Source: a virus (Duplodnaviria; Heunggongvirae; Uroviricota; Caudoviricetes). From it: a stretch of DNA of 33,826 bases. Of this stretch, positions 1-33,826 are shown in pieces (within the stretch, counting starts at the first letter, position 1; the number at the start of each line of letters is the position of its first letter). The notes below the pieces were generated by a model. That model saw only the letters and a program-made list of their open reading frames with translations. It had not been told where the DNA came from and made no database searches. The translations under genes and the position numbers were made by a program. The DNA lies in IMG/VR virus record IMGVR_UViG_2690316318_000017, positions 1-33,826 of that record; one strand, given 5' to 3'.

Positions 1-465
1 AAACTCACCACGTAAATCAGGCAATTTATTTGTCGGATAAGCCTTTGCCAGTTCCGGGTATTTTTTTTTTCCCGTCATCGCACCGTTGCATTTCAGCCAG
101 CCTGTCGGCGGAGTGGCTGAAGGCCATGGAACAGGTACACCAACAGGTAATGCCGAACCTTCTCCCAAACCAACGTTTATGAAAATGCAGAAATAACGAG
201 CGTCCGATTTGATATCGCCAAACGGATTTTTGCGGCTTAACAGCAACGCGCGAAGCGCGGTAAGTAGCTGATCCGTTTTTTTGGGGTCAGGTTGAATATG
301 TGCACTACCAAGAACATTAAGGAGTTCCTGCTGTAAATCACGGGTTGCCCCCTGCTGATTGTTTAAATAACCAGCAGTCACGAGGGTTCCTTCTATCCCC
401 TGAGTGGGGTCACCATCATGAAACAATTGATCCGGTGTATTTATCGGGGGCATCAGATTTTGCAT
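1..465 (-). CDS. Tail fibre protein, N-terminal fragment (gene runs off window start)
   Basis: Minus-strand frame open from ATG at about 465/453 to position 1 with no stop, so absent from the ORF track; AAGGAGGAG Shine-Dalgarno just upstream; translation contains the tail-fibre motif PWPSATPPTGWLKCNGAMTGKKKYPELAKAYP...LPDLRGEF. Confidence 0.55.
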   Translation of the reverse strand, partial: MQNLMPPINTPDQLFHDGDPTQGIEGTLVTAGYLNNQQGATRDLQQELLNVLGSAHIQPDPKKTDQLLTALRALLLSRKNPFGDIKSDARYFCIFINVGLGEGSALPVGVPVPWPSATPPTGWLKCNGAMTGKKKYPELAKAYPTNKLPDLRGEF

Positions 466-1037
466 TACTGCTCCTCCTTATATGTGAAATGGCAATAAGT
501 AAAAGCGGGTTTAAGGTCTTTAAATGTTTCTTCCAGTACAGGGGCACCAAAGGAAAGTAACGGCTCCCCGGCAGCAGATACTCCGGTTCTGAATCTGTAG
601 GCTGGCGTTCTGCTTCCTGTGACATTAACCTGCCAAATCCATCGGGCATCTGTTATATAGAGACGATCACCACATCGGTTTATCCCCGCTCTGAATGGAT
701 GAAGTTCAGTAATTGTTATGGTGTACCCGAGGCTGGCTGCAAGTTGTTTAAAATAAGGGATAGATAACCCACCAGTTGCAGCCATCTTTATAAGAATATT
801 TTCTCGGCGTTCCTGCTGTGTGGCACCGTCGCGGGGTATTACTCCATACACTCGTTCCCAGTCAGACAGCGTCATGGATGCGTAAAATGGTGTGACAGAT
901 GCAAGCACTCGTGCAGCTGACGCTTTTACTTCATCCATAATGGCTGCTTCTGCGTTCAGTTCTGCTGAAATATATTTCCCGTTCGGGTCATAGCTGACCG
1001 GTGGTAACATGGCACGAAATAAATCAACCGTATTCAT
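465..1037 (-). CDS. Tail/baseplate protein, Mu gp48-like
   Basis: 190 aa ORF immediately upstream of the tail fibre gene and downstream of the baseplate J-like gene; call rests on position and size. Confidence 0.45.
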   Translation of the reverse strand: MNTVDLFRAMLPPVSYDPNGKYISAELNAEAAIMDEVKASAARVLASVTPFYASMTLSDWERVYGVIPRDGATQQERRENILIKMAATGGLSIPYFKQLAASLGYTITITELHPFRAGINRCGDRLYITDARWIWQVNVTGSRTPAYRFRTGVSAAGEPLLSFGAPVLEETFKDLKPAFTYCHFTYKEEQ

Positions 1038-1040
1038 GTA

Positions 1041-2120
1041 TTAACTCTCCCGGGGAAATGGCTGGATATCAATACTCCCCGGACGCAGCCACTCCCATGT
1101 GGATTCATTGACAACTGCTTTTACATTATCTGACGGCATAATAATTCGCCGGTCACTGACGCCAGAAATTAATGAAATCTGAGTTTCCAGTTGTGAAATA
1201 ATTAATTCCTGCCCCGGCTCCAGCCGGTTCATAAAATCCGTGATAACTTCAGTTATCTGTGGTTTTATCTGTTCAACAGTAAGACCACTGGTTTTTACCC
1301 GGACAACGAAATCAACGGCTTTTTTTGTCGGGGCCAGCACCATCGTGTCCTTCGCTGTCACCGGGCGGACTTCCTCAATATGTGCCAGCACGGCATTAAT
1401 CAGTTCCTGCGAAGGGAGGTCATTGGCTGACGTAATGGCCACATCAACCGTCCCCAGTCCACGACGCAACGGCTCCACATACGCAGACGTAACGCCATCC
1501 ACTTCCAGCGCCCAGCGTTTGTAATCATATTTATTACCGCCAGCGGGCGGCCTGCGCAGAATATCCAGATAACGCGCCAGCAGGTCGGCGTCGCTTTCCC
1601 TGTCCGTTCCGCCGGTCAGGGATTTAATCGTCACCGTGCTGTTGATGCCTTCAGGTGGGCTGACCAGCGTTGCCGTCTGCGTCGTGGATGCATTCGTCTG
1701 TGCACCCGTGGCAGTGCTTTTTACCGTCACCTCTGCGCTGCCTTCATCACCGACGGTGCAGTCTGCTGCGGTGGCCACGCTGACACCTTCACCACGAATT
1801 TCCGCACCGGCTGGCAGCGTTTTACCGGGTGTGCCGGTAATCACTGCCGGACCGGATGAGGCCGTTGCTTTTTTACGAAAAACATTGCGCGTGCGGCAGT
1901 GCAACTCCAGATATTCAGGGTCTGCCGTATCAGGAAACACCTGACGGAGTATCCACCCCTGATGCATATACAGTCCGTCCGCCACGCCGGATACGGCATT
2001 TGCACGAATGCGGTAATCGCTGTCAGCGCCGGTGTCGATGGTTTCGCCCGGCAGGGCGTTAGCGATATCACGTAGCTGGCGTTCTGTGTTTTCAGCAACG
2101 CCCGGAACAGGAAACGGCAT
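1041..2120 (-). CDS. Baseplate J-like protein (Mu gp47-like)
   Basis: 359 aa ORF in the baseplate block; size and position typical of baseplate J family. Confidence 0.6.
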   Translation of the reverse strand: MPFPVPGVAENTERQLRDIANALPGETIDTGADSDYRIRANAVSGVADGLYMHQGWILRQVFPDTADPEYLELHCRTRNVFRKKATASSGPAVITGTPGKTLPAGAEIRGEGVSVATAADCTVGDEGSAEVTVKSTATGAQTNASTTQTATLVSPPEGINSTVTIKSLTGGTDRESDADLLARYLDILRRPPAGGNKYDYKRWALEVDGVTSAYVEPLRRGLGTVDVAITSANDLPSQELINAVLAHIEEVRPVTAKDTMVLAPTKKAVDFVVRVKTSGLTVEQIKPQITEVITDFMNRLEPGQELIISQLETQISLISGVSDRRIIMPSDNVKAVVNESTWEWLRPGSIDIQPFPRES

Positions 2121-2470
2121 TACATAATCCTCACAGGGTGTTCAAACGTCTGCGGTGTGCCCGCGTTATCCGTGACGGTGATTAACAGCAACAACCAGCC
2201 GCGCTGCCCCGGTTTTGTGTCAACGGTAATGGATTTTGCCCGCCCGTCATCGAGCAGGGGCTGAAGTGCCTGGCTGGCATACTGCGCCGCAAGCTTATGA
2301 ACACGGGAAACGTCTTTTTCCCGCTTCAGCTCGTGCAGGCGTGACCCCAGCGACGCATCCGCCCAGTAACTGCCAAGCGGCGTCGCCAGTCGCAGATAAA
2401 CCGCGTTATGAAGGGTATAAATCCGACGGCGTTCGTAGTCGCCGGTTGCAGGTGAAATCGTCTGGTCCAT
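2120..2470 (-). CDS. Baseplate protein, GP46 family-like
   Basis: 116 aa ORF with stop/start overlap to the downstream J-like gene; position matches Mu gp46. Confidence 0.5.
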   Translation of the reverse strand: MDQTISPATGDYERRRIYTLHNAVYLRLATPLGSYWADASLGSRLHELKREKDVSRVHKLAAQYASQALQPLLDDGRAKSITVDTKPGQRGWLLLLITVTDNAGTPQTFEHPVRIM

Positions 2471-2507
2471 GCCGCCAGTCTGGCAGCATGGACAGGTCAG
2501 AATCAGG

Positions 2508-2526
2508 TGAGGGTGTTCAGCACTTA
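2508..2526 (-). promoter_or_regulatory. Conserved dyad motif copy 1 (candidate late promoter/activator site upstream of gp46-like baseplate gene)
   Basis: Plus-strand TGAGGGTGTTCAGCACTT in the 53-bp gap between baseplate genes, about 45 nt upstream of the gp46-like start. Confidence 0.4.
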
Positions 2527-3177
2527 ATTAACCGGCGTGTCAGACATGCCGTGTGGGGTTGGATGTTTGTGCGTTCCGATTTTAACGCCATTAATGGTGA
2601 CGTCAACGGAGGTAATCACTCCACCCACATGGTTGATATTGCCTTCAAAGGTGGCAGTGTATCGCTTGCCCCCACTGATGGCCATGCCACCGTTGCCGGT
2701 GATTTTGCCTTCCACCGTCAGCCTGTCACTGGCTGTCAGTAACGGTGTCGTGAATGTGGCGTTTTCCTCTGCCTCAACCTCGTAGCGTTTGCATTTCACG
2801 CGATAAACGTCACATTCGGTTTCAATAACCCGTCCGCGCTTCAGTACGATTTTCGCGCCTTCATCGGTATACAGGGCCACTTCCCCGGGTTTCAGTTCCG
2901 TCAGACGATATGCGCCGTGCTCTGTGGCCACCACGACAGTATGGGAGGTATTGCCGTTCAGCGGAACGGCAATACCCATTGAGCCGGGCGGCGGGGATGT
3001 GGTGAGGCCGTAATGCTGAAAATACTCCGCACCGTCCAGCTGTTCGCCTGCCAGCCCGTTAAGCTGAAGCAGCTGTACTTTGGTCGAACTGTCCACCGTA
3101 CCGGTCACCACCCTGAATGCCTGGCGAACGGCGGCCAGTGCCTGCTGTACGCGCTGATTAACTTTGTCCCACATCAT
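2524..3177 (-). CDS. Baseplate spike / assembly protein V-like (Mu gp45-like)
   Basis: 217 aa ORF between the gpD-like hub and gp46-like genes; Gly/Thr-rich with His-rich C-terminal tip (HKHPTPHG). Confidence 0.55.
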   Translation of the reverse strand: MMWDKVNQRVQQALAAVRQAFRVVTGTVDSSTKVQLLQLNGLAGEQLDGAEYFQHYGLTTSPPPGSMGIAVPLNGNTSHTVVVATEHGAYRLTELKPGEVALYTDEGAKIVLKRGRVIETECDVYRVKCKRYEVEAEENATFTTPLLTASDRLTVEGKITGNGGMAISGGKRYTATFEGNINHVGGVITSVDVTINGVKIGTHKHPTPHGMSDTPVN

Positions 3178-4385
3178 TTCTCCCAGACCTTAACAATGGC
3201 GACCTCTTTTTTCTTTTTGCCCCTGCGGTTATGGCGTTTCTTCTCGCGCGGGAAGGCATCAGGTATCCACACGCCGTCCTCCTTAAAGCGGAGCCGGGTT
3301 GTCTGCCCGTTCCGGCCTCCGCTGAACTCACGCCCCATCAGGAAAAAGATGGCATCAATGCCGTGGAGTTCGCTGACAATCCGCACCCGCTGGCCGGGCT
3401 GCCACAGAACACCATCTGCCGTGCGATGACCTGCAACCAGCGCGACGATATCCAGCCCCGACAGGCGGGCATCACTCATCATTTTTTTTGCGCGCCAGTT
3501 CACCTGCTCCAGATTGCTGGTGTCGCCCTGGGTGATTATCTGCGGGCGGTAATAATCCACGGTGGGGTCGGTGGCAACGGCTTTCATGTTATGAATGCCT
3601 GTCTGGCCACTGTCCGTATTACCGCTGTCCTGCCCGGACAATGTGCGCACGCTGCCGTCCTCGTTCCAGATATCCAGCGGCACCACGGCCACCTGTTTCT
3701 TGCTGTCTGCGCGGCGGGCGTGGCTCTGGGCCAGCACAGTAAGTTCGGAGAAACAGCCGTTAATGGACCGGGTATCGTCCAGCTCCATCACGTTGTTCCC
3801 GGTGCCGTTCAGCTTCAGAATCAGCGTATCCACCGGCGTGGTGGTGTAGTCAGGGCCACCCACAACCAGCGTCCCGTCAGGCTCAAACCACGGCCATAAG
3901 CCGCGACCGGCGGCAGCTTTGGCCAGTGCATCCCACGCACGCATCCCAGGCTCAATAACAACTTTGTCATTACGTGACACACCGGACGCCTGTATACGGA
4001 TGCGCTGTATCCCCAGTGGTCTGACTATCCTGTCGATGACCTCGTCCAGCGTCAGCTGATTGGCGCTGAACACCGGCGCGGCACAGTCCACCAGAATGGC
4101 AGCATCATCACGCCCGGACAGGGCCAGCGTGCAGCTCTGACGGGACACACTGCGGCGCACGCTGTCTATGCGCCCACTGAGCACCGTTTCGTCTCCCACC
4201 TGCAACCGGATTTGTGCGCCCCGGACGATATCCGCCGGGAACACCTTTTCAGGCAGCCCCAGCTGAAGCTGCCAGCCGTCGGCAGCTTTCAGGAAATCGC
4301 TGTCAATACGATAACTGCTCCAGTCAGAATGCGACCTTCCGGCAATGACCAGGCTAATTTTGTCTTCGTTATTTGGCGTAGGCAT
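3174..4385 (-). CDS. Baseplate hub protein, late-control-D (gpD)-like (Mu gp44/P-like)
   Basis: 403 aa ORF, 4-nt overlap with downstream gene, position after the N-like gene. Confidence 0.55.
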   Translation of the reverse strand: MPTPNNEDKISLVIAGRSHSDWSSYRIDSDFLKAADGWQLQLGLPEKVFPADIVRGAQIRLQVGDETVLSGRIDSVRRSVSRQSCTLALSGRDDAAILVDCAAPVFSANQLTLDEVIDRIVRPLGIQRIRIQASGVSRNDKVVIEPGMRAWDALAKAAAGRGLWPWFEPDGTLVVGGPDYTTTPVDTLILKLNGTGNNVMELDDTRSINGCFSELTVLAQSHARRADSKKQVAVVPLDIWNEDGSVRTLSGQDSGNTDSGQTGIHNMKAVATDPTVDYYRPQIITQGDTSNLEQVNWRAKKMMSDARLSGLDIVALVAGHRTADGVLWQPGQRVRIVSELHGIDAIFFLMGREFSGGRNGQTTRLRFKEDGVWIPDAFPREKKRHNRRGKKKKEVAIVKVWEK

Positions 4386-5718
4386 TAATTACCACCCCGG
4401 CGGTTATGTTGTTCGGGTCACGTAACTGCGGGTTCAGGCGTTGCAGTTCTGCCGCACGACTGTAATCGCCGTACCACTGCCACGCCAGCAACAGCAGACA
4501 GCTGTCCGCCTGCACCTGTTTCTGCGTCAGCGGTGGGCGGCGTGACAGAACCAGCAGGCCGACATCCTGCACGGTTGCCGCCACGTTTTTCATGCTCTGA
4601 ATGATTTCCGGGTACATCAGCCCCAGCGGTGATGCGGTTTCGGTTATCCGTTCGCGTTCGCCTTCATAGCGTTCACGGAACAGCGTGATGGCAGCCTGTA
4701 AGCGGGTGCGCACATCCCCGACCAGTCGCCCGATATCCGCCGGTATAAGCTGTTCTGACTGCGCATCATCAACCAGTATCGCCATTGCAACACTGGCCAG
4801 TTCAGATGCGGCCTGTGTTGCGTAAACTGCTTTCACATCCTGCACATCGTCTGGCGAGGCATCCGCAGGAAGTGCCACCTCCGCTACTTTATCGCCACTG
4901 ACCAGGGTAACAGGCAACGCAACAAATTCATCCATATCAGTGATGACCTTATTCCAGCAGTTCATCACTGTCGCAGAACTGGCGACGGTCGTCTCTCCTG
5001 CCAACCCGGTCCGGGTGGCAGAATCAACACGTTGCAGAACCTGCACCGGTTGCCCGACATCTGATGTGTGGATTTCCAGCACCTCTGCCAGTTCATTGAT
5101 AAATTTTCCGGGTTCGCCTGCCAGTGACACGATATTATCGACAGTGGAGACAAAATCACTTTTGAACGACAGCAGGGTATTCACCAGTGTGGCACGCACT
5201 GTCTGGGCTTTTTTAATCATGCTGTTAACGGTATTTAAAGGTGCAGTAACGGCATCAAAAAAATCACTTAACCGCGCCTGTAAAGTGTCCAGTTCATCAA
5301 ACAACTGTTGCGCGAACAGCTCCGGTAACGGGGTGCTGAACAACGCGCTACCGGTGCGGTTTTCCAGAAAACTCATGTCAATGGTGCAGCTGTCCGGGCT
5401 TTCTGCGTCATGGCGGATGTTGTAGCCGGTCACAATCACCGACGGCACAGAGCCATAAACCGGATGAATCAGTTCACCATCGCCGCCTTCATCCAGGGCG
5501 GCGGTCAGTTTCCCGAGTTTATATTCATAGTCATCGCCCCACAGGAACGCCGTCATGCGGAACGGTCGCGCCTTGCGTCCGAGGTCGTGCAAATCCGCCC
5601 CGTCAACAAACGGGTATTCATAGACCGCATGGTCGCGGCTGATTTGTTCGTCAGTATTCAGCACCTCAAACTGCACGCCACGAAAGGAAGCGTTTTGCAG
5701 GTTTTCAGCCCAGCCCAT
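4369..5718 (-). CDS. DNA circulation protein N-like (Mu gp43-like) with C-terminal LysM-like domain
   Basis: 449 aa ORF directly after the tape measure gene (start overlaps its stop); C-terminus (WYGDYSRAAELQRLNPQL...ITAGVVINA) has a LysM / P2 gpX-like pattern. Confidence 0.5.
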   Translation of the reverse strand: MGWAENLQNASFRGVQFEVLNTDEQISRDHAVYEYPFVDGADLHDLGRKARPFRMTAFLWGDDYEYKLGKLTAALDEGGDGELIHPVYGSVPSVIVTGYNIRHDAESPDSCTIDMSFLENRTGSALFSTPLPELFAQQLFDELDTLQARLSDFFDAVTAPLNTVNSMIKKAQTVRATLVNTLLSFKSDFVSTVDNIVSLAGEPGKFINELAEVLEIHTSDVGQPVQVLQRVDSATRTGLAGETTVASSATVMNCWNKVITDMDEFVALPVTLVSGDKVAEVALPADASPDDVQDVKAVYATQAASELASVAMAILVDDAQSEQLIPADIGRLVGDVRTRLQAAITLFRERYEGERERITETASPLGLMYPEIIQSMKNVAATVQDVGLLVLSRRPPLTQKQVQADSCLLLLAWQWYGDYSRAAELQRLNPQLRDPNNITAGVVINAYAK

Positions 5719-7958
5719 CAGTAAGTTCCTCCCGTACCTCTGTTACCGTCCTGAAGGTTGTATTTGTTCACTGCCTCCGCCACGACCTGACCATCGAGCA
5801 CCAGTTGTGTGGTGAAATTAATGGGGCTGGCAGGTGGTCCCCAGTGCGTGAGGTATTCCGGCTGGGTGATGCGTCCGGGTTGCCTGGATGCTGATTCAGG
5901 CGTTGTGTTTCCTGCGGCTTTGTTCACCTGCTCCGGTGATGGCAGAGCATCAGCTGCGGCTTTCAGCTCATTATCCCGTTTAAGCATTCCTTCACGGGTA
6001 AAGAACAAGGAGCCATCGTCTGCAAAAAACAAACCATGATTATCTGTAAAGTTCTTGATGGTATCGCCAACAACAGCCCCATAAAGTTCTTCTGCGGCCT
6101 CATAGCCTGCGTAAATGGTTGCAATTTTTCCGGCTGCGCCCATTATTTTTCCCAGACGTCCCTGATTGCCGGAAGCGACTTCACTGATATCTTTAACTTT
6201 GGATGCAGTATCCCCAGTATCATCGGGTTTATCTGCTCCTCCGGACACTGGATTACCGGTAATAAGTTTCAGCCCCGCAAACGTGACGGCCGCTGCTGTC
6301 ATCGCTTTAATGGCTGTGGTAGCTGTCACCACTGCTGTGGTCAACCCCGGAAATTTTTCACCCGCCCAGCTTATGGCATCGGCCACAGTCCCGGATGCAT
6401 CAGCCAGTTTTTTCACACCATCCATTTGTGAAAATTCAAGCGTGTTTTTAGCCTGTTCGGTTTTAAAATCATTCGTGTCTGATATGAATTTAAAATCCAC
6501 ATCACCCGCGCGCTGACCTTCCGGCAGGGTGCGCTGCTGATTAATCGCGTCCTCAACCTTTTTCCGGTATTCCGGGTTGTTACGGTAAGCCAGCAACGCT
6601 TTTAACGCCTGTTGGTCTGCAACCAGTTTCCCGACACCAAAGCCTTCAAGGAGTTTTGCCATCGAATCATAAACAGCCGTCTGCTCGCCTTTATCCCGGG
6701 CTGAGGCCAGTTTCTTTTGCAACTCCTGAAAGCGTTTATCGCTGGCAACGATTTTGTCTATCAGGCTGGACAGCGCATCTATCGGATCAAGTCCATGTTC
6801 GCGCGCCTGAACCAGCGTACCGGAAAAATCAATTCCTTTACCGTTGTAATCAATGCTCTTTGCCGCTGTTTCAATATCGTGGCTGGTCAGTTTAGCCAGC
6901 AGGTTAAACACGTTATTTCCGGCCTCATCACTGCTTCCCGCCGTGATGGCGGCAGCTTCATTCAGTGCCAGAATCTTGACGAAATCATCCTTGCCTCTCA
7001 TCCCCGCAGCTGACGCTGACCCCAGTTGCGAAGATAACCAGCGGGCCATGTCGCTCAGTTCAAAGCTGCCTTCTTTGCCCGCTGCAATTGCCATATTCAG
7101 GACGGTGGAAATATCTTCATCCCTGAATCCAAAAGTCTTTTTGCCCTTAAGCATCACATTAGCCAGGTCTGTCGCTGATGCACCGGAAGCCGTGGCGTAT
7201 TTCATCAGTTCAGGCAGCCACTTACTGGCTGTTTCAAATGAAATACCGCCATCTTTCAGCAGGGCATCCAGCGTTTCGGCCGCATCCTCTTTCGTGCCGC
7301 CACCATAGGTCACTGCGTTACGGATGCTGCTTTTCATCTGCTCAAGACCAGCCCTGCGTCCCTCCAGACCGCCACCACTGAAGGCGGTATTGGCCATCAT
7401 TGCCAGCTGGCGTTCGTAGCTCATCTGCTTTTTGACCGGCTGTGCCATAATGGCCGCACCTGCTGCGATACCGCCGCCTATTGTCACGGCATTCCCGCCA
7501 AATGCAGCCGCACGGGCAAAACGCCCCCGTTCAGGGATAACAGGCGTTTTCGCCATTTTCATCTGAGCCTGAGTAACGCCATCCAGTTCACGCTTGAGTG
7601 CCCGGGCTTTTTCCCGGGTGGCCTGCATGGCGCGTTCCTGCTCCTGCGCAGATTCAAAACCGGCGCGGGCCAGACGGTTATAACTGGCAACCGTCAGATA
7701 AATTTCACGCCGGATCTCGCGTTCTGCACGAATACCGAGCGTTTCCCGGGCACGGGCGGCACGCTGTATCTCTTTTGCGGCCTTTTTCGTGCTGTTAATG
7801 CTTTCCTGCTCGGTACGCTTCTGCTCTGCGCCTGCTTTCCGGGTTGCCTTTGTTACACCTTCGGTGGCTTTGATAACCTGTTTTTGTCCCTTTTCCAGGA
7901 CCTGCGAGGCTTCGTCCTTCGCAGTCAGGGTCATGCCAACTTTGAAATTACCGGCCAT
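5718..7958 (-). CDS. Tail tape measure protein
   Basis: 746 aa, Ala/Gly/Lys-rich and low complexity, located between the chaperone and the baseplate genes. Confidence 0.8.
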   Translation of the reverse strand: MAGNFKVGMTLTAKDEASQVLEKGQKQVIKATEGVTKATRKAGAEQKRTEQESINSTKKAAKEIQRAARARETLGIRAEREIRREIYLTVASYNRLARAGFESAQEQERAMQATREKARALKRELDGVTQAQMKMAKTPVIPERGRFARAAAFGGNAVTIGGGIAAGAAIMAQPVKKQMSYERQLAMMANTAFSGGGLEGRRAGLEQMKSSIRNAVTYGGGTKEDAAETLDALLKDGGISFETASKWLPELMKYATASGASATDLANVMLKGKKTFGFRDEDISTVLNMAIAAGKEGSFELSDMARWLSSQLGSASAAGMRGKDDFVKILALNEAAAITAGSSDEAGNNVFNLLAKLTSHDIETAAKSIDYNGKGIDFSGTLVQAREHGLDPIDALSSLIDKIVASDKRFQELQKKLASARDKGEQTAVYDSMAKLLEGFGVGKLVADQQALKALLAYRNNPEYRKKVEDAINQQRTLPEGQRAGDVDFKFISDTNDFKTEQAKNTLEFSQMDGVKKLADASGTVADAISWAGEKFPGLTTAVVTATTAIKAMTAAAVTFAGLKLITGNPVSGGADKPDDTGDTASKVKDISEVASGNQGRLGKIMGAAGKIATIYAGYEAAEELYGAVVGDTIKNFTDNHGLFFADDGSLFFTREGMLKRDNELKAAADALPSPEQVNKAAGNTTPESASRQPGRITQPEYLTHWGPPASPINFTTQLVLDGQVVAEAVNKYNLQDGNRGTGGTY

Positions 7959-8106
7959 TTTTCTGTTTACCTTTTCTGCGTTTCTTTCTGAGGGATTTAA
8001 ATGACTGGCGGGTGGTCTGTGAGGTGTCCTTTCTTCCTGAGCCGCCGCCGTTCAGCCTGTCAACGGCGGCAAGCCAGCCGTCCAGCTCGGGACGGCTCAT
8101 GGTCAT
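7948..8106 (-). CDS. Putative -1 frameshift extension of the tail assembly chaperone (T-like segment)
   Basis: 52-codon basic ORF (MTMSRPELDGWLAAVDRLNGGGSGRKD...RKKRRKGKQKNGR) in the -1 frame relative to the chaperone; that frame is open across the last ~28 codons of the chaperone gene; too short for the ORF track. Confidence 0.3.
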   Translation of the reverse strand: MTMSRPELDGWLAAVDRLNGGGSGRKDTSQTTRQSFKSLRKKRRKGKQKNGR

Positions 8107-8120
8107 GATTTGTTCTTCGG

Positions 8121-8504
8121 TTATTCCGTAGCGCCCGAGGATAAGGACTGCGAGCCGGAGTCCGGCGAGCCGGGATTCCCGCCGTTCCGCTTTACCTTCA
8201 GGACGTTGCGTGATGCCAGCAGAATATTAAAATCTTCCGGCGTCATGTTGTCGTGCAACAGCTCCGCCGTCAGTTCTTCCTGCGGAATATCCCCCAGACG
8301 GACCAGCGTTGCCGCCATCACCGCACAGCGGTAGTAATAATCCGCCGCGAAGCCGTCCACTGTCTGAAAGCGTTCTTCAGTTTCTTCCAGTGCCTGCCCG
8401 TTATCACGCATGACCGGCAGACGCAGCTCAAAGTTTTTATGAATGGTGCCGTTAAAAACCAGGCCATCGGACAGTTCGCCGGTCTGTGTAGCGATAATCG
8501 TCAT
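8121..8504 (-). CDS. Tail assembly chaperone (Mu gp41 position)
   Basis: 127 aa acidic ORF between the tube gene and the tape measure gene. Confidence 0.5.
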   Translation of the reverse strand: MTIIATQTGELSDGLVFNGTIHKNFELRLPVMRDNGQALEETEERFQTVDGFAADYYYRCAVMAATLVRLGDIPQEELTAELLHDNMTPEDFNILLASRNVLKVKRNGGNPGSPDSGSQSLSSGATE

Positions 8505-8875
8505 CCTTCCACCTTCCTGAGTGCAGCCATTTTGATATCAATTTTCGCTTCATTATCGACGGTGTATTTCTCACCCACTTCGGTTGTGAAGCAGTCCAGA
8601 TAAGAGGTGCGTTTGCCGCTGTTACTGAGCGGGTACAGCGAGATTTTCACACCTTCCAGATTTTCCCAGTCCGGCTCGTTGGTATCAGGAATAACCGCCG
8701 AAACGGACAGTTCGTAGGTGGCAATGCCACGGGCAAAGCCTTTAGCCCTGCCGGTTTTGTTCATGGTCTTGACCAGCTTTCGCCCGGTGTTGATCTGAAC
8801 ATCAAGGTCGGTGATCTCGATTTCCTGGCTGTCAATTTCCAACACAATCGAGCCGATATATTCTTTCAGGGACAT
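8501..8875 (-). CDS. Tail tube protein
   Basis: 124 aa ORF immediately downstream of the sheath gene, overlapping the chaperone start. Confidence 0.6.
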   Translation of the reverse strand: MSLKEYIGSIVLEIDSQEIEITDLDVQINTGRKLVKTMNKTGRAKGFARGIATYELSVSAVIPDTNEPDWENLEGVKISLYPLSNSGKRTSYLDCFTTEVGEKYTVDNEAKIDIKMAALRKVEG

Positions 8876-8887
8876 TTATCAGGCTCC

Positions 8888-10309
8888 TTACAAAATCATG
8901 TCGATGCGACCGGCAAACACATGCAGGCCGTTAACCACGTCGGCAGGGATCGCGCAGTCCAGGCGATTTGCATCTTTCCCGTTTCGCTGAACGCGCAGTT
9001 TTGCCTTATTCGCTTCCACATTCTCCAGAATTTCAGACTCCTCCAGCTTGAGCAGCACGTCATACAGTTCGCTTTCCACTTTTGCGATGGTTCGGGTGCT
9101 GAGTTTTTCACGCGGGAAGCGAAGGCTGATACGTTCGCGGCACGCCTTGCGGGTGTAGTCCAGTGTTCTGATGGACGTGATATCCAGTAACGAGACATCA
9201 GCCACACCCTGAGCGTTCACCGTGTAGGTACTGACCGCACGCACAATCTGCACCGTATTACCCGGTCCAACCTCAACCGGTGTCAGGCCGTTATGCAGGG
9301 CGCTTTCCTGCTCGTTACGGCTTTCGCGCTGTGACATGGCGACCACATCCAGCCCGGACAGCGCCAGCGAGTTCAGCGGGCGTGCCGGGTCTTCTTCGCT
9401 CGCCATTACTGCGCCGTAGATGGCGGCCAGCACAGCAGGAAGCATCACAGAACCACGATACCAGGGGACAGACACGCGCCCGCTGTTCACACCGGCTGCC
9501 AGGGTGATCCCGTTTCCCAGACTACCTGTCCAGCCCGCACAACCAATCGCGCCACGCTGTTCCATCGCGTTCCCGGTTTTCTCCAGGTGCTGCTTCAGGG
9601 CGGCAAGGGCTGGCGTGGTACTGAACGGACAAATCAGAATGTTGTGACCGGCAGCAAAGACCGCATCAAGTGCGGGCTGAATATCCGGGTCCATTTCGCC
9701 GCTCGCCATCGGCGTGGTAGCCACTACAAGGCCGGTTGCAGTGGTGGATACCGACAGGGTGATATCATTCCCCCAGGTACCTTTGGTCCGGGCGGTCACT
9801 GTCAGTTGAGAGGTGTCAGATTTGTATTCCCCCGTGACCAGAAGCGATGGCGTCTGCGTCATTGCCGTCACCAGTGCCGGAATGATTTTCGACGGTTCAT
9901 CCCCGACGTCCACATTAATGGCGATCTGCTCGCCAGCAATCCATACCGACAGCGTACCGCTGCTGGTTGCAGTGCCGGTGACTTTAACTGCGCCTGTTGC
10001 TGCTTTTCCTGCACCACAGTCTGCAATACCGATAACATCCAGTTGCAGATAGCTGTTGGCGTTAATGGCCGCGCGCGCCATTGCTGCGGCCAGTGAACCG
10101 GCCCCGAAATACAAATCCGCTTCGTCTTCGGAATACACAGAAACCGCATTCAGGGGGGTGGCGGTGCCATCAGGCAGCATCGGGCCAATCACCAGAACAC
10201 GCTGTTCGTTACCCGGCAACGTGTTAACGGCCAGCCGGGTATTAAACTCAAAATGCACACCGGGCTTACGGATACTGCCCGAAATGGTGTCAAACTGAAT
10301 TTCACTCAT
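8888..10309 (-). CDS. Contractile tail sheath protein
   Basis: 473 aa ORF upstream of tube; size and position of Mu L-type sheath. Confidence 0.75.
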   Translation of the reverse strand: MSEIQFDTISGSIRKPGVHFEFNTRLAVNTLPGNEQRVLVIGPMLPDGTATPLNAVSVYSEDEADLYFGAGSLAAAMARAAINANSYLQLDVIGIADCGAGKAATGAVKVTGTATSSGTLSVWIAGEQIAINVDVGDEPSKIIPALVTAMTQTPSLLVTGEYKSDTSQLTVTARTKGTWGNDITLSVSTTATGLVVATTPMASGEMDPDIQPALDAVFAAGHNILICPFSTTPALAALKQHLEKTGNAMEQRGAIGCAGWTGSLGNGITLAAGVNSGRVSVPWYRGSVMLPAVLAAIYGAVMASEEDPARPLNSLALSGLDVVAMSQRESRNEQESALHNGLTPVEVGPGNTVQIVRAVSTYTVNAQGVADVSLLDITSIRTLDYTRKACRERISLRFPREKLSTRTIAKVESELYDVLLKLEESEILENVEANKAKLRVQRNGKDANRLDCAIPADVVNGLHVFAGRIDMIL

Positions 10310-10535
10310 CGGAGCCCACCTGTTTCTCTTTCTTCACCTTCGCTTTTTCTGGTCCGGTGTCCTGTTCTGCCGTTTCAGGCTCTTCAGCCACCAGAATCAG
10401 GTCACCATCCTGAACAGCGCGCCGGTAATAAGCGGTGTTTTCAACGATCACCGCTTCCGTGGTGATGTATTTCCGGGCGTTATCCTCCATCGGGAACTTC
10501 ATCCCGGGAGCCGCCTTAACCTTCATTTTGTTCAT
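10302..10535 (-). CDS. Small virion-associated protein (Mu gp38 position)
   Basis: 77 aa ORF with overlapping start/stop to both neighbours. Confidence 0.35.
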   Translation of the reverse strand: MNKMKVKAAPGMKFPMEDNARKYITTEAVIVENTAYYRRAVQDGDLILVAEEPETAEQDTGPEKAKVKKEKQVGSDE

Positions 10536-11097
10536 GCTGTTGCTCTCTTAATTCATCCAGACCACAGATATCTGCGCCGTATTGCGTACCAATTCGCAGT
10601 AAATCCGGGGCGGGGTCTGACAGACGGCCGTGGTAACGGTTGAAAGCCATATCCGCTTCTGCACCGCGCTCCGGCCATTTGCCGTTCTCCAGCGCGTGCT
10701 CCACCCAGCGGGTATCAAACTCACAGGCAAACACGGACATTGCCCGCTCTGCCACGCCGGTGTTAAACAGCGTCCTGACACGCCCGGGTTCGAAATAATC
10801 AATCTCCAGCCCCAAATCCTGACCGGTCAGCAGGCGACGGACGGATTCAACCAGCAGGTTTGTACCGACCTCATCCCGGACGGTGCCTCCCTGTCTGGCG
10901 CTCTGTTCGCTGCGGGTGTTGTAATCACCCACCACAACCACAAAGCGTCCGGTGGCAATGTATTTCTGGCGTGACGTAGAATAGCGTTCGGTTTTCGCGA
11001 TGCCGCCGAACGTCACCCAGGCTGCCGGAAGGCTGCGAACAATCCGGCCCGGGTCTTCATCCAGTTCACCGGCATAGGTGCGGACTTCCCGCACCAT
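10516..11097 (-). CDS. Tail completion / virion morphogenesis protein (Mu gp37-like)
   Basis: 193 aa ORF between head and sheath genes. Confidence 0.45.
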   Translation of the reverse strand: MVREVRTYAGELDEDPGRIVRSLPAAWVTFGGIAKTERYSTSRQKYIATGRFVVVVGDYNTRSEQSARQGGTVRDEVGTNLLVESVRRLLTGQDLGLEIDYFEPGRVRTLFNTGVAERAMSVFACEFDTRWVEHALENGKWPERGAEADMAFNRYHGRLSDPAPDLLRIGTQYGADICGLDELREQQHEQNEG

Positions 11098-11150
11098 TTT
11101 CCCCAGACCACAACGCAGACGTTCAACCAGCGCCCGTTCAATTTCAGTAA

Positions 11151-11582
11151 TCAGAATGCACCTCCCCGCGTGGACTCACGCCCGAACTGACGGGAGCCGG
11201 AGCGGATACGCACCTGTGACGATGACGGGATCACGCTGCCGGACGTATCCCGCCCGAGGTTGATTTGTCCTGCCGCGACTTTCTCCAGAAAGCGGATGGC
11301 GTCCCGGTAGCGCATCTGAATTTCTTCTGAGCAGATACGGTAATCGGTCGCCAGGTGATAACGGGCGATATCGCAGCAGTAACCCACCAGAATCCCCGGG
11401 CTGTCAGGCCACGGGGTCCGGTAACGCCCCACCAGATAGCCATCAATCTGGGCACTGGCACGCGCAAGCGCGGAGGCCAGCTTTTCCTCGTTGATAAGCC
11501 CGGTCATCTCTTCATCCGTCAGTGTGCACGCCTCGCGTTCACTGAACGCCCTGATGAACTGTTCCGGTGTGGCGTAAGACAT
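11151..11582 (-). CDS. Head-tail joining protein (Mu gp36-like)
   Basis: 143 aa ORF downstream of the major head gene. Confidence 0.45.
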   Translation of the reverse strand: MSYATPEQFIRAFSEREACTLTDEEMTGLINEEKLASALARASAQIDGYLVGRYRTPWPDSPGILVGYCCDIARYHLATDYRICSEEIQMRYRDAIRFLEKVAAGQINLGRDTSGSVIPSSSQVRIRSGSRQFGRESTRGGAF

Positions 11583-11585
11583 GGG

Positions 11586-11927
11586 TTACTTCTCCTTTTT
11601 CTCCGCTTTTTGTGTTTTCTGTGCGGCGTTCAGCTGTGCGGTCAGTTCACTGACTTTCTGGCGTTCTTCTTCCAGCTGCGCCGTCAGTTCGCTGACTTTC
11701 TGACGTTCGGCATCCAGCTGTGCGGCCAGTTCATCACCCCGGACCGCGTCGTTCTGACCGGACGCTTTATCGCGCTCCACCACAATCAGCATGGGGTCAG
11801 CCTTCAGCACCGCCAGCTGTTCCGGGGTGAACGCATCCACAGGCCATGCCTTCGTGGTTGCGCTGTGTGCCACACCGCAGCGGCGAAAACCCTCGCGGCG
11901 GGAGGTAATTTCAATCACCTTTTCCAT
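11586..11927 (-). CDS. Mu gp35-like protein with C-terminal coiled-coil repeats
   Basis: 113 aa ORF; C-terminal half has tandem 14-aa repeats (ERQKVSELTAQLEE / ERQKVSELTAQLNA) encoded by a 42-bp DNA repeat. Confidence 0.45.
   Translation of the reverse strand: MEKVIEITSRREGFRRCGVAHSATTKAWPVDAFTPEQLAVLKADPMLIVVERDKASGQNDAVRGDELAAQLDAERQKVSELTAQLEEERQKVSELTAQLNAAQKTQKAEKKEK
11632..11740. repeat. 42-bp tandem repeat (~2.5 copies) inside the gp35-like gene
   Basis: CAGCTGTGCGGTCAGTTCACTGACTTTCTGGCGTTC and CAGCTGCGCCGTCAGTTCGCTGACTTTCTGACGTTC with a partial third copy, period 42 bp. Confidence 0.7.
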
Positions 11928-11930
11928 GCA

Positions 11931-12881
11931 TTACTCCGTCGTACCATCAGAACCAAATGCCATCTGCCAGAAGCCGTAACCGCCGTTACAGCGCGCTTCG
12001 GCACCAAACAGGAACTTCTTACGCTTGAACACGTTGTCGCTGTTGTAGTCCGTCTGCTCCACAAAAACAGGCTTTTTACGCAGCTGATAAATCAGCGGTT
12101 TCACCGGTTTGGTGGTGTCAAACAGGAACCACGCAGAATCCGACGCCAGCTCCGGCATCACCAGCACGTCGGCGGTACTGCGGTACGGGTTCGGCGTACT
12201 GTCCGGGAACTTCTCGGCGGTCATCAGGTAGTTCGCGTCATCTTCCAGCGCCGGTGGCACAACCAGCAGATTCGGGCGAATTTTGAGGGATGCGCCTTCG
12301 TCATCTTTCAGGCTGCGCATGGCAGTACGGGCGGCACCGTAGGAGGCTTTCGCCTCGGCAAGCGAGCCAACTTTGAGTTTTTTGGTGCCTTTATTGGACA
12401 CAGATTTACCGGCGACCAGGTGGTCGGTATCAAAGAACATCTGGCCGTCGTAACAGGGATTGGTAAAACCGTTACTGATAAGGGACGCCACAATATCTGC
12501 CGGGAGTTCTGCCGCCGACTGTCCGGCTCCTTTTGCCTGAAGGGCATAGCCCATAATCTGGTCGTCCTCGATGTCGTTACGATCGACTTCAACCGTGGCT
12601 TCCCAGTCCTTGTTACGGATGGTGTAGTTAAATGCCGCCAGTGATTTAACGACCTTGTCGCCAATCCACTCGCGCATTTTCGGGAAACGACTTAACCAGC
12701 TGTAGTCGTTTTCCTTGCCGTTTGATGGCACTTCCATTGCCACCTTCTGCCAGTCAGTTGGCGACTGGTCGAAGGCTTTCTGGAAGGTGGCCTTCAGATT
12801 GATAAAAATCTGTTTGACGTTTTTAACGTTGACTAACACGTTTTGCTCCTTAACTGAAATGAACCCAGACGCCATCGCCAC
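11931..12881 (-). CDS. Major head (capsid) subunit, Mu T-like
   Basis: 316 aa ORF downstream of the protease/scaffold gene in the head block. Confidence 0.7.
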   Translation of the reverse strand: MAMASGFISVKEQNVLVNVKNVKQIFINLKATFQKAFDQSPTDWQKVAMEVPSNGKENDYSWLSRFPKMREWIGDKVVKSLAAFNYTIRNKDWEATVEVDRNDIEDDQIMGYALQAKGAGQSAAELPADIVASLISNGFTNPCYDGQMFFDTDHLVAGKSVSNKGTKKLKVGSLAEAKASYGAARTAMRSLKDDEGASLKIRPNLLVVPPALEDDANYLMTAEKFPDSTPNPYRSTADVLVMPELASDSAWFLFDTTKPVKPLIYQLRKKPVFVEQTDYNSDNVFKRKKFLFGAEARCNGGYGFWQMAFGSDGTTE

Positions 12882-13245
12882 AGATGCCGATCACTTTCCC
12901 GGCGACAGGACGGGCGCTGCTGTTGTCGGTTTTTGCCACGGTTACGCTGTCTTCCACGTAGCACAGCTTGCCGACCTGCGATTGTGTGACCGGGTCTGAG
13001 GTGCTGTTCACCATCAGAAAATCTTTGCCGCAACGCACCAGAACGGTGACATCGCCATCGCTGCCGGTACTGTTATCCGCCCAGCCATCAGACACGCCCA
13101 GCGTAATCTGTGAGGCCGTGGCACTGGCCGGAACGGCATAACCGGATGCGTTAACGGCCACCATATGACCACCAAAAATTTCGGTCGCAGCGGCAACCGG
13201 CACCGGGTTCAGTTCGCCGTCACGGTAGGGGGTATTGCGATCCAT
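12850..13245 (-). CDS. Hypothetical head-region protein (between protease/scaffold and major head genes)
   Basis: 131 aa Gly/Val/Ser-rich ORF overlapping the listed start of the head gene. Confidence 0.35.
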   Translation of the reverse strand: MDRNTPYRDGELNPVPVAAATEIFGGHMVAVNASGYAVPASATASQITLGVSDGWADNSTGSDGDVTVLVRCGKDFLMVNSTSDPVTQSQVGKLCYVEDSVTVAKTDNSSARPVAGKVIGICGDGVWVHFS

Positions 13246-14415
13246 TTACTCATCTCCTGCGTAACGGGCGACATCCTCTGGATCGACGCCCATCATTGAA
13301 CAAATGGCGATATCGACATCGACGTCATCGCCGGTTTTAATCTGCGCCGGGGCAGGCGACGGCGTTTTGGGTGGTTTGCCGCCGGTCTGGGTGCTGCTGA
13401 GTGCGGCAAGCGGGGTGGTTTTATCCAGCCAGGTTTTAAAACCGTTGATATCGCGACGAGCGTAATCTTTCGCCCAGTCTTCCAGCGTCGGAAGCAGTCG
13501 TCCGTCAGACAGCGCCGCCTGAATCAGTGCCCCGGCTTCGGCCTCACCGGACTGTTGCGCCAGTGCGGCATAACGCCCCTGAAGTTCTTCATATGCCGTC
13601 AGAGGGATATGCTTCGTCGGGTCATAGGCATTTGCTGACAGGCTGGCGATTTGCTCGTCTTTCTGATTCAGCAGGGTCAGCAGACCAACAGAAGCCGCTG
13701 CCGTTCCTTTGCCACCAGAGACAGCATCAATAATTTTTTGCAGCTCTGCGCAGACTTCCTCTTCGGTTGAGGTTTCCGGCAGCGTCAGCAGCCAGCGTAA
13801 CTGTGCGAGTAAATTTGCTAATTGTTCCGGGTTCACGGTTTTGGTCTCCGTTTCAGTTGACAGACTCGCCAGACGGCTGGCCGCAGCCAGCATGACCGCG
13901 TCCATACCGTCCAGCGCAGGGGTATTGGTCAGCGCAGCATGTAACAGCTCCAGCACTTCGCCGCGCTTGTTGTAGGCAAAAACAGGGGAAATAAACTTGT
14001 ACTCACCGGCGGCAATCATGGCCGCCGCGTTCTCCGTCCACTCCACACCGGTGGCATACAGGCCCACACCTTCACGCCATTCCACCTGGCTGAACCAGCC
14101 CGCCGCCGGGGCGGGCTTGCCGTTGTTTACGGCGCGCAGCGTCTGATGTTCGTAATCAATGACAAAAGGCGTGGTACGGGCTGCCACCTGGGCGACAAGC
14201 TGCGCGGCCAGTTCAGCGGTCAGTACCCATTTACCGCTTTCGACTTCATCGGTATGTGGGCGACCATCAACCGCACTGAACTCGCCTGCCGGAAACAGCT
14301 GGATTTCGCTGTGGGTTGCTTTAGTAATTTCGAGGCTTAATGCCGCAATGTTCATCTTCATACGCGGCATGATGACGAAAGGGGAACACGGGGTACTGTT
14401 GAGGGTGTTCAGCAC
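13246..14415 (-). CDS. Head protease / scaffold protein, Mu I-like
   Basis: 389 aa ORF with Ala/Glu-rich scaffold-like C-terminal half; listed start is a GTG inside the conserved upstream motif, so the true start is probably the ATG near 14370. Confidence 0.65.
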   Translation of the reverse strand: MLNTLNSTPCSPFVIMPRMKMNIAALSLEITKATHSEIQLFPAGEFSAVDGRPHTDEVESGKWVLTAELAAQLVAQVAARTTPFVIDYEHQTLRAVNNGKPAPAAGWFSQVEWREGVGLYATGVEWTENAAAMIAAGEYKFISPVFAYNKRGEVLELLHAALTNTPALDGMDAVMLAAASRLASLSTETETKTVNPEQLANLLAQLRWLLTLPETSTEEEVCAELQKIIDAVSGGKGTAAASVGLLTLLNQKDEQIASLSANAYDPTKHIPLTAYEELQGRYAALAQQSGEAEAGALIQAALSDGRLLPTLEDWAKDYARRDINGFKTWLDKTTPLAALSSTQTGGKPPKTPSPAPAQIKTGDDVDVDIAICSMMGVDPEDVARYAGDE

Positions 14416-14417
14416 CC
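14391..14417 (-). promoter_or_regulatory. Conserved dyad motif copy 2 (candidate late promoter/activator site upstream of protease/scaffold gene)
   Basis: Plus-strand GGGTACTGTTGAGGGTGTTCAGCACCC, core GGGTG-N5-CACCC, 25/27 identical to copy 3. Confidence 0.45.
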
Positions 14418-14455
14418 GGCCATAACGGGAAAGGATAAAAGGGGAAATAAAACCG

Positions 14456-14480
14456 TTTTTAAAACCCTTTTAAAAACGAT
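14456..14480. other. AT-rich perfect palindrome in the central G-I intergenic region
   Basis: CGTTTTTAAAA-CCC-TTTTAAAAACG: 11-bp perfect inverted repeat with 3-bp spacer in the ~155-200 bp gap between the G-like and I-like genes. Confidence 0.5.
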
Positions 14481-14570
14481 TCTGACGGCATTTACGGGGT
14501 GCGGTGCTGTAATGCCTCATCCGTGAGGCGTTTATGTCGTCAGAGTCGATTACAGCGCGTTTGTGGTCAT

Positions 14571-15122
14571 TCAGTCAATCACACGCGCAAAATAGCGGTT
14601 TGCGGTGTTCTCCAGCTCGTCGATGTCGTCCTGCACAAGCTGAAGGAAGGGGCGCGCGGGCATGTTGACCGTATACGCTCCCACTGTTGCGCTCTGCACA
14701 AAATTACTGTTGCGCTTTTTCACAAAGCGGGTGCTGACGCTGCCGTTTTTGTACTGTTTAAAATACAGGTTCTGCGTCCGTGCCTGATGGCGGATTTCGC
14801 CCCCTTCGTTGTGGATACGGGCGTAACGGACGTTTGTCCCGACCGTGGCCTCGTTATTGTTAACCGCAGAGCGGATACTGGCAGCCAGTCGCCCGGACTT
14901 CTGAAGGATTTGCCCGGGGCCGCGTCGCTTCGCATAAGCCGGACTCCAGCCCATCCATTTCGGGCGACCCTGTTGTTCCAGGTTAGTCTCAACCGCATCC
15001 AGCATGGAACCCGCAAGCGCCGTCATCAGGTCGCGCCGGTCCTTCACGGAACGAATCAGTTTCCCCAGCGTGGTGTTATACGCGCTTAAATCAATCTTAA
15101 TATCCAGTTTACCGCTGCTCAT
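14571..15122 (-). CDS. Virion morphogenesis protein, Mu G-like
   Basis: 183 aa ORF downstream of the F-like gene with 4-nt overlap. Confidence 0.55.
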   Translation of the reverse strand: MSSGKLDIKIDLSAYNTTLGKLIRSVKDRRDLMTALAGSMLDAVETNLEQQGRPKWMGWSPAYAKRRGPGQILQKSGRLAASIRSAVNNNEATVGTNVRYARIHNEGGEIRHQARTQNLYFKQYKNGSVSTRFVKKRNSNFVQSATVGAYTVNMPARPFLQLVQDDIDELENTANRYFARVID

Positions 15123-16285
15123 GATGCCTCCGGGGTGTCCTGCATAACCCAGTCTGTCAGCACGTCATCCTCAACCGTCACCACCGACCAGCGGTCGCCC
15201 GACTGTAACGCATACCGCCACGCGTTACCGTCCTGCGTGACATGCTCCGCCCGTTCGATGGTCTGCTGCATCAGCACATAGTCGGCGGCGGTCGGGGGCG
15301 TGTCTGTTGCACTGAGGCGCTTCATAACGTCAGCCGTAAGGTTTACCGTCTGCCGTGCAGCACCCGTGGCGGCGACCTGTTCCGCTGAACGGATGGCCAG
15401 CGGATATCGCTGGCGCGCATCCAGTTCGCTGACGTTCGCCAGCCCCCGTGCAAAATCCGGCCCGGTCAGGGTGCCGGTAACATACTGGCGGGCACTGCGG
15501 TAATCGTATTTTTCCGGTTCCGGCTGCCATGCCACCCGACCGGGATTAAATCCGAAGCCCGGGTCGGCGGTATACACGGAACCGTCCGGCATCTTCAGCC
15601 CCATTGTTCTGATGGTCTGGCCCGGCTGGCCATATTCCTGTTCAACCTCAACCAGTCGCCCCTCGCTGCTCTGCACCGTCAGGCCATATTTCTCCACATC
15701 AGACGCCGAACGCGCCCGGATACGGCAGCGGCATCCGTACCCGTCAGGCGCGTAGAAATACTCCCAGACCGGGTCATCCGCCCGGGCGGTAAAACCGTTC
15801 AGGGCGGCGTGTTTCGGGCGGGTGTGAAGGTCCATCACCGCCACGCGCTCAAAATAAGGCCGGTCAGCCACGTTCGCTATCTGCTGCTGATAACGTCCGG
15901 CGTTGTATGACGACTGAATATTGGTATCAAATATCGTGCGCAACCGGCGCGGCGTCAGCTGTCTGCCGTGCAGTTCGCCGGTGTCCTCGTCCACAATCAG
16001 TTTTTTACCCAGCCAGCCTTTTGATTCCAGCAGTGGTTCCAGTTGTGCAGCAAACTCCCGGAACGTCCCGCCGTCAGCCAGTGCCGCCGTCAGGCCATCA
16101 CGGATATCCTTCAGCACATCCAGTTTCAGCACACCCGCCACCGTGAACGCCCGGGCGTTTGCAATATCCTTCACATCGTGCCAGCGGAAGCCGATAACGT
16201 ATCCCTTGCTTTCGAAATACTTAATCGCTTCTTCCGGCTTCAGGGTGTACGCATATCCCAGGTCAACATCGTCAGCTGTCGGCAT
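15119..16285 (-). CDS. Head morphogenesis protein, Mu F-like
   Basis: 388 aa ORF immediately downstream of the portal gene. Confidence 0.6.
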   Translation of the reverse strand: MPTADDVDLGYAYTLKPEEAIKYFESKGYVIGFRWHDVKDIANARAFTVAGVLKLDVLKDIRDGLTAALADGGTFREFAAQLEPLLESKGWLGKKLIVDEDTGELHGRQLTPRRLRTIFDTNIQSSYNAGRYQQQIANVADRPYFERVAVMDLHTRPKHAALNGFTARADDPVWEYFYAPDGYGCRCRIRARSASDVEKYGLTVQSSEGRLVEVEQEYGQPGQTIRTMGLKMPDGSVYTADPGFGFNPGRVAWQPEPEKYDYRSARQYVTGTLTGPDFARGLANVSELDARQRYPLAIRSAEQVAATGAARQTVNLTADVMKRLSATDTPPTAADYVLMQQTIERAEHVTQDGNAWRYALQSGDRWSVVTVEDDVLTDWVMQDTPEAS

Positions 16286-17867
16286 TCAGTCGCCCCCAGA
16301 TATCCGCCACAAAGAATGCCTGCGTCAGCAACTGCCGCAGCGTGTCATCCGGCAGTTCCGGCCACGCTTCCGCCAGTACATTCATGGCCTCGTCTGCATC
16401 CCGGCCTTCCTGTATGGCCTGCACCAGTGGGGCCACCAGTTCGTTCATCCCCTGCGCGATGGCCTCTGCCGGAAGCTCTGCCCGGTCGATGGCGCGCTGT
16501 GCCGGGTCGTCCTCCCCGTTGTCCTGCTGACTGAGCGCGGCAACATTCAGCCGCTCACGCAGCTGGCTGAGGCCCGCCTGCACAGGGAGATGCTGTGCCA
16601 CCGGCACCAGTACCTCTTCGCCGTCTTTCGGGGTGGGGATACCGGTTTTTTTGCGTACCCACGACACAGGGATATCCTTCATCCCCACATTGTTGACCAG
16701 CACGTTGACGGCTTCTGCCACGCCCTTAATGTCGGCTTCCTGCTGCACATCAAACACCAGACGCGGCAGACGGCGTGGCGGGATATCCTGCCAGCCGTTC
16801 AGGCTGGCCATCATCTGTATCAGGCTGCTGAACATGCCGGACAGCTGGCGAGCATCGGCGGCCAGAATGTCGCGCCGGACCTCGTTATGCACATTACCCA
16901 GCGCGTTGGTGGAGGTTTTACCGTCAGCCTGGCTGGTCAGCGTACTGCCCAGAATCACTTTTGAGGTGGTACGCTCCGCCCATTCCACCATCGACATGAA
17001 CGCCTCCGGCCCGCCGGACGCGGCTTCCTTGAACTCGATTTCGTTACCCTGCGGCAGGGCTGCCACCGCTTCATGGCCCAGATTGACCAGGGCTTCAAGA
17101 ATGTTGTCCCGGTCCTCGTCACTGGTGCCCTGTGCATAGTACGCAATGCGCGCCGGAAGGCCGTAAATCTCCAGAAATTCTGCCATATCACGCAGCGCAA
17201 AGTTTTTGAACAGATACGGCCAGACCAGTACACGAAACAGACCAGACGAACCCAGGAACCCCGACCGGGCGTTGTAACGGTGAACCAGCCAGCCGAACGG
17301 CCACAGCGCGGAACCGTCTTTACCATCTTCCCCACGATTGCCGTCATCCAGCCGGAGTTCGTCATTGTGTTCCGGCAGGGTAATAAACCAGTTATGCGGT
17401 CGCAGCGTCACCGCATCCGGTAACCACGTTTTATCCACGAACGCCCAGCTGATTTCCTGACAGCTGAAGCCGTAACCGACACTGGTCATCCCGTTGAGGA
17501 TGATGTCCTCCATGTCCGGGATACCGTGCAGCCATTCATCCACGGCGGCGGCCAGCTCCTTTTCTGCCTTCGAGGCATTGCGGGGTGGCTCCACCGACCA
17601 GTCCAGCGTCAGCAACGCTTTTTTGCGCTTTTCCATCTCGGCGAACAGATGACCATCACGTTCTTCCATATCCGCAAACAGCATCGCCTGCGCCGGAAGA
17701 TAACCGCGCTCGGCAGCTTCCAGAATGCGCGGCAGTTTTCTGATGTTCAGACCACGGGACGGGTGGTCGGGATAAATGCGCAGCCGTTCCGCCACTCTGA
17801 CCGACTGCGTGGTTTTGAGTGCCTCACGTTTCAGCGGGCGTCCGTAAATATCAACAAGCTGTGCCAT
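16272..17867 (-). CDS. Portal protein (Mu gp29/H-like)
   Basis: 531 aa ORF directly downstream of the terminase large subunit. Confidence 0.75.
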   Translation of the reverse strand: MAQLVDIYGRPLKREALKTTQSVRVAERLRIYPDHPSRGLNIRKLPRILEAAERGYLPAQAMLFADMEERDGHLFAEMEKRKKALLTLDWSVEPPRNASKAEKELAAAVDEWLHGIPDMEDIILNGMTSVGYGFSCQEISWAFVDKTWLPDAVTLRPHNWFITLPEHNDELRLDDGNRGEDGKDGSALWPFGWLVHRYNARSGFLGSSGLFRVLVWPYLFKNFALRDMAEFLEIYGLPARIAYYAQGTSDEDRDNILEALVNLGHEAVAALPQGNEIEFKEAASGGPEAFMSMVEWAERTTSKVILGSTLTSQADGKTSTNALGNVHNEVRRDILAADARQLSGMFSSLIQMMASLNGWQDIPPRRLPRLVFDVQQEADIKGVAEAVNVLVNNVGMKDIPVSWVRKKTGIPTPKDGEEVLVPVAQHLPVQAGLSQLRERLNVAALSQQDNGEDDPAQRAIDRAELPAEAIAQGMNELVAPLVQAIQEGRDADEAMNVLAEAWPELPDDTLRQLLTQAFFVADIWGRLNADS

Positions 17868-17870
17868 TAA

Positions 17871-19529
17871 TTACCATCCTCCTGAACCAAAACGCCCGCC
17901 ACGGTCACGCCCGCTGCTGCGTGGGGTGTGTATCTGAAATTTTGCGCTGCGCGATACCGCCAGCGTCCACAGCATGTGCAGACAGTCCGGGCCATCATCG
18001 TGGTCGGCTTTGGGGTAGTGGCGCAGCTGGTCAATCAGCGTCTGATGTGCCGGACTGATGCGAATCAGGCCGTTGGCCATATGCGGCTGAAGGGATTCGA
18101 TACGCAGCGCTTTATCCTCCAGCGGGATGACCGGCAGTGCCGGAACCGGCACACCCAGCGCCGCCGAACGCTCAACCAGCACGGTACGCAGAAACTCCTG
18201 AAACTGAACGGATTCAAACGACCAGCACAGGCAGTGATATTCACGCTGATACTTAATCACGTCTTCGATAAGTTTATTCGGCAGACGTCGGCGGATATCG
18301 GCTTCAACCACATCCAGAATGCCGGTAAAGCGGTTAAAGCCCCCCACGAGAATGGCCGACGGGTCGCGGTTTTTATTCTTCTTCCCGAGGCTGGGGTCAA
18401 CAGCGCCGTAGAACACCCATTCATCAAGACGGTTAACCCAGAATTTAATGCAGCCCGCAAACAGCGCATCTTCACCGCTGACCGGGTCGTTCTGGTATTC
18501 AGAATCAAAGGTGTCGTGACCATCACGGACACGGATTTTCATCAGCGCCAACAGGGGACGCGCCGCCCATGACACCACCGACCCGGCGAGCATCTCGGCT
18601 TCGTTCTGCCGGTAAAGTGCCTCCGCCGCTTCCGGCTGTTTGTTGCGGATGAGTTCTTCCCACTCGTCCCACAGCTTCATGTTGGCAGGCCACTGAATAA
18701 CAGCCTTAAAGCGGGCTGTTTTCCACATCGGGTTATTGAGTGTGCGCGACAGCACGGAGTCGTAATGCAGAATGGTCCCGATATAAATAATATCGGTTTT
18801 ACCGCCAGCCTCGCCCAGCGGCATCACGGTTTTGGTAAGCCAGTCATGCAGCTTGTCGCGCTGCTCCGGGTTACGCACCATTTCGTCGTTCTCGATATCG
18901 TCGAGGATGACCAGGTCAGGACGGTACGGGCCGTGACGCAGACCACGCAGCTTTTTACCACTACCAGCGACGGTCACCTTGATATTGTTGGCCGTGACGA
19001 TGGTCCCCATACGCCAGACGCGACCCTGCCCGCACACCTCCGGGAAATCGTTTTTTAAACGGGGGTTAAACTCCAGTTCAGCCTTGATGGCTTCCAGCAT
19101 CGGATAAGCCTGGTCGATACTGTCCATAATGATGACCGGGTAATGCTTAATGGCCCGGATAATGGTCCACAGGGTAAACAGCTGAGTCACCAGCGTGGAT
19201 TTTGCTTCACCACGGGGCGCGGCGATGGCGTCGTTCTCCGGGTCCGGGCTTGCCACAACCTGTGGCAGACGGCTGAACAGGTATTTATGCAGCTCGCTTT
19301 TTGCCGGGTTGCGGACGTAGTGCGGGAAATAATTTTCGACAAAATAATCATAGCCCGTCACCGGATCGCAGACTGCCGCCCGGCGGGCCTGTGTGGCCTG
19401 TGGGTTAACATCGAACCCCAGACATTCAGCCTCAATGGTCTGGCGGAGGTTGGCGATGTACTCCTGCAGGCTTCTCTGAAACTCTTTAATGGAAAGTTTA
19501 CGTTTTGCCACGTCACACCTGGTATACAA
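17871..19529 (-). CDS. Terminase large subunit
   Basis: 552 aa ORF upstream of portal; first in-frame ATG is >130 codons in, so the start is probably TTG (19529) or GTG (about 19511). Confidence 0.75.
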   Translation of the reverse strand: MYTRCDVAKRKLSIKEFQRSLQEYIANLRQTIEAECLGFDVNPQATQARRAAVCDPVTGYDYFVENYFPHYVRNPAKSELHKYLFSRLPQVVASPDPENDAIAAPRGEAKSTLVTQLFTLWTIIRAIKHYPVIIMDSIDQAYPMLEAIKAELEFNPRLKNDFPEVCGQGRVWRMGTIVTANNIKVTVAGSGKKLRGLRHGPYRPDLVILDDIENDEMVRNPEQRDKLHDWLTKTVMPLGEAGGKTDIIYIGTILHYDSVLSRTLNNPMWKTARFKAVIQWPANMKLWDEWEELIRNKQPEAAEALYRQNEAEMLAGSVVSWAARPLLALMKIRVRDGHDTFDSEYQNDPVSGEDALFAGCIKFWVNRLDEWVFYGAVDPSLGKKNKNRDPSAILVGGFNRFTGILDVVEADIRRRLPNKLIEDVIKYQREYHCLCWSFESVQFQEFLRTVLVERSAALGVPVPALPVIPLEDKALRIESLQPHMANGLIRISPAHQTLIDQLRHYPKADHDDGPDCLHMLWTLAVSRSAKFQIHTPRSSGRDRGGRFGSGGW

Positions 19530-19537
19530 ATATCAGA

Positions 19538-19557
19538 CGGCCCGGAAAACCGGGCCG
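19538..19557 (-). other. GC-rich hairpin between terminase small and large subunit genes
   Basis: CGGCCCGG-AAAA-CCGGGCCG, perfect 8-bp stem, in the 34-bp gap between the two genes. Confidence 0.4.
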
Positions 19558-19563
19558 CTGTGG

Positions 19564-20067
19564 TTAACTGAAATTATCCTCAAGCTCTTTAGCGAAACCT
19601 TCGAGCACTTCAAGGAACGCGGCATACTGTGCCGGGTGACGCTCCTTGATGAATGCGCCGAGCCGCTGCACCACTTCCAGTGCCGTGGCGAGCCGGTCGG
19701 TTTCCGGCAGGATTTTTTTACTGCTGGCCACCGCCTTACTGAGACTGTCAGACAGACTCGCCAGCAGTTCGACGGACTCCTGCGGCGGGATGTCCGGGTT
19801 CTGGTTCAGCCGTTCAAGCGTCGTCTGACACTTCACCACCAGACTGATAAGCACGGTGCGGGCGACACTTTCCAGCCCGTCACCGGCGAGCGCGTGCGCG
19901 GCCCGCAGCTTGTCCCAGTCGTCGCCGTTTTTCATCGCCTGCGTTTTCCAGCGCCGCGCGGTGTCGTGCGGCACGGCGAACTTCATGGCGACGATATCCA
20001 GCGGAAGCTGGTCAAAGATGTACCCGTTACGGACTTTGTCCCTGATATCCTGTGACCACGCCATCAA
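19564..20067 (-). CDS. Terminase small subunit-like DNA-binding protein (Mu gp27-like)
   Basis: 167 aa ORF immediately upstream of the large subunit. Confidence 0.5.
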   Translation of the reverse strand: MMAWSQDIRDKVRNGYIFDQLPLDIVAMKFAVPHDTARRWKTQAMKNGDDWDKLRAAHALAGDGLESVARTVLISLVVKCQTTLERLNQNPDIPPQESVELLASLSDSLSKAVASSKKILPETDRLATALEVVQRLGAFIKERHPAQYAAFLEVLEGFAKELEDNFS

Positions 20068-20384
20068 ACGCCCTTCCGGGTATCTGAAACCGTTGCGCCA
20101 TCAGGTAGTTCGGTGACTGCAAATACAGGCATTCCGGGATGGCGGACATCCTCAATCATTTCCAGCATGGACTCGCCAAACCATTTCAGCTGTGCTGCCT
20201 TGCGGGCGTCCTGGTAATAAACCAGATAGCGGTTTTCACCATCTGCATACTGGGTACGGGCTTTAATTTCCCCGCATTCTCCGCTGACGTGCAAAGCCAC
20301 AACCTGCGTCAGTCCGAACTTAAAGGGACGCCCGGGAACAGCGGCTTCCACCAGTGCAATCGCGGTGTTTTCTTTTTGTTTCAT
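20064..20384 (-). CDS. Hypothetical protein (Mu gp26 position)
   Basis: 106 aa ORF between the lysis cassette and terminase. Confidence 0.3.
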   Translation of the reverse strand: MKQKENTAIALVEAAVPGRPFKFGLTQVVALHVSGECGEIKARTQYADGENRYLVYYQDARKAAQLKWFGESMLEMIEDVRHPGMPVFAVTELPDGATVSDTRKGV

Positions 20385-20404
20385 CTGTCCAAAACCTTAA
20401 AAAA

Positions 20405-20587
20405 TCAGTTCTGCGAACACTGCCGGATACCGTCAATAATCCGGCAGACCTGCGCCGCCGCGTCAAACAGCTGGCCCGCTCTGTTAATGTCTGTGCATCC
20501 CACCGGAAGCAACATCACCAGAAACAGAGTCAGAACACAGCGCGCGGCTTTACGTGGCGTCCTGTGGGTCCAGTGCTGACGCGTCAT
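20405..20587 (-). CDS. Small lipoprotein, candidate outer-membrane spanin component
   Basis: 60 aa; basic N-terminus, hydrophobic stretch and Cys in lipobox-like context (LLPVGC); start overlaps the endolysin stop. Confidence 0.35.
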   Translation of the reverse strand: MTRQHWTHRTPRKAARCVLTLFLVMLLPVGCTDINRAGQLFDAAAQVCRIIDGIRQCSQN

Positions 20588-21129
20588 ACCGCCACGCGCT
20601 CCTTCAGCCAGCCATAAACAAACGATTCGTTAGCCTCGCGTTTCTCCGCCAGTTCCAGATAGCGGTCCCCCTGCGTACAGTTCAGGGCCGTCAGCATCAC
20701 CCGTTCACAGTCCTGACCGCGATTATTCAGGAAGGCGCGCAATGCACTGATGGTACGAGGCCCGATGCGTCCGTCTGCGTCCATATCCGGGTACAGCCTG
20801 CCGCGCAGATTGAACACATTCAGCCAGCGCTGAAGCATTCTGGACGCCACGGTTGGCCCCATATTCACACCGGTATCACACAGCTCTGCGGCAATATCAG
20901 GGGATAATGCGGCGACCTGGTCAAATCGCGGGCCATACCAGTAATCGGCTTCAAGGATGTCCAGCGCCTGTTCGCGGGTTAAATCGCGCATATCGCCACG
21001 GTATCCGTGGGCGCGGGCAACTTTTTCCGTAATGCCCCATTTGGTTGGACCGCCCTTATCATCCGGGTGATTGACATAACCGCCTTCTTTGCCCAGGACT
21101 TCATCAAAAATTTTATCTTTTGATTTCAT
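20584..21129 (-). CDS. Endolysin, GH108-type muramidase with PG_binding_3-like C-terminal domain
   Basis: N-terminal motif GKEGGYVNHPDDKGGPTKWGIT matches the GH108 signature; no N-terminal transmembrane/SAR segment. Confidence 0.75.
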   Translation of the reverse strand: MKSKDKIFDEVLGKEGGYVNHPDDKGGPTKWGITEKVARAHGYRGDMRDLTREQALDILEADYWYGPRFDQVAALSPDIAAELCDTGVNMGPTVASRMLQRWLNVFNLRGRLYPDMDADGRIGPRTISALRAFLNNRGQDCERVMLTALNCTQGDRYLELAEKREANESFVYGWLKERVAV

Positions 21130-21415
21130 GTGGATGCCTCAGTAACGAAAGGATTTTTGACAAATTCCCGTGCGCCCACACGATAAGCGCACAGAAAACC
21201 AGATTCAGCGCCACAACCAGCCAGCTTGAGTGCGTGTATGTACCGGACAGCCAGCGGAACGGGATGATGATGTATCCGAGCATCAGCCAGTACGCCAGCC
21301 AGGTAATCATCGGTTTATGCGCCGCACCGTGGCGGCGATACACAAACAACCCCAATACAATGGCGAGACACAGCCAGACGTTCACGATACCGGCAAGGCT
21401 ACTTTCCATTTCCAC
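21113..21415 (-). CDS. Holin-like membrane protein (three predicted TM segments)
   Basis: 100 aa with three hydrophobic stretches; overlaps endolysin start by 17 nt. Confidence 0.45.
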   Translation of the reverse strand: MEMESSLAGIVNVWLCLAIVLGLFVYRRHGAAHKPMITWLAYWLMLGYIIIPFRWLSGTYTHSSWLVVALNLVFCALIVWAHGNLSKILSLLRHPHEIKR

Positions 21416-21851
21416 CCCCTCCGCCGCGCAGTCTGGAAAACAGGCCGAACAGCGATGAAATTTCCTGTTGATAAAGAAAGGTCAGTATCTTGATGGATAA
21501 CGCCGAGACACCGACCGCACACAATGCATCGAGCGGTTTGTCGTTGTAGTGGGTCAGCCACTGCATCAGTGACGCAGCCACGCCAGCCCCCAGAACGCCA
21601 ACCACAAACGCGACGAGCAGGTGAATAGCCATTCGCCAGACCGGGATTTCTTTTTGCTGCGTGACAACAAAAAGCGCCCCGGCAAACGCGCCCACCACGA
21701 CTCCGAAATCGGTATTGGTGAGAAGACCAAACACACTGGCACCACCGATGGTGACTGCCACAGCTCCGCCGCCTGATAAGGGTTCAGACATGAGTTTCTC
21801 CTGTAAATCTGAGCCACTGACGGCCCGTAAATAACACCCTGTCAAAGGCAC
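21399..21851 (-). CDS. Holin/antiholin-like multi-pass membrane protein
   Basis: Gly/Ala/Val-rich hydrophobic protein; listed start is GTG, likely true start is the internal MSEPLSGGG ATG about 60 nt downstream; first gene after the conserved upstream motif. Confidence 0.4.
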   Translation of the reverse strand: MPLTGCYLRAVSGSDLQEKLMSEPLSGGGAVAVTIGGASVFGLLTNTDFGVVVGAFAGALFVVTQQKEIPVWRMAIHLLVAFVVGVLGAGVAASLMQWLTHYNDKPLDALCAVGVSALSIKILTFLYQQEISSLFGLFSRLRGGGGGNGK

Positions 21852-21933
21852 AAAAGCCTTTTGCAGGGCGCTATCCCTTAAGGTGCCTTGTGGTCTGAGT
21901 GGACAGGGTAAACGGTCTGGTGTGGTGGGTACT

Positions 21934-21954
21934 GCTGGGGGTGTTCAGCACCCC
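21934..21954 (-). promoter_or_regulatory. Conserved dyad motif copy 3 (candidate late promoter/activator site upstream of lysis cassette)
   Basis: Plus-strand GGGTACTGCTGGGGGTGTTCAGCACCCC; 25/27 identical to the copy at about 14391-14417. Confidence 0.45.
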
Positions 21955-21973
21955 GCGGCGGCGGGGTGATAAA

Positions 21974-22252
21974 TCAGAAGCGGGAAAGGGAATCAGGCGT
22001 AATAAGAGGTTTATTACAAAGCGGAGCAGAGGCGTTCGCCTTTTCCATCGCTGCGCGCATCTCGTTTTCGCTGGCGATGATGTCAGCAATGGCACACTGC
22101 AACGCTTCTTCCTGAACAACCATATCCGGTTGTTCAGCCATTCGGTTTAGCTGGCTGGCCAGATTTTTCATATAAGCGAAGCGGCGTCCGGCAGCATCCC
22201 GGGCCTGCTCTGAGTAGGCCGTATACTCGCCAAGTGCCGTATAGTTGGTCAT
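21974..22252 (-). CDS. Hypothetical protein
   Basis: 92 aa ORF with AGGAG Shine-Dalgarno, located between the Mor/C-like gene terminator and the lysis-cassette motif. Confidence 0.35.
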   Translation of the reverse strand: MTNYTALGEYTAYSEQARDAAGRRFAYMKNLASQLNRMAEQPDMVVQEEALQCAIADIIASENEMRAAMEKANASAPLCNKPLITPDSLSRF

Positions 22253-22276
22253 AAGTGTCTCCTTTTTTGAGGCCCA

Positions 22277-22744
22277 TTAATCAAAAAGCCCCACCAGGGT
22301 GGGGCTTTTCAGCGAAGTCTGTTTTTGTCGTCGGTGTATCAGCTGCCATGCATACCGGTCTGAAATGCCGTAACGGGGACAGAGCAGTGCCAGCGCCTGC
22401 CGGTGTGAGCATCCGTCTTTTACATGCTGCTGTAAATCAGCCATAAAACGGGTGTTACGCAGGGCACGTAACGCATGATCGCAACGGGGAATGTAAAACG
22501 GAGCACCGCCAAGAAAGCGGATCAGTTTGTTGATTTCGTCTTCGGTCAGCACATCATGTAACAGGGCATGGACACCGCCGGTTCGTTCGGCGTGTGCGCC
22601 GGTTTTACCGCTTAACGTCACGCCACCAAAAGAACGGATTAACCGGGTCAGAGCGGGGAAGCCAATCACGCTAATCAGTTGCTGCACGGAATCAGGCAAC
22701 AGTGCCTGCGCATCGCGAAGATCTGTTTCACTGAAGGTCTGCAT
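22277..22744 (-). CDS. Mor/C-family transcriptional activator of middle/late genes
   Basis: 155 aa; C-terminal pattern LGGAPFYIPRCDHALRALRNTRFMADL...RYGISDRYAWQLIHRRQ matches the Mor/C signature (G..YIP plus HTH). Confidence 0.7.
   Translation of the reverse strand: MQTFSETDLRDAQALLPDSVQQLISVIGFPALTRLIRSFGGVTLSGKTGAHAERTGGVHALLHDVLTEDEINKLIRFLGGAPFYIPRCDHALRALRNTRFMADLQQHVKDGCSHRQALALLCPRYGISDRYAWQLIHRRQKQTSLKSPTLVGLFD
22280..22312 (-). terminator. Rho-independent terminator after the Mor/C-like gene
   Basis: Minus-strand hairpin AAAAGCCCCACC-CUGG-UGGGGCUUUUU followed by a U-run; overlaps the last codons of the upstream gene. Confidence 0.6.
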
Positions 22745-22800
22745 GATGGCGTCTCCGGTAGTAACTTACTGTTATTATAGCCATACATGATCGGCTGTAC
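22745..22800 (-). promoter_or_regulatory. Putative promoter of the Mor/C-like gene (perfect -10, weak -35)
   Basis: Minus-strand TATAAT at about 22774-22779 (preceded by TGGC), about 30 nt upstream of the ATG; no good -35, consistent with an activator-dependent promoter. Confidence 0.4.
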
Positions 22801-22804
22801 AGGG

Positions 22805-22832
22805 CATAAAAAAGCCCCTGCAAGGCAGGGGC
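22805..22832 (-). terminator. Rho-independent terminator ending the early operon
   Basis: Minus-strand GCCCCUGCCUUGCAGGGGC (8-bp stem, 4-nt loop) followed directly by UUUUUU, just after the GemA-like stop. Confidence 0.65.
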
Positions 22833-22839
22833 TGATTCT

Positions 22840-23379
22840 TTATTGTTTACGTGCTGCTCTGGCTCGTTTTCTGGCGTCTTTTGTCAGCGCCACCATCACC
22901 CCGAACAGTTGATCATCTGTCAGCCATTCGATCACATGTTGCTTATACATGTGAGATGCCAGTCCTTCCGCATACGTCCAGGAACGACCGGCATCAGCCA
23001 GCAACGCTTCAATTTTGGATAATACTGATTTTCTGCTCATTGCAACACGGGGGCGGCGACCTTTACCGGCGGGTGCCTTGCGCGGAAATCCCTGTTCGTG
23101 CATGTATTCCCGGATGATGCGCAGTTCATCGAGATTGCAGCGTGTGGTGCTGGTTTTACCGGTCAGACGGGCCAGCGTCTGGCGATAAAGGGCATCATCC
23201 CACCCCAGATACGCCTGACCGGCTTTAATGGCTCCGATCATCTTTTTCAGCATGTTTGTTATCCTCAAAACGCACGGTAAAACGTGAAACGCCAATCCCT
23301 GACAGAAACGCGGCGGCACGGTCAAGAGACAGCCACGTCTTGTAATCGCCACGGCGTTCCTGTAGAAAATAGGACACAC
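22840..23379 (-). CDS. GemA-like early regulatory protein (Mu gp16-like)
   Basis: Pattern IKAGQAYLGWDDALYRQTLARLTGKTSTT...ELR.I.EYMHEQGF resembles the GemA family; true start probably the internal MLKKMIG ATG near 23253. Confidence 0.4.
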   Translation of the reverse strand: MCPIFYRNAVAITRRGCLLTVPPRFCQGLAFHVLPCVLRITNMLKKMIGAIKAGQAYLGWDDALYRQTLARLTGKTSTTRCNLDELRIIREYMHEQGFPRKAPAGKGRRPRVAMSRKSVLSKIEALLADAGRSWTYAEGLASHMYKQHVIEWLTDDQLFGVMVALTKDARKRARAARKQ

Positions 23380-23539
23380 CAGCGCGGCGATTCACAGCGA
23401 ATAGATGATACACACCACCGAACCGCTGCACGACGAACTCATCCACGCCACCGCTTTCAGCCTGCTGCCTGAAGGCAGCTATTCCGATTTGTTCAATCTT
23501 CATAATGACCAAAACACTACTTTTGGCAGACCAAAACAT
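23225..23539 (-). CDS. Hypothetical early protein
   Basis: 104 aa ORF (likely shorter, from MKIEQIG) upstream of the GemA-like gene. Confidence 0.25.
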   Translation of the reverse strand: MFWSAKSSVLVIMKIEQIGIAAFRQQAESGGVDEFVVQRFGGVYHLFAVNRRAGVSYFLQERRGDYKTWLSLDRAAAFLSGIGVSRFTVRFEDNKHAEKDDRSH

Positions 23540-23583
23540 ATGTTTTGGTCTGTGCTTGATTGTTATTTGCTCAATGTGGTGGG

Positions 23584-23841
23584 TTATTTATCACCATCAC
23601 TGAGCGTCACTTCATGACAGGATGGTGTGCCATCTTTCCCGGCAGAGCAGTATATAAACTTATCTCCGTTGGTCATGGTGGCGCTTCCATCATCACAATG
23701 CGTAATAGTTTTGATGAAACCTCTCTTTACCACGCAATGCCTACCCGTATCACCAGGAACATCAGGATCCTTGTCCGTTGTAAAGCAAAGCGCAATAACC
23801 ATAATAATCAGAGCGATAATAAAAAGGTCGGTCCATCTCAT
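23584..23841 (-). CDS. Small membrane-anchored Cys-containing protein
   Basis: 85 aa; N-terminal hydrophobic anchor (LFIIALIIMVIALCF) then a hydrophilic domain with four Cys. Confidence 0.35.
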   Translation of the reverse strand: MRWTDLFIIALIIMVIALCFTTDKDPDVPGDTGRHCVVKRGFIKTITHCDDGSATMTNGDKFIYCSAGKDGTPSCHEVTLSDGDK

Positions 23842-24077
23842 AAAACACCCCGCGCAGCCATAAAACCAAAGACATATGACACAATTGATGCAGTGATAAG
23901 GATTAATGACCTTTTAAACTGACTTTTTTCTTCGCCACAGTTCATCCAGTTAAGGCATCCAAGTAATACGCCGTATAAAATTTCCATCATCTTCAGCCTG
24001 TTACTCCGTGATTTTTCCAGCGGTTTTGCGCCGCGCTGGGCTTTTTGCAACAGCTGTGCAACATCACCCCGCAACAC
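23838..24077 (-). CDS. Small membrane protein
   Basis: 79 aa with C-terminal hydrophobic segment (SLILITASIVSYVFGFMAA). Confidence 0.3.
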   Translation of the reverse strand: MLRGDVAQLLQKAQRGAKPLEKSRSNRLKMMEILYGVLLGCLNWMNCGEEKSQFKRSLILITASIVSYVFGFMAARGVL

Positions 24078-24344
24078 CCCGTCAACCTCACTCGTCTGTT
24101 ACTAATCCTCAACCATCGCCAGACCCCAACACCGTTTCTGCGAGCTAACAGAATTTTTGCTTTACGGTTTTTCATCGTTTTGCTCTCCTGCGTTTCTTTG
24201 CTGCACGTCGTGCAGCTGCAATACCGGTATGGCGCCTTGGTGCCGGGATGATGTTGCCTGCCATCAGGACATGCGGCTTTGAAATTAGCGCAGAAGCCCA
24301 AAAACGAGTCGGGTATGGTAATAAACCGATAAATGCAACACGCA

Positions 24345-24863
24345 TTACGCACCTCCTATCCCCTGAAGCATGACCGCGCGGCAGGCTTCATCAACCATAG
24401 CTTCTACGTTTTCGAGAAGTACGTAGCTGTACTGCTGCCCACTAACCCATTCTTTTCTGCGAGGTAATGCGCGTGGGTCCGCTACAATGGCTCGCAAACG
24501 TTCCAGAGCAGCTGGTACTGCTGACACTGGAGGGGCAGCATAAAGCTCATGCCTTCCATCAGGCAGCGAGTGACCCACATACTCACCGACCCCGTCAATA
24601 CACATTTCCCCATCTTCAACAATGCATGATGCTACTGGCAAAGCCACCTCCCGTGCCTCCAGTTCTTCTGCCCACTTCCGAAGCACTTCAATCTCACCAT
24701 TACGAGTTATCAGGTCACGACACATTCTTTCGTTTTCATCCAACAGCGCCTGCACAACCTCCGGCGTAGCCGCAGCACGAAAAGCCTGTAGGCTCTGCCA
24801 CGTCGTATCCCCCTTCGCGGCCTCTGCCACCTCACGCAGTGCCTGATAATTAATCTCGCTCAC
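24345..24863 (-). CDS. Hypothetical early protein (possibly Ead/Ea22-like)
   Basis: 172 aa; N-terminus MSEINYQALREVAEAAKGDTTW resembles prophage Ead/Ea22-type N-termini. Confidence 0.3.
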   Translation of the reverse strand: MSEINYQALREVAEAAKGDTTWQSLQAFRAAATPEVVQALLDENERMCRDLITRNGEIEVLRKWAEELEAREVALPVASCIVEDGEMCIDGVGEYVGHSLPDGRHELYAAPPVSAVPAALERLRAIVADPRALPRRKEWVSGQQYSYVLLENVEAMVDEACRAVMLQGIGGA

Positions 24864-25179
24864 TGGCTGCCTCCTTTTTCCATGTTTTCAGACTTTCACC
24901 ACAGAACGGGCAAAATGAAACTCGAATTGGTGATTTAGAAAACTCACCGGAACGCAACATCACCAAATCAGGTCCACGGGTTAAACTCTCATTCCAGATT
25001 TTGTATAGCAGTAAGCCTTTTCTTACTGAGCATTCAGCATCACGCTCAAGAGACTTTGCCAATGCAGCACACGGCTCTATTCGATTGCCATTAATTCGAC
25101 AATTTGATCCACTCACTTCAACTCCTCCCGACGACGTTCCTGAAGTTCCAGCATTGCGGCCCGGAAATCCTGCCACCAT
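24850..25179 (-). CDS. Small protein with putative zinc ribbon (start uncertain)
   Basis: Cys pairs C-x9-C and CPFCGES near the C-terminus; overlaps the upstream ORF so the real start is probably internal. Confidence 0.25.
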   Translation of the reverse strand: MVAGFPGRNAGTSGTSSGGVEVSGSNCRINGNRIEPCAALAKSLERDAECSVRKGLLLYKIWNESLTRGPDLVMLRSGEFSKSPIRVSFCPFCGESLKTWKKEAASERD

Positions 25180-25295
25180 TCCTCATCGGCAACCGGGGTG
25201 TTCCGCTCCAGCACCTTGTCCGCATCGGCAATCAGTCTGGTCAGACTCTTATCGCTTATTCTGGTTTGCTGACTCACTGGTTTCCTCCTGTTCAT
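25113..25295 (-). CDS. Hypothetical small protein
   Basis: 60 aa charged ORF in the early gene string; overlaps the downstream ORF, so uncertain. Confidence 0.2.
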   Translation of the reverse strand: MNRRKPVSQQTRISDKSLTRLIADADKVLERNTPVADEEWWQDFRAAMLELQERRREELK

Positions 25296-25561
25296 TTTTC
25301 ATTCCGGTACACAAGAATTACGATATCTCCCCAGGTAATTACGCGTGCCGGGTCGCCCTGTTGCATATAGTCAATATCAAAAGCGTCATTAAACGCATTT
25401 AGTGCCTTCACGCGCTTGTCTTTGCAGCGACGTTTTTCACATTGTTTAAAGACCGAAGAAATCAACCACCTGAATGACATAAAAGTGATATAGCCATAAC
25501 CGATAAGCGCCAGACCTGTATTCATGGCTACATCTATCGTTATCGTTTTATCAATGACCAT
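25292..25561 (-). CDS. Hypothetical small membrane protein
   Basis: 89 aa with one hydrophobic segment (GLALIGYGYITFMSF); 4-nt overlap with neighbour. Confidence 0.3.
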   Translation of the reverse strand: MVIDKTITIDVAMNTGLALIGYGYITFMSFRWLISSVFKQCEKRRCKDKRVKALNAFNDAFDIDYMQQGDPARVITWGDIVILVYRNEK

Positions 25562-25781
25562 TGCCAGCCTCCTGTTTTGCCACTTTAAACGCCCGTAACA
25601 TCGGAACCGTTTTACCGGTGATGACGGTTCTCATTAAAAGACCGCCACCGCTCTCATGGTGCACTTCAGGGGCTACAAACAGCGCCGCATCCACAACCCG
25701 GCAATAGCGGCGGAACTCCCAGAACCAGCATGTAACAATGATTTTTGCGGTGACTCCGTAGTCATAAAATTCAATATTCAT
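25551..25781 (-). CDS. Hypothetical small protein
   Basis: 76 aa ORF with start/stop overlaps to both neighbours. Confidence 0.25.
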   Translation of the reverse strand: MNIEFYDYGVTAKIIVTCWFWEFRRYCRVVDAALFVAPEVHHESGGGLLMRTVITGKTVPMLRAFKVAKQEAGNGH

Positions 25782-26005
25782 TTGCAGTTAAACCTTCTTT
25801 TGTGACGTTCTACAGCGGCTTTCATGGCGTTGTGCACGGTTCTTTTAATAATCCGGCGTCCCGCACTGTCATAGAACCGCCACCGGGAAGCCCCCGGATA
25901 TTTAGGGAACTCAACCGCTGCGCTACCGTCATTCATCCTGTATTCGTGGCGTTCTCCGGGAGGCTGGTATATTGCTTCGGTAACACTGAGAAGTTTAAAA
26001 GCCAT
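25778..26005 (-). CDS. Hypothetical small basic protein
   Basis: 75 aa ORF, 4-nt overlap with the downstream gene. Confidence 0.25.
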   Translation of the reverse strand: MAFKLLSVTEAIYQPPGERHEYRMNDGSAAVEFPKYPGASRWRFYDSAGRRIIKRTVHNAMKAAVERHKRRFNCK

Positions 26006-26007
26006 CG

Positions 26008-26718
26008 TTACGCCCTCCCCAGTGCCAGCGGTCTGTTGCTCTGACCATTAACCCCCTGATGCAGCCTGGCGTTTTTCCCGGCGATAAAACCGGCTGTAGC
26101 AGCAAACTCTGCACCCCGGCACGCTTTAGCTGTGCGCATATCCCCGTCGCGCAGTCCTTTAGTGCTGTGCAGATTCTTTCTGTAAAGCTCAAGGCGGCTT
26201 TTTTCTTCCGGGGAGACGTCATACACCGCAATGACATCATGGGCACCAAAGACCCAGCCTTCGCAGAACTGGTCGCCACGGGCCACCCGCGTGGACGGGC
26301 CGCAACGTTTGCAGTGTTTATCCTGATATTTTTTACGTTCAGCCATCATCTGACGGGAAAGCACATCAAACGCGTATGCCGCAATTTCCGGGCGGCTGTC
26401 AGGACCATAAAAACGCACGTAACGTTTGAGTGAACCAGAAGCCCGGTATTCGCCGGAGATGTAACACTCGACACCGAAGGCTTTACAGACCAGGTCGCAC
26501 AGGATGTGCATATAACGCGGCGGCGTACTGGCATCACTCGGCGCCCCCGCGCTGGCAGCTTCCTGAATGTCGAACAATTCAGCGTCGTTTTCGCTGATGC
26601 CATGCTGGCGCATATAAGCCTGGGCTTTTGCAATAGCGTTAGCGGCTTCTTCCGGGCTTGATGTTCCTCTGGCAAGGCGTAACAGTTTTTTGATTTTGGC
26701 AATGTATTTATCTTTCAT
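26008..26718 (-). CDS. Hypothetical protein with DUF2786-like N-terminus and Cys cluster
   Basis: 236 aa; N-terminus MKDKYIAKIKKLLRLARGTSSPEEAANAIAKAQAYMRQHGISE is typical of DUF2786-type prophage proteins; mid-protein HCKRCG...CEGW Cys cluster. Confidence 0.4.
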   Translation of the reverse strand: MKDKYIAKIKKLLRLARGTSSPEEAANAIAKAQAYMRQHGISENDAELFDIQEAASAGAPSDASTPPRYMHILCDLVCKAFGVECYISGEYRASGSLKRYVRFYGPDSRPEIAAYAFDVLSRQMMAERKKYQDKHCKRCGPSTRVARGDQFCEGWVFGAHDVIAVYDVSPEEKSRLELYRKNLHSTKGLRDGDMRTAKACRGAEFAATAGFIAGKNARLHQGVNGQSNRPLALGRA

Positions 26719-26996
26719 GGTCGTCTGAACCTCAGCATCCTGAATTCTGAATTACGCAACTTCCGGCACGGCCTTCAGGAGCGTGGGGAGCTCGTTCTGG
26801 CTGCGGCGCTGAATGAACATCTGCTGTTGATTGAGAACTGGTCGCAAGACGATTAAAACAAACGATTGTCAGATTAATTTCGCGGGCGAATTTTTTTTGC
26901 TTAGCGATATTCATAAATAAACTTCCTCAGATTCAGGCGTAAGCCAGCCCCGGCGGGTTTACGCCTGTTTTAAATAACAATTAAAAACAAATTAAA

Positions 26997-27188
26997 TTAA
27001 TGCGGTGCTTTCAGTGTTTCGACTTTAACGAAATAAGGCTCGACATTAATTTCAACCACACAACCACATTTAAAATCTCTGGCAGGTGCAACAGTTTTTA
27101 CCACCCGACCACCACGCACTGCCCGATGTGCAATGTGCATGAAGCGAGTCCCTGGCGGATATAGCTGATTAAAGCGTTTCGCGTTCAT
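26997..27188 (-). CDS. Hypothetical small protein
   Basis: 63 aa ORF; start overlaps the upstream gene stop. Confidence 0.25.
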   Translation of the reverse strand: MNAKRFNQLYPPGTRFMHIAHRAVRGGRVVKTVAPARDFKCGCVVEINVEPYFVKVETLKAPH

Positions 27189-27492
27189 GAGGCGGCTTCC
27201 ATCCTTTCAGGTGAGCATTGGCACAGAACTCTGCCCGGTGTTCCGCCCAGATGCGGCGCAGGGTACTACACGGGCTTTGTGCTGCCTTACGCCACAGTTT
27301 TTCAGCTTCGGCATAATCGCCGCGTTGTTCTGCTCTGGACGCGCCCAGCGAATACGCTGCGCAACGGTTCCCGGCCCTGTACTCTTTGATATCCTGATGC
27401 ATGTTAAACCCCTGCAATATCAAGCGGGATTGCGCGGTATTCAGCAGAATCACCGACGCGCTCATACACGCGGATATAGCTTTTGCTGCCAA
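27169..27492 (-). CDS. Small helical protein, possibly ANR-family regulator-like
   Basis: Motif AEQRGDYAEAEKLWRKAA...RRIWAEHRAEFC resembles ANR-type small regulators; true start probably the internal MHQDIKEY ATG near 27402. Confidence 0.3.
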   Translation of the reverse strand: MAAKAISACMSASVILLNTAQSRLILQGFNMHQDIKEYRAGNRCAAYSLGASRAEQRGDYAEAEKLWRKAAQSPCSTLRRIWAEHRAEFCANAHLKGWKPPHERETL

Positions 27493-28048
27493 TTACCTGG
27501 ACGGCTTCACCAATCAGCGACATGGCGTTATTCCAGCGTTCGTCCTCAATCTCGAGGCGACGCAGGGCCAGAACGCGACCGGTGTTGATGTTGCCTTCCT
27601 TGTCCGTGCTGAATGCCTCACTGATGATGGCCTTAATTTCAGGACGTGCACCTTCCGTCCAGTCAGCCAGGCAATCATCAATCAGCGACTTCGCGGTCTG
27701 AATGCGTTCATCAAACGCGATACGGTCCTGCATGGCGCGCTGAATCTTGTAACGCCCGTCAAAGCTGTAAAGCGTGATATTCCCTTTTTTGCCGCCTTTC
27801 ACAGCGCCGTATTTCTCCGCCGACAGGTCAATAAATGCCTGGATATCACCAAACGCACGCAGTTTCAGTTCCCGCAGTGAGGCGGAGGCAGCAATCACCA
27901 TCTCCACAAGCTCACCGACCAGCTGCTCGCGGTCGCGGTCAATATCTTTGATAAGGCTTTCAGGTGTCATTACGCCACGGGCATCCACCCAGTAACCTTC
28001 AGGCGCTTGAGTTTTCGTGTATTGCTTAACTTTATTTTCAGTCGTCAT
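27404..28048 (-). CDS. Hypothetical early protein (possibly DUF3164-like)
   Basis: 214 aa charged ORF in the position where Mu carries semi-essential early genes; does not resemble Mu Gam as I recall it. Confidence 0.3.
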   Translation of the reverse strand: MTTENKVKQYTKTQAPEGYWVDARGVMTPESLIKDIDRDREQLVGELVEMVIAASASLRELKLRAFGDIQAFIDLSAEKYGAVKGGKKGNITLYSFDGRYKIQRAMQDRIAFDERIQTAKSLIDDCLADWTEGARPEIKAIISEAFSTDKEGNINTGRVLALRRLEIEDERWNNAMSLIGEAVQVIGSKSYIRVYERVGDSAEYRAIPLDIAGV

Positions 28049-28077
28049 AATTAAATTACCTCAGTGATATTTACAGA

Positions 28078-28314
28078 TTAATGTGTGTTATGCGCGCAGG
28101 GGTCCACGCCAACAGAAAATAAATCAACGCCGTTAAATTCTTTATTAAGCGTTTGATTCATTACCTCCCATAACCGTTGTCTTACTCCGACCTCTTTATC
28201 CGTAAATCCTTTTTTATCAATAGCCCCCATACTCCTGACACGAAGCGTGCCGTTTTCATCGGTATAGATGATTACCTCTAACTTAACCGCCATGTTTTCC
28301 ACCTTTGAAATCAA
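28078..28314 (-). CDS. Small protein, member of three-gene paralogous array
   Basis: Internal start MAVKLEVIIYTDENG shares the N-terminal pattern with the next two ORFs. Confidence 0.35.
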   Translation of the reverse strand: MISKVENMAVKLEVIIYTDENGTLRVRSMGAIDKKGFTDKEVGVRQRLWEVMNQTLNKEFNGVDLFSVGVDPCAHNTH

Positions 28315-28474
28315 ACGATTTAAAAATAATTTCGTTCATAAAACAGTGAGTTTTTATGATAATGTCGGAAACCTGCTCTCCCGTGACATCAGGCGGCAAC
28401 TGATACGTCGCGACAGCTTTCTCCGGTTTACCAGGCCTGTCCAGGCTGAAGGTTAACTCAAGCTCTAATGACAT
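28283..28474 (-). CDS. Small protein, member of three-gene paralogous array
   Basis: N-terminus MSLELELTFSLD; tandem with the two related ORFs. Confidence 0.35.
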   Translation of the reverse strand: MSLELELTFSLDRPGKPEKAVATYQLPPDVTGEQVSDIIIKTHCFMNEIIFKSFDFKGGKHGG

Positions 28475-28484
28475 TTTTCACCTC

Positions 28485-28736
28485 TCAATGCATTTGTGTC
28501 TCTTGAGGAATATACGGACATCCCTGTGCCAGTTGTTTCACGTAATCATGGTAGATTTGCAGATCAAGCCGTTCATTTCCGTGTTTCTCCTTCAGAATCG
28601 TACAAATAGCGCCAACAGTCCCCAGAGTTCTTGCCGCTTCTTCGAGTGTGGCATTGTCGCCATTTTCCACCCGAATAAGGTTATGGCACTGGTTATTACC
28701 CAGGTCGGTAAATACTATTGTTAATTTCACGCTCAC
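28485..28736 (-). CDS. Small protein, member of three-gene paralogous array
   Basis: N-terminus MSVKLTIVFTDLG; tandem with the two related ORFs. Confidence 0.35.
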   Translation of the reverse strand: MSVKLTIVFTDLGNNQCHNLIRVENGDNATLEEAARTLGTVGAICTILKEKHGNERLDLQIYHDYVKQLAQGCPYIPQETQMH

Positions 28737-28751
28737 TTTTAATTCCTCGTT

Positions 28752-28991
28752 TTATTGCCATACGACGGTGCAGCCGTCGATACAGGACGTTTTAACCACA
28801 CGACGCAGGCCGCTGAATGTCTGGATGATTTCCGTTATCGGCCATACAGGACCGCCCACGGGCGGGCAGGCATAAACCACAGGTAAACGGTGATGTTGCC
28901 CAGTTACGCGACCGCCGGTGGTGTGGATGGCTACACGGGCACGGGAACGGACGGCGTTAATGGTCTGCTTGTCCATCGTCTTGTTCTCCAT
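28752..28991 (-). CDS. Hypothetical small protein immediately downstream of B (kil-like position)
   Basis: 79 aa ORF whose start overlaps the B stop codon. Confidence 0.3.
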   Translation of the reverse strand: MENKTMDKQTINAVRSRARVAIHTTGGRVTGQHHRLPVVYACPPVGGPVWPITEIIQTFSGLRRVVKTSCIDGCTVVWQ

Positions 28992-29884
28992 CAGTGAATT
29001 AACATTTCTGAATATTTATCAATGACCTGCACACTGACCGGTGCATCGCTGATATCACAAATCCGGTACACACCGCGCGCCAGCTTGAACAGACGACGGG
29101 CATTGCCCAGCGAACGTGTGTAAAGTGCCTCACCAATTTCCGGGTCTGCCGCTTCCGGCATCATGTCTGTGGCAATCTTGTTAAAATCTTCCTGCGTCAG
29201 CGTATCGCCCAGGTTAAGCGCCAGCGCCACGCGGCTGTATAATTGAGCGAACTCACCACAACGGCCCTTAAGGTTAATCAGAAGGTGAGGCATACCCGCC
29301 AGGACAATCCCGATACCCGCTTTGTCATGCAGACGGCGCAATACCTCCAGTGCACGATAGGGAAGCAGTTCAGCCTCATCCACCATCAGCAGACGACCTG
29401 ACCCACGCAGTTCACGCACACAGGCATCAATCTTCTCGCGAATATCGCCGTGAACCTTTATACCCAGCTGACGGCACAGTTCATCGAGTAACTTTCTGGC
29501 CGTATAGCCAATATCGGCTTCAATGAGCACTACATCCCGGTTTCTGGCAGCATACTCACTCAGAATCATGCTTTTACCCAGACCCGCCGCGCCATACAGC
29601 ACGCAAATATCACACTCCAGATGGGCGTAGGTCAGCACCTCCAGCCCTTTGGCGGCCATGCCGGTGGTGACAAATCGCACTTTAATACGGCGGTTGTTTT
29701 CCTTTTCCCATTCACGGGTCACAAAGGCAGAAATGCGTTCTTCAATATCAGCCATATCGCCCTGATATTTACCCTGCAAATACTGGTTAATAACGGCGCT
29801 GCTACGACCAATAGCACGGGCAACGTGGGTCTGCGTAAAGCCGCGACGGGCCATTACGTCATTTAATTGCGTAATTAAACTCAT
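28991..29884 (-). CDS. B: Transposition ATPase, MuB-like
   Basis: 297 aa; N-terminal HTH-like region then Walker A (GAAGLGKS) and Walker B-like (LLMVDEAE) motifs; directly downstream of the transposase. Confidence 0.8.
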   Translation of the reverse strand: MSLITQLNDVMARRGFTQTHVARAIGRSSAVINQYLQGKYQGDMADIEERISAFVTREWEKENNRRIKVRFVTTGMAAKGLEVLTYAHLECDICVLYGAAGLGKSMILSEYAARNRDVVLIEADIGYTARKLLDELCRQLGIKVHGDIREKIDACVRELRGSGRLLMVDEAELLPYRALEVLRRLHDKAGIGIVLAGMPHLLINLKGRCGEFAQLYSRVALALNLGDTLTQEDFNKIATDMMPEAADPEIGEALYTRSLGNARRLFKLARGVYRICDISDAPVSVQVIDKYSEMLIH

Positions 29885-29902
29885 AATTAAATACCTTTTA
29901 AA

Positions 29903-31978
29903 TTAACGATTATTTGTGCCGTTTTTCTTTAAATTGCGCTCACGGTCAGACACGAATAAATAAAGTTCTTCTTTTTCCTTTTTCTCCTGGCGTTCCAGTC
30001 CATATCCCAGATTAAAGTCAGGCTTCTGCGTAATAGCCGGGGTAAGCTCGCGTTTAGCCTCTTCGATTTTCTGCGTGGCCCGTGCAATGCGGCCTCTGGC
30101 GCGTTTCTCCTGCTGCTGTTCGATAACAGCTTTCGGGAACGCATCAACCTTATTACCGTTCCAGATGGCATCGCAGATATAAGAGCCATCAGCCCGCCGG
30201 ACAATGACGCTGTTTGCATCATGAATATCGTAACTGACCCTGACTTCATTCCCGTGCTCTGCGGCCAGCTCATACGAGTAATAAATATTGTTGAATAACT
30301 GAATTTCCCCGCGAAATGTTTTGCGCGTCACTTCCGGCCTGAACATTTCATGCAGTTCTTCCTGCGACAGAAAATCAATTTCAACATTCTGCTCTTTTAT
30401 CAGTTTCCGGCGATACGCTGCCGGGCTGTAATATTCGCCATCCTCTTTGCGGGGAAGGCTGCTGTGTGGCCGGTTGTTATAGCGTCTGACCTCCAGCTCT
30501 ATGGCGGCCATCAGTTGCTCAAAGGTAGGGATTTCATCCCTCGCCTTAACCTGCCGTTTTGTCAGCTCTTTCCCTTTGTGGGTGGCCTTAATGGCTGACT
30601 GTGTGATGCGTTGCTGCATCATCACCGTTTCCTTGTCTGCATTTTTTGAGCAGTACGTCTGGAAACTCAGAGCCACATCTTTGGGTATTCCTTTGTTTGC
30701 TCGTTCTATTACCCCGCGCCCCTGCGGGTTACCAGGTATCCCCGTGTGATGCTCCACACCCAGCCGGGGCAGAATCCCGGTAATATCGGCATCAAGTACC
30801 TGGTTTTTTTCACCGCCCCCGTTATCGGAGTAATAAATCAGCGGTATTCCGTGCTGTGCCATGCCGTAACGTAATGCATCAGCAACGGCTATCACGTTTT
30901 CCGACAGGGACAGGGACCAGCCCACAACAAAGCGCTGCCCCGCATCCATAACCAGCGTCACTTCTGGCCGGAAAATATTGCCGGTCAGGGGGTTAAACGC
31001 GGTCATTTTCATACAATGACCATCCCCGACCCATACCGCATTAACCGGTAATGATGTCCACTCGCGCCGCACAAAGGGATTGAGCGAACGCCAGGCTGAA
31101 CCTGTGGAGCGGAAACGCTCCTTAACAATCACCGGGACGCTGCTTAACACCCGTCTTACTGCGTGAACTGAAGGCAGTGCCGCCAGCATTCCCGCATCGT
31201 TCGCGTGTTTTTCATGCCACCAGGCTGAAAACTCGCGATACGCATATTCAACGGTCGGTCGCTTCCATGAGCGATAGAACATAAAGAAATCGCTCAACCA
31301 CCAGACCTGCTCCCACGGTGTCCCCTTATGATGACCGGGAGCCAGTAACGCCAGTAACTGATTGGCATCACCGCGCGCCATCACCCAGCTGGAGTACCAG
31401 CTATCCAGGCTGCCGGTGCTGACACCGGTTCGCTTTCCCTGACGTGCATTTGCAGTATTAGCTGCTTCGATAATGCGGTCAGGTAACGCCCCCATGCGCA
31501 CACCATCAACGATGTGCTTTAACGCGGCCTTCCTGGTCATTCCGGCGTATTCACGCAGTTTATGCACTTCAGTAGCCAGCAATATCCGCGCATCAGCGAT
31601 GGCCTTTTGCTTGTCGGTCAGTGCCTGGACTTCGCGTAATGCCAGTTCAGGGCATTTGACCATCACTTCAAGTTCATCGCGAATGGTGACGTTCTTAACT
31701 GCCTTCTGCTCAACCACAACGGGCAGTTGCGTATCTTCCAGGACCTGATGGGTCAGGCGTTGACGTAAAACCTTCTGAACATCTTTAGGTAAACTGGATA
31801 TATGGTACTCATATATTTTCCCCTGAACTCCAGACTTCCTTCTTCTTGTCCAGTTCGCTCGTTTAGCTTTTTGAGTGATCCCCTGTACAGTTTTCGGTAG
31901 CCCTTGAAGCCCTGTTAGTTCATTCAACGTAAACCATTCAGGTTCGAACTTGACTTCATAGTCGTTGTTCTTATTCAT
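29903..31978 (-). CDS. A: DDE transposase, MuA-like
   Basis: 691 aa; N-terminal DNA-binding domain paralogous to the repressor N-terminus; central core with acidic residues (VWVGDGHCMKM... and IYYSDNGGGEKN) consistent with a DDE/RNase H-fold catalytic domain. Confidence 0.9.
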   Translation of the reverse strand: MNKNNDYEVKFEPEWFTLNELTGLQGLPKTVQGITQKAKRANWTRRRKSGVQGKIYEYHISSLPKDVQKVLRQRLTHQVLEDTQLPVVVEQKAVKNVTIRDELEVMVKCPELALREVQALTDKQKAIADARILLATEVHKLREYAGMTRKAALKHIVDGVRMGALPDRIIEAANTANARQGKRTGVSTGSLDSWYSSWVMARGDANQLLALLAPGHHKGTPWEQVWWLSDFFMFYRSWKRPTVEYAYREFSAWWHEKHANDAGMLAALPSVHAVRRVLSSVPVIVKERFRSTGSAWRSLNPFVRREWTSLPVNAVWVGDGHCMKMTAFNPLTGNIFRPEVTLVMDAGQRFVVGWSLSLSENVIAVADALRYGMAQHGIPLIYYSDNGGGEKNQVLDADITGILPRLGVEHHTGIPGNPQGRGVIERANKGIPKDVALSFQTYCSKNADKETVMMQQRITQSAIKATHKGKELTKRQVKARDEIPTFEQLMAAIELEVRRYNNRPHSSLPRKEDGEYYSPAAYRRKLIKEQNVEIDFLSQEELHEMFRPEVTRKTFRGEIQLFNNIYYSYELAAEHGNEVRVSYDIHDANSVIVRRADGSYICDAIWNGNKVDAFPKAVIEQQQEKRARGRIARATQKIEEAKRELTPAITQKPDFNLGYGLERQEKKEKEELYLFVSDRERNLKKNGTNNR

Positions 31979-32174
31979 AACGTGATGGCCAAATTTCTTC
32001 TGGCTTTTTACCGATCACACTAGCGACAATCATTTCTGCTTTGGGCCATTTTGTACGTAGAACATTACCCAAACTTCTTGATTTCATTCCATGCTCTCGT
32101 GAAAGCCGACTAAAGTTTGTTCCTTTCTTTTCTAGTTCCGCCTTGATATCTGACGGATGCATATCTTGTCTCAC
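31971..32174 (-). CDS. ner: Ner-like DNA-binding early regulator
   Basis: Conserved Ner/Nlp pattern KKGTNFSRLSREHG...WPKAEMIVASVIGKKPEEIWPSRY; listed start is GTG, ATG 4 codons in is likely; overlaps the transposase start. Confidence 0.8.
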   Translation of the reverse strand: MRQDMHPSDIKAELEKKGTNFSRLSREHGMKSRSLGNVLRTKWPKAEMIVASVIGKKPEEIWPSRYE

Positions 32175-32420
32175 GTCTCTACCTCTTCACATAAATCAAC
32201 AGATATGAGATCTTGAGTGATTACTCGCATGTGTACGCGATTGAGTTACTCACCTGCGTGAAGAATACTAGATTTAAACAATGTTTAAGTCAACACGTTT
32301 AAATCTATGTTTAAAACATTTTAGCAAGCAGGTTGCTTATCGTTTTGTTTTTGAAGTAATTTTTGCGTTTTAAACAAAAGCTCTATTTCATGCTCTTTTG
32401 TTTAAATCTAAGGGGTTAGA
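32175..32420. promoter_or_regulatory. Divergent early/repressor promoter-operator region
   Basis: 246 bp AT-rich intergenic region between divergent ner and repressor genes with five TTTAAA cores and an exact 11-bp direct repeat GTTTAAATCTA at about 32297 and 32400. Confidence 0.6.
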
Positions 32421-32999
32421 ATGAAACAAGAATGGGTTGCCGCAAAAGACCTGGTAGGGCTTCATGGTTTACCTGCCACAATTCAGGGAATTCACCAAAA
32501 AGCCAAAAGGGGCGGATGGCGCAAAGAGAAAAGAATTACACCTGGTGTGAAGGGACATCAGGTATACTTCTACTTGCCTGATTTGCCTGAAAAAATACGC
32601 TGCTCCTTGGTGTCGAAAGACGGAGAAACTCCAGTGAGGAATGATTTAAACAAAGGGTTGATATCAATACTGGAAATGACATCCGCAGAAGATCAATTCA
32701 ATCTTTTTCGCGCTTTGTGTGAATTTGGCATCAAAGGAGTCCTAGAACACCTACAACAACCCACCAGGCAAGCTACGCAGGCCGACAGCGACCAGGACGA
32801 ACAGGAGAATGCCATCAGAAGCCTAAACATCAGGGAATCGCTTAAAGATGTTATATGTATGGCTCTAGATGGTAATGAAGAAACCGACAAAGAGATTTTG
32901 CGACGCATCGAATCTCGTGCACGGGCTGGGTCGCCAGGTGGTCAGACCGTTGCCACGCCGGAGCAAGAAACGAAGCCTGTAAACAAGAAATCAGCATAA
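32421..32999 (+). CDS. c: Mu-type repressor (c-like)
   Basis: 192 aa, only phage ORF on plus strand, divergent from ner-A-B; N-terminal 60 aa is paralogous to the transposase N-terminus (shared Mu operator/enhancer-binding domain); RBS AAGGGG. Confidence 0.6.
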   Translation: MKQEWVAAKDLVGLHGLPATIQGIHQKAKRGGWRKEKRITPGVKGHQVYFYLPDLPEKIRCSLVSKDGETPVRNDLNKGLISILEMTSAEDQFNLFRALCEFGIKGVLEHLQQPTRQATQADSDQDEQENAIRSLNIRESLKDVICMALDGNEETDKEILRRIESRARAGSPGGQTVATPEQETKPVNKKSA

Positions 33000-33160
33000 G
33001 CGCCTCGTTTTGGCGGGGCGTGTGCTGTTAGCTAATCAGCAATAACCACAACAAAACCGAACACAACAGATGAGAACAAATTGAGGAAAACGGGCAAGGA
33101 TAAAACACTTTTTAAAAGCATTTAAAACCCGTTAAGTTTGTAGCAGAACCAGATCAAAAG

Positions 33161-33303
33161 CGCCCAGAAATGAGCGCAAAAAAAAGCGTTTTTGGTCATT
33201 TCTCACAAATCCGCCCAGAATCACACTAAATCACCACACCCCGCGCCACACAAGGCTTGCAGGTTCTACCAGGCTGCACGAACTCCGCCCAGAATTGATC
33301 ACT
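33161..33303. repeat. Three putative transposase-binding end repeats (L1-L3-like)
   Basis: CGCCCAGAA-containing ~20-bp motifs at about 33161, 33212 and 33287, the last ending about 10 bp from the prophage terminus ...CCCCACA. Confidence 0.55.
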
Positions 33304-33311
33304 ACCCCACA

Positions 33312-33826
33312 TTGTCCTTGCTTATAAAACGAAGGATGACCGTTTCATTCAGATTTGTATGCCCGTTTATGACGCTTACTATCCGAAGTTTATTAGCTGT
33401 ATTGGCCGCCCTGATCTGGCCGGAGATGAACGCTATACCCGTTTGCAGGAAGTGGCGAAACATATGCGGTCTCCCGAAGTTTACGACATCATTTGGCAAC
33501 AAATAGAACAAAAAACTGCCAGCGAATGGCGGGAGATCCTGATTGAAAATGATATTCCGTTCAGTGTGGCGCAAACGTGGGAAGAAGTTCTACAGGACGA
33601 GCAGGCGTGGGCAATTGATGTATTTTATTCCATGAAATATGCCAATGGCAGTGAGAAGGCGTTGGTACGCCCCCCCATTTCGCTGCGTGAATGTGGTCTG
33701 CCGGATTATTTGCGAGCACCGCTGTTAGGGGAAAATACGCCGCAAATTTTGCGCGACCTCGGGTACAGCGAAGCGGAAATTACCCAACTTGAAGCTGATA
33801 ACGATATTGCTGTCTGGCGTGACTGA
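33312..33826 (+). pseudogene. Host family-III (CaiB/BaiF-type) CoA-transferase gene, 3' fragment interrupted by the prophage
   Basis: Frame containing ORF 33359..33826 is open upstream to about 33299 and encodes ...IVLAYKTKDDRFIQIC...IGRPDLAGDERY..., a family-III CoA-transferase pattern; it stops inside the phage end repeats, so only the C-terminal ~170 aa are present. Confidence 0.65.

Follow-up and report, generated by a model that had tools for sequence, protein, structure and literature searches.

The stretch of DNA analysed here (33,826 nucleotides, called the window below) is a Mu-like prophage that is read on the minus strand. Its genes include those for repression, transposition, lysis and head formation:

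32421-32999, plus strand: repressor with a Mu DNA-binding domain
29903-31978, minus strand: transposase A
28991-29884, minus strand: B-like ATPase
22277-22744: Mor-family activator
21399-21851: holin
16272-17867: portal protein
15119-16285: F-like protein
14571-15122, minus strand: G-like virion morphogenesis gene (PF05069, E 1.7e-25; called 'phage virion morphogenesis protein' by RefSeq in relatives)
13246-14361, minus strand: I-like head protease/scaffold gene (PF10123, E 2.4e-100; 30-33% identity to Mu I)
11931-12881: major head protein T

The region is 94-98% identical to a prophage present in 55 of 5,426 complete Escherichia coli genomes, that of E2348/69 among them, and matches at the DNA level are confined to these 55 genomes, a megablast search of the region against the phage collection having returned none. 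In E2348/69 the complete relative is about 35.7 kb long and is inserted in eutC. The window lacks any equivalent of the 'tRNA-OTHER' that RefSeq places, on the opposite strand, between F-like and G-like genes in Sp18-type prophages (L047-L049, ~1150-1237).

The subject of this study is the gap between the G-like and I-like genes (hereafter G and I). In the RefSeq annotation of close relatives I starts with MKMNIAAL (ATG at 14361), and thus the gap comprises 14362-14570, or 209 bp. It holds the following features:

14549-14562, minus strand: AAACGC(GCTGTAA) element AAACGCGCTGTAAT after the G stop codon, invariant or nearly so in a 14-sequence alignment
14454-14478: palindrome CGTTTTTAAAA-CCC-TTTTAAAAACG
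14443-14484: 42-bp block consisting of the TTTAAA tandem and a third T block, with no variable site among ten E. coli-family variants
14425-14453, minus strand: extension of the phased signals, TTTTATTT-CCCC-TTTTATCC-TTT-CCC, T-block starts 12 bp apart
14398-14417, minus strand: late-promoter motif GGGTGCTGAACACCCTCAAC with the dyad GGGTG-CTGAA-CACCC, 42 bp from the palindrome
14369-14374, minus strand: -10-like CATCAT, with the ATG of I (14359-14361) 7 nt downstream

The palindrome is a perfect 11-bp inverted repeat with a 3-bp spacer (CGTTTTTAAAACCCTTTTAAAAACG on the plus strand), as described in the initial annotation, and it begins and ends 2 bp from where it had been placed there. It has no second match in the window with up to 3 mismatches allowed, and it was reproduced in none of 100 dinucleotide shuffles. 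In the direction of the genes, on the minus strand, it reads TTTTTAAAA-GGG-TTTTAAAAA, that is, two phased TTTAAA blocks. These are directly followed on the same strand by a phased T-rich run (GGTTTTATTTCCCCTTTTATCCTTTCCC, 14453-14426), which had also been pointed out at the outset. Five T/A blocks are found in 14477-14429, the starts of the first four being 12 bp apart. When AT/GC periodicity is scored over 70-bp intervals, 14432-14501 ranks second in the window; the Mu gyrase site's right arm, used as a control, likewise ranks second in Mu.

The left terminus of the prophage has been located at 33311 by the sequence TGTGGGGTAGTGATCAATTCTGGGCGG, which is common to the E2348/69 relative, and the centre of the palindrome therefore lies 18,845 bp from the left end. 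This agrees with the earlier estimate of about 18.8 kb from the repressor end, near the middle of the genome: in the 35.7-kb relative the corresponding position is about 54% of the way along the genome. The annotated gyrase cut of Mu (17879/17880) is 20 bp past G and at 49% of the genome. The palindrome thus has the central position in the G-I intergenic region that characterizes a strong gyrase site (SGS) of the Mu type.

A phased TTTAAA tandem in Mu-like loci

For comparison, 43 loci from one-genome-per-species bacterial genomes and 80 from IMG/VR were collected, about 120 in all from gamma- and beta-proteobacteria, to which were added Mu, D108, an Sp18-type prophage of E. coli O157:H7, a Klebsiella phage, a Mannheimia phage and two Pseudomonas casadabanviruses. 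Upstream of I, TTTAAA blocks recur in tandem, phased with a period of 11-12 bp and separated by G-rich spacers; 32 distinct forward variants give the consensus CGTTTTTAAAAgGGGTTTAAAaacGG. Within 300 nt upstream of I, 15 of 48 loci have the pattern TT[AT]AA-N5-8-TT[AT]AA, while 0.52 would be expected and 300 shuffle sets gave 4 at most; among distinct IMG/VR loci it occurs in 48 of 74. About half of the roughly 120 related loci keep the motif, and it is also present in the Klebsiella phage, in the Mannheimia phage (with four blocks) and in the Pseudomonas casadabanviruses.

Is it the palindrome or the phased blocks that have been maintained? An inverted repeat matching at 10 or more of 11 positions is found in 10 of the 32 distinct variants, while a direct repeat matching at 9 or more of 11 is found in 24, and the palindrome is thus specific to a lineage and not the selected feature. 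All 10 inverted-repeat variants, which include a Buttiauxella locus and the Klebsiella phage, have an I protein at least 46% identical to that of the window. Palindromy is then a lineage-specific by-product of two adjacent TTTAAA blocks, each of which is self-complementary, and it is the phased blocks that are conserved. Within the lineage, the palindrome is invariant in 10 E. coli and 9 IMG/VR variants. On the other side, the 92 bp from the tandem toward the G stop codon contain 23 variable sites (25%) and two 1-bp indels among the ten E. coli variants.

In many loci (L003-L007, L053, L073, L081 and others) the tandem and the AAACGC(GCTGTAA) element after G are 76-78 or 85-88 bp apart. These two classes of spacing differ by roughly a turn of the helix, and the sequence in between is not conserved. 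In Mu, AAACGC (17832) is found 85 bp ahead of the Mu tandem.

A generalization that we put forward tentatively, as plausible but short of an even chance, is that the tandem TTTAAA(c)GGGG acts in cis across the family, in either orientation, as a mark of the genome centre in transposable phages; it is found in Enterobacteriaceae, Pasteurellaceae, Pseudomonas and beta-proteobacteria.

Transcription signals between G and I

Two roles in transcription have to be weighed, both of them named as alternatives in the initial annotation. One is that the palindrome, with the late-promoter motif 42 bp downstream of it, belongs to the late promoter of the I operon and serves there as an UP-like element or binds an activator; phased AT-rich DNA upstream of promoters can stimulate transcription. 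However, the motif GTGCTGAACACCC[T/C]CA, of which there are 7 matches against 0.8 expected, is found on the minus strand not only before I (14400-14417) but also before the holin gene (21936-21953) and before gp46 (2508-2523), and only the copy at I has a TTTAAA tandem upstream; the other two do without it. Across loci, 42 to about 120 bp separate the tandem from the late-promoter motif, and the tandem is inverted relative to I in 9 of 60. The palindrome is thus neither an element common to late promoters nor one held at a fixed distance from the start, and the variable promoter distance, the inversion and the absence at two other late promoters together indicate that the tandem is independent of transcription signals. 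Participation of the palindrome in the I promoter is consequently regarded as highly improbable, and the earlier alternative gives way to the separate motif at 14398-14417, two further copies of which have no tandem.

That motif is probably a Mor/C-type activator site for the I operon, separate from the palindrome. The three late-promoter-like copies, which precede the gp46/baseplate, I/head and holin/lysis operons, seem analogous to PP, PI and Plys of Mu. At the gp46 promoter (2468-2483, minus strand) the -10-like hexamer and the ATG have the same geometry as at I. Judged from this spacing, the late mRNAs at 14359-14374 and 2468-2483 may be leaderless, and the mRNA of I probably is. In many relatives (L008, L011, L013, L142, L144) the hexamer is located in the loop of a hairpin CATGCCGCC-N6-GGCGGCATG, the 3' arm of which contains the start codon.

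The other role is that of a weak Rho-independent terminator after G. The minus-strand RNA can form a 16-bp stem (-12.3 kcal/mol, z -2.8) followed by a U-rich tract, a fold equalled in 2 of 200 shuffles, and the E. coli family has no canonical GC-rich terminator of the kind seen after G in Buttiauxella, Intestinirhabdus, Trabulsiella and Mannheimia. Nevertheless, A-U or G-U pairs make up almost the entire stem and a scan for terminators did not pick it up, so that what is seen is not the conserved GC-rich stem-loop with a U-tract of a Rho-independent terminator; nor did an Rfam search of the element give a match. Most relatives that keep the tandem lack the hairpin, only 10 of 32 variants having the inverted repeat (at least 10/11), and the element is inverted in some loci. 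Relatives have a separate terminator between G and the tandem, upstream of the latter; in other genera the AAACGC(GCTGTAA) element forms the 5' arm of the terminator hairpin. The weak terminator suggested earlier is not conserved. That the palindrome is mainly a terminator in this lineage appears improbable, if less so than a promoter function, though it may have a minor lineage-specific part in termination.

Relation to mapped strong gyrase sites

Among natural high-affinity gyrase sites the SGS has been studied best, and Mu needs it to replicate fast; to our knowledge, only a few phages have had such a site mapped. In Mu and D108 it occupies the G-I gap near the centre of the genome, and its right arm, toward I, consists of phased T/A blocks with G/C spacers; the Mu arm reads gaTTTTTTAAAAcgcgccacgggaTTTTTAAAccggTATTTAAcgg in this direction. 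The right arm, with its bend-inducing repeat motifs, is essential for the Mu site while the left arm is dispensable (PMC10052514), and in a cryo-EM structure the AT repeats of the right arm face the GyrA C-terminal domain (PMC11626157). The bending promoted by the repeat motifs is described as taking place around a GyrA pinwheel. The SGS of the Sakai prophage can substitute for that of Mu (PMC10052514).

The gap of the window is related in sequence to this experimentally mapped site. A family PWM was built from the related loci with Mu left out; its best match in the whole Mu genome falls at 17912-17938, inside the mapped right arm of the SGS, with a score of 22.9, which exceeds the maximum of 200 dinucleotide shuffles, and its top match in the window is the palindrome, with a score of 40.7. 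In the best local alignment of the two gaps, window 14477-14429 is paired with Mu 17912-17962, through TTTTATCCTTTC; its score of 28 compares with a shuffle mean of 17.5 and was reached by 1 of 500 shuffles. The comparison with Mu-family sites that had been proposed in the initial annotation has led to the right arm. Alignment of the Mu gap with the Sp18-type gap pairs the same blocks, at an identical offset from the G stop codon, and 2 of 500 shuffles reach its score.

The register of the blocks can also be compared. The AT blocks of the window, of Mu, of the Sp18-type site and of the outer right arm in the Topo-Seq consensus (..TTTgggggccTTTAAgggggccTTTT..) coincide if the centre in the window is set at about 14511. 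When the 164-nt Mu module is slid along the window without gaps, identity peaks at a centre of 14513 (63/164, rank 2 of about 67,000 registers). The predicted right arm in the window shows a long series of phased bending signals, as is typical of an SGS, where AT blocks recur every ~10.5-12 bp.

Seen in this register, the blocks of the palindrome are homologous to Mu right-arm blocks at about +34 and +47, and the extension at 14425-14453 is comparable to the extended right arm of Mu (TTTTATCTTCCTTTC). The arm of the window is conserved and its G-proximal side variable, just as in Mu the right arm is essential and the left dispensable. There are also differences. The proteins that flank the gap are only about 30% identical to those of Mu; at +12 Mu possesses a strong additional block, TTTTTTAAAA, to which only GTAAAT corresponds in the window; the block spacing is a regular 12 bp in the window but 22/13/11 in Mu; and the two blocks form a perfect palindrome in the window.

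The Sp18-type SGS of E. coli O157:H7 (for which the sequence of the relative strain Z887, not the Sakai genome, was used) also lies between G and I. Its three phased blocks, TTTTCTAA-cctga-ATTTAA-cgggc-TTTAAAA, are those of Mu and the window and stand in register with them. Direct similarity between it and the window is weak, however, as 116 of 500 shuffles reach it, and the link is made via Mu and the family motif. The gyrase motif obtained by Topo-Seq (Sutormin et al., PMC6379681) provides a further likeness: the outer right arm of its 133-bp consensus reads ..cccTTTgggggccTTTAAgggggccTTTTgga, with an alternation of T blocks and G spacers at 10-12 bp as in the phage tandem TTTAAAcGGGGTTTAAA, a qualitative resemblance taken from the consensus string. 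The 12-bp spacing of the window is at the long end of the range of that consensus.

How far can the site be located by such comparisons? Strong/weak or exact matching to the 133-bp Topo-Seq consensus did not rank the Mu SGS highly in Mu, which served as the positive control, and neither did correlation with a right-arm template. Scoring by identity to the consensus core fails to single out the site even in Mu, and all three scans were set aside. The phase of the AT blocks relative to Mu, together with the Topo-Seq consensus, leads to the following arrangement:

14495-14530: predicted G-segment and cleavage core, centre about 14508-14513, ~35 bp from the palindrome toward G
14484-14425, minus strand: predicted right arm of phased TTTAAA and T-rich blocks with G/C-rich spacers, the palindrome included

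Within the predicted core, a placement to which we attach low confidence, GGCATTACAGCACCGCAC resembles the Mu core GGCATAAAATCAGCCGCAC. The core region is 24% variable among E. coli relatives, with 1-bp indels, and is without support from conservation. An imperfect 23-bp inverted repeat (78%), 14474-14496/14529-14551, is centred at 14512.5, which is also the predicted gyrase dyad. Its arms as an RNA or DNA hairpin were considered and rejected, as E. coli variants show no compensatory changes.

A candidate SGS has been proposed in Pseudomonas phage Ab30 from a 37-bp segment free of insertions after the G-like gene (PMC5977238), and it shares with the site of the window a central position in a transposable phage. 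The tandem of Ab30 (L144, LN610590; GTTAACCCCGTTAGAACCCCGTTAGAA at 19631-19659) is found elsewhere: it is inverted and lies just upstream of I, about 0.9 kb to the right of the proposed segment and beyond extra genes between G and I. The insertion-free segment overlaps the region just past the G-like gene, upstream of the first downstream ORF, and does not coincide with the tandem. In JBD93 (L142), a casadabanvirus like Ab30, the tandem is likewise inverted (GTTAACCCCGTTAGAACCCCGTTAGAA) and located just upstream of I.

On balance, the similarities in position, register and sequence favour the view that the G-I gap of the window carries a homologue of the Mu SGS, with the palindrome within its right arm. 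By homology with Mu, the palindrome is probably the distal part of that arm (about +34 to +57) and not the cleavage site. The earlier proposal of an SGS equivalent is therefore retained in part: position, similarity to the right arms of Mu and the Sp18-type prophage, and family-wide conservation speak for it, but the palindrome as such is lineage-specific and corresponds to the distal arm and not to the site of cleavage. An invariant 14443-14484 beside a variable G-proximal 92 bp would match an essential right arm with a tolerant left arm and core.

Other possible binding proteins and the proposed gyrase module

The same conservation could have another cause, namely that the tandem is recognized specifically by some protein other than gyrase that bends or bridges DNA, whether a nucleoid protein of the host or a conserved one of the phage. 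Such a protein could act together with a second copy of the tandem just inside attL to organize the prophage or the transpososome. The motif is near-identical across hosts and, with TTTAAA and CGGGG, more sequence-specific than generic bendability requires, and the two units within one phage resemble each other (L018, L037, L005). The second tandem, GGGTTTTAAATGCTTTTAAAAAGTGTTTTATCCTTGCCCGTT, lies on the minus strand at 33089-33130, immediately inward of the third transposase-binding repeat of attL; it has TTTTATCCTTnCCCGTT in common with the central site and scores 22.1 with the family PWM at 33103-33130, above all shuffles. Its position inside attL is conserved, a tandem being present there (~1.16-1.2 kb upstream of A) in IMG/VR relatives, one of them with 60% transposase identity. 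Moreover, formation of the Mu domain needs the L end, IHF, Fis and HU besides the SGS (PMC3820752).

Against a protein other than gyrase, inspection of the gap sequence by eye for the IHF and Fis consensus sequences yielded no convincing site, and the homologous blocks of Mu sit in the very site where wrapping by gyrase has been visualized (PMC11626157). The tandem is not tied to immunity specificity either: the E2348/69 relative differs from the window in repressor N-terminus and operators but has the same central and attL tandems. The Klebsiella phage has the central copy only, although its record lacks the left end. A bridging protein other than gyrase is accordingly thought rather unlikely, while remaining the most serious competitor of those considered here.

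A site of the operator type, for repressor or transposase, was also considered and was rejected, since the tandem does not co-vary with immunity type, as seen in E2348/69 and the Klebsiella phage. The operator region of the window (32265-32410) contains 5-6 TTTAAAC repeats, of which two are spaced by 12 bp. Unrelated operators without TTTAAAC are found in the E2348/69 relative (L002, 1964-2150), whose repressor has a different N-terminal domain and the same C-terminal half, which indicates mosaic exchange of immunity. The operators of the Klebsiella phage also lack TTTAAAC repeats.

Further matches to the family PWM occur away from the centre and from attL. A third strong one in the window, TTTTTTAAACGGGGGTTAAACTCCAGT at 19051-19077 on the plus strand, lies inverted in the large terminase gene with a score of 26.5; it is conserved in E2348/69 and has no equivalent in the Klebsiella phage. 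The second-best match in Mu, AGCATTTAACGGGGTTTAAATGGCTTA at 29824-29850 (L046), falls at the gp46/gp47 junction with a score of 20.7, reached by 0.5% of shuffles. We know of no strong gyrase site at that junction of Mu. The original cleavage assays on Mu DNA revealed a single strong cleavage site (PMC10052514), and given the secondary matches in the window and in Mu, the tandem alone is thus probably not sufficient for a strong site. Likewise, the central sequences of Mu-like prophages other than that of Sakai did not promote Mu replication (PMC10052514), and homology in position and motif is therefore no guarantee of a functional SGS.

Returning to the homologue of the Mu SGS, we infer gyrase binding, the position of cleavage and a role in replication at the site in the window, and an outline of the process would be as follows. 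Host DNA gyrase would bind a module of ~130-160 bp in the G-I gap, with the G-segment and cleavage core near 14508-14513 and with the 3' end and stop codon of the G-like gene within the left arm. On the other side, the phased blocks of the right arm would turn an AT minor groove toward the C-terminal pinwheel of GyrA at intervals of 11-12 bp; the arm could thereby be wrapped and presented as the T-segment. Tight binding of this kind might allow processive supercoiling from the centre of the prophage, which would help to join the two prophage ends for replicative transposition after induction.

What would such a site mean for the family? For the window alone, a central gyrase-type site is an expected feature of a Mu-like prophage, and it is the family-wide motif that is of more interest. 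If the proposal is true, the tandem would provide a simple sequence signature for the central gyrase sites of Mu-like prophages, and its natural variants would offer a set of right arms with which to study sequence-directed chiral wrapping by GyrA, as well as candidate elements for engineering the supercoiling of plasmids. The conservation of such sites among transposable phages was described as unclear in 2021 (PMC8705779). A motif that is found throughout the family and maps onto the functionally essential right arm of Mu bears on how general central gyrase sites may be in transposable phages.

Follow-up and report, generated by a model that had tools for sequence, protein, structure and literature searches.

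The stretch of DNA analysed here (33,826 nt, hereafter the window) is a Mu-like, transposable E. coli prophage with its genes on the minus strand. Its map runs from the transposase gene A (29903-31978) and the B gene (28991-29884) through the gene for GemA (22840-23379) to a gene for a 155-aa Mor/C-family activator (22277-22744; C-terminus ..VGLFD), a 92-aa ORF between the activator and the lysis genes (21974-22252), and a lysis cassette of two holin genes and a GH108 endolysin gene (20584-21851). The endolysin gene is followed by terminase, portal and a G-like morphogenesis gene (14571-15122), then by the protease/scaffold gene I (13246-14361) with the head and tail genes behind it; farther along lie gp45 (2524-3177) and the baseplate gene gp46 (2120-2470), which is followed by gp47 and gp48. 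An intrinsic terminator follows gemA (22813-22833, minus strand), and a near-consensus sigma70-like promoter, TGTACA-16-TATAAT (22801-22774, minus strand), lies ahead of the activator gene. Related prophages are present in 61 of 5426 complete E. coli genomes (about 1%), including EPEC strain E2348/69, and in most of the 61 the prophage is 95-99% identical to the window over 21300-23400. A 98% identical relative annotated by PGAP has the same gene order and a single Mor-family gene, and its annotation is our source for the start codons of I and of the holin gene. A megablast search of 13000-23000 against deposited phages returned no close published phage genome, the best match being a 5% match to Yersinia phages. 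At the right end of the 98% identical prophage of E. coli F163 (L002 3556-4397) the tail-fibre and tail-fibre-assembly genes occur a second time in inverted orientation, which resembles a G-segment, and neither an invertase nor mom is annotated before the prophage ends.

A 13-mer, GGGTGTTCAGCAC, occurs exactly three times in the window, at 2511-2523, 14403-14415 and 21939-21951, each time on the plus strand and hence in one orientation relative to the minus-strand genes. With up to two mismatches allowed there are 7 matches against 1.1 expected, a number that none of 100 shuffled sequences reached. A 26-mer, GGTACTGYTGRGGGTGTTCAGCACCC, matches only at 14392-14417 and 21928-21953, and 21927-21953 agrees with 14391-14417 at 25 of 27 positions, with two substitutions; the first-pass annotation, which had reported this pair of 27-mers, was right about the identity but had placed the copy at the lysis genes one base off, at 21928-21954. 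The 16-nt core that it had described ahead of a baseplate gene (2508-2523, site 3) is identical to 14400-14415 (site 2). Written in the direction of the genes, the sequences of the three sites are GGGGTGCTGAACACCCCCAGCAGTACCC, CGGGTGCTGAACACCCTCAACAGTACCC and TAAGTGCTGAACACCCTCACCTGATTC. All are intergenic, as had been said of them: site 1 lies between the 92-aa ORF, which ends at 21974, and the holin gene (ATG 21791), site 2 between the G-like gene, which ends at 14571, and gene I (ATG 14361), and site 3 between the gp45 stop codon (2524) and the gp46 ATG (2470), so that the motif does stand before three late-gene blocks, the lysis cassette, gene I and baseplate gene gp46. An exhaustive search of the window for the core yielded these three exact copies and no other. 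With a weight matrix made from 45 relatives' sites the window's three sites score 28-37 bits, whereas the next best site in the rest of the window scores 9.8 and the shuffle maximum is 15. A fourth copy had been predicted near a mom-like gene; the matrix scan finds none in the window, and the tail-fibre end of the F163 prophage has neither a box nor a mom gene.

We think that the three copies are very probably the activator-binding boxes of three Mu-like late promoters of Mor/C type, which we call P_lys, P_I and P_46. At P_lys the box, GCTGAACACCCCCAGC (21934-21949, minus strand), is a 16-bp imperfect dyad with a predicted centre at -43.5; the predicted -10 hexamer, TACCCT (21905-21910, minus strand), starts 31.5 bp beyond the box centre, and transcription is predicted to start near 21896-21900 (minus strand), about 105 nt before the holin ATG. 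The P_I box, GCTGAACACCCTCAAC (14398-14413, minus strand), is paired with a predicted hexamer CATCAT (14369-14374, minus strand), at which relatives have CATCAT, TATGCT, TACGCT or TACACT. The P_46 box, GCTGAACACCCTCACC (2506-2521, minus strand), lies 2 nt past the gp45 stop codon, and its predicted hexamer, CAGACT (2477-2482, minus strand), is preceded by TGc, as in an extended -10, and falls in the loop of an RNA hairpin discussed below. The hexamers of the window are poor, with only A2 and T6 common to all three; in the window and its relatives a NANNNT hexamer always starts 31.5 bp downstream of the box centre, and every position that we give relative to +1 rests on this predicted -10. None of the three sites shows a -35/-10 promoter in a scan with the sigma70 consensus, which is what activator-dependent promoters would lead one to expect. 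A sigma70-like match within the gp45 coding sequence (TTGACG-16-TAAAAT, 10/12, at 2606-2579, minus strand) was rejected as a promoter; it is probably due to chance, being found only in close E. coli relatives and missing from diverged ones that bear the box.

By analogy with Mu C, which acts in this way at Plys, PI, PP and Pmom, we infer that a dimer or higher oligomer of the 22277-22744 protein occupies the box across the -35 region and brings in sigma70 RNA polymerase. P_lys would then supply the lysis and head-packaging genes from an mRNA with a leader, P_I the head protease/scaffold, capsid and tail genes, and P_46 the baseplate wedge and tail-fibre genes, with the A of the start codon as the predicted first base of the last two transcripts.

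Comparison with relatives provides evidence for these promoters. Homologues of the activator were collected and aligned, and loci from other species were taken for a search with the box pattern [CG][TCG]GCTGAAC-N4-[TC]CA, the hexamer forming no part of the selection. Seven genomes of other genera (Xenorhabdus, Trabulsiella, Photorhabdus, Intestinirhabdus, Buttiauxella and two Morganella), whose activators are 44-58% identical to that of the window, each have exactly two gene-strand matches within 10 kb downstream of the activator, the first shortly past the activator gene and the second immediately ahead of I. When the 17 sites, including the window's three, are aligned without gaps on the G of CTGAA, the hexamer at +36..+41 has A2 and T6 in 17/17, with TATACT, TACACT, TATGCT, TACGCT, CACAAT, CAGAAT and CATCAT among its forms, while the sequence between box and hexamer and the flanking intergenic DNA have diverged. 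For the gp46 site we turned to IMG/VR loci found via gp47 (79 loci, gp47 identity 45-100%): in nearly all, even at an identity of about 46%, a box lies 398 nt before gp47, where gp45 and gp46 meet, with the hexamer positioned as in the window and the ATG 6 nt past it, and the A and T of the P_46 hexamer are invariant in 34 distinct relatives. About 100 related loci retain a box before lys, I and gp46, and the counterpart of the P_lys box is found shortly past the activator gene in all relatives. The complete Klebsiella phage ST405-OXA48phi1.1, whose activator is 41% identical, has three CCACTGAAGCCCNTCAAC boxes before the same three units, and SuMu (activator 32% identical) has another dyad, TGTGGAAG-N4-TTCC, at lys, I and gp46 with equal spacing. 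The predicted three-promoter late layout of lys, I and gp46 is thus conserved, and since the relatives share ancestry these counts are not counts of independent events. Position +4 of the spacer, which is A in the window, T in L116 and L035 and C elsewhere, changes in concert; this was considered as a sign that the activator reads the position and dropped, L117 having both T and A in one genome.

The product of 22277-22744 had been taken for a Mor/C-family protein, and it is one: it passes the cutoff of Pfam PF08765 (29 bits against 24.9), and PGAP calls the gene of the 98% identical relative "Mor family". By BLASTP it matches Mu C at 6e-5 and Mu Mor at 7e-5, with about 27-41% identity over short segments, and its gene is the only one of the family in the prophage. 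Local tblastn searches showed that phages of Xenorhabdus, Photorhabdus and Morganella have tandem paralogs, and further loci came from IMG/VR. We call the downstream paralog, which is of the window's type, W, and the upstream one, which the Klebsiella phage and L079 have without the other, K. Distinct boxes were sorted by their nearest upstream activator. Late boxes have G at position -3 in 32/32 cases where W is alone and A in 9/10 where K is alone; in the K-W tandems the box between the two genes has A in 9/10, and the lys and I boxes downstream of W have G in 20/20. Pooled, this makes G in 52/52 boxes with window-type activators and A in 18/20 with the K type. Each paralog would thus appear to read its own box variant, and the contrast within single tandem genomes is the strongest evidence available for this. 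In the tandem loci (L003, L007, L010, L012 and L121-L138) the first paralog ends about 650 nt before the second, and an A-type box, CCACTGAACCCCTTCAAC, with AATACT lies about 90 nt before the second. Tandem paralogs with a promoter between them recall the Mor-to-C cascade of Mu, with two variants of the box per genome, and the window's protein, to judge from its type, would be the C-like, late member, as the sorting of the boxes suggests.

Several smaller observations concern the activator. Its last codons (..KSPTLVGLFD*; 22277-22310, minus strand) are encoded by a hairpin that resembles a terminator, GCCCCACC-CT-GGTGGGGC with TTTTTG behind it. The family's conserved C-terminal (Q)xGLF(D) resembles the clamp-binding motif reported at the C-terminus of Mu C (PMC12867686). 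In Tenebrionibacter intestinalis (L008 9890-10460) a Mor homologue, about 52% identical, is encoded outside any Mu-like prophage, next to the gene for a large primase/helicase-like protein and to host genes, and a box-like GTGCTGAACACTCCCCACC with TACCGT lies directly upstream of it. This locus may be a satellite-like element wired into the late regulation of a helper phage.

The proposal that the copies are equivalents of the Mu C sites is supported in part. The Mu C site is a 16-bp imperfect dyad at -43.5, in promoters that have a -10 but no -35, and the bases that come next on its downstream side are of importance too (PMC2582627; PMC4461284). In the window, likewise, an activator of the same family is encoded just upstream of the lysis genes, and the candidate promoters, which have a -10 but lack a -35, contain a 16-bp imperfect dyad whose 6-bp spacer is rich in C and whose centre is predicted at -43.5; in Mu Pmom the distance from the centre of TTAT-GCCCCA-ATAA to TAAGAT is 31.5 bp, equal to that of the window. 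The conservation of the boxes ahead of lys, I and a baseplate gene, the fixed distance to a -10 and the tracking of box variant with activator type all favour the equivalence; the dyad originally proposed, the fourth copy and a position at P are not supported. Mu has four late promoters and the window's prophage three, without a mom gene or mom promoter, and the tail promoter precedes gp46 here but P (gp44) in Mu, where gp45 and gp46 overlap; of the late positions in Mu, those at lys and I match here and the third differs. The box itself is different, GCTGA-ACACCC-TCAGC-like here as against TTAT-GCCCCA-ATAA at Pmom, and it is also unlike Plys, PI and PP; we found no CTGAAC-type site in Mu, in agreement with the remark of the first-pass annotation that the sequence is not the Mu C site. 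The Pm promoter and Mor-to-C cascade of Mu have their likeness in the Xenorhabdus, Photorhabdus and Morganella tandems, with a box promoter between the paralogs, whereas the window has the downstream, C-like paralog only, and a terminator and the sigma70-like promoter, rather than a box, precede its gene. Mu I also has about 40 nt and a Shine-Dalgarno sequence (SD) before its ATG, in contrast to the leaderless starts that we predict for I and gp46.

Which dyad constitutes the element is a separate question. The first-pass annotation took GGGTG-N5-CACCC, at 21939-21953 within its 27-mer, to be the core recognised by a dimeric regulator, which would then be centred at about -48. Sites 1 and 2 have it as an inverted repeat with perfect 5-bp arms, and its loop does not vary among the three copies. 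It is present at those two sites only, however: the distal arm of site 3 runs into the gp45 stop codon and is therefore CACTT on the plus strand (AAGTG in gene sense). Among 56 distinct relatives' sites its arm pairs are complementary in 9-46%, as against 41, 27, 84, 100 and 88%, from the outer to the inner pair, for GCTGA-N6-TCAGC, the 100% of the G(0)/C(+9) pair having been set by the pattern used to select sites, which required CTGAA and a C at +9. In the latter dyad the TGA/TCA core is thus complementary in 84-100% and the two outer pairs in 27-41%. Its arms match at 4/5, 4/5 and 3/5 positions at the three sites of the window, and a perfect 5+6+5 dyad occurs in several genera, for example GCGCTGAACCCCCTCAGC. 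GCTGA-N6-TCAGC is centred 4.5 bp downstream of the other repeat, at the Mu-like -43.5 rather than at -48, which departs from the Mu paradigm (PMC2582627). On this evidence the conserved element is probably the 16-bp imperfect dyad GCTGA-N6-TCAGC at a predicted -43.5, and we conclude that CACCC is its C-rich spacer and GGGTG a lineage-specific flank; that GGGTG-N5-CACCC is the functional element seems improbable.

It is also possible to read the copies in ways that dispense with a Mor/C box altogether. A factor other than the Mor/C protein might recognise them, such as the 92-aa ORF product, GemA, a host regulator, or an alternative (ECF) sigma factor using GAAC as its -35. Binding by the Mor/C protein is itself a prediction, and GAAC is similar to the AAC core that ECF -35 elements have. 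GAAC lies 32 nt from the hexamer, though, far too long for a -35/-10 pair, and was rejected on this spacing; no sigma factor is annotated in the prophage. In four of the tandem loci (L003, L007, L010 and L012) the lys box comes directly past the activator gene and leaves no room for the 92-aa ORF, which is therefore not required. The box variant, moreover, covaries with the type of Mor/C paralog, even within single genomes, and we regard another reader of the boxes as quite unlikely. Less likely still is that the motif acts in RNA, as a small mRNA hairpin (GGGUGCUGAACACCC) for processing, stabilising, antitermination or translational regulation, with transcription starting further upstream. 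The single orientation of all copies and the fixed distance to an ATG at two sites would suit such a role, and there is a real RNA hairpin at site 3, albeit downstream of the box. But the 5-bp stem is not conserved in relatives, nothing in the window matches Rfam, and the only sigma70-like match upstream of site 3, that within gp45, is not kept beyond close relatives. NANNNT at a fixed distance in every one of the 17 aligned sites suits a promoter instead, relatives having good -10s such as TATACT, TATGCT and TACACT, and the box would then lie upstream of the transcript at P_lys and P_I. Finally, the copies could be non-functional, relics of duplication or recombination between modules or products of chance, and Mu-like prophages are indeed mosaic, with box variants mixed within close E. 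coli relatives (for example L117). Three exact 13-mers are not expected by chance, and box, hexamer and spacing survive across genera at three loci where the flanks have fully diverged; this is the least plausible of the explanations, and we give it almost no weight.

The predicted promoters of I and gp46 stand in an unusual relation to their start codons. The I ATG at 14359-14361 (minus strand), which is the PGAP start and opens a conserved N-terminus, MK..IAAL, lies 7 nt past CATCAT, and the gap is 6-7 nt in every relative; the gp46 ATG (2470) lies 6 nt past CAGACT, a gap kept in essentially all relatives. A start 7 nt beyond the last base of the -10 is canonical, and because the gap of 6-7 nt fits this distance, the A of the ATG is in each case the predicted +1. 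Anti-SD pairing, scored for the 45 annotated genes of the 98% identical relative, is weakest of all for I (+0.7 kcal/mol), and I and gp46 (-1.5 kcal/mol) are the two weakest of the 45. We lean toward the view that the I and gp46 mRNAs are leaderless and begin at the start codon, as spacing and the lack of an SD suggest. The lys promoters differ, with leaders that contain SDs, that of the window being about 105 nt long. Two considerations count against leaderless starts. The Klebsiella phage ST405-OXA48phi1.1 has GTG rather than ATG at the predicted gp46 +1, and GTG is a poor leaderless start in E. coli; and leaderless translation is usually inefficient in E. coli, whereas scaffold and protease are needed in quantity. 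A leaderless phage mRNA is familiar from lambda cI transcribed from PRM, and the likeness extends to a start predicted at the A of the AUG without a Shine-Dalgarno sequence; here, by contrast, late structural genes and an activator-dependent promoter are concerned, and the starts are predicted.

At P_46 the start codon is also part of a hairpin. In the sense-strand RNA, CCAUGCUGCC-AGACU-GGCGGCAUGG (2467-2491, minus strand; CCATGCTGCC-AGACT-GGCGGCATGG in the DNA in gene sense, 2491-2467) folds with the gp46 AUG (2468-2470) in its 3' arm, at -24.9 kcal/mol in a 46-nt context and with a z of -6.6. In an alignment of 34 distinct relatives (L020-L098, about locus position 9630-9654) the 10-bp stem is paired in 93.8% of cells, a value that falls to 28-47% when the partner is slid by 1-3 columns. 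Five of the ten stem pairs have compensatory double changes, and the one-sided changes are mostly U-G or G-U wobbles, which indicates an RNA stem in preference to a DNA palindrome, because wobbles work only on the sense strand. Even the GTG of the Klebsiella phage is matched, by a change of CAT to CAC in the 5' arm. The loop is the -10 hexamer, with its invariant A and T. Since the predicted +1 comes only after the 5' arm, the hairpin can form only in read-through from gp45. In such a read-through transcript it would bury an AUG that already has no SD, and a transcript started at P_46 would be without the 5' arm, so that gp46 would be translated only from P_46-started transcripts. At the I promoters we looked by eye for an AUG-sequestering hairpin and found none consistent across relatives. 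The mom mRNA of Mu has a translation-inhibitory stem-loop that is opened by Com, and there too a late gene has its start codon covered by a stable hairpin; nothing here points to a Com-like protein, and the relief that we propose is transcription starting inside the hairpin.

Taken to its full extent, the proposal is that throughout a widespread clade, in Enterobacterales and relatives, the I and gp46 operons are leaderless from Mor/C-dependent promoters, the gp46 hairpin silences read-through, and the choice of start site decides whether the baseplate and tail-fibre genes are translated; this we advance tentatively, at somewhat short of even chances. If true, the leaderless starts and the AUG-sequestering hairpin would mean that promoter choice gates translation in a phage late operon. 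The box would work like those of the late promoters that depend on C in Mu; what would be unusual is the predicted leaderless arrangement, which is conserved, together with the hairpin at the start codon. The searchable literature yielded no account of this box and none of leaderless late mRNAs from phages of the Mu type. The late-promoter set and its activator box should improve prophage annotation and late-regulon prediction for this Mu-like lineage of E. coli and many other Enterobacterales. The G and A variants at -3, with their two paralogs, amount to a natural specificity switch, a possible means of asking how DNA is read by Mor/C proteins; the question is timely in view of recent work on Mu C, its structures and its dependence on the clamp (bioRxiv 10.1101/2025.05.02.651988; PMC12867686).

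Two further features lie close to these promoters. In K-type phages (L079 2887-2960; L100 about 9270-9345) the leader of the lys mRNA opens with a 5'-terminal hairpin, GACACCATCC..GGATGGTGTC, and this hairpin reaches right up to the endolysin ATG. In the window, the intergenic region between the G-like gene and I contains an 11-bp perfect inverted repeat, CGTTTTTAAAA-GGG-TTTTAAAAACG in gene sense (about 14450-14480), and similar, TTTTTAAAA-rich sequence is also found in the G-I gap of Mu, by the annotated gyrase cut site, of SuMu and of the Klebsiella phage; the repeat may be the equivalent of the strong gyrase site of Mu.

Follow-up and report, generated by a model that had tools for sequence, protein, structure and literature searches.

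Do three consecutive open reading frames of 63 to 83 codons in the early region of a prophage belong to one gene family, and if so, how old is this family and what could it be for? The question is raised by positions 28,078–28,736 of a viral sequence of 33,826 nucleotides (hereafter the window, meaning the whole stretch of DNA that was analysed), where a first-pass annotation had proposed a tandem array of diverged paralogues engaged in an arms race with the host. Profile matches to Pfam and PHROGs identify all 33.8 kb of the window as a complete Mu-like transposable prophage, oriented along the minus strand. Its DNA is 96–98% identical to prophages of E. coli chromosomes, while megablast and blastn searches of 50,697 deposited phage records returned no match. 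The gene order is that of a Mu-like early region: next to a divergent c-type repressor (32,421–32,999, plus strand; HTH_Tnp_Mu_1), one strand (minus) carries a Ner-like gene (31,971–32,174; HTH_35), the MuA transposase (29,903–31,978; Mu-transpos_C, HTH_Tnp_Mu_1), a MuB-like AAA ATPase (28,991–29,884; AAA_22, phrog_296), and then kil and small early genes. The upstream neighbour of the trio (28,078–28,736, minus strand) is the Kil-like gene (28,752–28,991, minus strand; phrog_2679, E 2.3e-37), which is annotated in relatives and whose start by PGAP is the equivalent of 28,976. Its downstream neighbour encodes a DUF3164 protein (27,404–28,048, minus strand; PF11363, E 5e-81), which anchors the same slot at every one of 80 related loci. 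Mor (22,277–22,744; Pfam Mor) and a Mu-type portal (16,272–17,867; Portal_Mu) are found on the same strand. The trio thus does lie in a phage early region, as first proposed, namely in the early operon of this prophage.

The three small genes (A, B and C, in the direction of transcription) also stand as annotated, on the minus strand, with strong Shine-Dalgarno sequences throughout, and PGAP calls the same three genes (252, 192 and 216 nt) in E. coli prophages 96–98% identical to the window. Gene A (28,736 to 28,485; 83 aa, 252 nt) begins with GTG, encodes MSVKLTIVFTDL...ETQMH and is preceded by GAGGA (28,744–28,748), within the 15-nt spacer found 3' of the Kil-like gene. Gene B (28,474 to 28,283; 63 aa, 192 nt) begins with ATG, encodes MSLELELTFSLD...FDFKGGKHGG and has a Shine-Dalgarno sequence, GAGAGGTG (28,479–28,486), that overlaps the TGA stop of A (28,485–28,487). 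Gene C (28,293 to 28,078; 71 aa, 216 nt) begins at an internal ATG, encodes MAVKLEVIIYTDE...AHNTH and has its Shine-Dalgarno sequence, AAGGTGGA (28,298–28,305), inside B. The TTG at 28,314 was rejected as the start of the third frame, as it falls inside B and PGAP starts C at the internal ATG. The 11-nt overlap between B and C, ATGGCGGTTAA (28,283–28,293), contains both the start codon of C and the stop codon of B, an arrangement that we read from the sequence as translational coupling. Since the ribosome-binding site and start of C lie in the 3' end of B, the conserved disordered tail of B (KGGKHGG) is their coding image. Scans within the array found no promoter or terminator signals above chance and no Rfam family.

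That A and B are expressed protein-coding genes follows from their close alleles, which differ mainly at synonymous sites. All three products are slightly acidic (net charge of −1 to −3), and no catalytic, membrane or DNA-binding signature was found in any of them. Profile searches of Pfam, NCBIfam and PDB sequences provided no family for A, B or C; one candidate for C, the Pfam family DUF7430 (14.3 bits, E 0.042), was discarded because it scores below the gathering threshold of 27 bits and is matched by only 1 of 27 family members. In PHROGs, A, B and C are full-length members of phrog_35084 (E 1.1e-60), phrog_38867 (5e-48) and phrog_7438 (8e-22), respectively. PHROGs treats these as distinct families, each without a known function, and does not contain the link among them that we discuss below.

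Compared directly, the three proteins are hardly alike. BLASTP yields no alignment at E <= 100 for A–B and A–C, and E = 0.10 for B–C; shuffle tests on semi-global alignments of the whole proteins (z = 2.3, −1.6 and 1.9) reveal no similarity past the N-terminus; hhalign on shallow database-derived alignments of A, B and C gives 2% or less; and iterative HMM searches of a 5352-ORF six-frame database do not cross between the three. Moreover, tblastn of C against the 50,697 phage records, Mu included, returned nothing, and scans of metagenomes and viral contigs for further relatives of A and B recovered hardly anything but near-identical copies. Comparisons of single sequences end at the N-terminus, and on those alone, one half of what the first-pass annotation had named as speaking against paralogy (similarity limited to a few N-terminal residues, along with differing predicted folds) is what we observe.

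The N-terminal pattern itself, by which the genes had been linked in the first place, is nevertheless above chance, though modestly so and, in single sequences, over the first ~12 residues only. Ungapped BLOSUM62 scores for residues 2–12 amount to 12 (A–C), 10 (A–B) and 15 (B–C), i.e., the top 0.46%, 0.80% and 0.21%, respectively, of random N-terminus pairs drawn from 1174 long ORFs. When 5066 ORF N-termini are compared with A and with C, small genes from the same slot of other prophages make up most of the top matches. Across 80 Mu-like prophage loci gathered via the DUF3164 gene, the pattern is matched by 16 of 97 slot ORFs (distinct ORFs of 50–95 aa, at most 700 nt upstream of DUF3164, in other Enterobacterales Mu-like prophages) vs. 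1 of 2389 ORFs elsewhere on either strand, these counts coming from non-independent loci and from a pattern partly written after the data were seen. The shared motif is therefore specific to the slot family when set against proteins in general. In Photorhabdus, Xenorhabdus, Trabulsiella, Mixta, Pantoea, Phytobacter, Yersinia, Kosakonia, Morganella, Serratia, Lonsdalea and Erwinia, DUF3164 is directly preceded by one or two small genes (59–83 aa) with a common layout, in which M-[AS]-x-[KR]-[ILV]-x-[ILV]-x-[ILV] is followed by a turn at Gly, a stretch resembling a second strand, and a helix, and four loci (L014, L015, L017 and L024) each have two pattern-bearing genes in tandem.

Profiles extend the similarity between A and C beyond the N-terminus. 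A phmmer search with A through 1.84 billion representatives identified only two true distant relatives, P0047 and P0048 (83 aa each; 40% and 39% identical to A), while four long repeat proteins were dismissed as false positives, their score being summed over 4–13 weak stretches each (in P0050, P0051 and P0052, the matches fall in internal repeat units, e.g., of the SVQFTD type in P0050). Iterative HMM searches, for their part, add members from Photorhabdus, Xenorhabdus, Morganella and Pantoea to the C family. When the A profile complemented with P0047 and P0048 is compared to this extended C profile, hhalign reports 74% (E 2.8e-5) for an alignment of 46 columns that takes in both hairpin and helix, and a family profile devoid of A sequences finds P0047 (E 2e-5) and P0048 (E 6e-4), with A of the window at E 0.19 only. 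Weak hhalign links also exist between subgroups of slot genes (C–H 88%, C–F 51%, D–F 48%, A–E 51%). In terms of sequence, the homology of A and C is thus reasonably supported. The profile of B reaches 3% or less against those of A or C in hhalign, and a family profile built without B gives it E > 600. Of the paralogy originally claimed for all three genes, the A–C part is recovered at the profile level, whereas pairwise alignments find nothing and B is left without a sequence link; B would belong to the family only by its predicted fold, its N-terminal pattern and its position.

The AF2 models of B (13-sequence alignment; pLDDT 74.9) and C (17-sequence alignment; pLDDT 67.8) have the same strand–strand–helix topology in sequences that do not align, with strands at 4–11 and 18–25 and a helix at 32–53 in B, and strands at 4–11 and 17–24 and a helix at 32–52 in C. 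Element boundaries hence agree within one residue, in models of only moderate confidence (pTM about 0.45) and as an agreement of element positions, not a superposition. For A, a crude Chou-Fasman profile can be reconciled with this layout plus an extra C-terminal element, and A, B and C all have, where the helix begins, a Thr (residue 30 or 31) with x-[EK]-[EQ] after it. A common fold, which the first-pass annotation had suggested looking for, is predicted for two of the proteins, as a hairpin–helix layout, the third being represented by a propensity profile. By eye, the N-terminal strand, Gly turn, second strand and T-x-E-E-capped helix also recall the beta-beta-(beta)-alpha-beta arrangement of HicB-like/UPF0150 domains; this candidate was ruled out, as no Pfam or PDB-sequence match was obtained for the trio.

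Altogether, we see about an even chance that A, B and C are very old and strongly diverged members of a single slot-specific family of small hairpin–helix proteins, bearing in mind that so simple a motif as a hairpin plus a helix could arise independently. At face value, one might rather take them for three unrelated ORFans lying side by side, whose N-terminal pattern and hairpin–helix layout are due to convergence or chance, all the more so as a short amphipathic first strand is a common opening of small alpha/beta proteins. This alternative is unlikely in our opinion, because the A–C profile match goes well beyond the N-terminus with its 46 columns, the profile built without A recovers relatives of A (E 2e-5), the N-terminal pattern is nearly exclusive to the slot across genera with non-aligning interiors, and the element boundaries of B and C coincide within one residue.

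The family reading has to be confronted with the variation observed among prophages. In 58 E. coli genomes carrying this prophage type, A+B+C occurs 18 times, B+C 3 times and C alone 36 times, while the last genome has only a partial match to C; the sequence of the C region is thus present in 58/58 prophages and the whole gene in 57/58. In C-only prophages, C comes directly after kil, and in B+C prophages, the spacer 3' of Kil that precedes A in the trio precedes B. As the same Kil spacer is found before A or B, cassette gains and losses extend precisely from one start codon to the next, and what makes the copy number vary is which distinct genes are present, not how many repeats there are. 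In one E. coli prophage (STEC346, L002, about 2180–2395), C has a 1-nt deletion (ATGGGGCTGTTGAT vs. ATGGGGGCTATTGAT) and is unannotated, B being intact; from its sequence, this C gene is probably a frameshifted pseudogene. Two other loci (L091, 1388–1720; L102, 887–1219) have an extra 110-aa gene between the MuB-like gene and kil, a further optional cassette.

Gene C comes in two or more allele types that share about 50% identity and in which the first ~12 and the last few codons are nearly invariant and the interior is replaced, with sharp boundaries. In locus L003, only the interior of C differs (63% DNA identity), A, B and the flanks being 95–99% identical. Such diversity may stem from whole-allele exchange by recombination within the conserved gene ends. 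Between close alleles, dN/dS is 0.07 or lower for A and 0.03–0.14 for B, and both genes are under purifying selection at this scale. Between the allele types of C, it is about 0.5 vs. 0.03–0.2 in the flanks, but dS is also 4–6 times that of the flanks, which indicates that the signal mostly reflects replacement by old alleles and not demonstrated positive selection. An independent lineage (L086) has the same ordered trio, with protein identities of 40% (A), 62% (B) and 48% (C), while the flanking proteins are 82% (MuB), 91% (Kil) and 96% (DUF3164) identical. Because the trio diverged while its flanks were conserved, it must predate the split of these lineages, and is old, co-inherited and much faster-evolving than its neighbours. 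Moreover, the families of A, B and C each span Escherichia, Salmonella and Citrobacter separately. Fast divergence and a varying gene number are as expected for accessory genes under diversifying pressure. The survey of relatives suggested in the first-pass annotation therefore bears out both a divergence faster than the flanks and a variable gene number, whereas the signal of positive selection is confounded by old alleles.

These distributions also bear on what the proteins are for. A serious rival holds that the trio proteins, though related, serve the early programme of the phage itself, as partners or modulators of the translationally coupled DUF3164 protein or of the transposition/replication machinery. 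Indeed, at most Enterobacterales loci a gene of the C type directly precedes DUF3164, often with a stop that overlaps the start of the latter (...N-V-H* over ATGTCC), all E. coli prophages of the type have C, and the first strand is invariant across genera. However, the interiors are hypervariable while DUF3164 is 95–99% identical, which is unexpected for the interface of an obligate partner, most prophages do without A and B, and the Mu-like prophages of Pseudomonas and betaproteobacteria have DUF3164 without any such upstream gene, so that we regard a purely phage-internal role as rather improbable. Finally, a recent tandem duplication followed by rapid divergence within this prophage lineage, as a literal reading of the first-pass annotation would have it, is very hard to maintain, since only gene adjacency and the common N-terminal pattern argue for it, whereas the supposed copies are devoid of detectable DNA or pairwise protein similarity, the ordered trio already exists in L086 (with A 40% identical and flanking proteins 82–96%) and the families of the three genes are distinct throughout Escherichia, Salmonella and Citrobacter. 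Judging from these sequences, any duplication behind the trio would be ancient.

On our reading, A, B and C are co-transcribed and translationally coupled in the early (Pe) operon, where the slot that separates the Kil-like gene from DUF3164 is variable in content. If they are indeed old members of one slot-specific family, C would be the ancestral, always-present member and B and A optional cassettes added upstream. Each protein would most likely be a small, slightly acidic beta-hairpin followed by one long helix, as modelled, and the hallmark of the family would be an amphipathic strand, M-[AS]-x-[KRE]-[ILVM]-x-[ILVM]-x-[ILVFM], a Gly turn and a T-x-[EK]-[EQ] helix cap. We infer that these are non-enzymatic binding proteins, made immediately upon induction or infection; the conserved first strand may build the fold or an oligomer interface, while the hypervariable second strand, loop and helix surface may determine which host (or phage) protein is bound.

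Regarding their function, no library family, fold or paper gives any indication, nor does any point to inhibitor activity or to differing targets, and the literature on DUF3164 and on the early genes of transposable phages contained nothing relevant to the trio. By analogy, the functional class that the trio would most resemble is that of the small host-directed early/accessory proteins of Mu-like phages. Briefly, Kil of Mu targets FtsZ and Gam of Mu targets RecBCD, while the targets of Tip of D3112 and Aqs1 of DMS3 are PilB and LasR; anti-CRISPRs of Pseudomonas Mu-like phages, unlike the trio, are encoded in the head-gene region. All of these proteins are, like the trio, small, non-enzymatic, encoded in phage operons, patchily distributed and fast-evolving, and no sequence or fold match was found between any of them and A, B or C. 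By analogy with Kil, Gam, Tip and Aqs1, the trio proteins might be stoichiometric binders of host proteins, and the arms-race inhibitor role advanced for them is a plausible hypothesis.

The closest analogue of the trio is the semi-essential early region of phage Mu between kil and gam, where the uncharacterised genes E5–E8 (gp6–gp9) directly follow Mu B and kil, at the equivalent point of the early operon. Mu differs in having gam downstream, not DUF3164. Within this region, E6/gp7 (AF083977, 4784–5047; L104) encodes a protein of 87 aa that starts with MAKVIIEIKNTVSG, ends in His and, as for the trio, is of unknown function. At the N-terminus it looks like the slot genes of the MAK[VI]IIE type from prophages of Serratia, Kosakonia and Yersinia, yet its match to the D-type subgroup profile (E 0.022 in a 5400-sequence space) is confined to the first 16 residues. 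A broader and more doubtful proposal, which we mention as a tentative one, is that the kil–DUF3164 slot, perhaps including Mu E6, holds an unrecognised superfamily of hairpin–helix binders of about 60–85 aa with an invariant first strand and a hypervariable surface for recognition, of which one to three would be stacked per phage and reshuffled as start-to-start cassettes, forming a combinatorial inhibitor array in which each member is directed against another defence or process of the host.

Other small genes were encountered at such loci. A Cys-rich, zinc-ribbon-like protein (C-P-x-C ... C-P-x-C-S-A-x-F) recurs at this location in prophages of Phytobacter and Kosakonia (L016, 3019–3294; L021, 3085–3312) and resembles by eye Mu E5/gp6 (L104, 4542–4772). 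In Mu-like prophages of Pseudomonas and Stutzerimonas, a gene for MAKIVITLED...TIH (L042, 4534–4746; also L045, L046, L038 and L050) sits about 1 kb downstream of the DUF3164 start, not upstream, and is weakly matched by the family profile (E 0.006–0.3).

As it stands, the trio is a fairly ordinary fast-evolving accessory cassette, in an ordinary region of this kind for a phage. Were the family reading true, three PHROG families of unknown function, several unclassified subgroups and possibly Mu E6 would be united into a slot-specific set of tiny proteins with a clear architecture of conserved and variable parts, which would open a way into the semi-essential early region of Mu-like phages, long left uncharacterised. 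The natural C-only, B+C and A+B+C variants would then constitute a small, defined panel with which to screen in E. coli for anti-defence or host-takeover activity.

Several proteins of the window end in His, i.e., A (...QMH), C (...NTH), MuB (...LIH) and the product of a 63-aa ORF at 26,997–27,188 (...APH), with the stop-proximal positions at 28,485–28,487, 28,078–28,080 and 28,991–28,993 for the first three, and the same is seen in loci L004–L083, in Kil-like proteins of other genera (...ESLH) and in Mu E6 (...TCH). Among ORFs of at most 120 aa, a terminal His is found in 13.5% of sense-strand ORFs with a Shine-Dalgarno sequence vs. 2.8% of antisense ORFs, an excess that is due in part only to the overlap of ...N-V-H* with the ATGTCC start of the next gene. 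Two genes downstream of the trio, the early operon includes an ANR-family gene (AraC negative regulator, Aar-like; 27,169–27,402, minus strand; NCBIfam NF033650, E 1.3e-15), also called ANR by PGAP in related prophages, and such a prophage-borne regulator could modulate AraC-type or H-NS regulons of the host. Further downstream, the same operon encodes an Ead/Ea22-like protein (24,345–24,863, minus strand; PF13935, E 1.1e-13), which is typically at home in lambdoid early regions.

Follow-up and report, generated by a model that had tools for sequence, protein, structure and literature searches.

Among described systems, the control regions of the transposable phages Mu and D108 are closest to the locus analyzed here. 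[quoted passage not shown] Similarity between the N termini of repressor and transposase is established for both Mu and D108, according to the two works listed as references 51 and 52 in PMC3820752, and the pattern by which the two phages differ is named in the title of a 1986 paper by Mizuuchi, Weisberg, and Mizuuchi cited in the same article. The block that is swapped between these two phages, which are elsewhere almost identical, comprises the transposase N terminus, ner, the operator, and the repressor N terminus. Details of Mu O1-O3, of Pe and Pc, and of the D108 Ner site are taken here from reviews, from reference titles, and from direct reading of the Mu and D108 sequences. The boxes of D108 adjoin c, and a palindrome, which we take to be the D108 Ner site, adjoins ner.

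The window, by which we mean the whole stretch of 33,826 nucleotides, contains a Mu-like transposable prophage in reverse orientation, and positions 32175 to 32420 are its lysis/lysogeny control region. As in Mu, the genes run from the left end through c to a divergent ner-A-B unit. The repressor gene (32421-32999, plus strand), which encodes a Mu-type protein of 192 amino acids (aa), is the rightmost of the mapped prophage genes; it is outermost at the left end, reads towards that end, and is divergent from the ner-like gene (31971-32174, minus strand; 67 aa), the MuA-like transposase gene (29903-31978, minus strand; 691 aa), and, downstream of the transposase, a gene for a MuB-like AAA ATPase (28991-29884, minus strand). 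In RefSeq relatives, ner and the repressor are annotated with limits identical to those in the window. The stop of ner and the start of the transposase overlap by 8 nt (31971-31978), which fits translational coupling in an early operon.

The left (c-proximal) end of the prophage (33161-33311, plus strand) carries three direct CGCCCAGAAW repeats, unlike the end repeats of Mu, and terminates in CCCCACA at 33311. The repeats, at 33161, 33212, and 33286, fall within the final 150 bp before the prophage end and are probably the sites at which the transposase binds this end, as counterparts of L1-L3. A palindrome that was flagged as terminator-like by a scan contains the innermost repeat. The end was placed at 33311, the position at which similarity to the window is lost in every relative used, these being integrated at five different loci of E. 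coli (next to yigF, in alx, in ycgB, in an RHS gene, and next to melR); the other prophage end was not located within the window. The flank (33312-33826) encodes only the C-terminal third (profile positions 247 to 366) of a family III CoA-transferase, indicating that this gene was interrupted by the prophage. Because the flank had no match among 5,426 complete E. coli genomes, the host is ascribed to another species. A DNA search with 31900-33330 against 50,697 phage records likewise returned no match, indicating that no characterized phage carries this control region.

The regulatory spacer between the divergent ner and repressor genes spans 246 bp (32175-32420), as opposed to 169 bp in Mu, and has a G+C content of 33%, as opposed to 53.5% across the window. 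All five of the TTTAAA cores counted by the initial annotation were located (at 32273, 32298, 32310, 32369, and 32401). The two copies of an 11-bp repeat, GTTTAAATCTA, that it had placed about 103 bp apart are exact, in direct orientation, and separated by 103 bp (32297-32307 and 32400-32410), and the second indeed abuts the repressor ribosome-binding site, AAGGGG. Its count of this repeat was incomplete, in that a third exact copy lies inverted at 32269-32279, accompanied by two copies with 2 mismatches. The proposal that the whole 246-bp region is an operator stands for the two clusters of boxes described below but not for the ner-proximal 90 bp, where another pair of repeats occurs that is probably the Ner operator.

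As a test of these repeat frequencies, the AT-rich spacer itself was shuffled 5,000 times with dinucleotide composition preserved. Only 1 of the 5,000 shuffles reached five TTTAAA cores (shuffle mean, 0.51), and only 6 contained any 11-mer in at least three copies. Some 11-mer was present twice in 13% of shuffles, so a two-copy repeat alone is not significant.

The repeats resolve into six 10-bp boxes with the consensus TGTTTAAAWC, arranged in two clusters about 100 bp apart. Cluster A (32269-32319) comprises S1 (TGTTTAAATC; 32271-32280, minus strand), which lies in the inverted exact 11-mer; S2 (TGTTTAAGTC; 32282-32291, plus strand), which together with S1 forms a near-palindrome; S3 (CGTTTAAATC; 32296-32305, plus strand), at the exact 11-mer copy that begins at 32297; and S4 (TGTTTAAAAC; 32308-32317, plus strand), the last of this cluster. 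Cluster B (32365-32410) begins with S6 (TGTTTAAAAC; 32367-32376, minus strand), which pairs with the flank of S7 in an inverted repeat of 12 nt, and ends with S7 (TGTTTAAATC; 32399-32408, plus strand), at the 11-mer copy that directly precedes AAGGGG. Exact matches to TGTTTAAAWC number five in the 33.8-kb window, all within 32271-32652. When a single mismatch to GTTTAAAWC is allowed, there are eight matches in the spacer (representing six sites), as opposed to the 0.29 expected from local shuffles, and none of 2,000 shuffles reached this number.

Two further elements resemble the boxes. A conserved TTGTTTT block (32345-32351, plus strand) within the otherwise divergent spacer between the clusters represents either a seventh box that has degenerated or the core of a weak site resembling that of IHF. 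An extra exact box (TGTTTAAATC; 32643-32652, minus strand) occurs 235 bp downstream of S7, within the repressor coding sequence; the E. coli relatives retain it and Salmonella has a degenerate form (GGTTTAAACT), and it could be either a distal operator or a coincidence.

The same cassette is carried by three E. coli chromosomes (L001, L006, and L002), by an IMG/VR contig (L012), and by a metagenome contig (L013), this last being an L001-type copy and the only one returned by the metagenome scan. It is also present in a Salmonella enterica prophage (L007/L008) whose repressor is 59% identical to that of the window. Further carriers are a short contig (L009; repressor 50% identical) and two more distant ones from an exhaustive protein search that gave 122 representative homologues, L016 (domain 46% identical) and L014 (domain 60% identical). 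Nothing was retrieved by a word-index protein search that used only the 70-residue domain or by two scans of repressor peptides against one-genome-per-species contigs.

Comparison with related prophages had been set as a test that could refute the initial annotation, and the repeats proved to be conserved in both sequence and position wherever related repressors were found. Across five sequences (the window, three E. coli/IMG-VR variants, and the Salmonella prophage), 9 of 60 box columns are variable, as opposed to 51 of 86 neighboring non-box columns (P = 6.5e-8, Fisher exact test), with part of this conservation attributable to shared ancestry among relatives that are few and partly close (89 to 94% DNA identity). 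The spacer between the clusters is almost randomized in L002, L012, and L007. Distances from the boxes to the repressor ATG are 150, 138, 124, 112, 54, and 21 bp in the window; 149, 137, 123, 111, 54, and 22 bp in Salmonella; and 149, 112, 54, and 21 bp in L016, whose DNA-binding domain is 46% identical. In the short contig L009, TGTTTAAATC directly precedes the repressor ribosome-binding site.

The spacer contains a predicted early promoter resembling Pe (32265-32293, minus strand; TTGACT, 17 nt, TAGTAT) that is directed at ner-A-B, with a predicted transcript start at about 32258 on the minus strand. This element is the sole consensus promoter match in the spacer, the best sigma-70 candidate, and the one with the top PWM score (11.1), and it has an equivalent in position in all five aligned spacer variants scored with the PWM. 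Box S2 overlaps its -35 element, S1 lies within the promoter spacer, and the 11-mer at 32269-32279 extends over 2 bp of the -10 element.

A promoter for the repressor gene was sought in the spacer by both consensus and PWM scans, and none was found that was convincing and conserved. The candidates TTGAGT-17-AATACT, TTTAAG-16-TATGTT, and TTGCGT-17-TTTCAT are weak or unconserved, and none is claimed as the repressor promoter. The second of these is the best positionally conserved candidate (PWM score, 6.6); no conserved c-directed promoter scored above 6.6 to 8.7, and no equivalent of O3 or Pc of Mu was identified. Between the clusters, the IHF consensus WATCAANNNNTTR has a perfect match in Mu and a match with one mismatch at the equivalent place in L002 and L007, whereas no match with one or fewer mismatches occurs in the window, L001, or L012, leaving no clear IHF site here.

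The repressor and the transposase of this prophage begin with related DNA-binding domains, as had been claimed from their N-terminal sequences, which were quoted correctly. When aligned, the repressor and its own transposase N terminus are 37% identical over 76 residues (E = 1e-12), and both match PF02316 (HTH_Tnp_Mu_1), with the repressor scoring 34 bits over residues 10 to 72 and the transposase 61.5 bits against a gathering cutoff of 23.3. The winged-helix DNA-binding domain of the repressor occupies approximately residues 1 to 70 (32421-32630), and the paralogous region of the transposase occupies residues 14 to 76 (31751-31939). A single-sequence query of the PDB with the repressor retrieved MuA domain I-alpha (1TNS; E = 7e-7) and the DNA-binding domain of the Mu repressor (1G4D; E = 4e-5). 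Paralogous winged helices at the two N termini are a feature shared with Mu. A PDB profile search with alignment A2 was discarded as circular, in that A2 contains Mu sequences. The winged-helix domains here are about 29 to 33% identical to those of Mu. By tblastn, 29% identity to a Mu-type repressor was limited to residues 3 to 108, a stretch that gives no clear sign of the oligomerization/ClpXP-sensitive C-terminal domain of Mu c. Against the phage collection, the best transposase matches are 40 to 47% identical (in Pseudomonas, Klebsiella, Yersinia, Mannheimia, and Haemophilus phages), and the top matches listed do not include Mu.

The residues that are most group-specific lie in an 18-residue segment, G-L-P...W, that we call the recognition segment. 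Repressor and transposase of one phage agree at 13 of these 18 positions in the window, 12 in the Salmonella prophage, 10 in Mu, and 13 in D108, as opposed to 4 to 10 positions held in common across groups; a group-specific segment common to both proteins is thus a feature that this prophage shares with D108. The signature of the present group, T[IV]QGIxQKAKR, is invariant in repressors that are just 50 to 59% identical overall, and in a third lineage, L016, it is present in both repressor and transposase.

The rest of the repressor, a C-terminal half that starts at about residue 98, has a different distribution. It is 53 to 85% identical to that of many E. coli and Salmonella prophage repressors (P0004-P0071), in which the N-terminal fold is of another kind, either CI-type PF07022 or PF01381 (HTH_3). 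A common C-terminal half with differing N termini indicates that one and the same oligomerization/regulatory module occurs with DNA-binding domains of at least three kinds. Among homologues P0074, P0075, and P0077, some have two tandem Mu-type winged helices. P0074 (281 aa) ends in an apparent S24/LexA-type peptidase motif, GDSMQP, suggesting that it may be an SOS-cleavable version of this repressor type.

The DNA-binding determinants are contained in what appears as an exchangeable immunity cassette (31778-32711), consisting of transposase residues 1 to 67, ner, the spacer, and repressor residues 1 to 97. The cassette has no DNA counterpart in sibling prophages, which match both sides of it at 89 to 96% DNA identity (on one side the transposase from residue 68 and B, on the other the repressor's C-terminal half and the left end). 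The window differs from its siblings in the same block as D108 differs from Mu. In the Mu/D108 swap, however, the alternative is another winged helix, whereas here it is an unrelated CI-type helix-turn-helix domain (PF07022 or PF01381). In the E. coli/Salmonella siblings L003-L005, whose backbone is alike, the repressor domain is of the PF07022 type and unrelated to the sibling's own transposase N terminus, and the spacer is without TGTTTAAAWC. Among the 59 E. coli genomes that matched the query, 56 did so only in the C-terminal half of the repressor and the left end; in the three of these siblings that were examined, the transposase beyond the swapped 67 residues was likewise shared (89 to 96% DNA identity; protein about 97% identical). 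The winged-helix cassette is therefore the rare immunity type, occurring in 3 of 59 backbone-carrying E. coli genomes, the rest of which carry CI-type cassettes.

Between the predicted Pe start and ner lies a candidate Ner operator (32220-32262), composed of two 18-bp imperfect palindromes, ATTACTCGCATGTGTACG (32220-32237) and GTTACTCACCTGCGTGAA (32245-32262), that are 25 nt apart. The Salmonella relative has clean palindromes at this place, GTTACACG-CA-CGTGTAAC and GTTACTCG-AT-CGTGTAAC, spaced at 26 nt, and in a sibling cassette 18-bp palindromes spaced at 26 nt lie directly upstream of ner, as GTTATCCG-TG-CGGATAAC and a weaker second copy. These paired palindromes upstream of ner are probably Ner operators with a conserved geometry. 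Pairs of 18-bp palindromes at intervals of 25 to 26 nt precede ner in three cassettes (the window, L007 at 3798-3841, and L003 at 2484-2527), and the half-sites read GTTACNCG or GTTATCCG. The Ner protein itself matches PF13693 (HTH_35) with 89.2 bits against a cutoff of 25, and is 43 to 45% identical to the Ner proteins of Mu and D108, 89% identical to that of the Salmonella relative, and 45% identical to the homologue in the sibling cassette.

The organization of the locus is best explained, with a probability of roughly 0.75, as an operator/promoter switch in which the boxes would bind the repressor, cluster A would cover Pe, the transposase would probably use the same boxes as an enhancer, and the palindromes at 32220-32262 would form the probable Ner operator. 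These assignments are based on position, conservation, and homology, from which we infer the binding partners, the looping, and the enhancer role. The winged-helix domain of the 192-aa repressor most likely binds the six TGTTTAAAWC boxes. Occupancy of S1 and S2 by the repressor would cover the -35 element, the spacer, and the edge of the -10 element of the early promoter, and with this promoter covered, ner, transposase A, and B would be off. Oligomerization through the C-terminal half of the repressor may bridge clusters A and B over the variable spacer of about 50 bp, and the location of cluster B at the repressor ribosome-binding site would allow possible autoregulation. The N-terminal domain of the transposase would use the same boxes as a transpositional enhancer situated 0.90 to 1.04 kb from the left end, with repressor and transposase competing for them as in Mu. 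Ner would act separately, at its palindrome pair downstream of the promoter start.

The part of this scheme that concerns the transposase faces the strongest competing explanation, in which the boxes are repressor operators only, the transposase domain either recognizes something else or has no enhancer here, and the domain shared by the two proteins reflects common descent. Evidence on this point comes from an integrase-type prophage (L014 [GCA_024410215.1, 2568-4864] and L015), which has a PF02316 repressor, a divergent ner homologue, and GTTTAAAWC boxes beside a tyrosine integrase (PF24624 plus PF00589). The Mu transposase is absent from its usual A position after ner in this prophage, and yet the boxes persist there in the two-cluster layout. 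The boxes are therefore an operator at minimum, and an enhancer role is not what maintains them in L014; the gene set of L014/L015 also indicates that a Mu-style c/ner switch occurs in a non-transposable prophage. An operator-only function is also consistent with the siblings, in which a PF07022 repressor unrelated to the transposase N terminus shows that shared-domain competition is not obligatory in the lineage, and with the 5 of 18 positions at which repressor and transposase of the window differ in the recognition segment. In transposable members, however, the N-terminal 67 residues of the transposase are swapped along with the operator while the remainder of the protein stays nearly constant, and the QGIxQKAKR core is kept in both proteins across three diverged lineages. 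Moreover, the boxes lie 903 to 1,040 bp from the left end at 33311, equaling the distance in Mu (891 to 1,028 bp). An operator-only function is hence judged improbable. Because the transposase has a paralogous domain with nearly the same recognition segment, the boxes of the window probably double as a transpositional enhancer, a role suggested by this paralogy, by the co-swapped transposase residues 1 to 67, and by the distance from the end.

An assignment of the boxes to Ner, with the repressor binding the palindromes at 32220-32262 or elsewhere, is less probable still. Ner and the boxes are conserved together in all relatives, the integrase-type prophage included, and among cassette carriers, in which both repressor and Ner are conserved, covariation cannot separate their sites. 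The CI-type siblings do separate them: they have a Ner homologue (45% identical) and palindromes of the same geometry, together with a different repressor fold and no TGTTTAAAWC boxes in their spacers, indicating that palindromes follow Ner and boxes follow the PF02316-type repressor. The order of elements in D108 is identical, with boxes by c and a palindrome by ner, and two clusters that cover a promoter and reach the start of c correspond to the O1/O2 pattern of Mu. That the repeats are due to chance or to the composition of AT-rich promoter DNA (UP-element-like, curved, or targets of H-NS, Fis, or IHF) is very improbable: the spacer is 67% A+T and a twofold 11-mer is frequent in its shuffles, but three exact 11-mers and five TTTAAA cores are each attained in about 0.1% of local shuffles or fewer, no more than one near-match to the boxes occurs in the spacers of Mu, D108, and the sibling cassette, which are just as AT-rich, and box positions are kept to the base pair while the AT-rich flanks diverge.

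Returning to the switch in which repressor and transposase would share the boxes, its specificity is set apart from those of the known phages. The early-promoter cluster (predicted here) and the second cluster of repeats about 100 bp away are common to Mu and this prophage, but the box sequence is TGTTTAAAWC here and CTTTTNAGTA in Mu, and both the GAAATCA-like boxes of D108 and its recognition segment, ATNITRKA, are unlike those of the window. The view that the operator differs from that of Mu is thus borne out, both by the near absence of these boxes from the Mu spacer and by the different boxes of Mu itself. The suggestion of a distinct immunity specificity agrees with the boxes being unlike those of Mu and D108 and missing from the heteroimmune siblings. 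As judged from the boxes, the locus belongs to a distinct specificity group and is predicted not to have Mu or D108 immunity. The system forms its own specificity class within the well-known Mu/D108 operator/enhancer type, and its design is ordinary and would not surprise a specialist. A broader interpretation, which we hold as tentative and somewhat doubtful, is that the T[IV]QGIHQKAK winged helix and the GTTTAAAWC array constitute a third, uncharacterized Mu-type specificity class, encoded on a portable 0.9-kb cassette that alternates with CI-type cassettes in one backbone and also occurs in an integrase-type prophage.

These results provide a predicted operator map for uncharacterized enterobacterial Mu-like prophages, consisting of six boxes, an early promoter, and a Ner site. 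Conceptually the map repeats what is known from Mu and D108, and the advance is incremental. Prophages with TGTTTAAAWC boxes and the QGIHQKAK segment should be mutually homoimmune and heteroimmune to the commoner CI-type siblings, which could be of use in prophage annotation, in predicting superinfection exclusion, and wherever an orthogonal repressor/operator or transposase/enhancer pair of the Mu type is wanted. If the broader interpretation as a third class is true, the natural swaps would test whether competition between repressor and transposase at the enhancer matters for the lysogeny of transposable phages or persists as a dispensable relic of a duplicated domain.

Follow-up and report, generated by a model that had tools for sequence, protein, structure and literature searches.

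Positions 33161–33311 of the 33,826-nt stretch of DNA analysed here (the window) very probably form the left (attL, repressor-proximal) end of an intact-looking Mu-like myovirus prophage inserted by DDE transposition, and the three repeats that they contain are its predicted L1–L3 sites. The prophage is of the Mu-like transposable kind already known; its departure is a target-site duplication of 4 bp, found also in at least two related subfamilies. This departs from the 5- or 6-bp rule for recognising transposable prophages and is the sole point of wider interest. For the element itself, the analysis fixes the prophage boundary to the base (33311/33312), identifies a host CoA-transferase gene inactivated by a transposable phage, and offers a six-site model (L1–L3, R1–R3) for a common, little-studied Mu-like prophage family of E. 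coli and E. albertii.

The prophage ends inside a host CoA-transferase gene

When 5,426 complete E. coli genomes were searched by megablast, the same terminal sequence was found in 49 genomes at 52 places, where it adjoins genes as varied as aslB, eutC, phnJ, ypdF, yfcC, chbG and an RHS gene. In every case the E. coli homology ends at window position 33311, plus or minus one coincidental base, and it is here that the tract ...CACTACCCCACA terminates (...CCCCACA). The flank beyond it (33312–33826) gave no megablast match among the same 5,426 genomes. The corresponding gene is uninterrupted on metagenome contig OLIF01000047.1 (locus L056), which aligns with the window at 99.6% identity from exactly 33312 to the window end; its empty site reads ...CCCGTTTGTCCTTGC... 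/ ...AGCCCGTTTGTCCTTGC.... The junction is located between 33311 and 33312. An initial annotation, made from the sequence alone, had placed the phage end at about 33311 with ...CCCCACA, and both the stop of E. coli homology and the intact allele aligning from 33312 bear this out.

The intact protein of 410 aa is recorded as a CaiB/BaiF CoA-transferase of Escherichia albertii, and the 155-aa fragment encoded in the window belongs to the same cluster. Because the flank matches the E. albertii CoA-transferase gene, the host is E. albertii or a very close relative.

33312..33826, plus strand: 3′ part of the disrupted host gene, a CaiB/BaiF family III CoA-transferase of E. albertii type (Pfam CoA_transf_3; OLIF01000047.1 alignment)

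The insertion falls at about codon 237 of 410. The CoA-transferase is the first gene of an E. albertii cluster (seen in locus L002) that continues with a BcrAD/BadFG-type activator, two HGD-D dehydratase subunits, a GntP permease, an acyl-CoA dehydrogenase and ETF/FixABCX-like proteins. In this strain the insertion has probably abolished the function of the cluster's pathway, or at the least exerts a polar effect on it.

Three repeats lie within 151 bp of the terminus

Exact matches to the 9-mer CGCCCAGAA were sought on both strands of the 33.8-kb window. Three were found, all on the plus strand (33161–33169, 33212–33220 and 33286–33294), with the whole trio inside 151 bp of the end. Dinucleotide-preserving shuffles gave a mean of 0.42 matches, and none of 100 shuffles contained three. 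The initial annotation had counted the repeats correctly and had placed the first two where we find them, while the third starts at 33286 and not at 33287. That the motif is not common elsewhere also held, as CGCCCAGAA occurs in the window at the three end sites only.

The repeats belong to a 15-nt family, AAATCCGCCCAGAAT, with start-to-start spacings of 51 and 74 bp. Read on the minus strand from the terminus inward, the left end begins TGTGGGGTAGTGATCAATTCTGGGCGG..., and the core TTCTGGGC(G) starts at positions 18, 92 and 143 counted from the terminus. The 8-mer TTCTGGGC has one extra copy in the window, at 16947; the 9-mer has none. The features of the end are as follows.

33161..33311, minus strand: complete attL-type end, terminus plus three transposase-site-like repeats, read inward (repeats; homology stop in 49 E. 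coli copies)
33310..33311, plus strand: terminal CA, the putative cleavage/strand-transfer point; from outside it reads 5′-TGTGGGGTAGTGATC (sequence; sibling ends)
33286..33307, minus strand: L1-like site GGGTAGTGATCAATTCTGGGCG, core TTCTGGGC at positions 18–25 from the terminus (sequence; relatives)
33234..33285, no strand: L1–L2 spacer of 52 bp, including TGCAAGCCT (putative function)
33212..33233, minus strand: L2-like site TGATTTAGTGTGATTCTGGGCG, core beginning at position 92 (position kept in relatives)
33161..33182, minus strand: L3-like site TTTTTGCGCTCATTTCTGGGCG, core beginning at position 143 (position kept in relatives)

A weight matrix was built from six sites, those above and their counterparts at the other end (see below), and was run over a 44.5-kb locus with a whole sibling prophage. 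The sites score 26–33 bits and the next best position 15 bits, a contrast that is partly circular, the matrix having been made from the same six sites. Read with that reservation, the scan shows no further candidate site inside the phage.

In Mu, the protein HU binds to the L1–L2 spacer and puts a bend in it (PMC3145075). The spacer described here contains the 9-mer TGCAAGCCT at 33253–33261 (position 51 from the end), and the same 9-mer occurs in the Mu L1–L2 spacer at position 84. It is shared with Mu though the ends are otherwise unrelated in sequence, with a chance expectation of roughly 1%; it was not found in the Sp18-like phage discussed below or in the most diverged relative.

A terminator-like hairpin (GCGCTCA/TGGGCGC followed by TTTTGATCTG) overlaps L3 at 33160–33177 on the minus strand. 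It was rejected as a feature of the end: its stem bases differ in siblings, and such sites are as many as chance predicts. The hairpin is probably fortuitous.

The adjoining genes are those of a transposable phage

Inward of the terminal repeats lies an early region with the following features.

32421..32999, plus strand: repressor (c-like), 192 aa, transcribed toward the end, with N-terminal HTH_Tnp_Mu_1 (Pfam)
32163..32420, no strand: divergent c/ner control region with at least six copies of TTTAAAC(A/T) (repeat count)
31971..32162, minus strand: Ner-like small HTH gene, 63 aa (PF13693 HTH_35; coordinates transferred from L002)
29903..31978, minus strand: MuA-type DDE transposase, 691 aa, catalytic residues D319, D385 and E425 (Pfam; BLASTP to MuA)
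28991..29884, minus strand: MuB-like AAA+ target-delivery ATPase, 297 aa (Pfam AAA_22, TniB; 31% to MuB)

The transposase matches HTH_Tnp_Mu_1 (1e-16) and Mu-transpos_C (9e-17) above the curated cut-offs and rve below its cut-off; HTH_Tnp_Mu_2, the Mu end-binding subdomain, is not among its Pfam matches. In BLASTP alignments with MuA, identity is 39% in the N-terminal domain and 22% over 309 residues of the core; D319 falls on D269 and D385 on D336, and E425 lies in the motif GVIERAN. The ATPase is 31% identical to MuB (E = 4e-20). The reading frames of transposase, ATPase and repressor are all full length. HTH_Tnp_Mu_1 is common to the 192-aa repressor and the transposase, and the repressor gene stops 160 bp short of L3.

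Neither the annotation of the sibling nor the genes called in the early region include an integrase, and the same element occurs at many unrelated sites (more than 12) with differing flanks. The initial annotation had reasoned from a DDE transposase, a B ATPase and the absence of an integrase to integration by transposition; the Pfam matches, the MuA and MuB alignments and the many unrelated insertion sites agree with that reasoning.

The TTTAAAC(A/T) copies at 32163–32420 occur in both orientations and include perfect inverted repeats of 11–13 nt. In Mu, the enhancer (E element) overlaps the operators O1–O3 (PMC3145075). By analogy, the TTTAAAC(A/T) repeats are probably operators and transposition enhancer, read by the domain that repressor and transposase share.

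Among sequenced phages, the closest by transposase are Pseudomonas VW-6B (47%), Klebsiella ST405-OXA48phi1.1 (45%) and Yersinia Tongde (45%); identity to the transposases of Mannheimia 3927AP2 and Haemophilus SuMu is 41%, and Mu is more distant. A sensitive blastn search with window positions 31900–33311 gave no match in 50,697 phage records; at the DNA level this segment has no close relative among sequenced phages.

Sibling prophages supply the right end

The first base of the window already lies within the tail-fibre region, short of the right end; that end was therefore taken from sibling copies. In E. coli 20KM0223N (locus L001) the element is inserted between yeiP and yeiQ, and its right end reads TGTAACTTCGCGTTTTTTTCTGGGCTAATTGGCGCACAATTCTGGGCGGAGAGAGCGCAACCAAAAAGCCCAGAATTGG. 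The right ends of siblings begin TGTAAC, which together with the left ...CCCCACA gives the 5′-TG...CA-3′ termini that had been recognised from the left end. The core TTCTGGGC starts at position 18 of the right end, at 40 (22 bp further in) and, inverted, at 68; the offset of 18 from the terminus is common to both ends. The arrangement is thus Mu-like, as had been suggested by the L1/L2/L3-like spacing of the repeats, and has matching sites at the right end of siblings. An inverted copy of the terminal ~25 bp had been anticipated at the other end, and the siblings do have an inverted repeat there, albeit an imperfect one: the two termini agree at 16 of 28 positions, namely TGT, scattered bases, and TTCTGGGC at 18–25 of both.

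The right junction of the insertion seen in the window was sought along three routes. None of the contigs encoding the truncated host fragment reaches the far end, each breaking off within the prophage. A search through the 190-aa baseplate protein led to E. coli-type copies only, since that protein is listed in 4470 blocks of the collection. Finally, the chimeric N-terminal proteins predicted for a 3-, 4-, 5- or 6-bp duplication had no exact match in a comparison that a single residue or start-call difference also causes to miss. From the sibling ends we predict that the junction would read ...ACCAGCCCGTTTGT joined to TGTAACTTCGCGTTTTTTTCTGGGC..., with TTGT on both sides, and that TGTAAC would directly follow ...CCCGTTTGT.

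A degenerate pattern fitting both ends was also scanned against a collection of genome contigs and gave one match, an attL-type end in Erwinia tracheiphila.

Sites are kept, and change together, in diverged relatives

Left ends were aligned among IMG/VR relatives whose transposases are 60–94% identical. The terminal 25 bp, with L1, are nearly invariant even at 60% transposase identity. L2 and L3 keep their positions, with a core that consists of TTCTGG followed by G/A and then C/T; across relatives this core, and not the full CGCCCAGAA shared by the repeats in the window, is what is conserved. In the diverged relatives the L2 core is TTCTGGAT or TTCTGGAC. The spacers between the sites diverge and are almost unalignable in the relative at 60%.

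Relatives that carry TTCTGGAC at their L sites carry TTCTGGAC at their R sites as well (L074/L077 on one contig; L070), and in these lineages R3 is GTCCAGAA or TCCAGAA. That sites at two ends 35 kb from each other share a change speaks for their recognition by a single protein. Each site spans about 22 bp, and on the strength of this co-variation and of the architecture of the ends the candidate binder is the phage's own 691-aa MuA-type transposase.

Insertion duplicates 4 bp of target DNA

The duplication of target DNA was read from copies with both junctions. A 4-bp duplication flanks all 12 end pairs, eight from E. coli (TCAG, GAAT, TCTC, GATA, GAAG, TGTC, AGTG and CAAA) and four from IMG/VR (CAAG, CGTG, CGTG and CATG), one of the latter four being from the TTCTGGAC lineage. 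The empty yeiP/yeiQ site of K-12 has a single TCAG. A duplication of 5 bp was considered and rejected, as the base beside the 4-bp repeat differs between the two sides in every E. coli pair. The initial annotation had expected 5 bp just outside 33311, and in this it was mistaken. The observations that it had named as telling against a transposable end (termini with no inverted-repeat relationship, no target duplication, a motif common elsewhere in the genome) were not encountered. For the window, the rule gives the following feature.

33312..33315, plus strand: TTGT, one copy of the predicted 4-bp duplication, the second copy lying outside the window (12/12 sibling rule)

Target duplications are 5 bp in Mu and 6 bp in B3, and a ‘5/6 bp’ scar is used to find such prophages (PMC8705779). 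The element thus differs from Mu sensu stricto (Muvirus), which duplicates 5 bp, and from the B3/Tn552-type phages both in lacking their 6-bp duplication and in having a transposase with Mu-type domains, which is not of the Tn552 family. The 4-bp duplication is well supported in the family of this element.

Two related types show the same length. Record LC727881.1 annotates, without comment, a 4-bp ‘duplication due to insertion’ (GATG) for an Sp18-like phage, and the associated paper does not mention it. In one IMG genome with a Mannheimia-type element, GAAT and GAAT flank the two ends, which are on separate contigs; this points to a 4-bp duplication there too. In the literature that we searched, the coverage of which is incomplete, no description of a 4-bp duplication in Mu-like phages was found.

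We put forward tentatively, with confidence falling somewhat short of even, that transposition with a 4-bp stagger, as against 5 bp in Mu and 6 bp in B3, is characteristic of an entire clade of Mu-like myoviruses. The proposed clade would span Enterobacteriaceae and Pasteurellaceae, would include the E2348/69 or E. albertii, Sp18 and Mannheimia 3927AP2 types, and would have six-site ends in the style of Mu. If this were so, the transpososome of the clade would hold target DNA in a geometry unlike that of MuA, and boundary finders keyed to a ‘5/6-bp scar’ would mis-call its members. As a naturally occurring variant, the 4-bp duplication could help in asking what determines the stagger at the target in MuA-type transpososomes.

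A shared layout with family-specific motifs

The positions of terminal sites were computed on the actual sequences of four types of phage and are given as core starts counted from each terminus.

Element's family: motif TTCTGGGC; left 18/92/143; right 18/40/68 inverted
Mu: motif CGAAA-type; left 21/125/166; right 20/42/57 inverted
Sp18-like insert in LC727881.1 (transposase 43% identical): motif TTGATAC; left 19/114/166; right 19/41/76
Mannheimia phage 3927AP2 (transposase 41% identical): motif TTTTGCATAG; left 18/108 inverted/165; right 18/40/about 66 inverted

The ends of Mu likewise have TG...CA termini and three sites each, with L1 at the tip followed by a long spacer, L2 and L3; its L1–L3 and R1–R3 sites have been described (PMC3145075). 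An R1–R2 distance of 22 bp and an inverted third right-end site are common to Mu and the family of this element. The gene layout is also that of Mu: a repressor facing the left end, then ner, A and B, with an N-terminal DNA-binding domain shared by repressor and transposase. In contrast, the CGAAA-type motif of Mu is unrelated to TTCTGGGC, and the left-end spacings are 104 and 41 bp in Mu compared to 74 and 51 bp here.

The Sp18-like phage (Mu_JNE082796 insert, LC727881.1; from Shiga-toxin-producing E. coli) has offsets nearly those of the element's family; its right end, however, begins TA, not TG, and the third right-end site is not inverted. This Sp18-like phage sits in an Stx2c phage. Mannheimia vB_MhM_3927AP2 has the terminal 15 bp TGTGGGGTA.TGATC (left) and TGTAA (right) as in the element's family and similar right-end offsets, while its inner motif, TTTTGCATAG, is different and its L2 is inverted. 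The 3927AP2 phage record extends past the right end with about 48 bp of non-phage DNA. All four types place one site at the tip, leave a long stretch before two more at the left end, and set R1 and R2 one site length from each other, and the motif is particular to each family. Such a pattern would be predicted of repeats to which each phage's own transposase binds.

Alternative readings of the end

It is rather unlikely, though it deserves the most weight among the alternatives, that the end is genuine but belongs to a copy that is fixed and inactive, with repeats that are relics out of use. The identical junction, with the same truncated 155-aa host fragment, is present in five independent sequencing samples, which suggests vertical inheritance in the lineage. 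The frames for transposase, B and repressor are nevertheless full length, and copies at more than 12 other sites have ends identical or nearly identical to these, which speaks for recent movement of the family. This reading concerns the present activity of the copy, not what the sequence is.

The repeats could also bind another protein (the repressor, Ner or a host factor) and so regulate repressor read-out or block read-in transcription. The same core is found at the same offset of 18 at the right end, however, 35 kb off and beside tail-fibre genes, and the c/ner region, where operators are expected, is occupied by the separate TTTAAAC repeat family. The course of the repressor gene, which runs toward the end and stops 160 bp before L3, and the terminator-like hairpin over L3 would suit a regulatory role, but siblings do not keep the hairpin, and terminator-like sites are just as numerous as chance would give. 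We consider such a role very improbable.

Lambda-type att arms, too, have direct repeats clustered near the prophage boundary, and in this the end resembles the att site of an integrase-type prophage with arm-type repeats. An att site is scarcely credible for an element with no integrase among the genes annotated in the sibling or called in the early region, with identical ends beside more than 12 unrelated host sequences and flanks unrelated at every site, with TG...CA termini, and with a 4-bp duplication of varying sequence in place of a common core. As for chance, a motif of 9 nt is short and the terminal DNA is A/T- and C-rich, but the absence of three copies from all 100 shuffles, the location of all three repeats no more than 151 bp from the end, and the keeping of their positions in diverged relatives and in mirror image at the other end leave that explanation practically no room.

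A proposed six-site model of transposition

On the preferred reading, a left end used in DDE transposition, the steps can be proposed by analogy with Mu. Transposase monomers would bind L1–L3 together with R1 (18), R2 (40) and R3 (68, inverted). The ends would synapse, probably aided by bending of the L1–L2 spacer and by the c/ner enhancer, roles that we infer from the corresponding elements of Mu. Nicks just after the terminal CA would free the 3′ ends, which would then be joined to target DNA brought by the MuB-like ATPase. With the joins staggered by 4 bp, repair or replication would then produce the 4-bp duplication (TTGT at the window site).

Differences among sibling prophages

The siblings in E. 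coli, for example those of EPEC E2348/69 (NC_011601.1 2715935–2751670, with eutC split) and 20KM0223N, have left ends 91–99% identical in DNA to that of the window, with the same L1–L3 sites and gene order; host species and insertion site are different, and so are several early-region segments and the invertible tail-fibre segment. Four segments of the window have no megablast match in the 20KM0223N sibling: 5963–6289, 23854–25563, 28293–28754 and 31777–32824. Most of the repressor gene falls in these segments, as do several small early genes, which indicates that modules of the early region and of immunity have been exchanged in mosaic fashion among members of the family.

At the other extremity of the window, positions 157–201 match the 20KM0223N sibling (8781–8825) in inverted orientation, and positions 1–156 have no counterpart there. 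Window positions 1–201 look like a Gin/Pin-type invertible tail-fibre segment, with a putative crossover site near TTCTCCCAAACCAACGTTTATGAAAA; the invertase gene of the 20KM0223N sibling is present as a remnant only.
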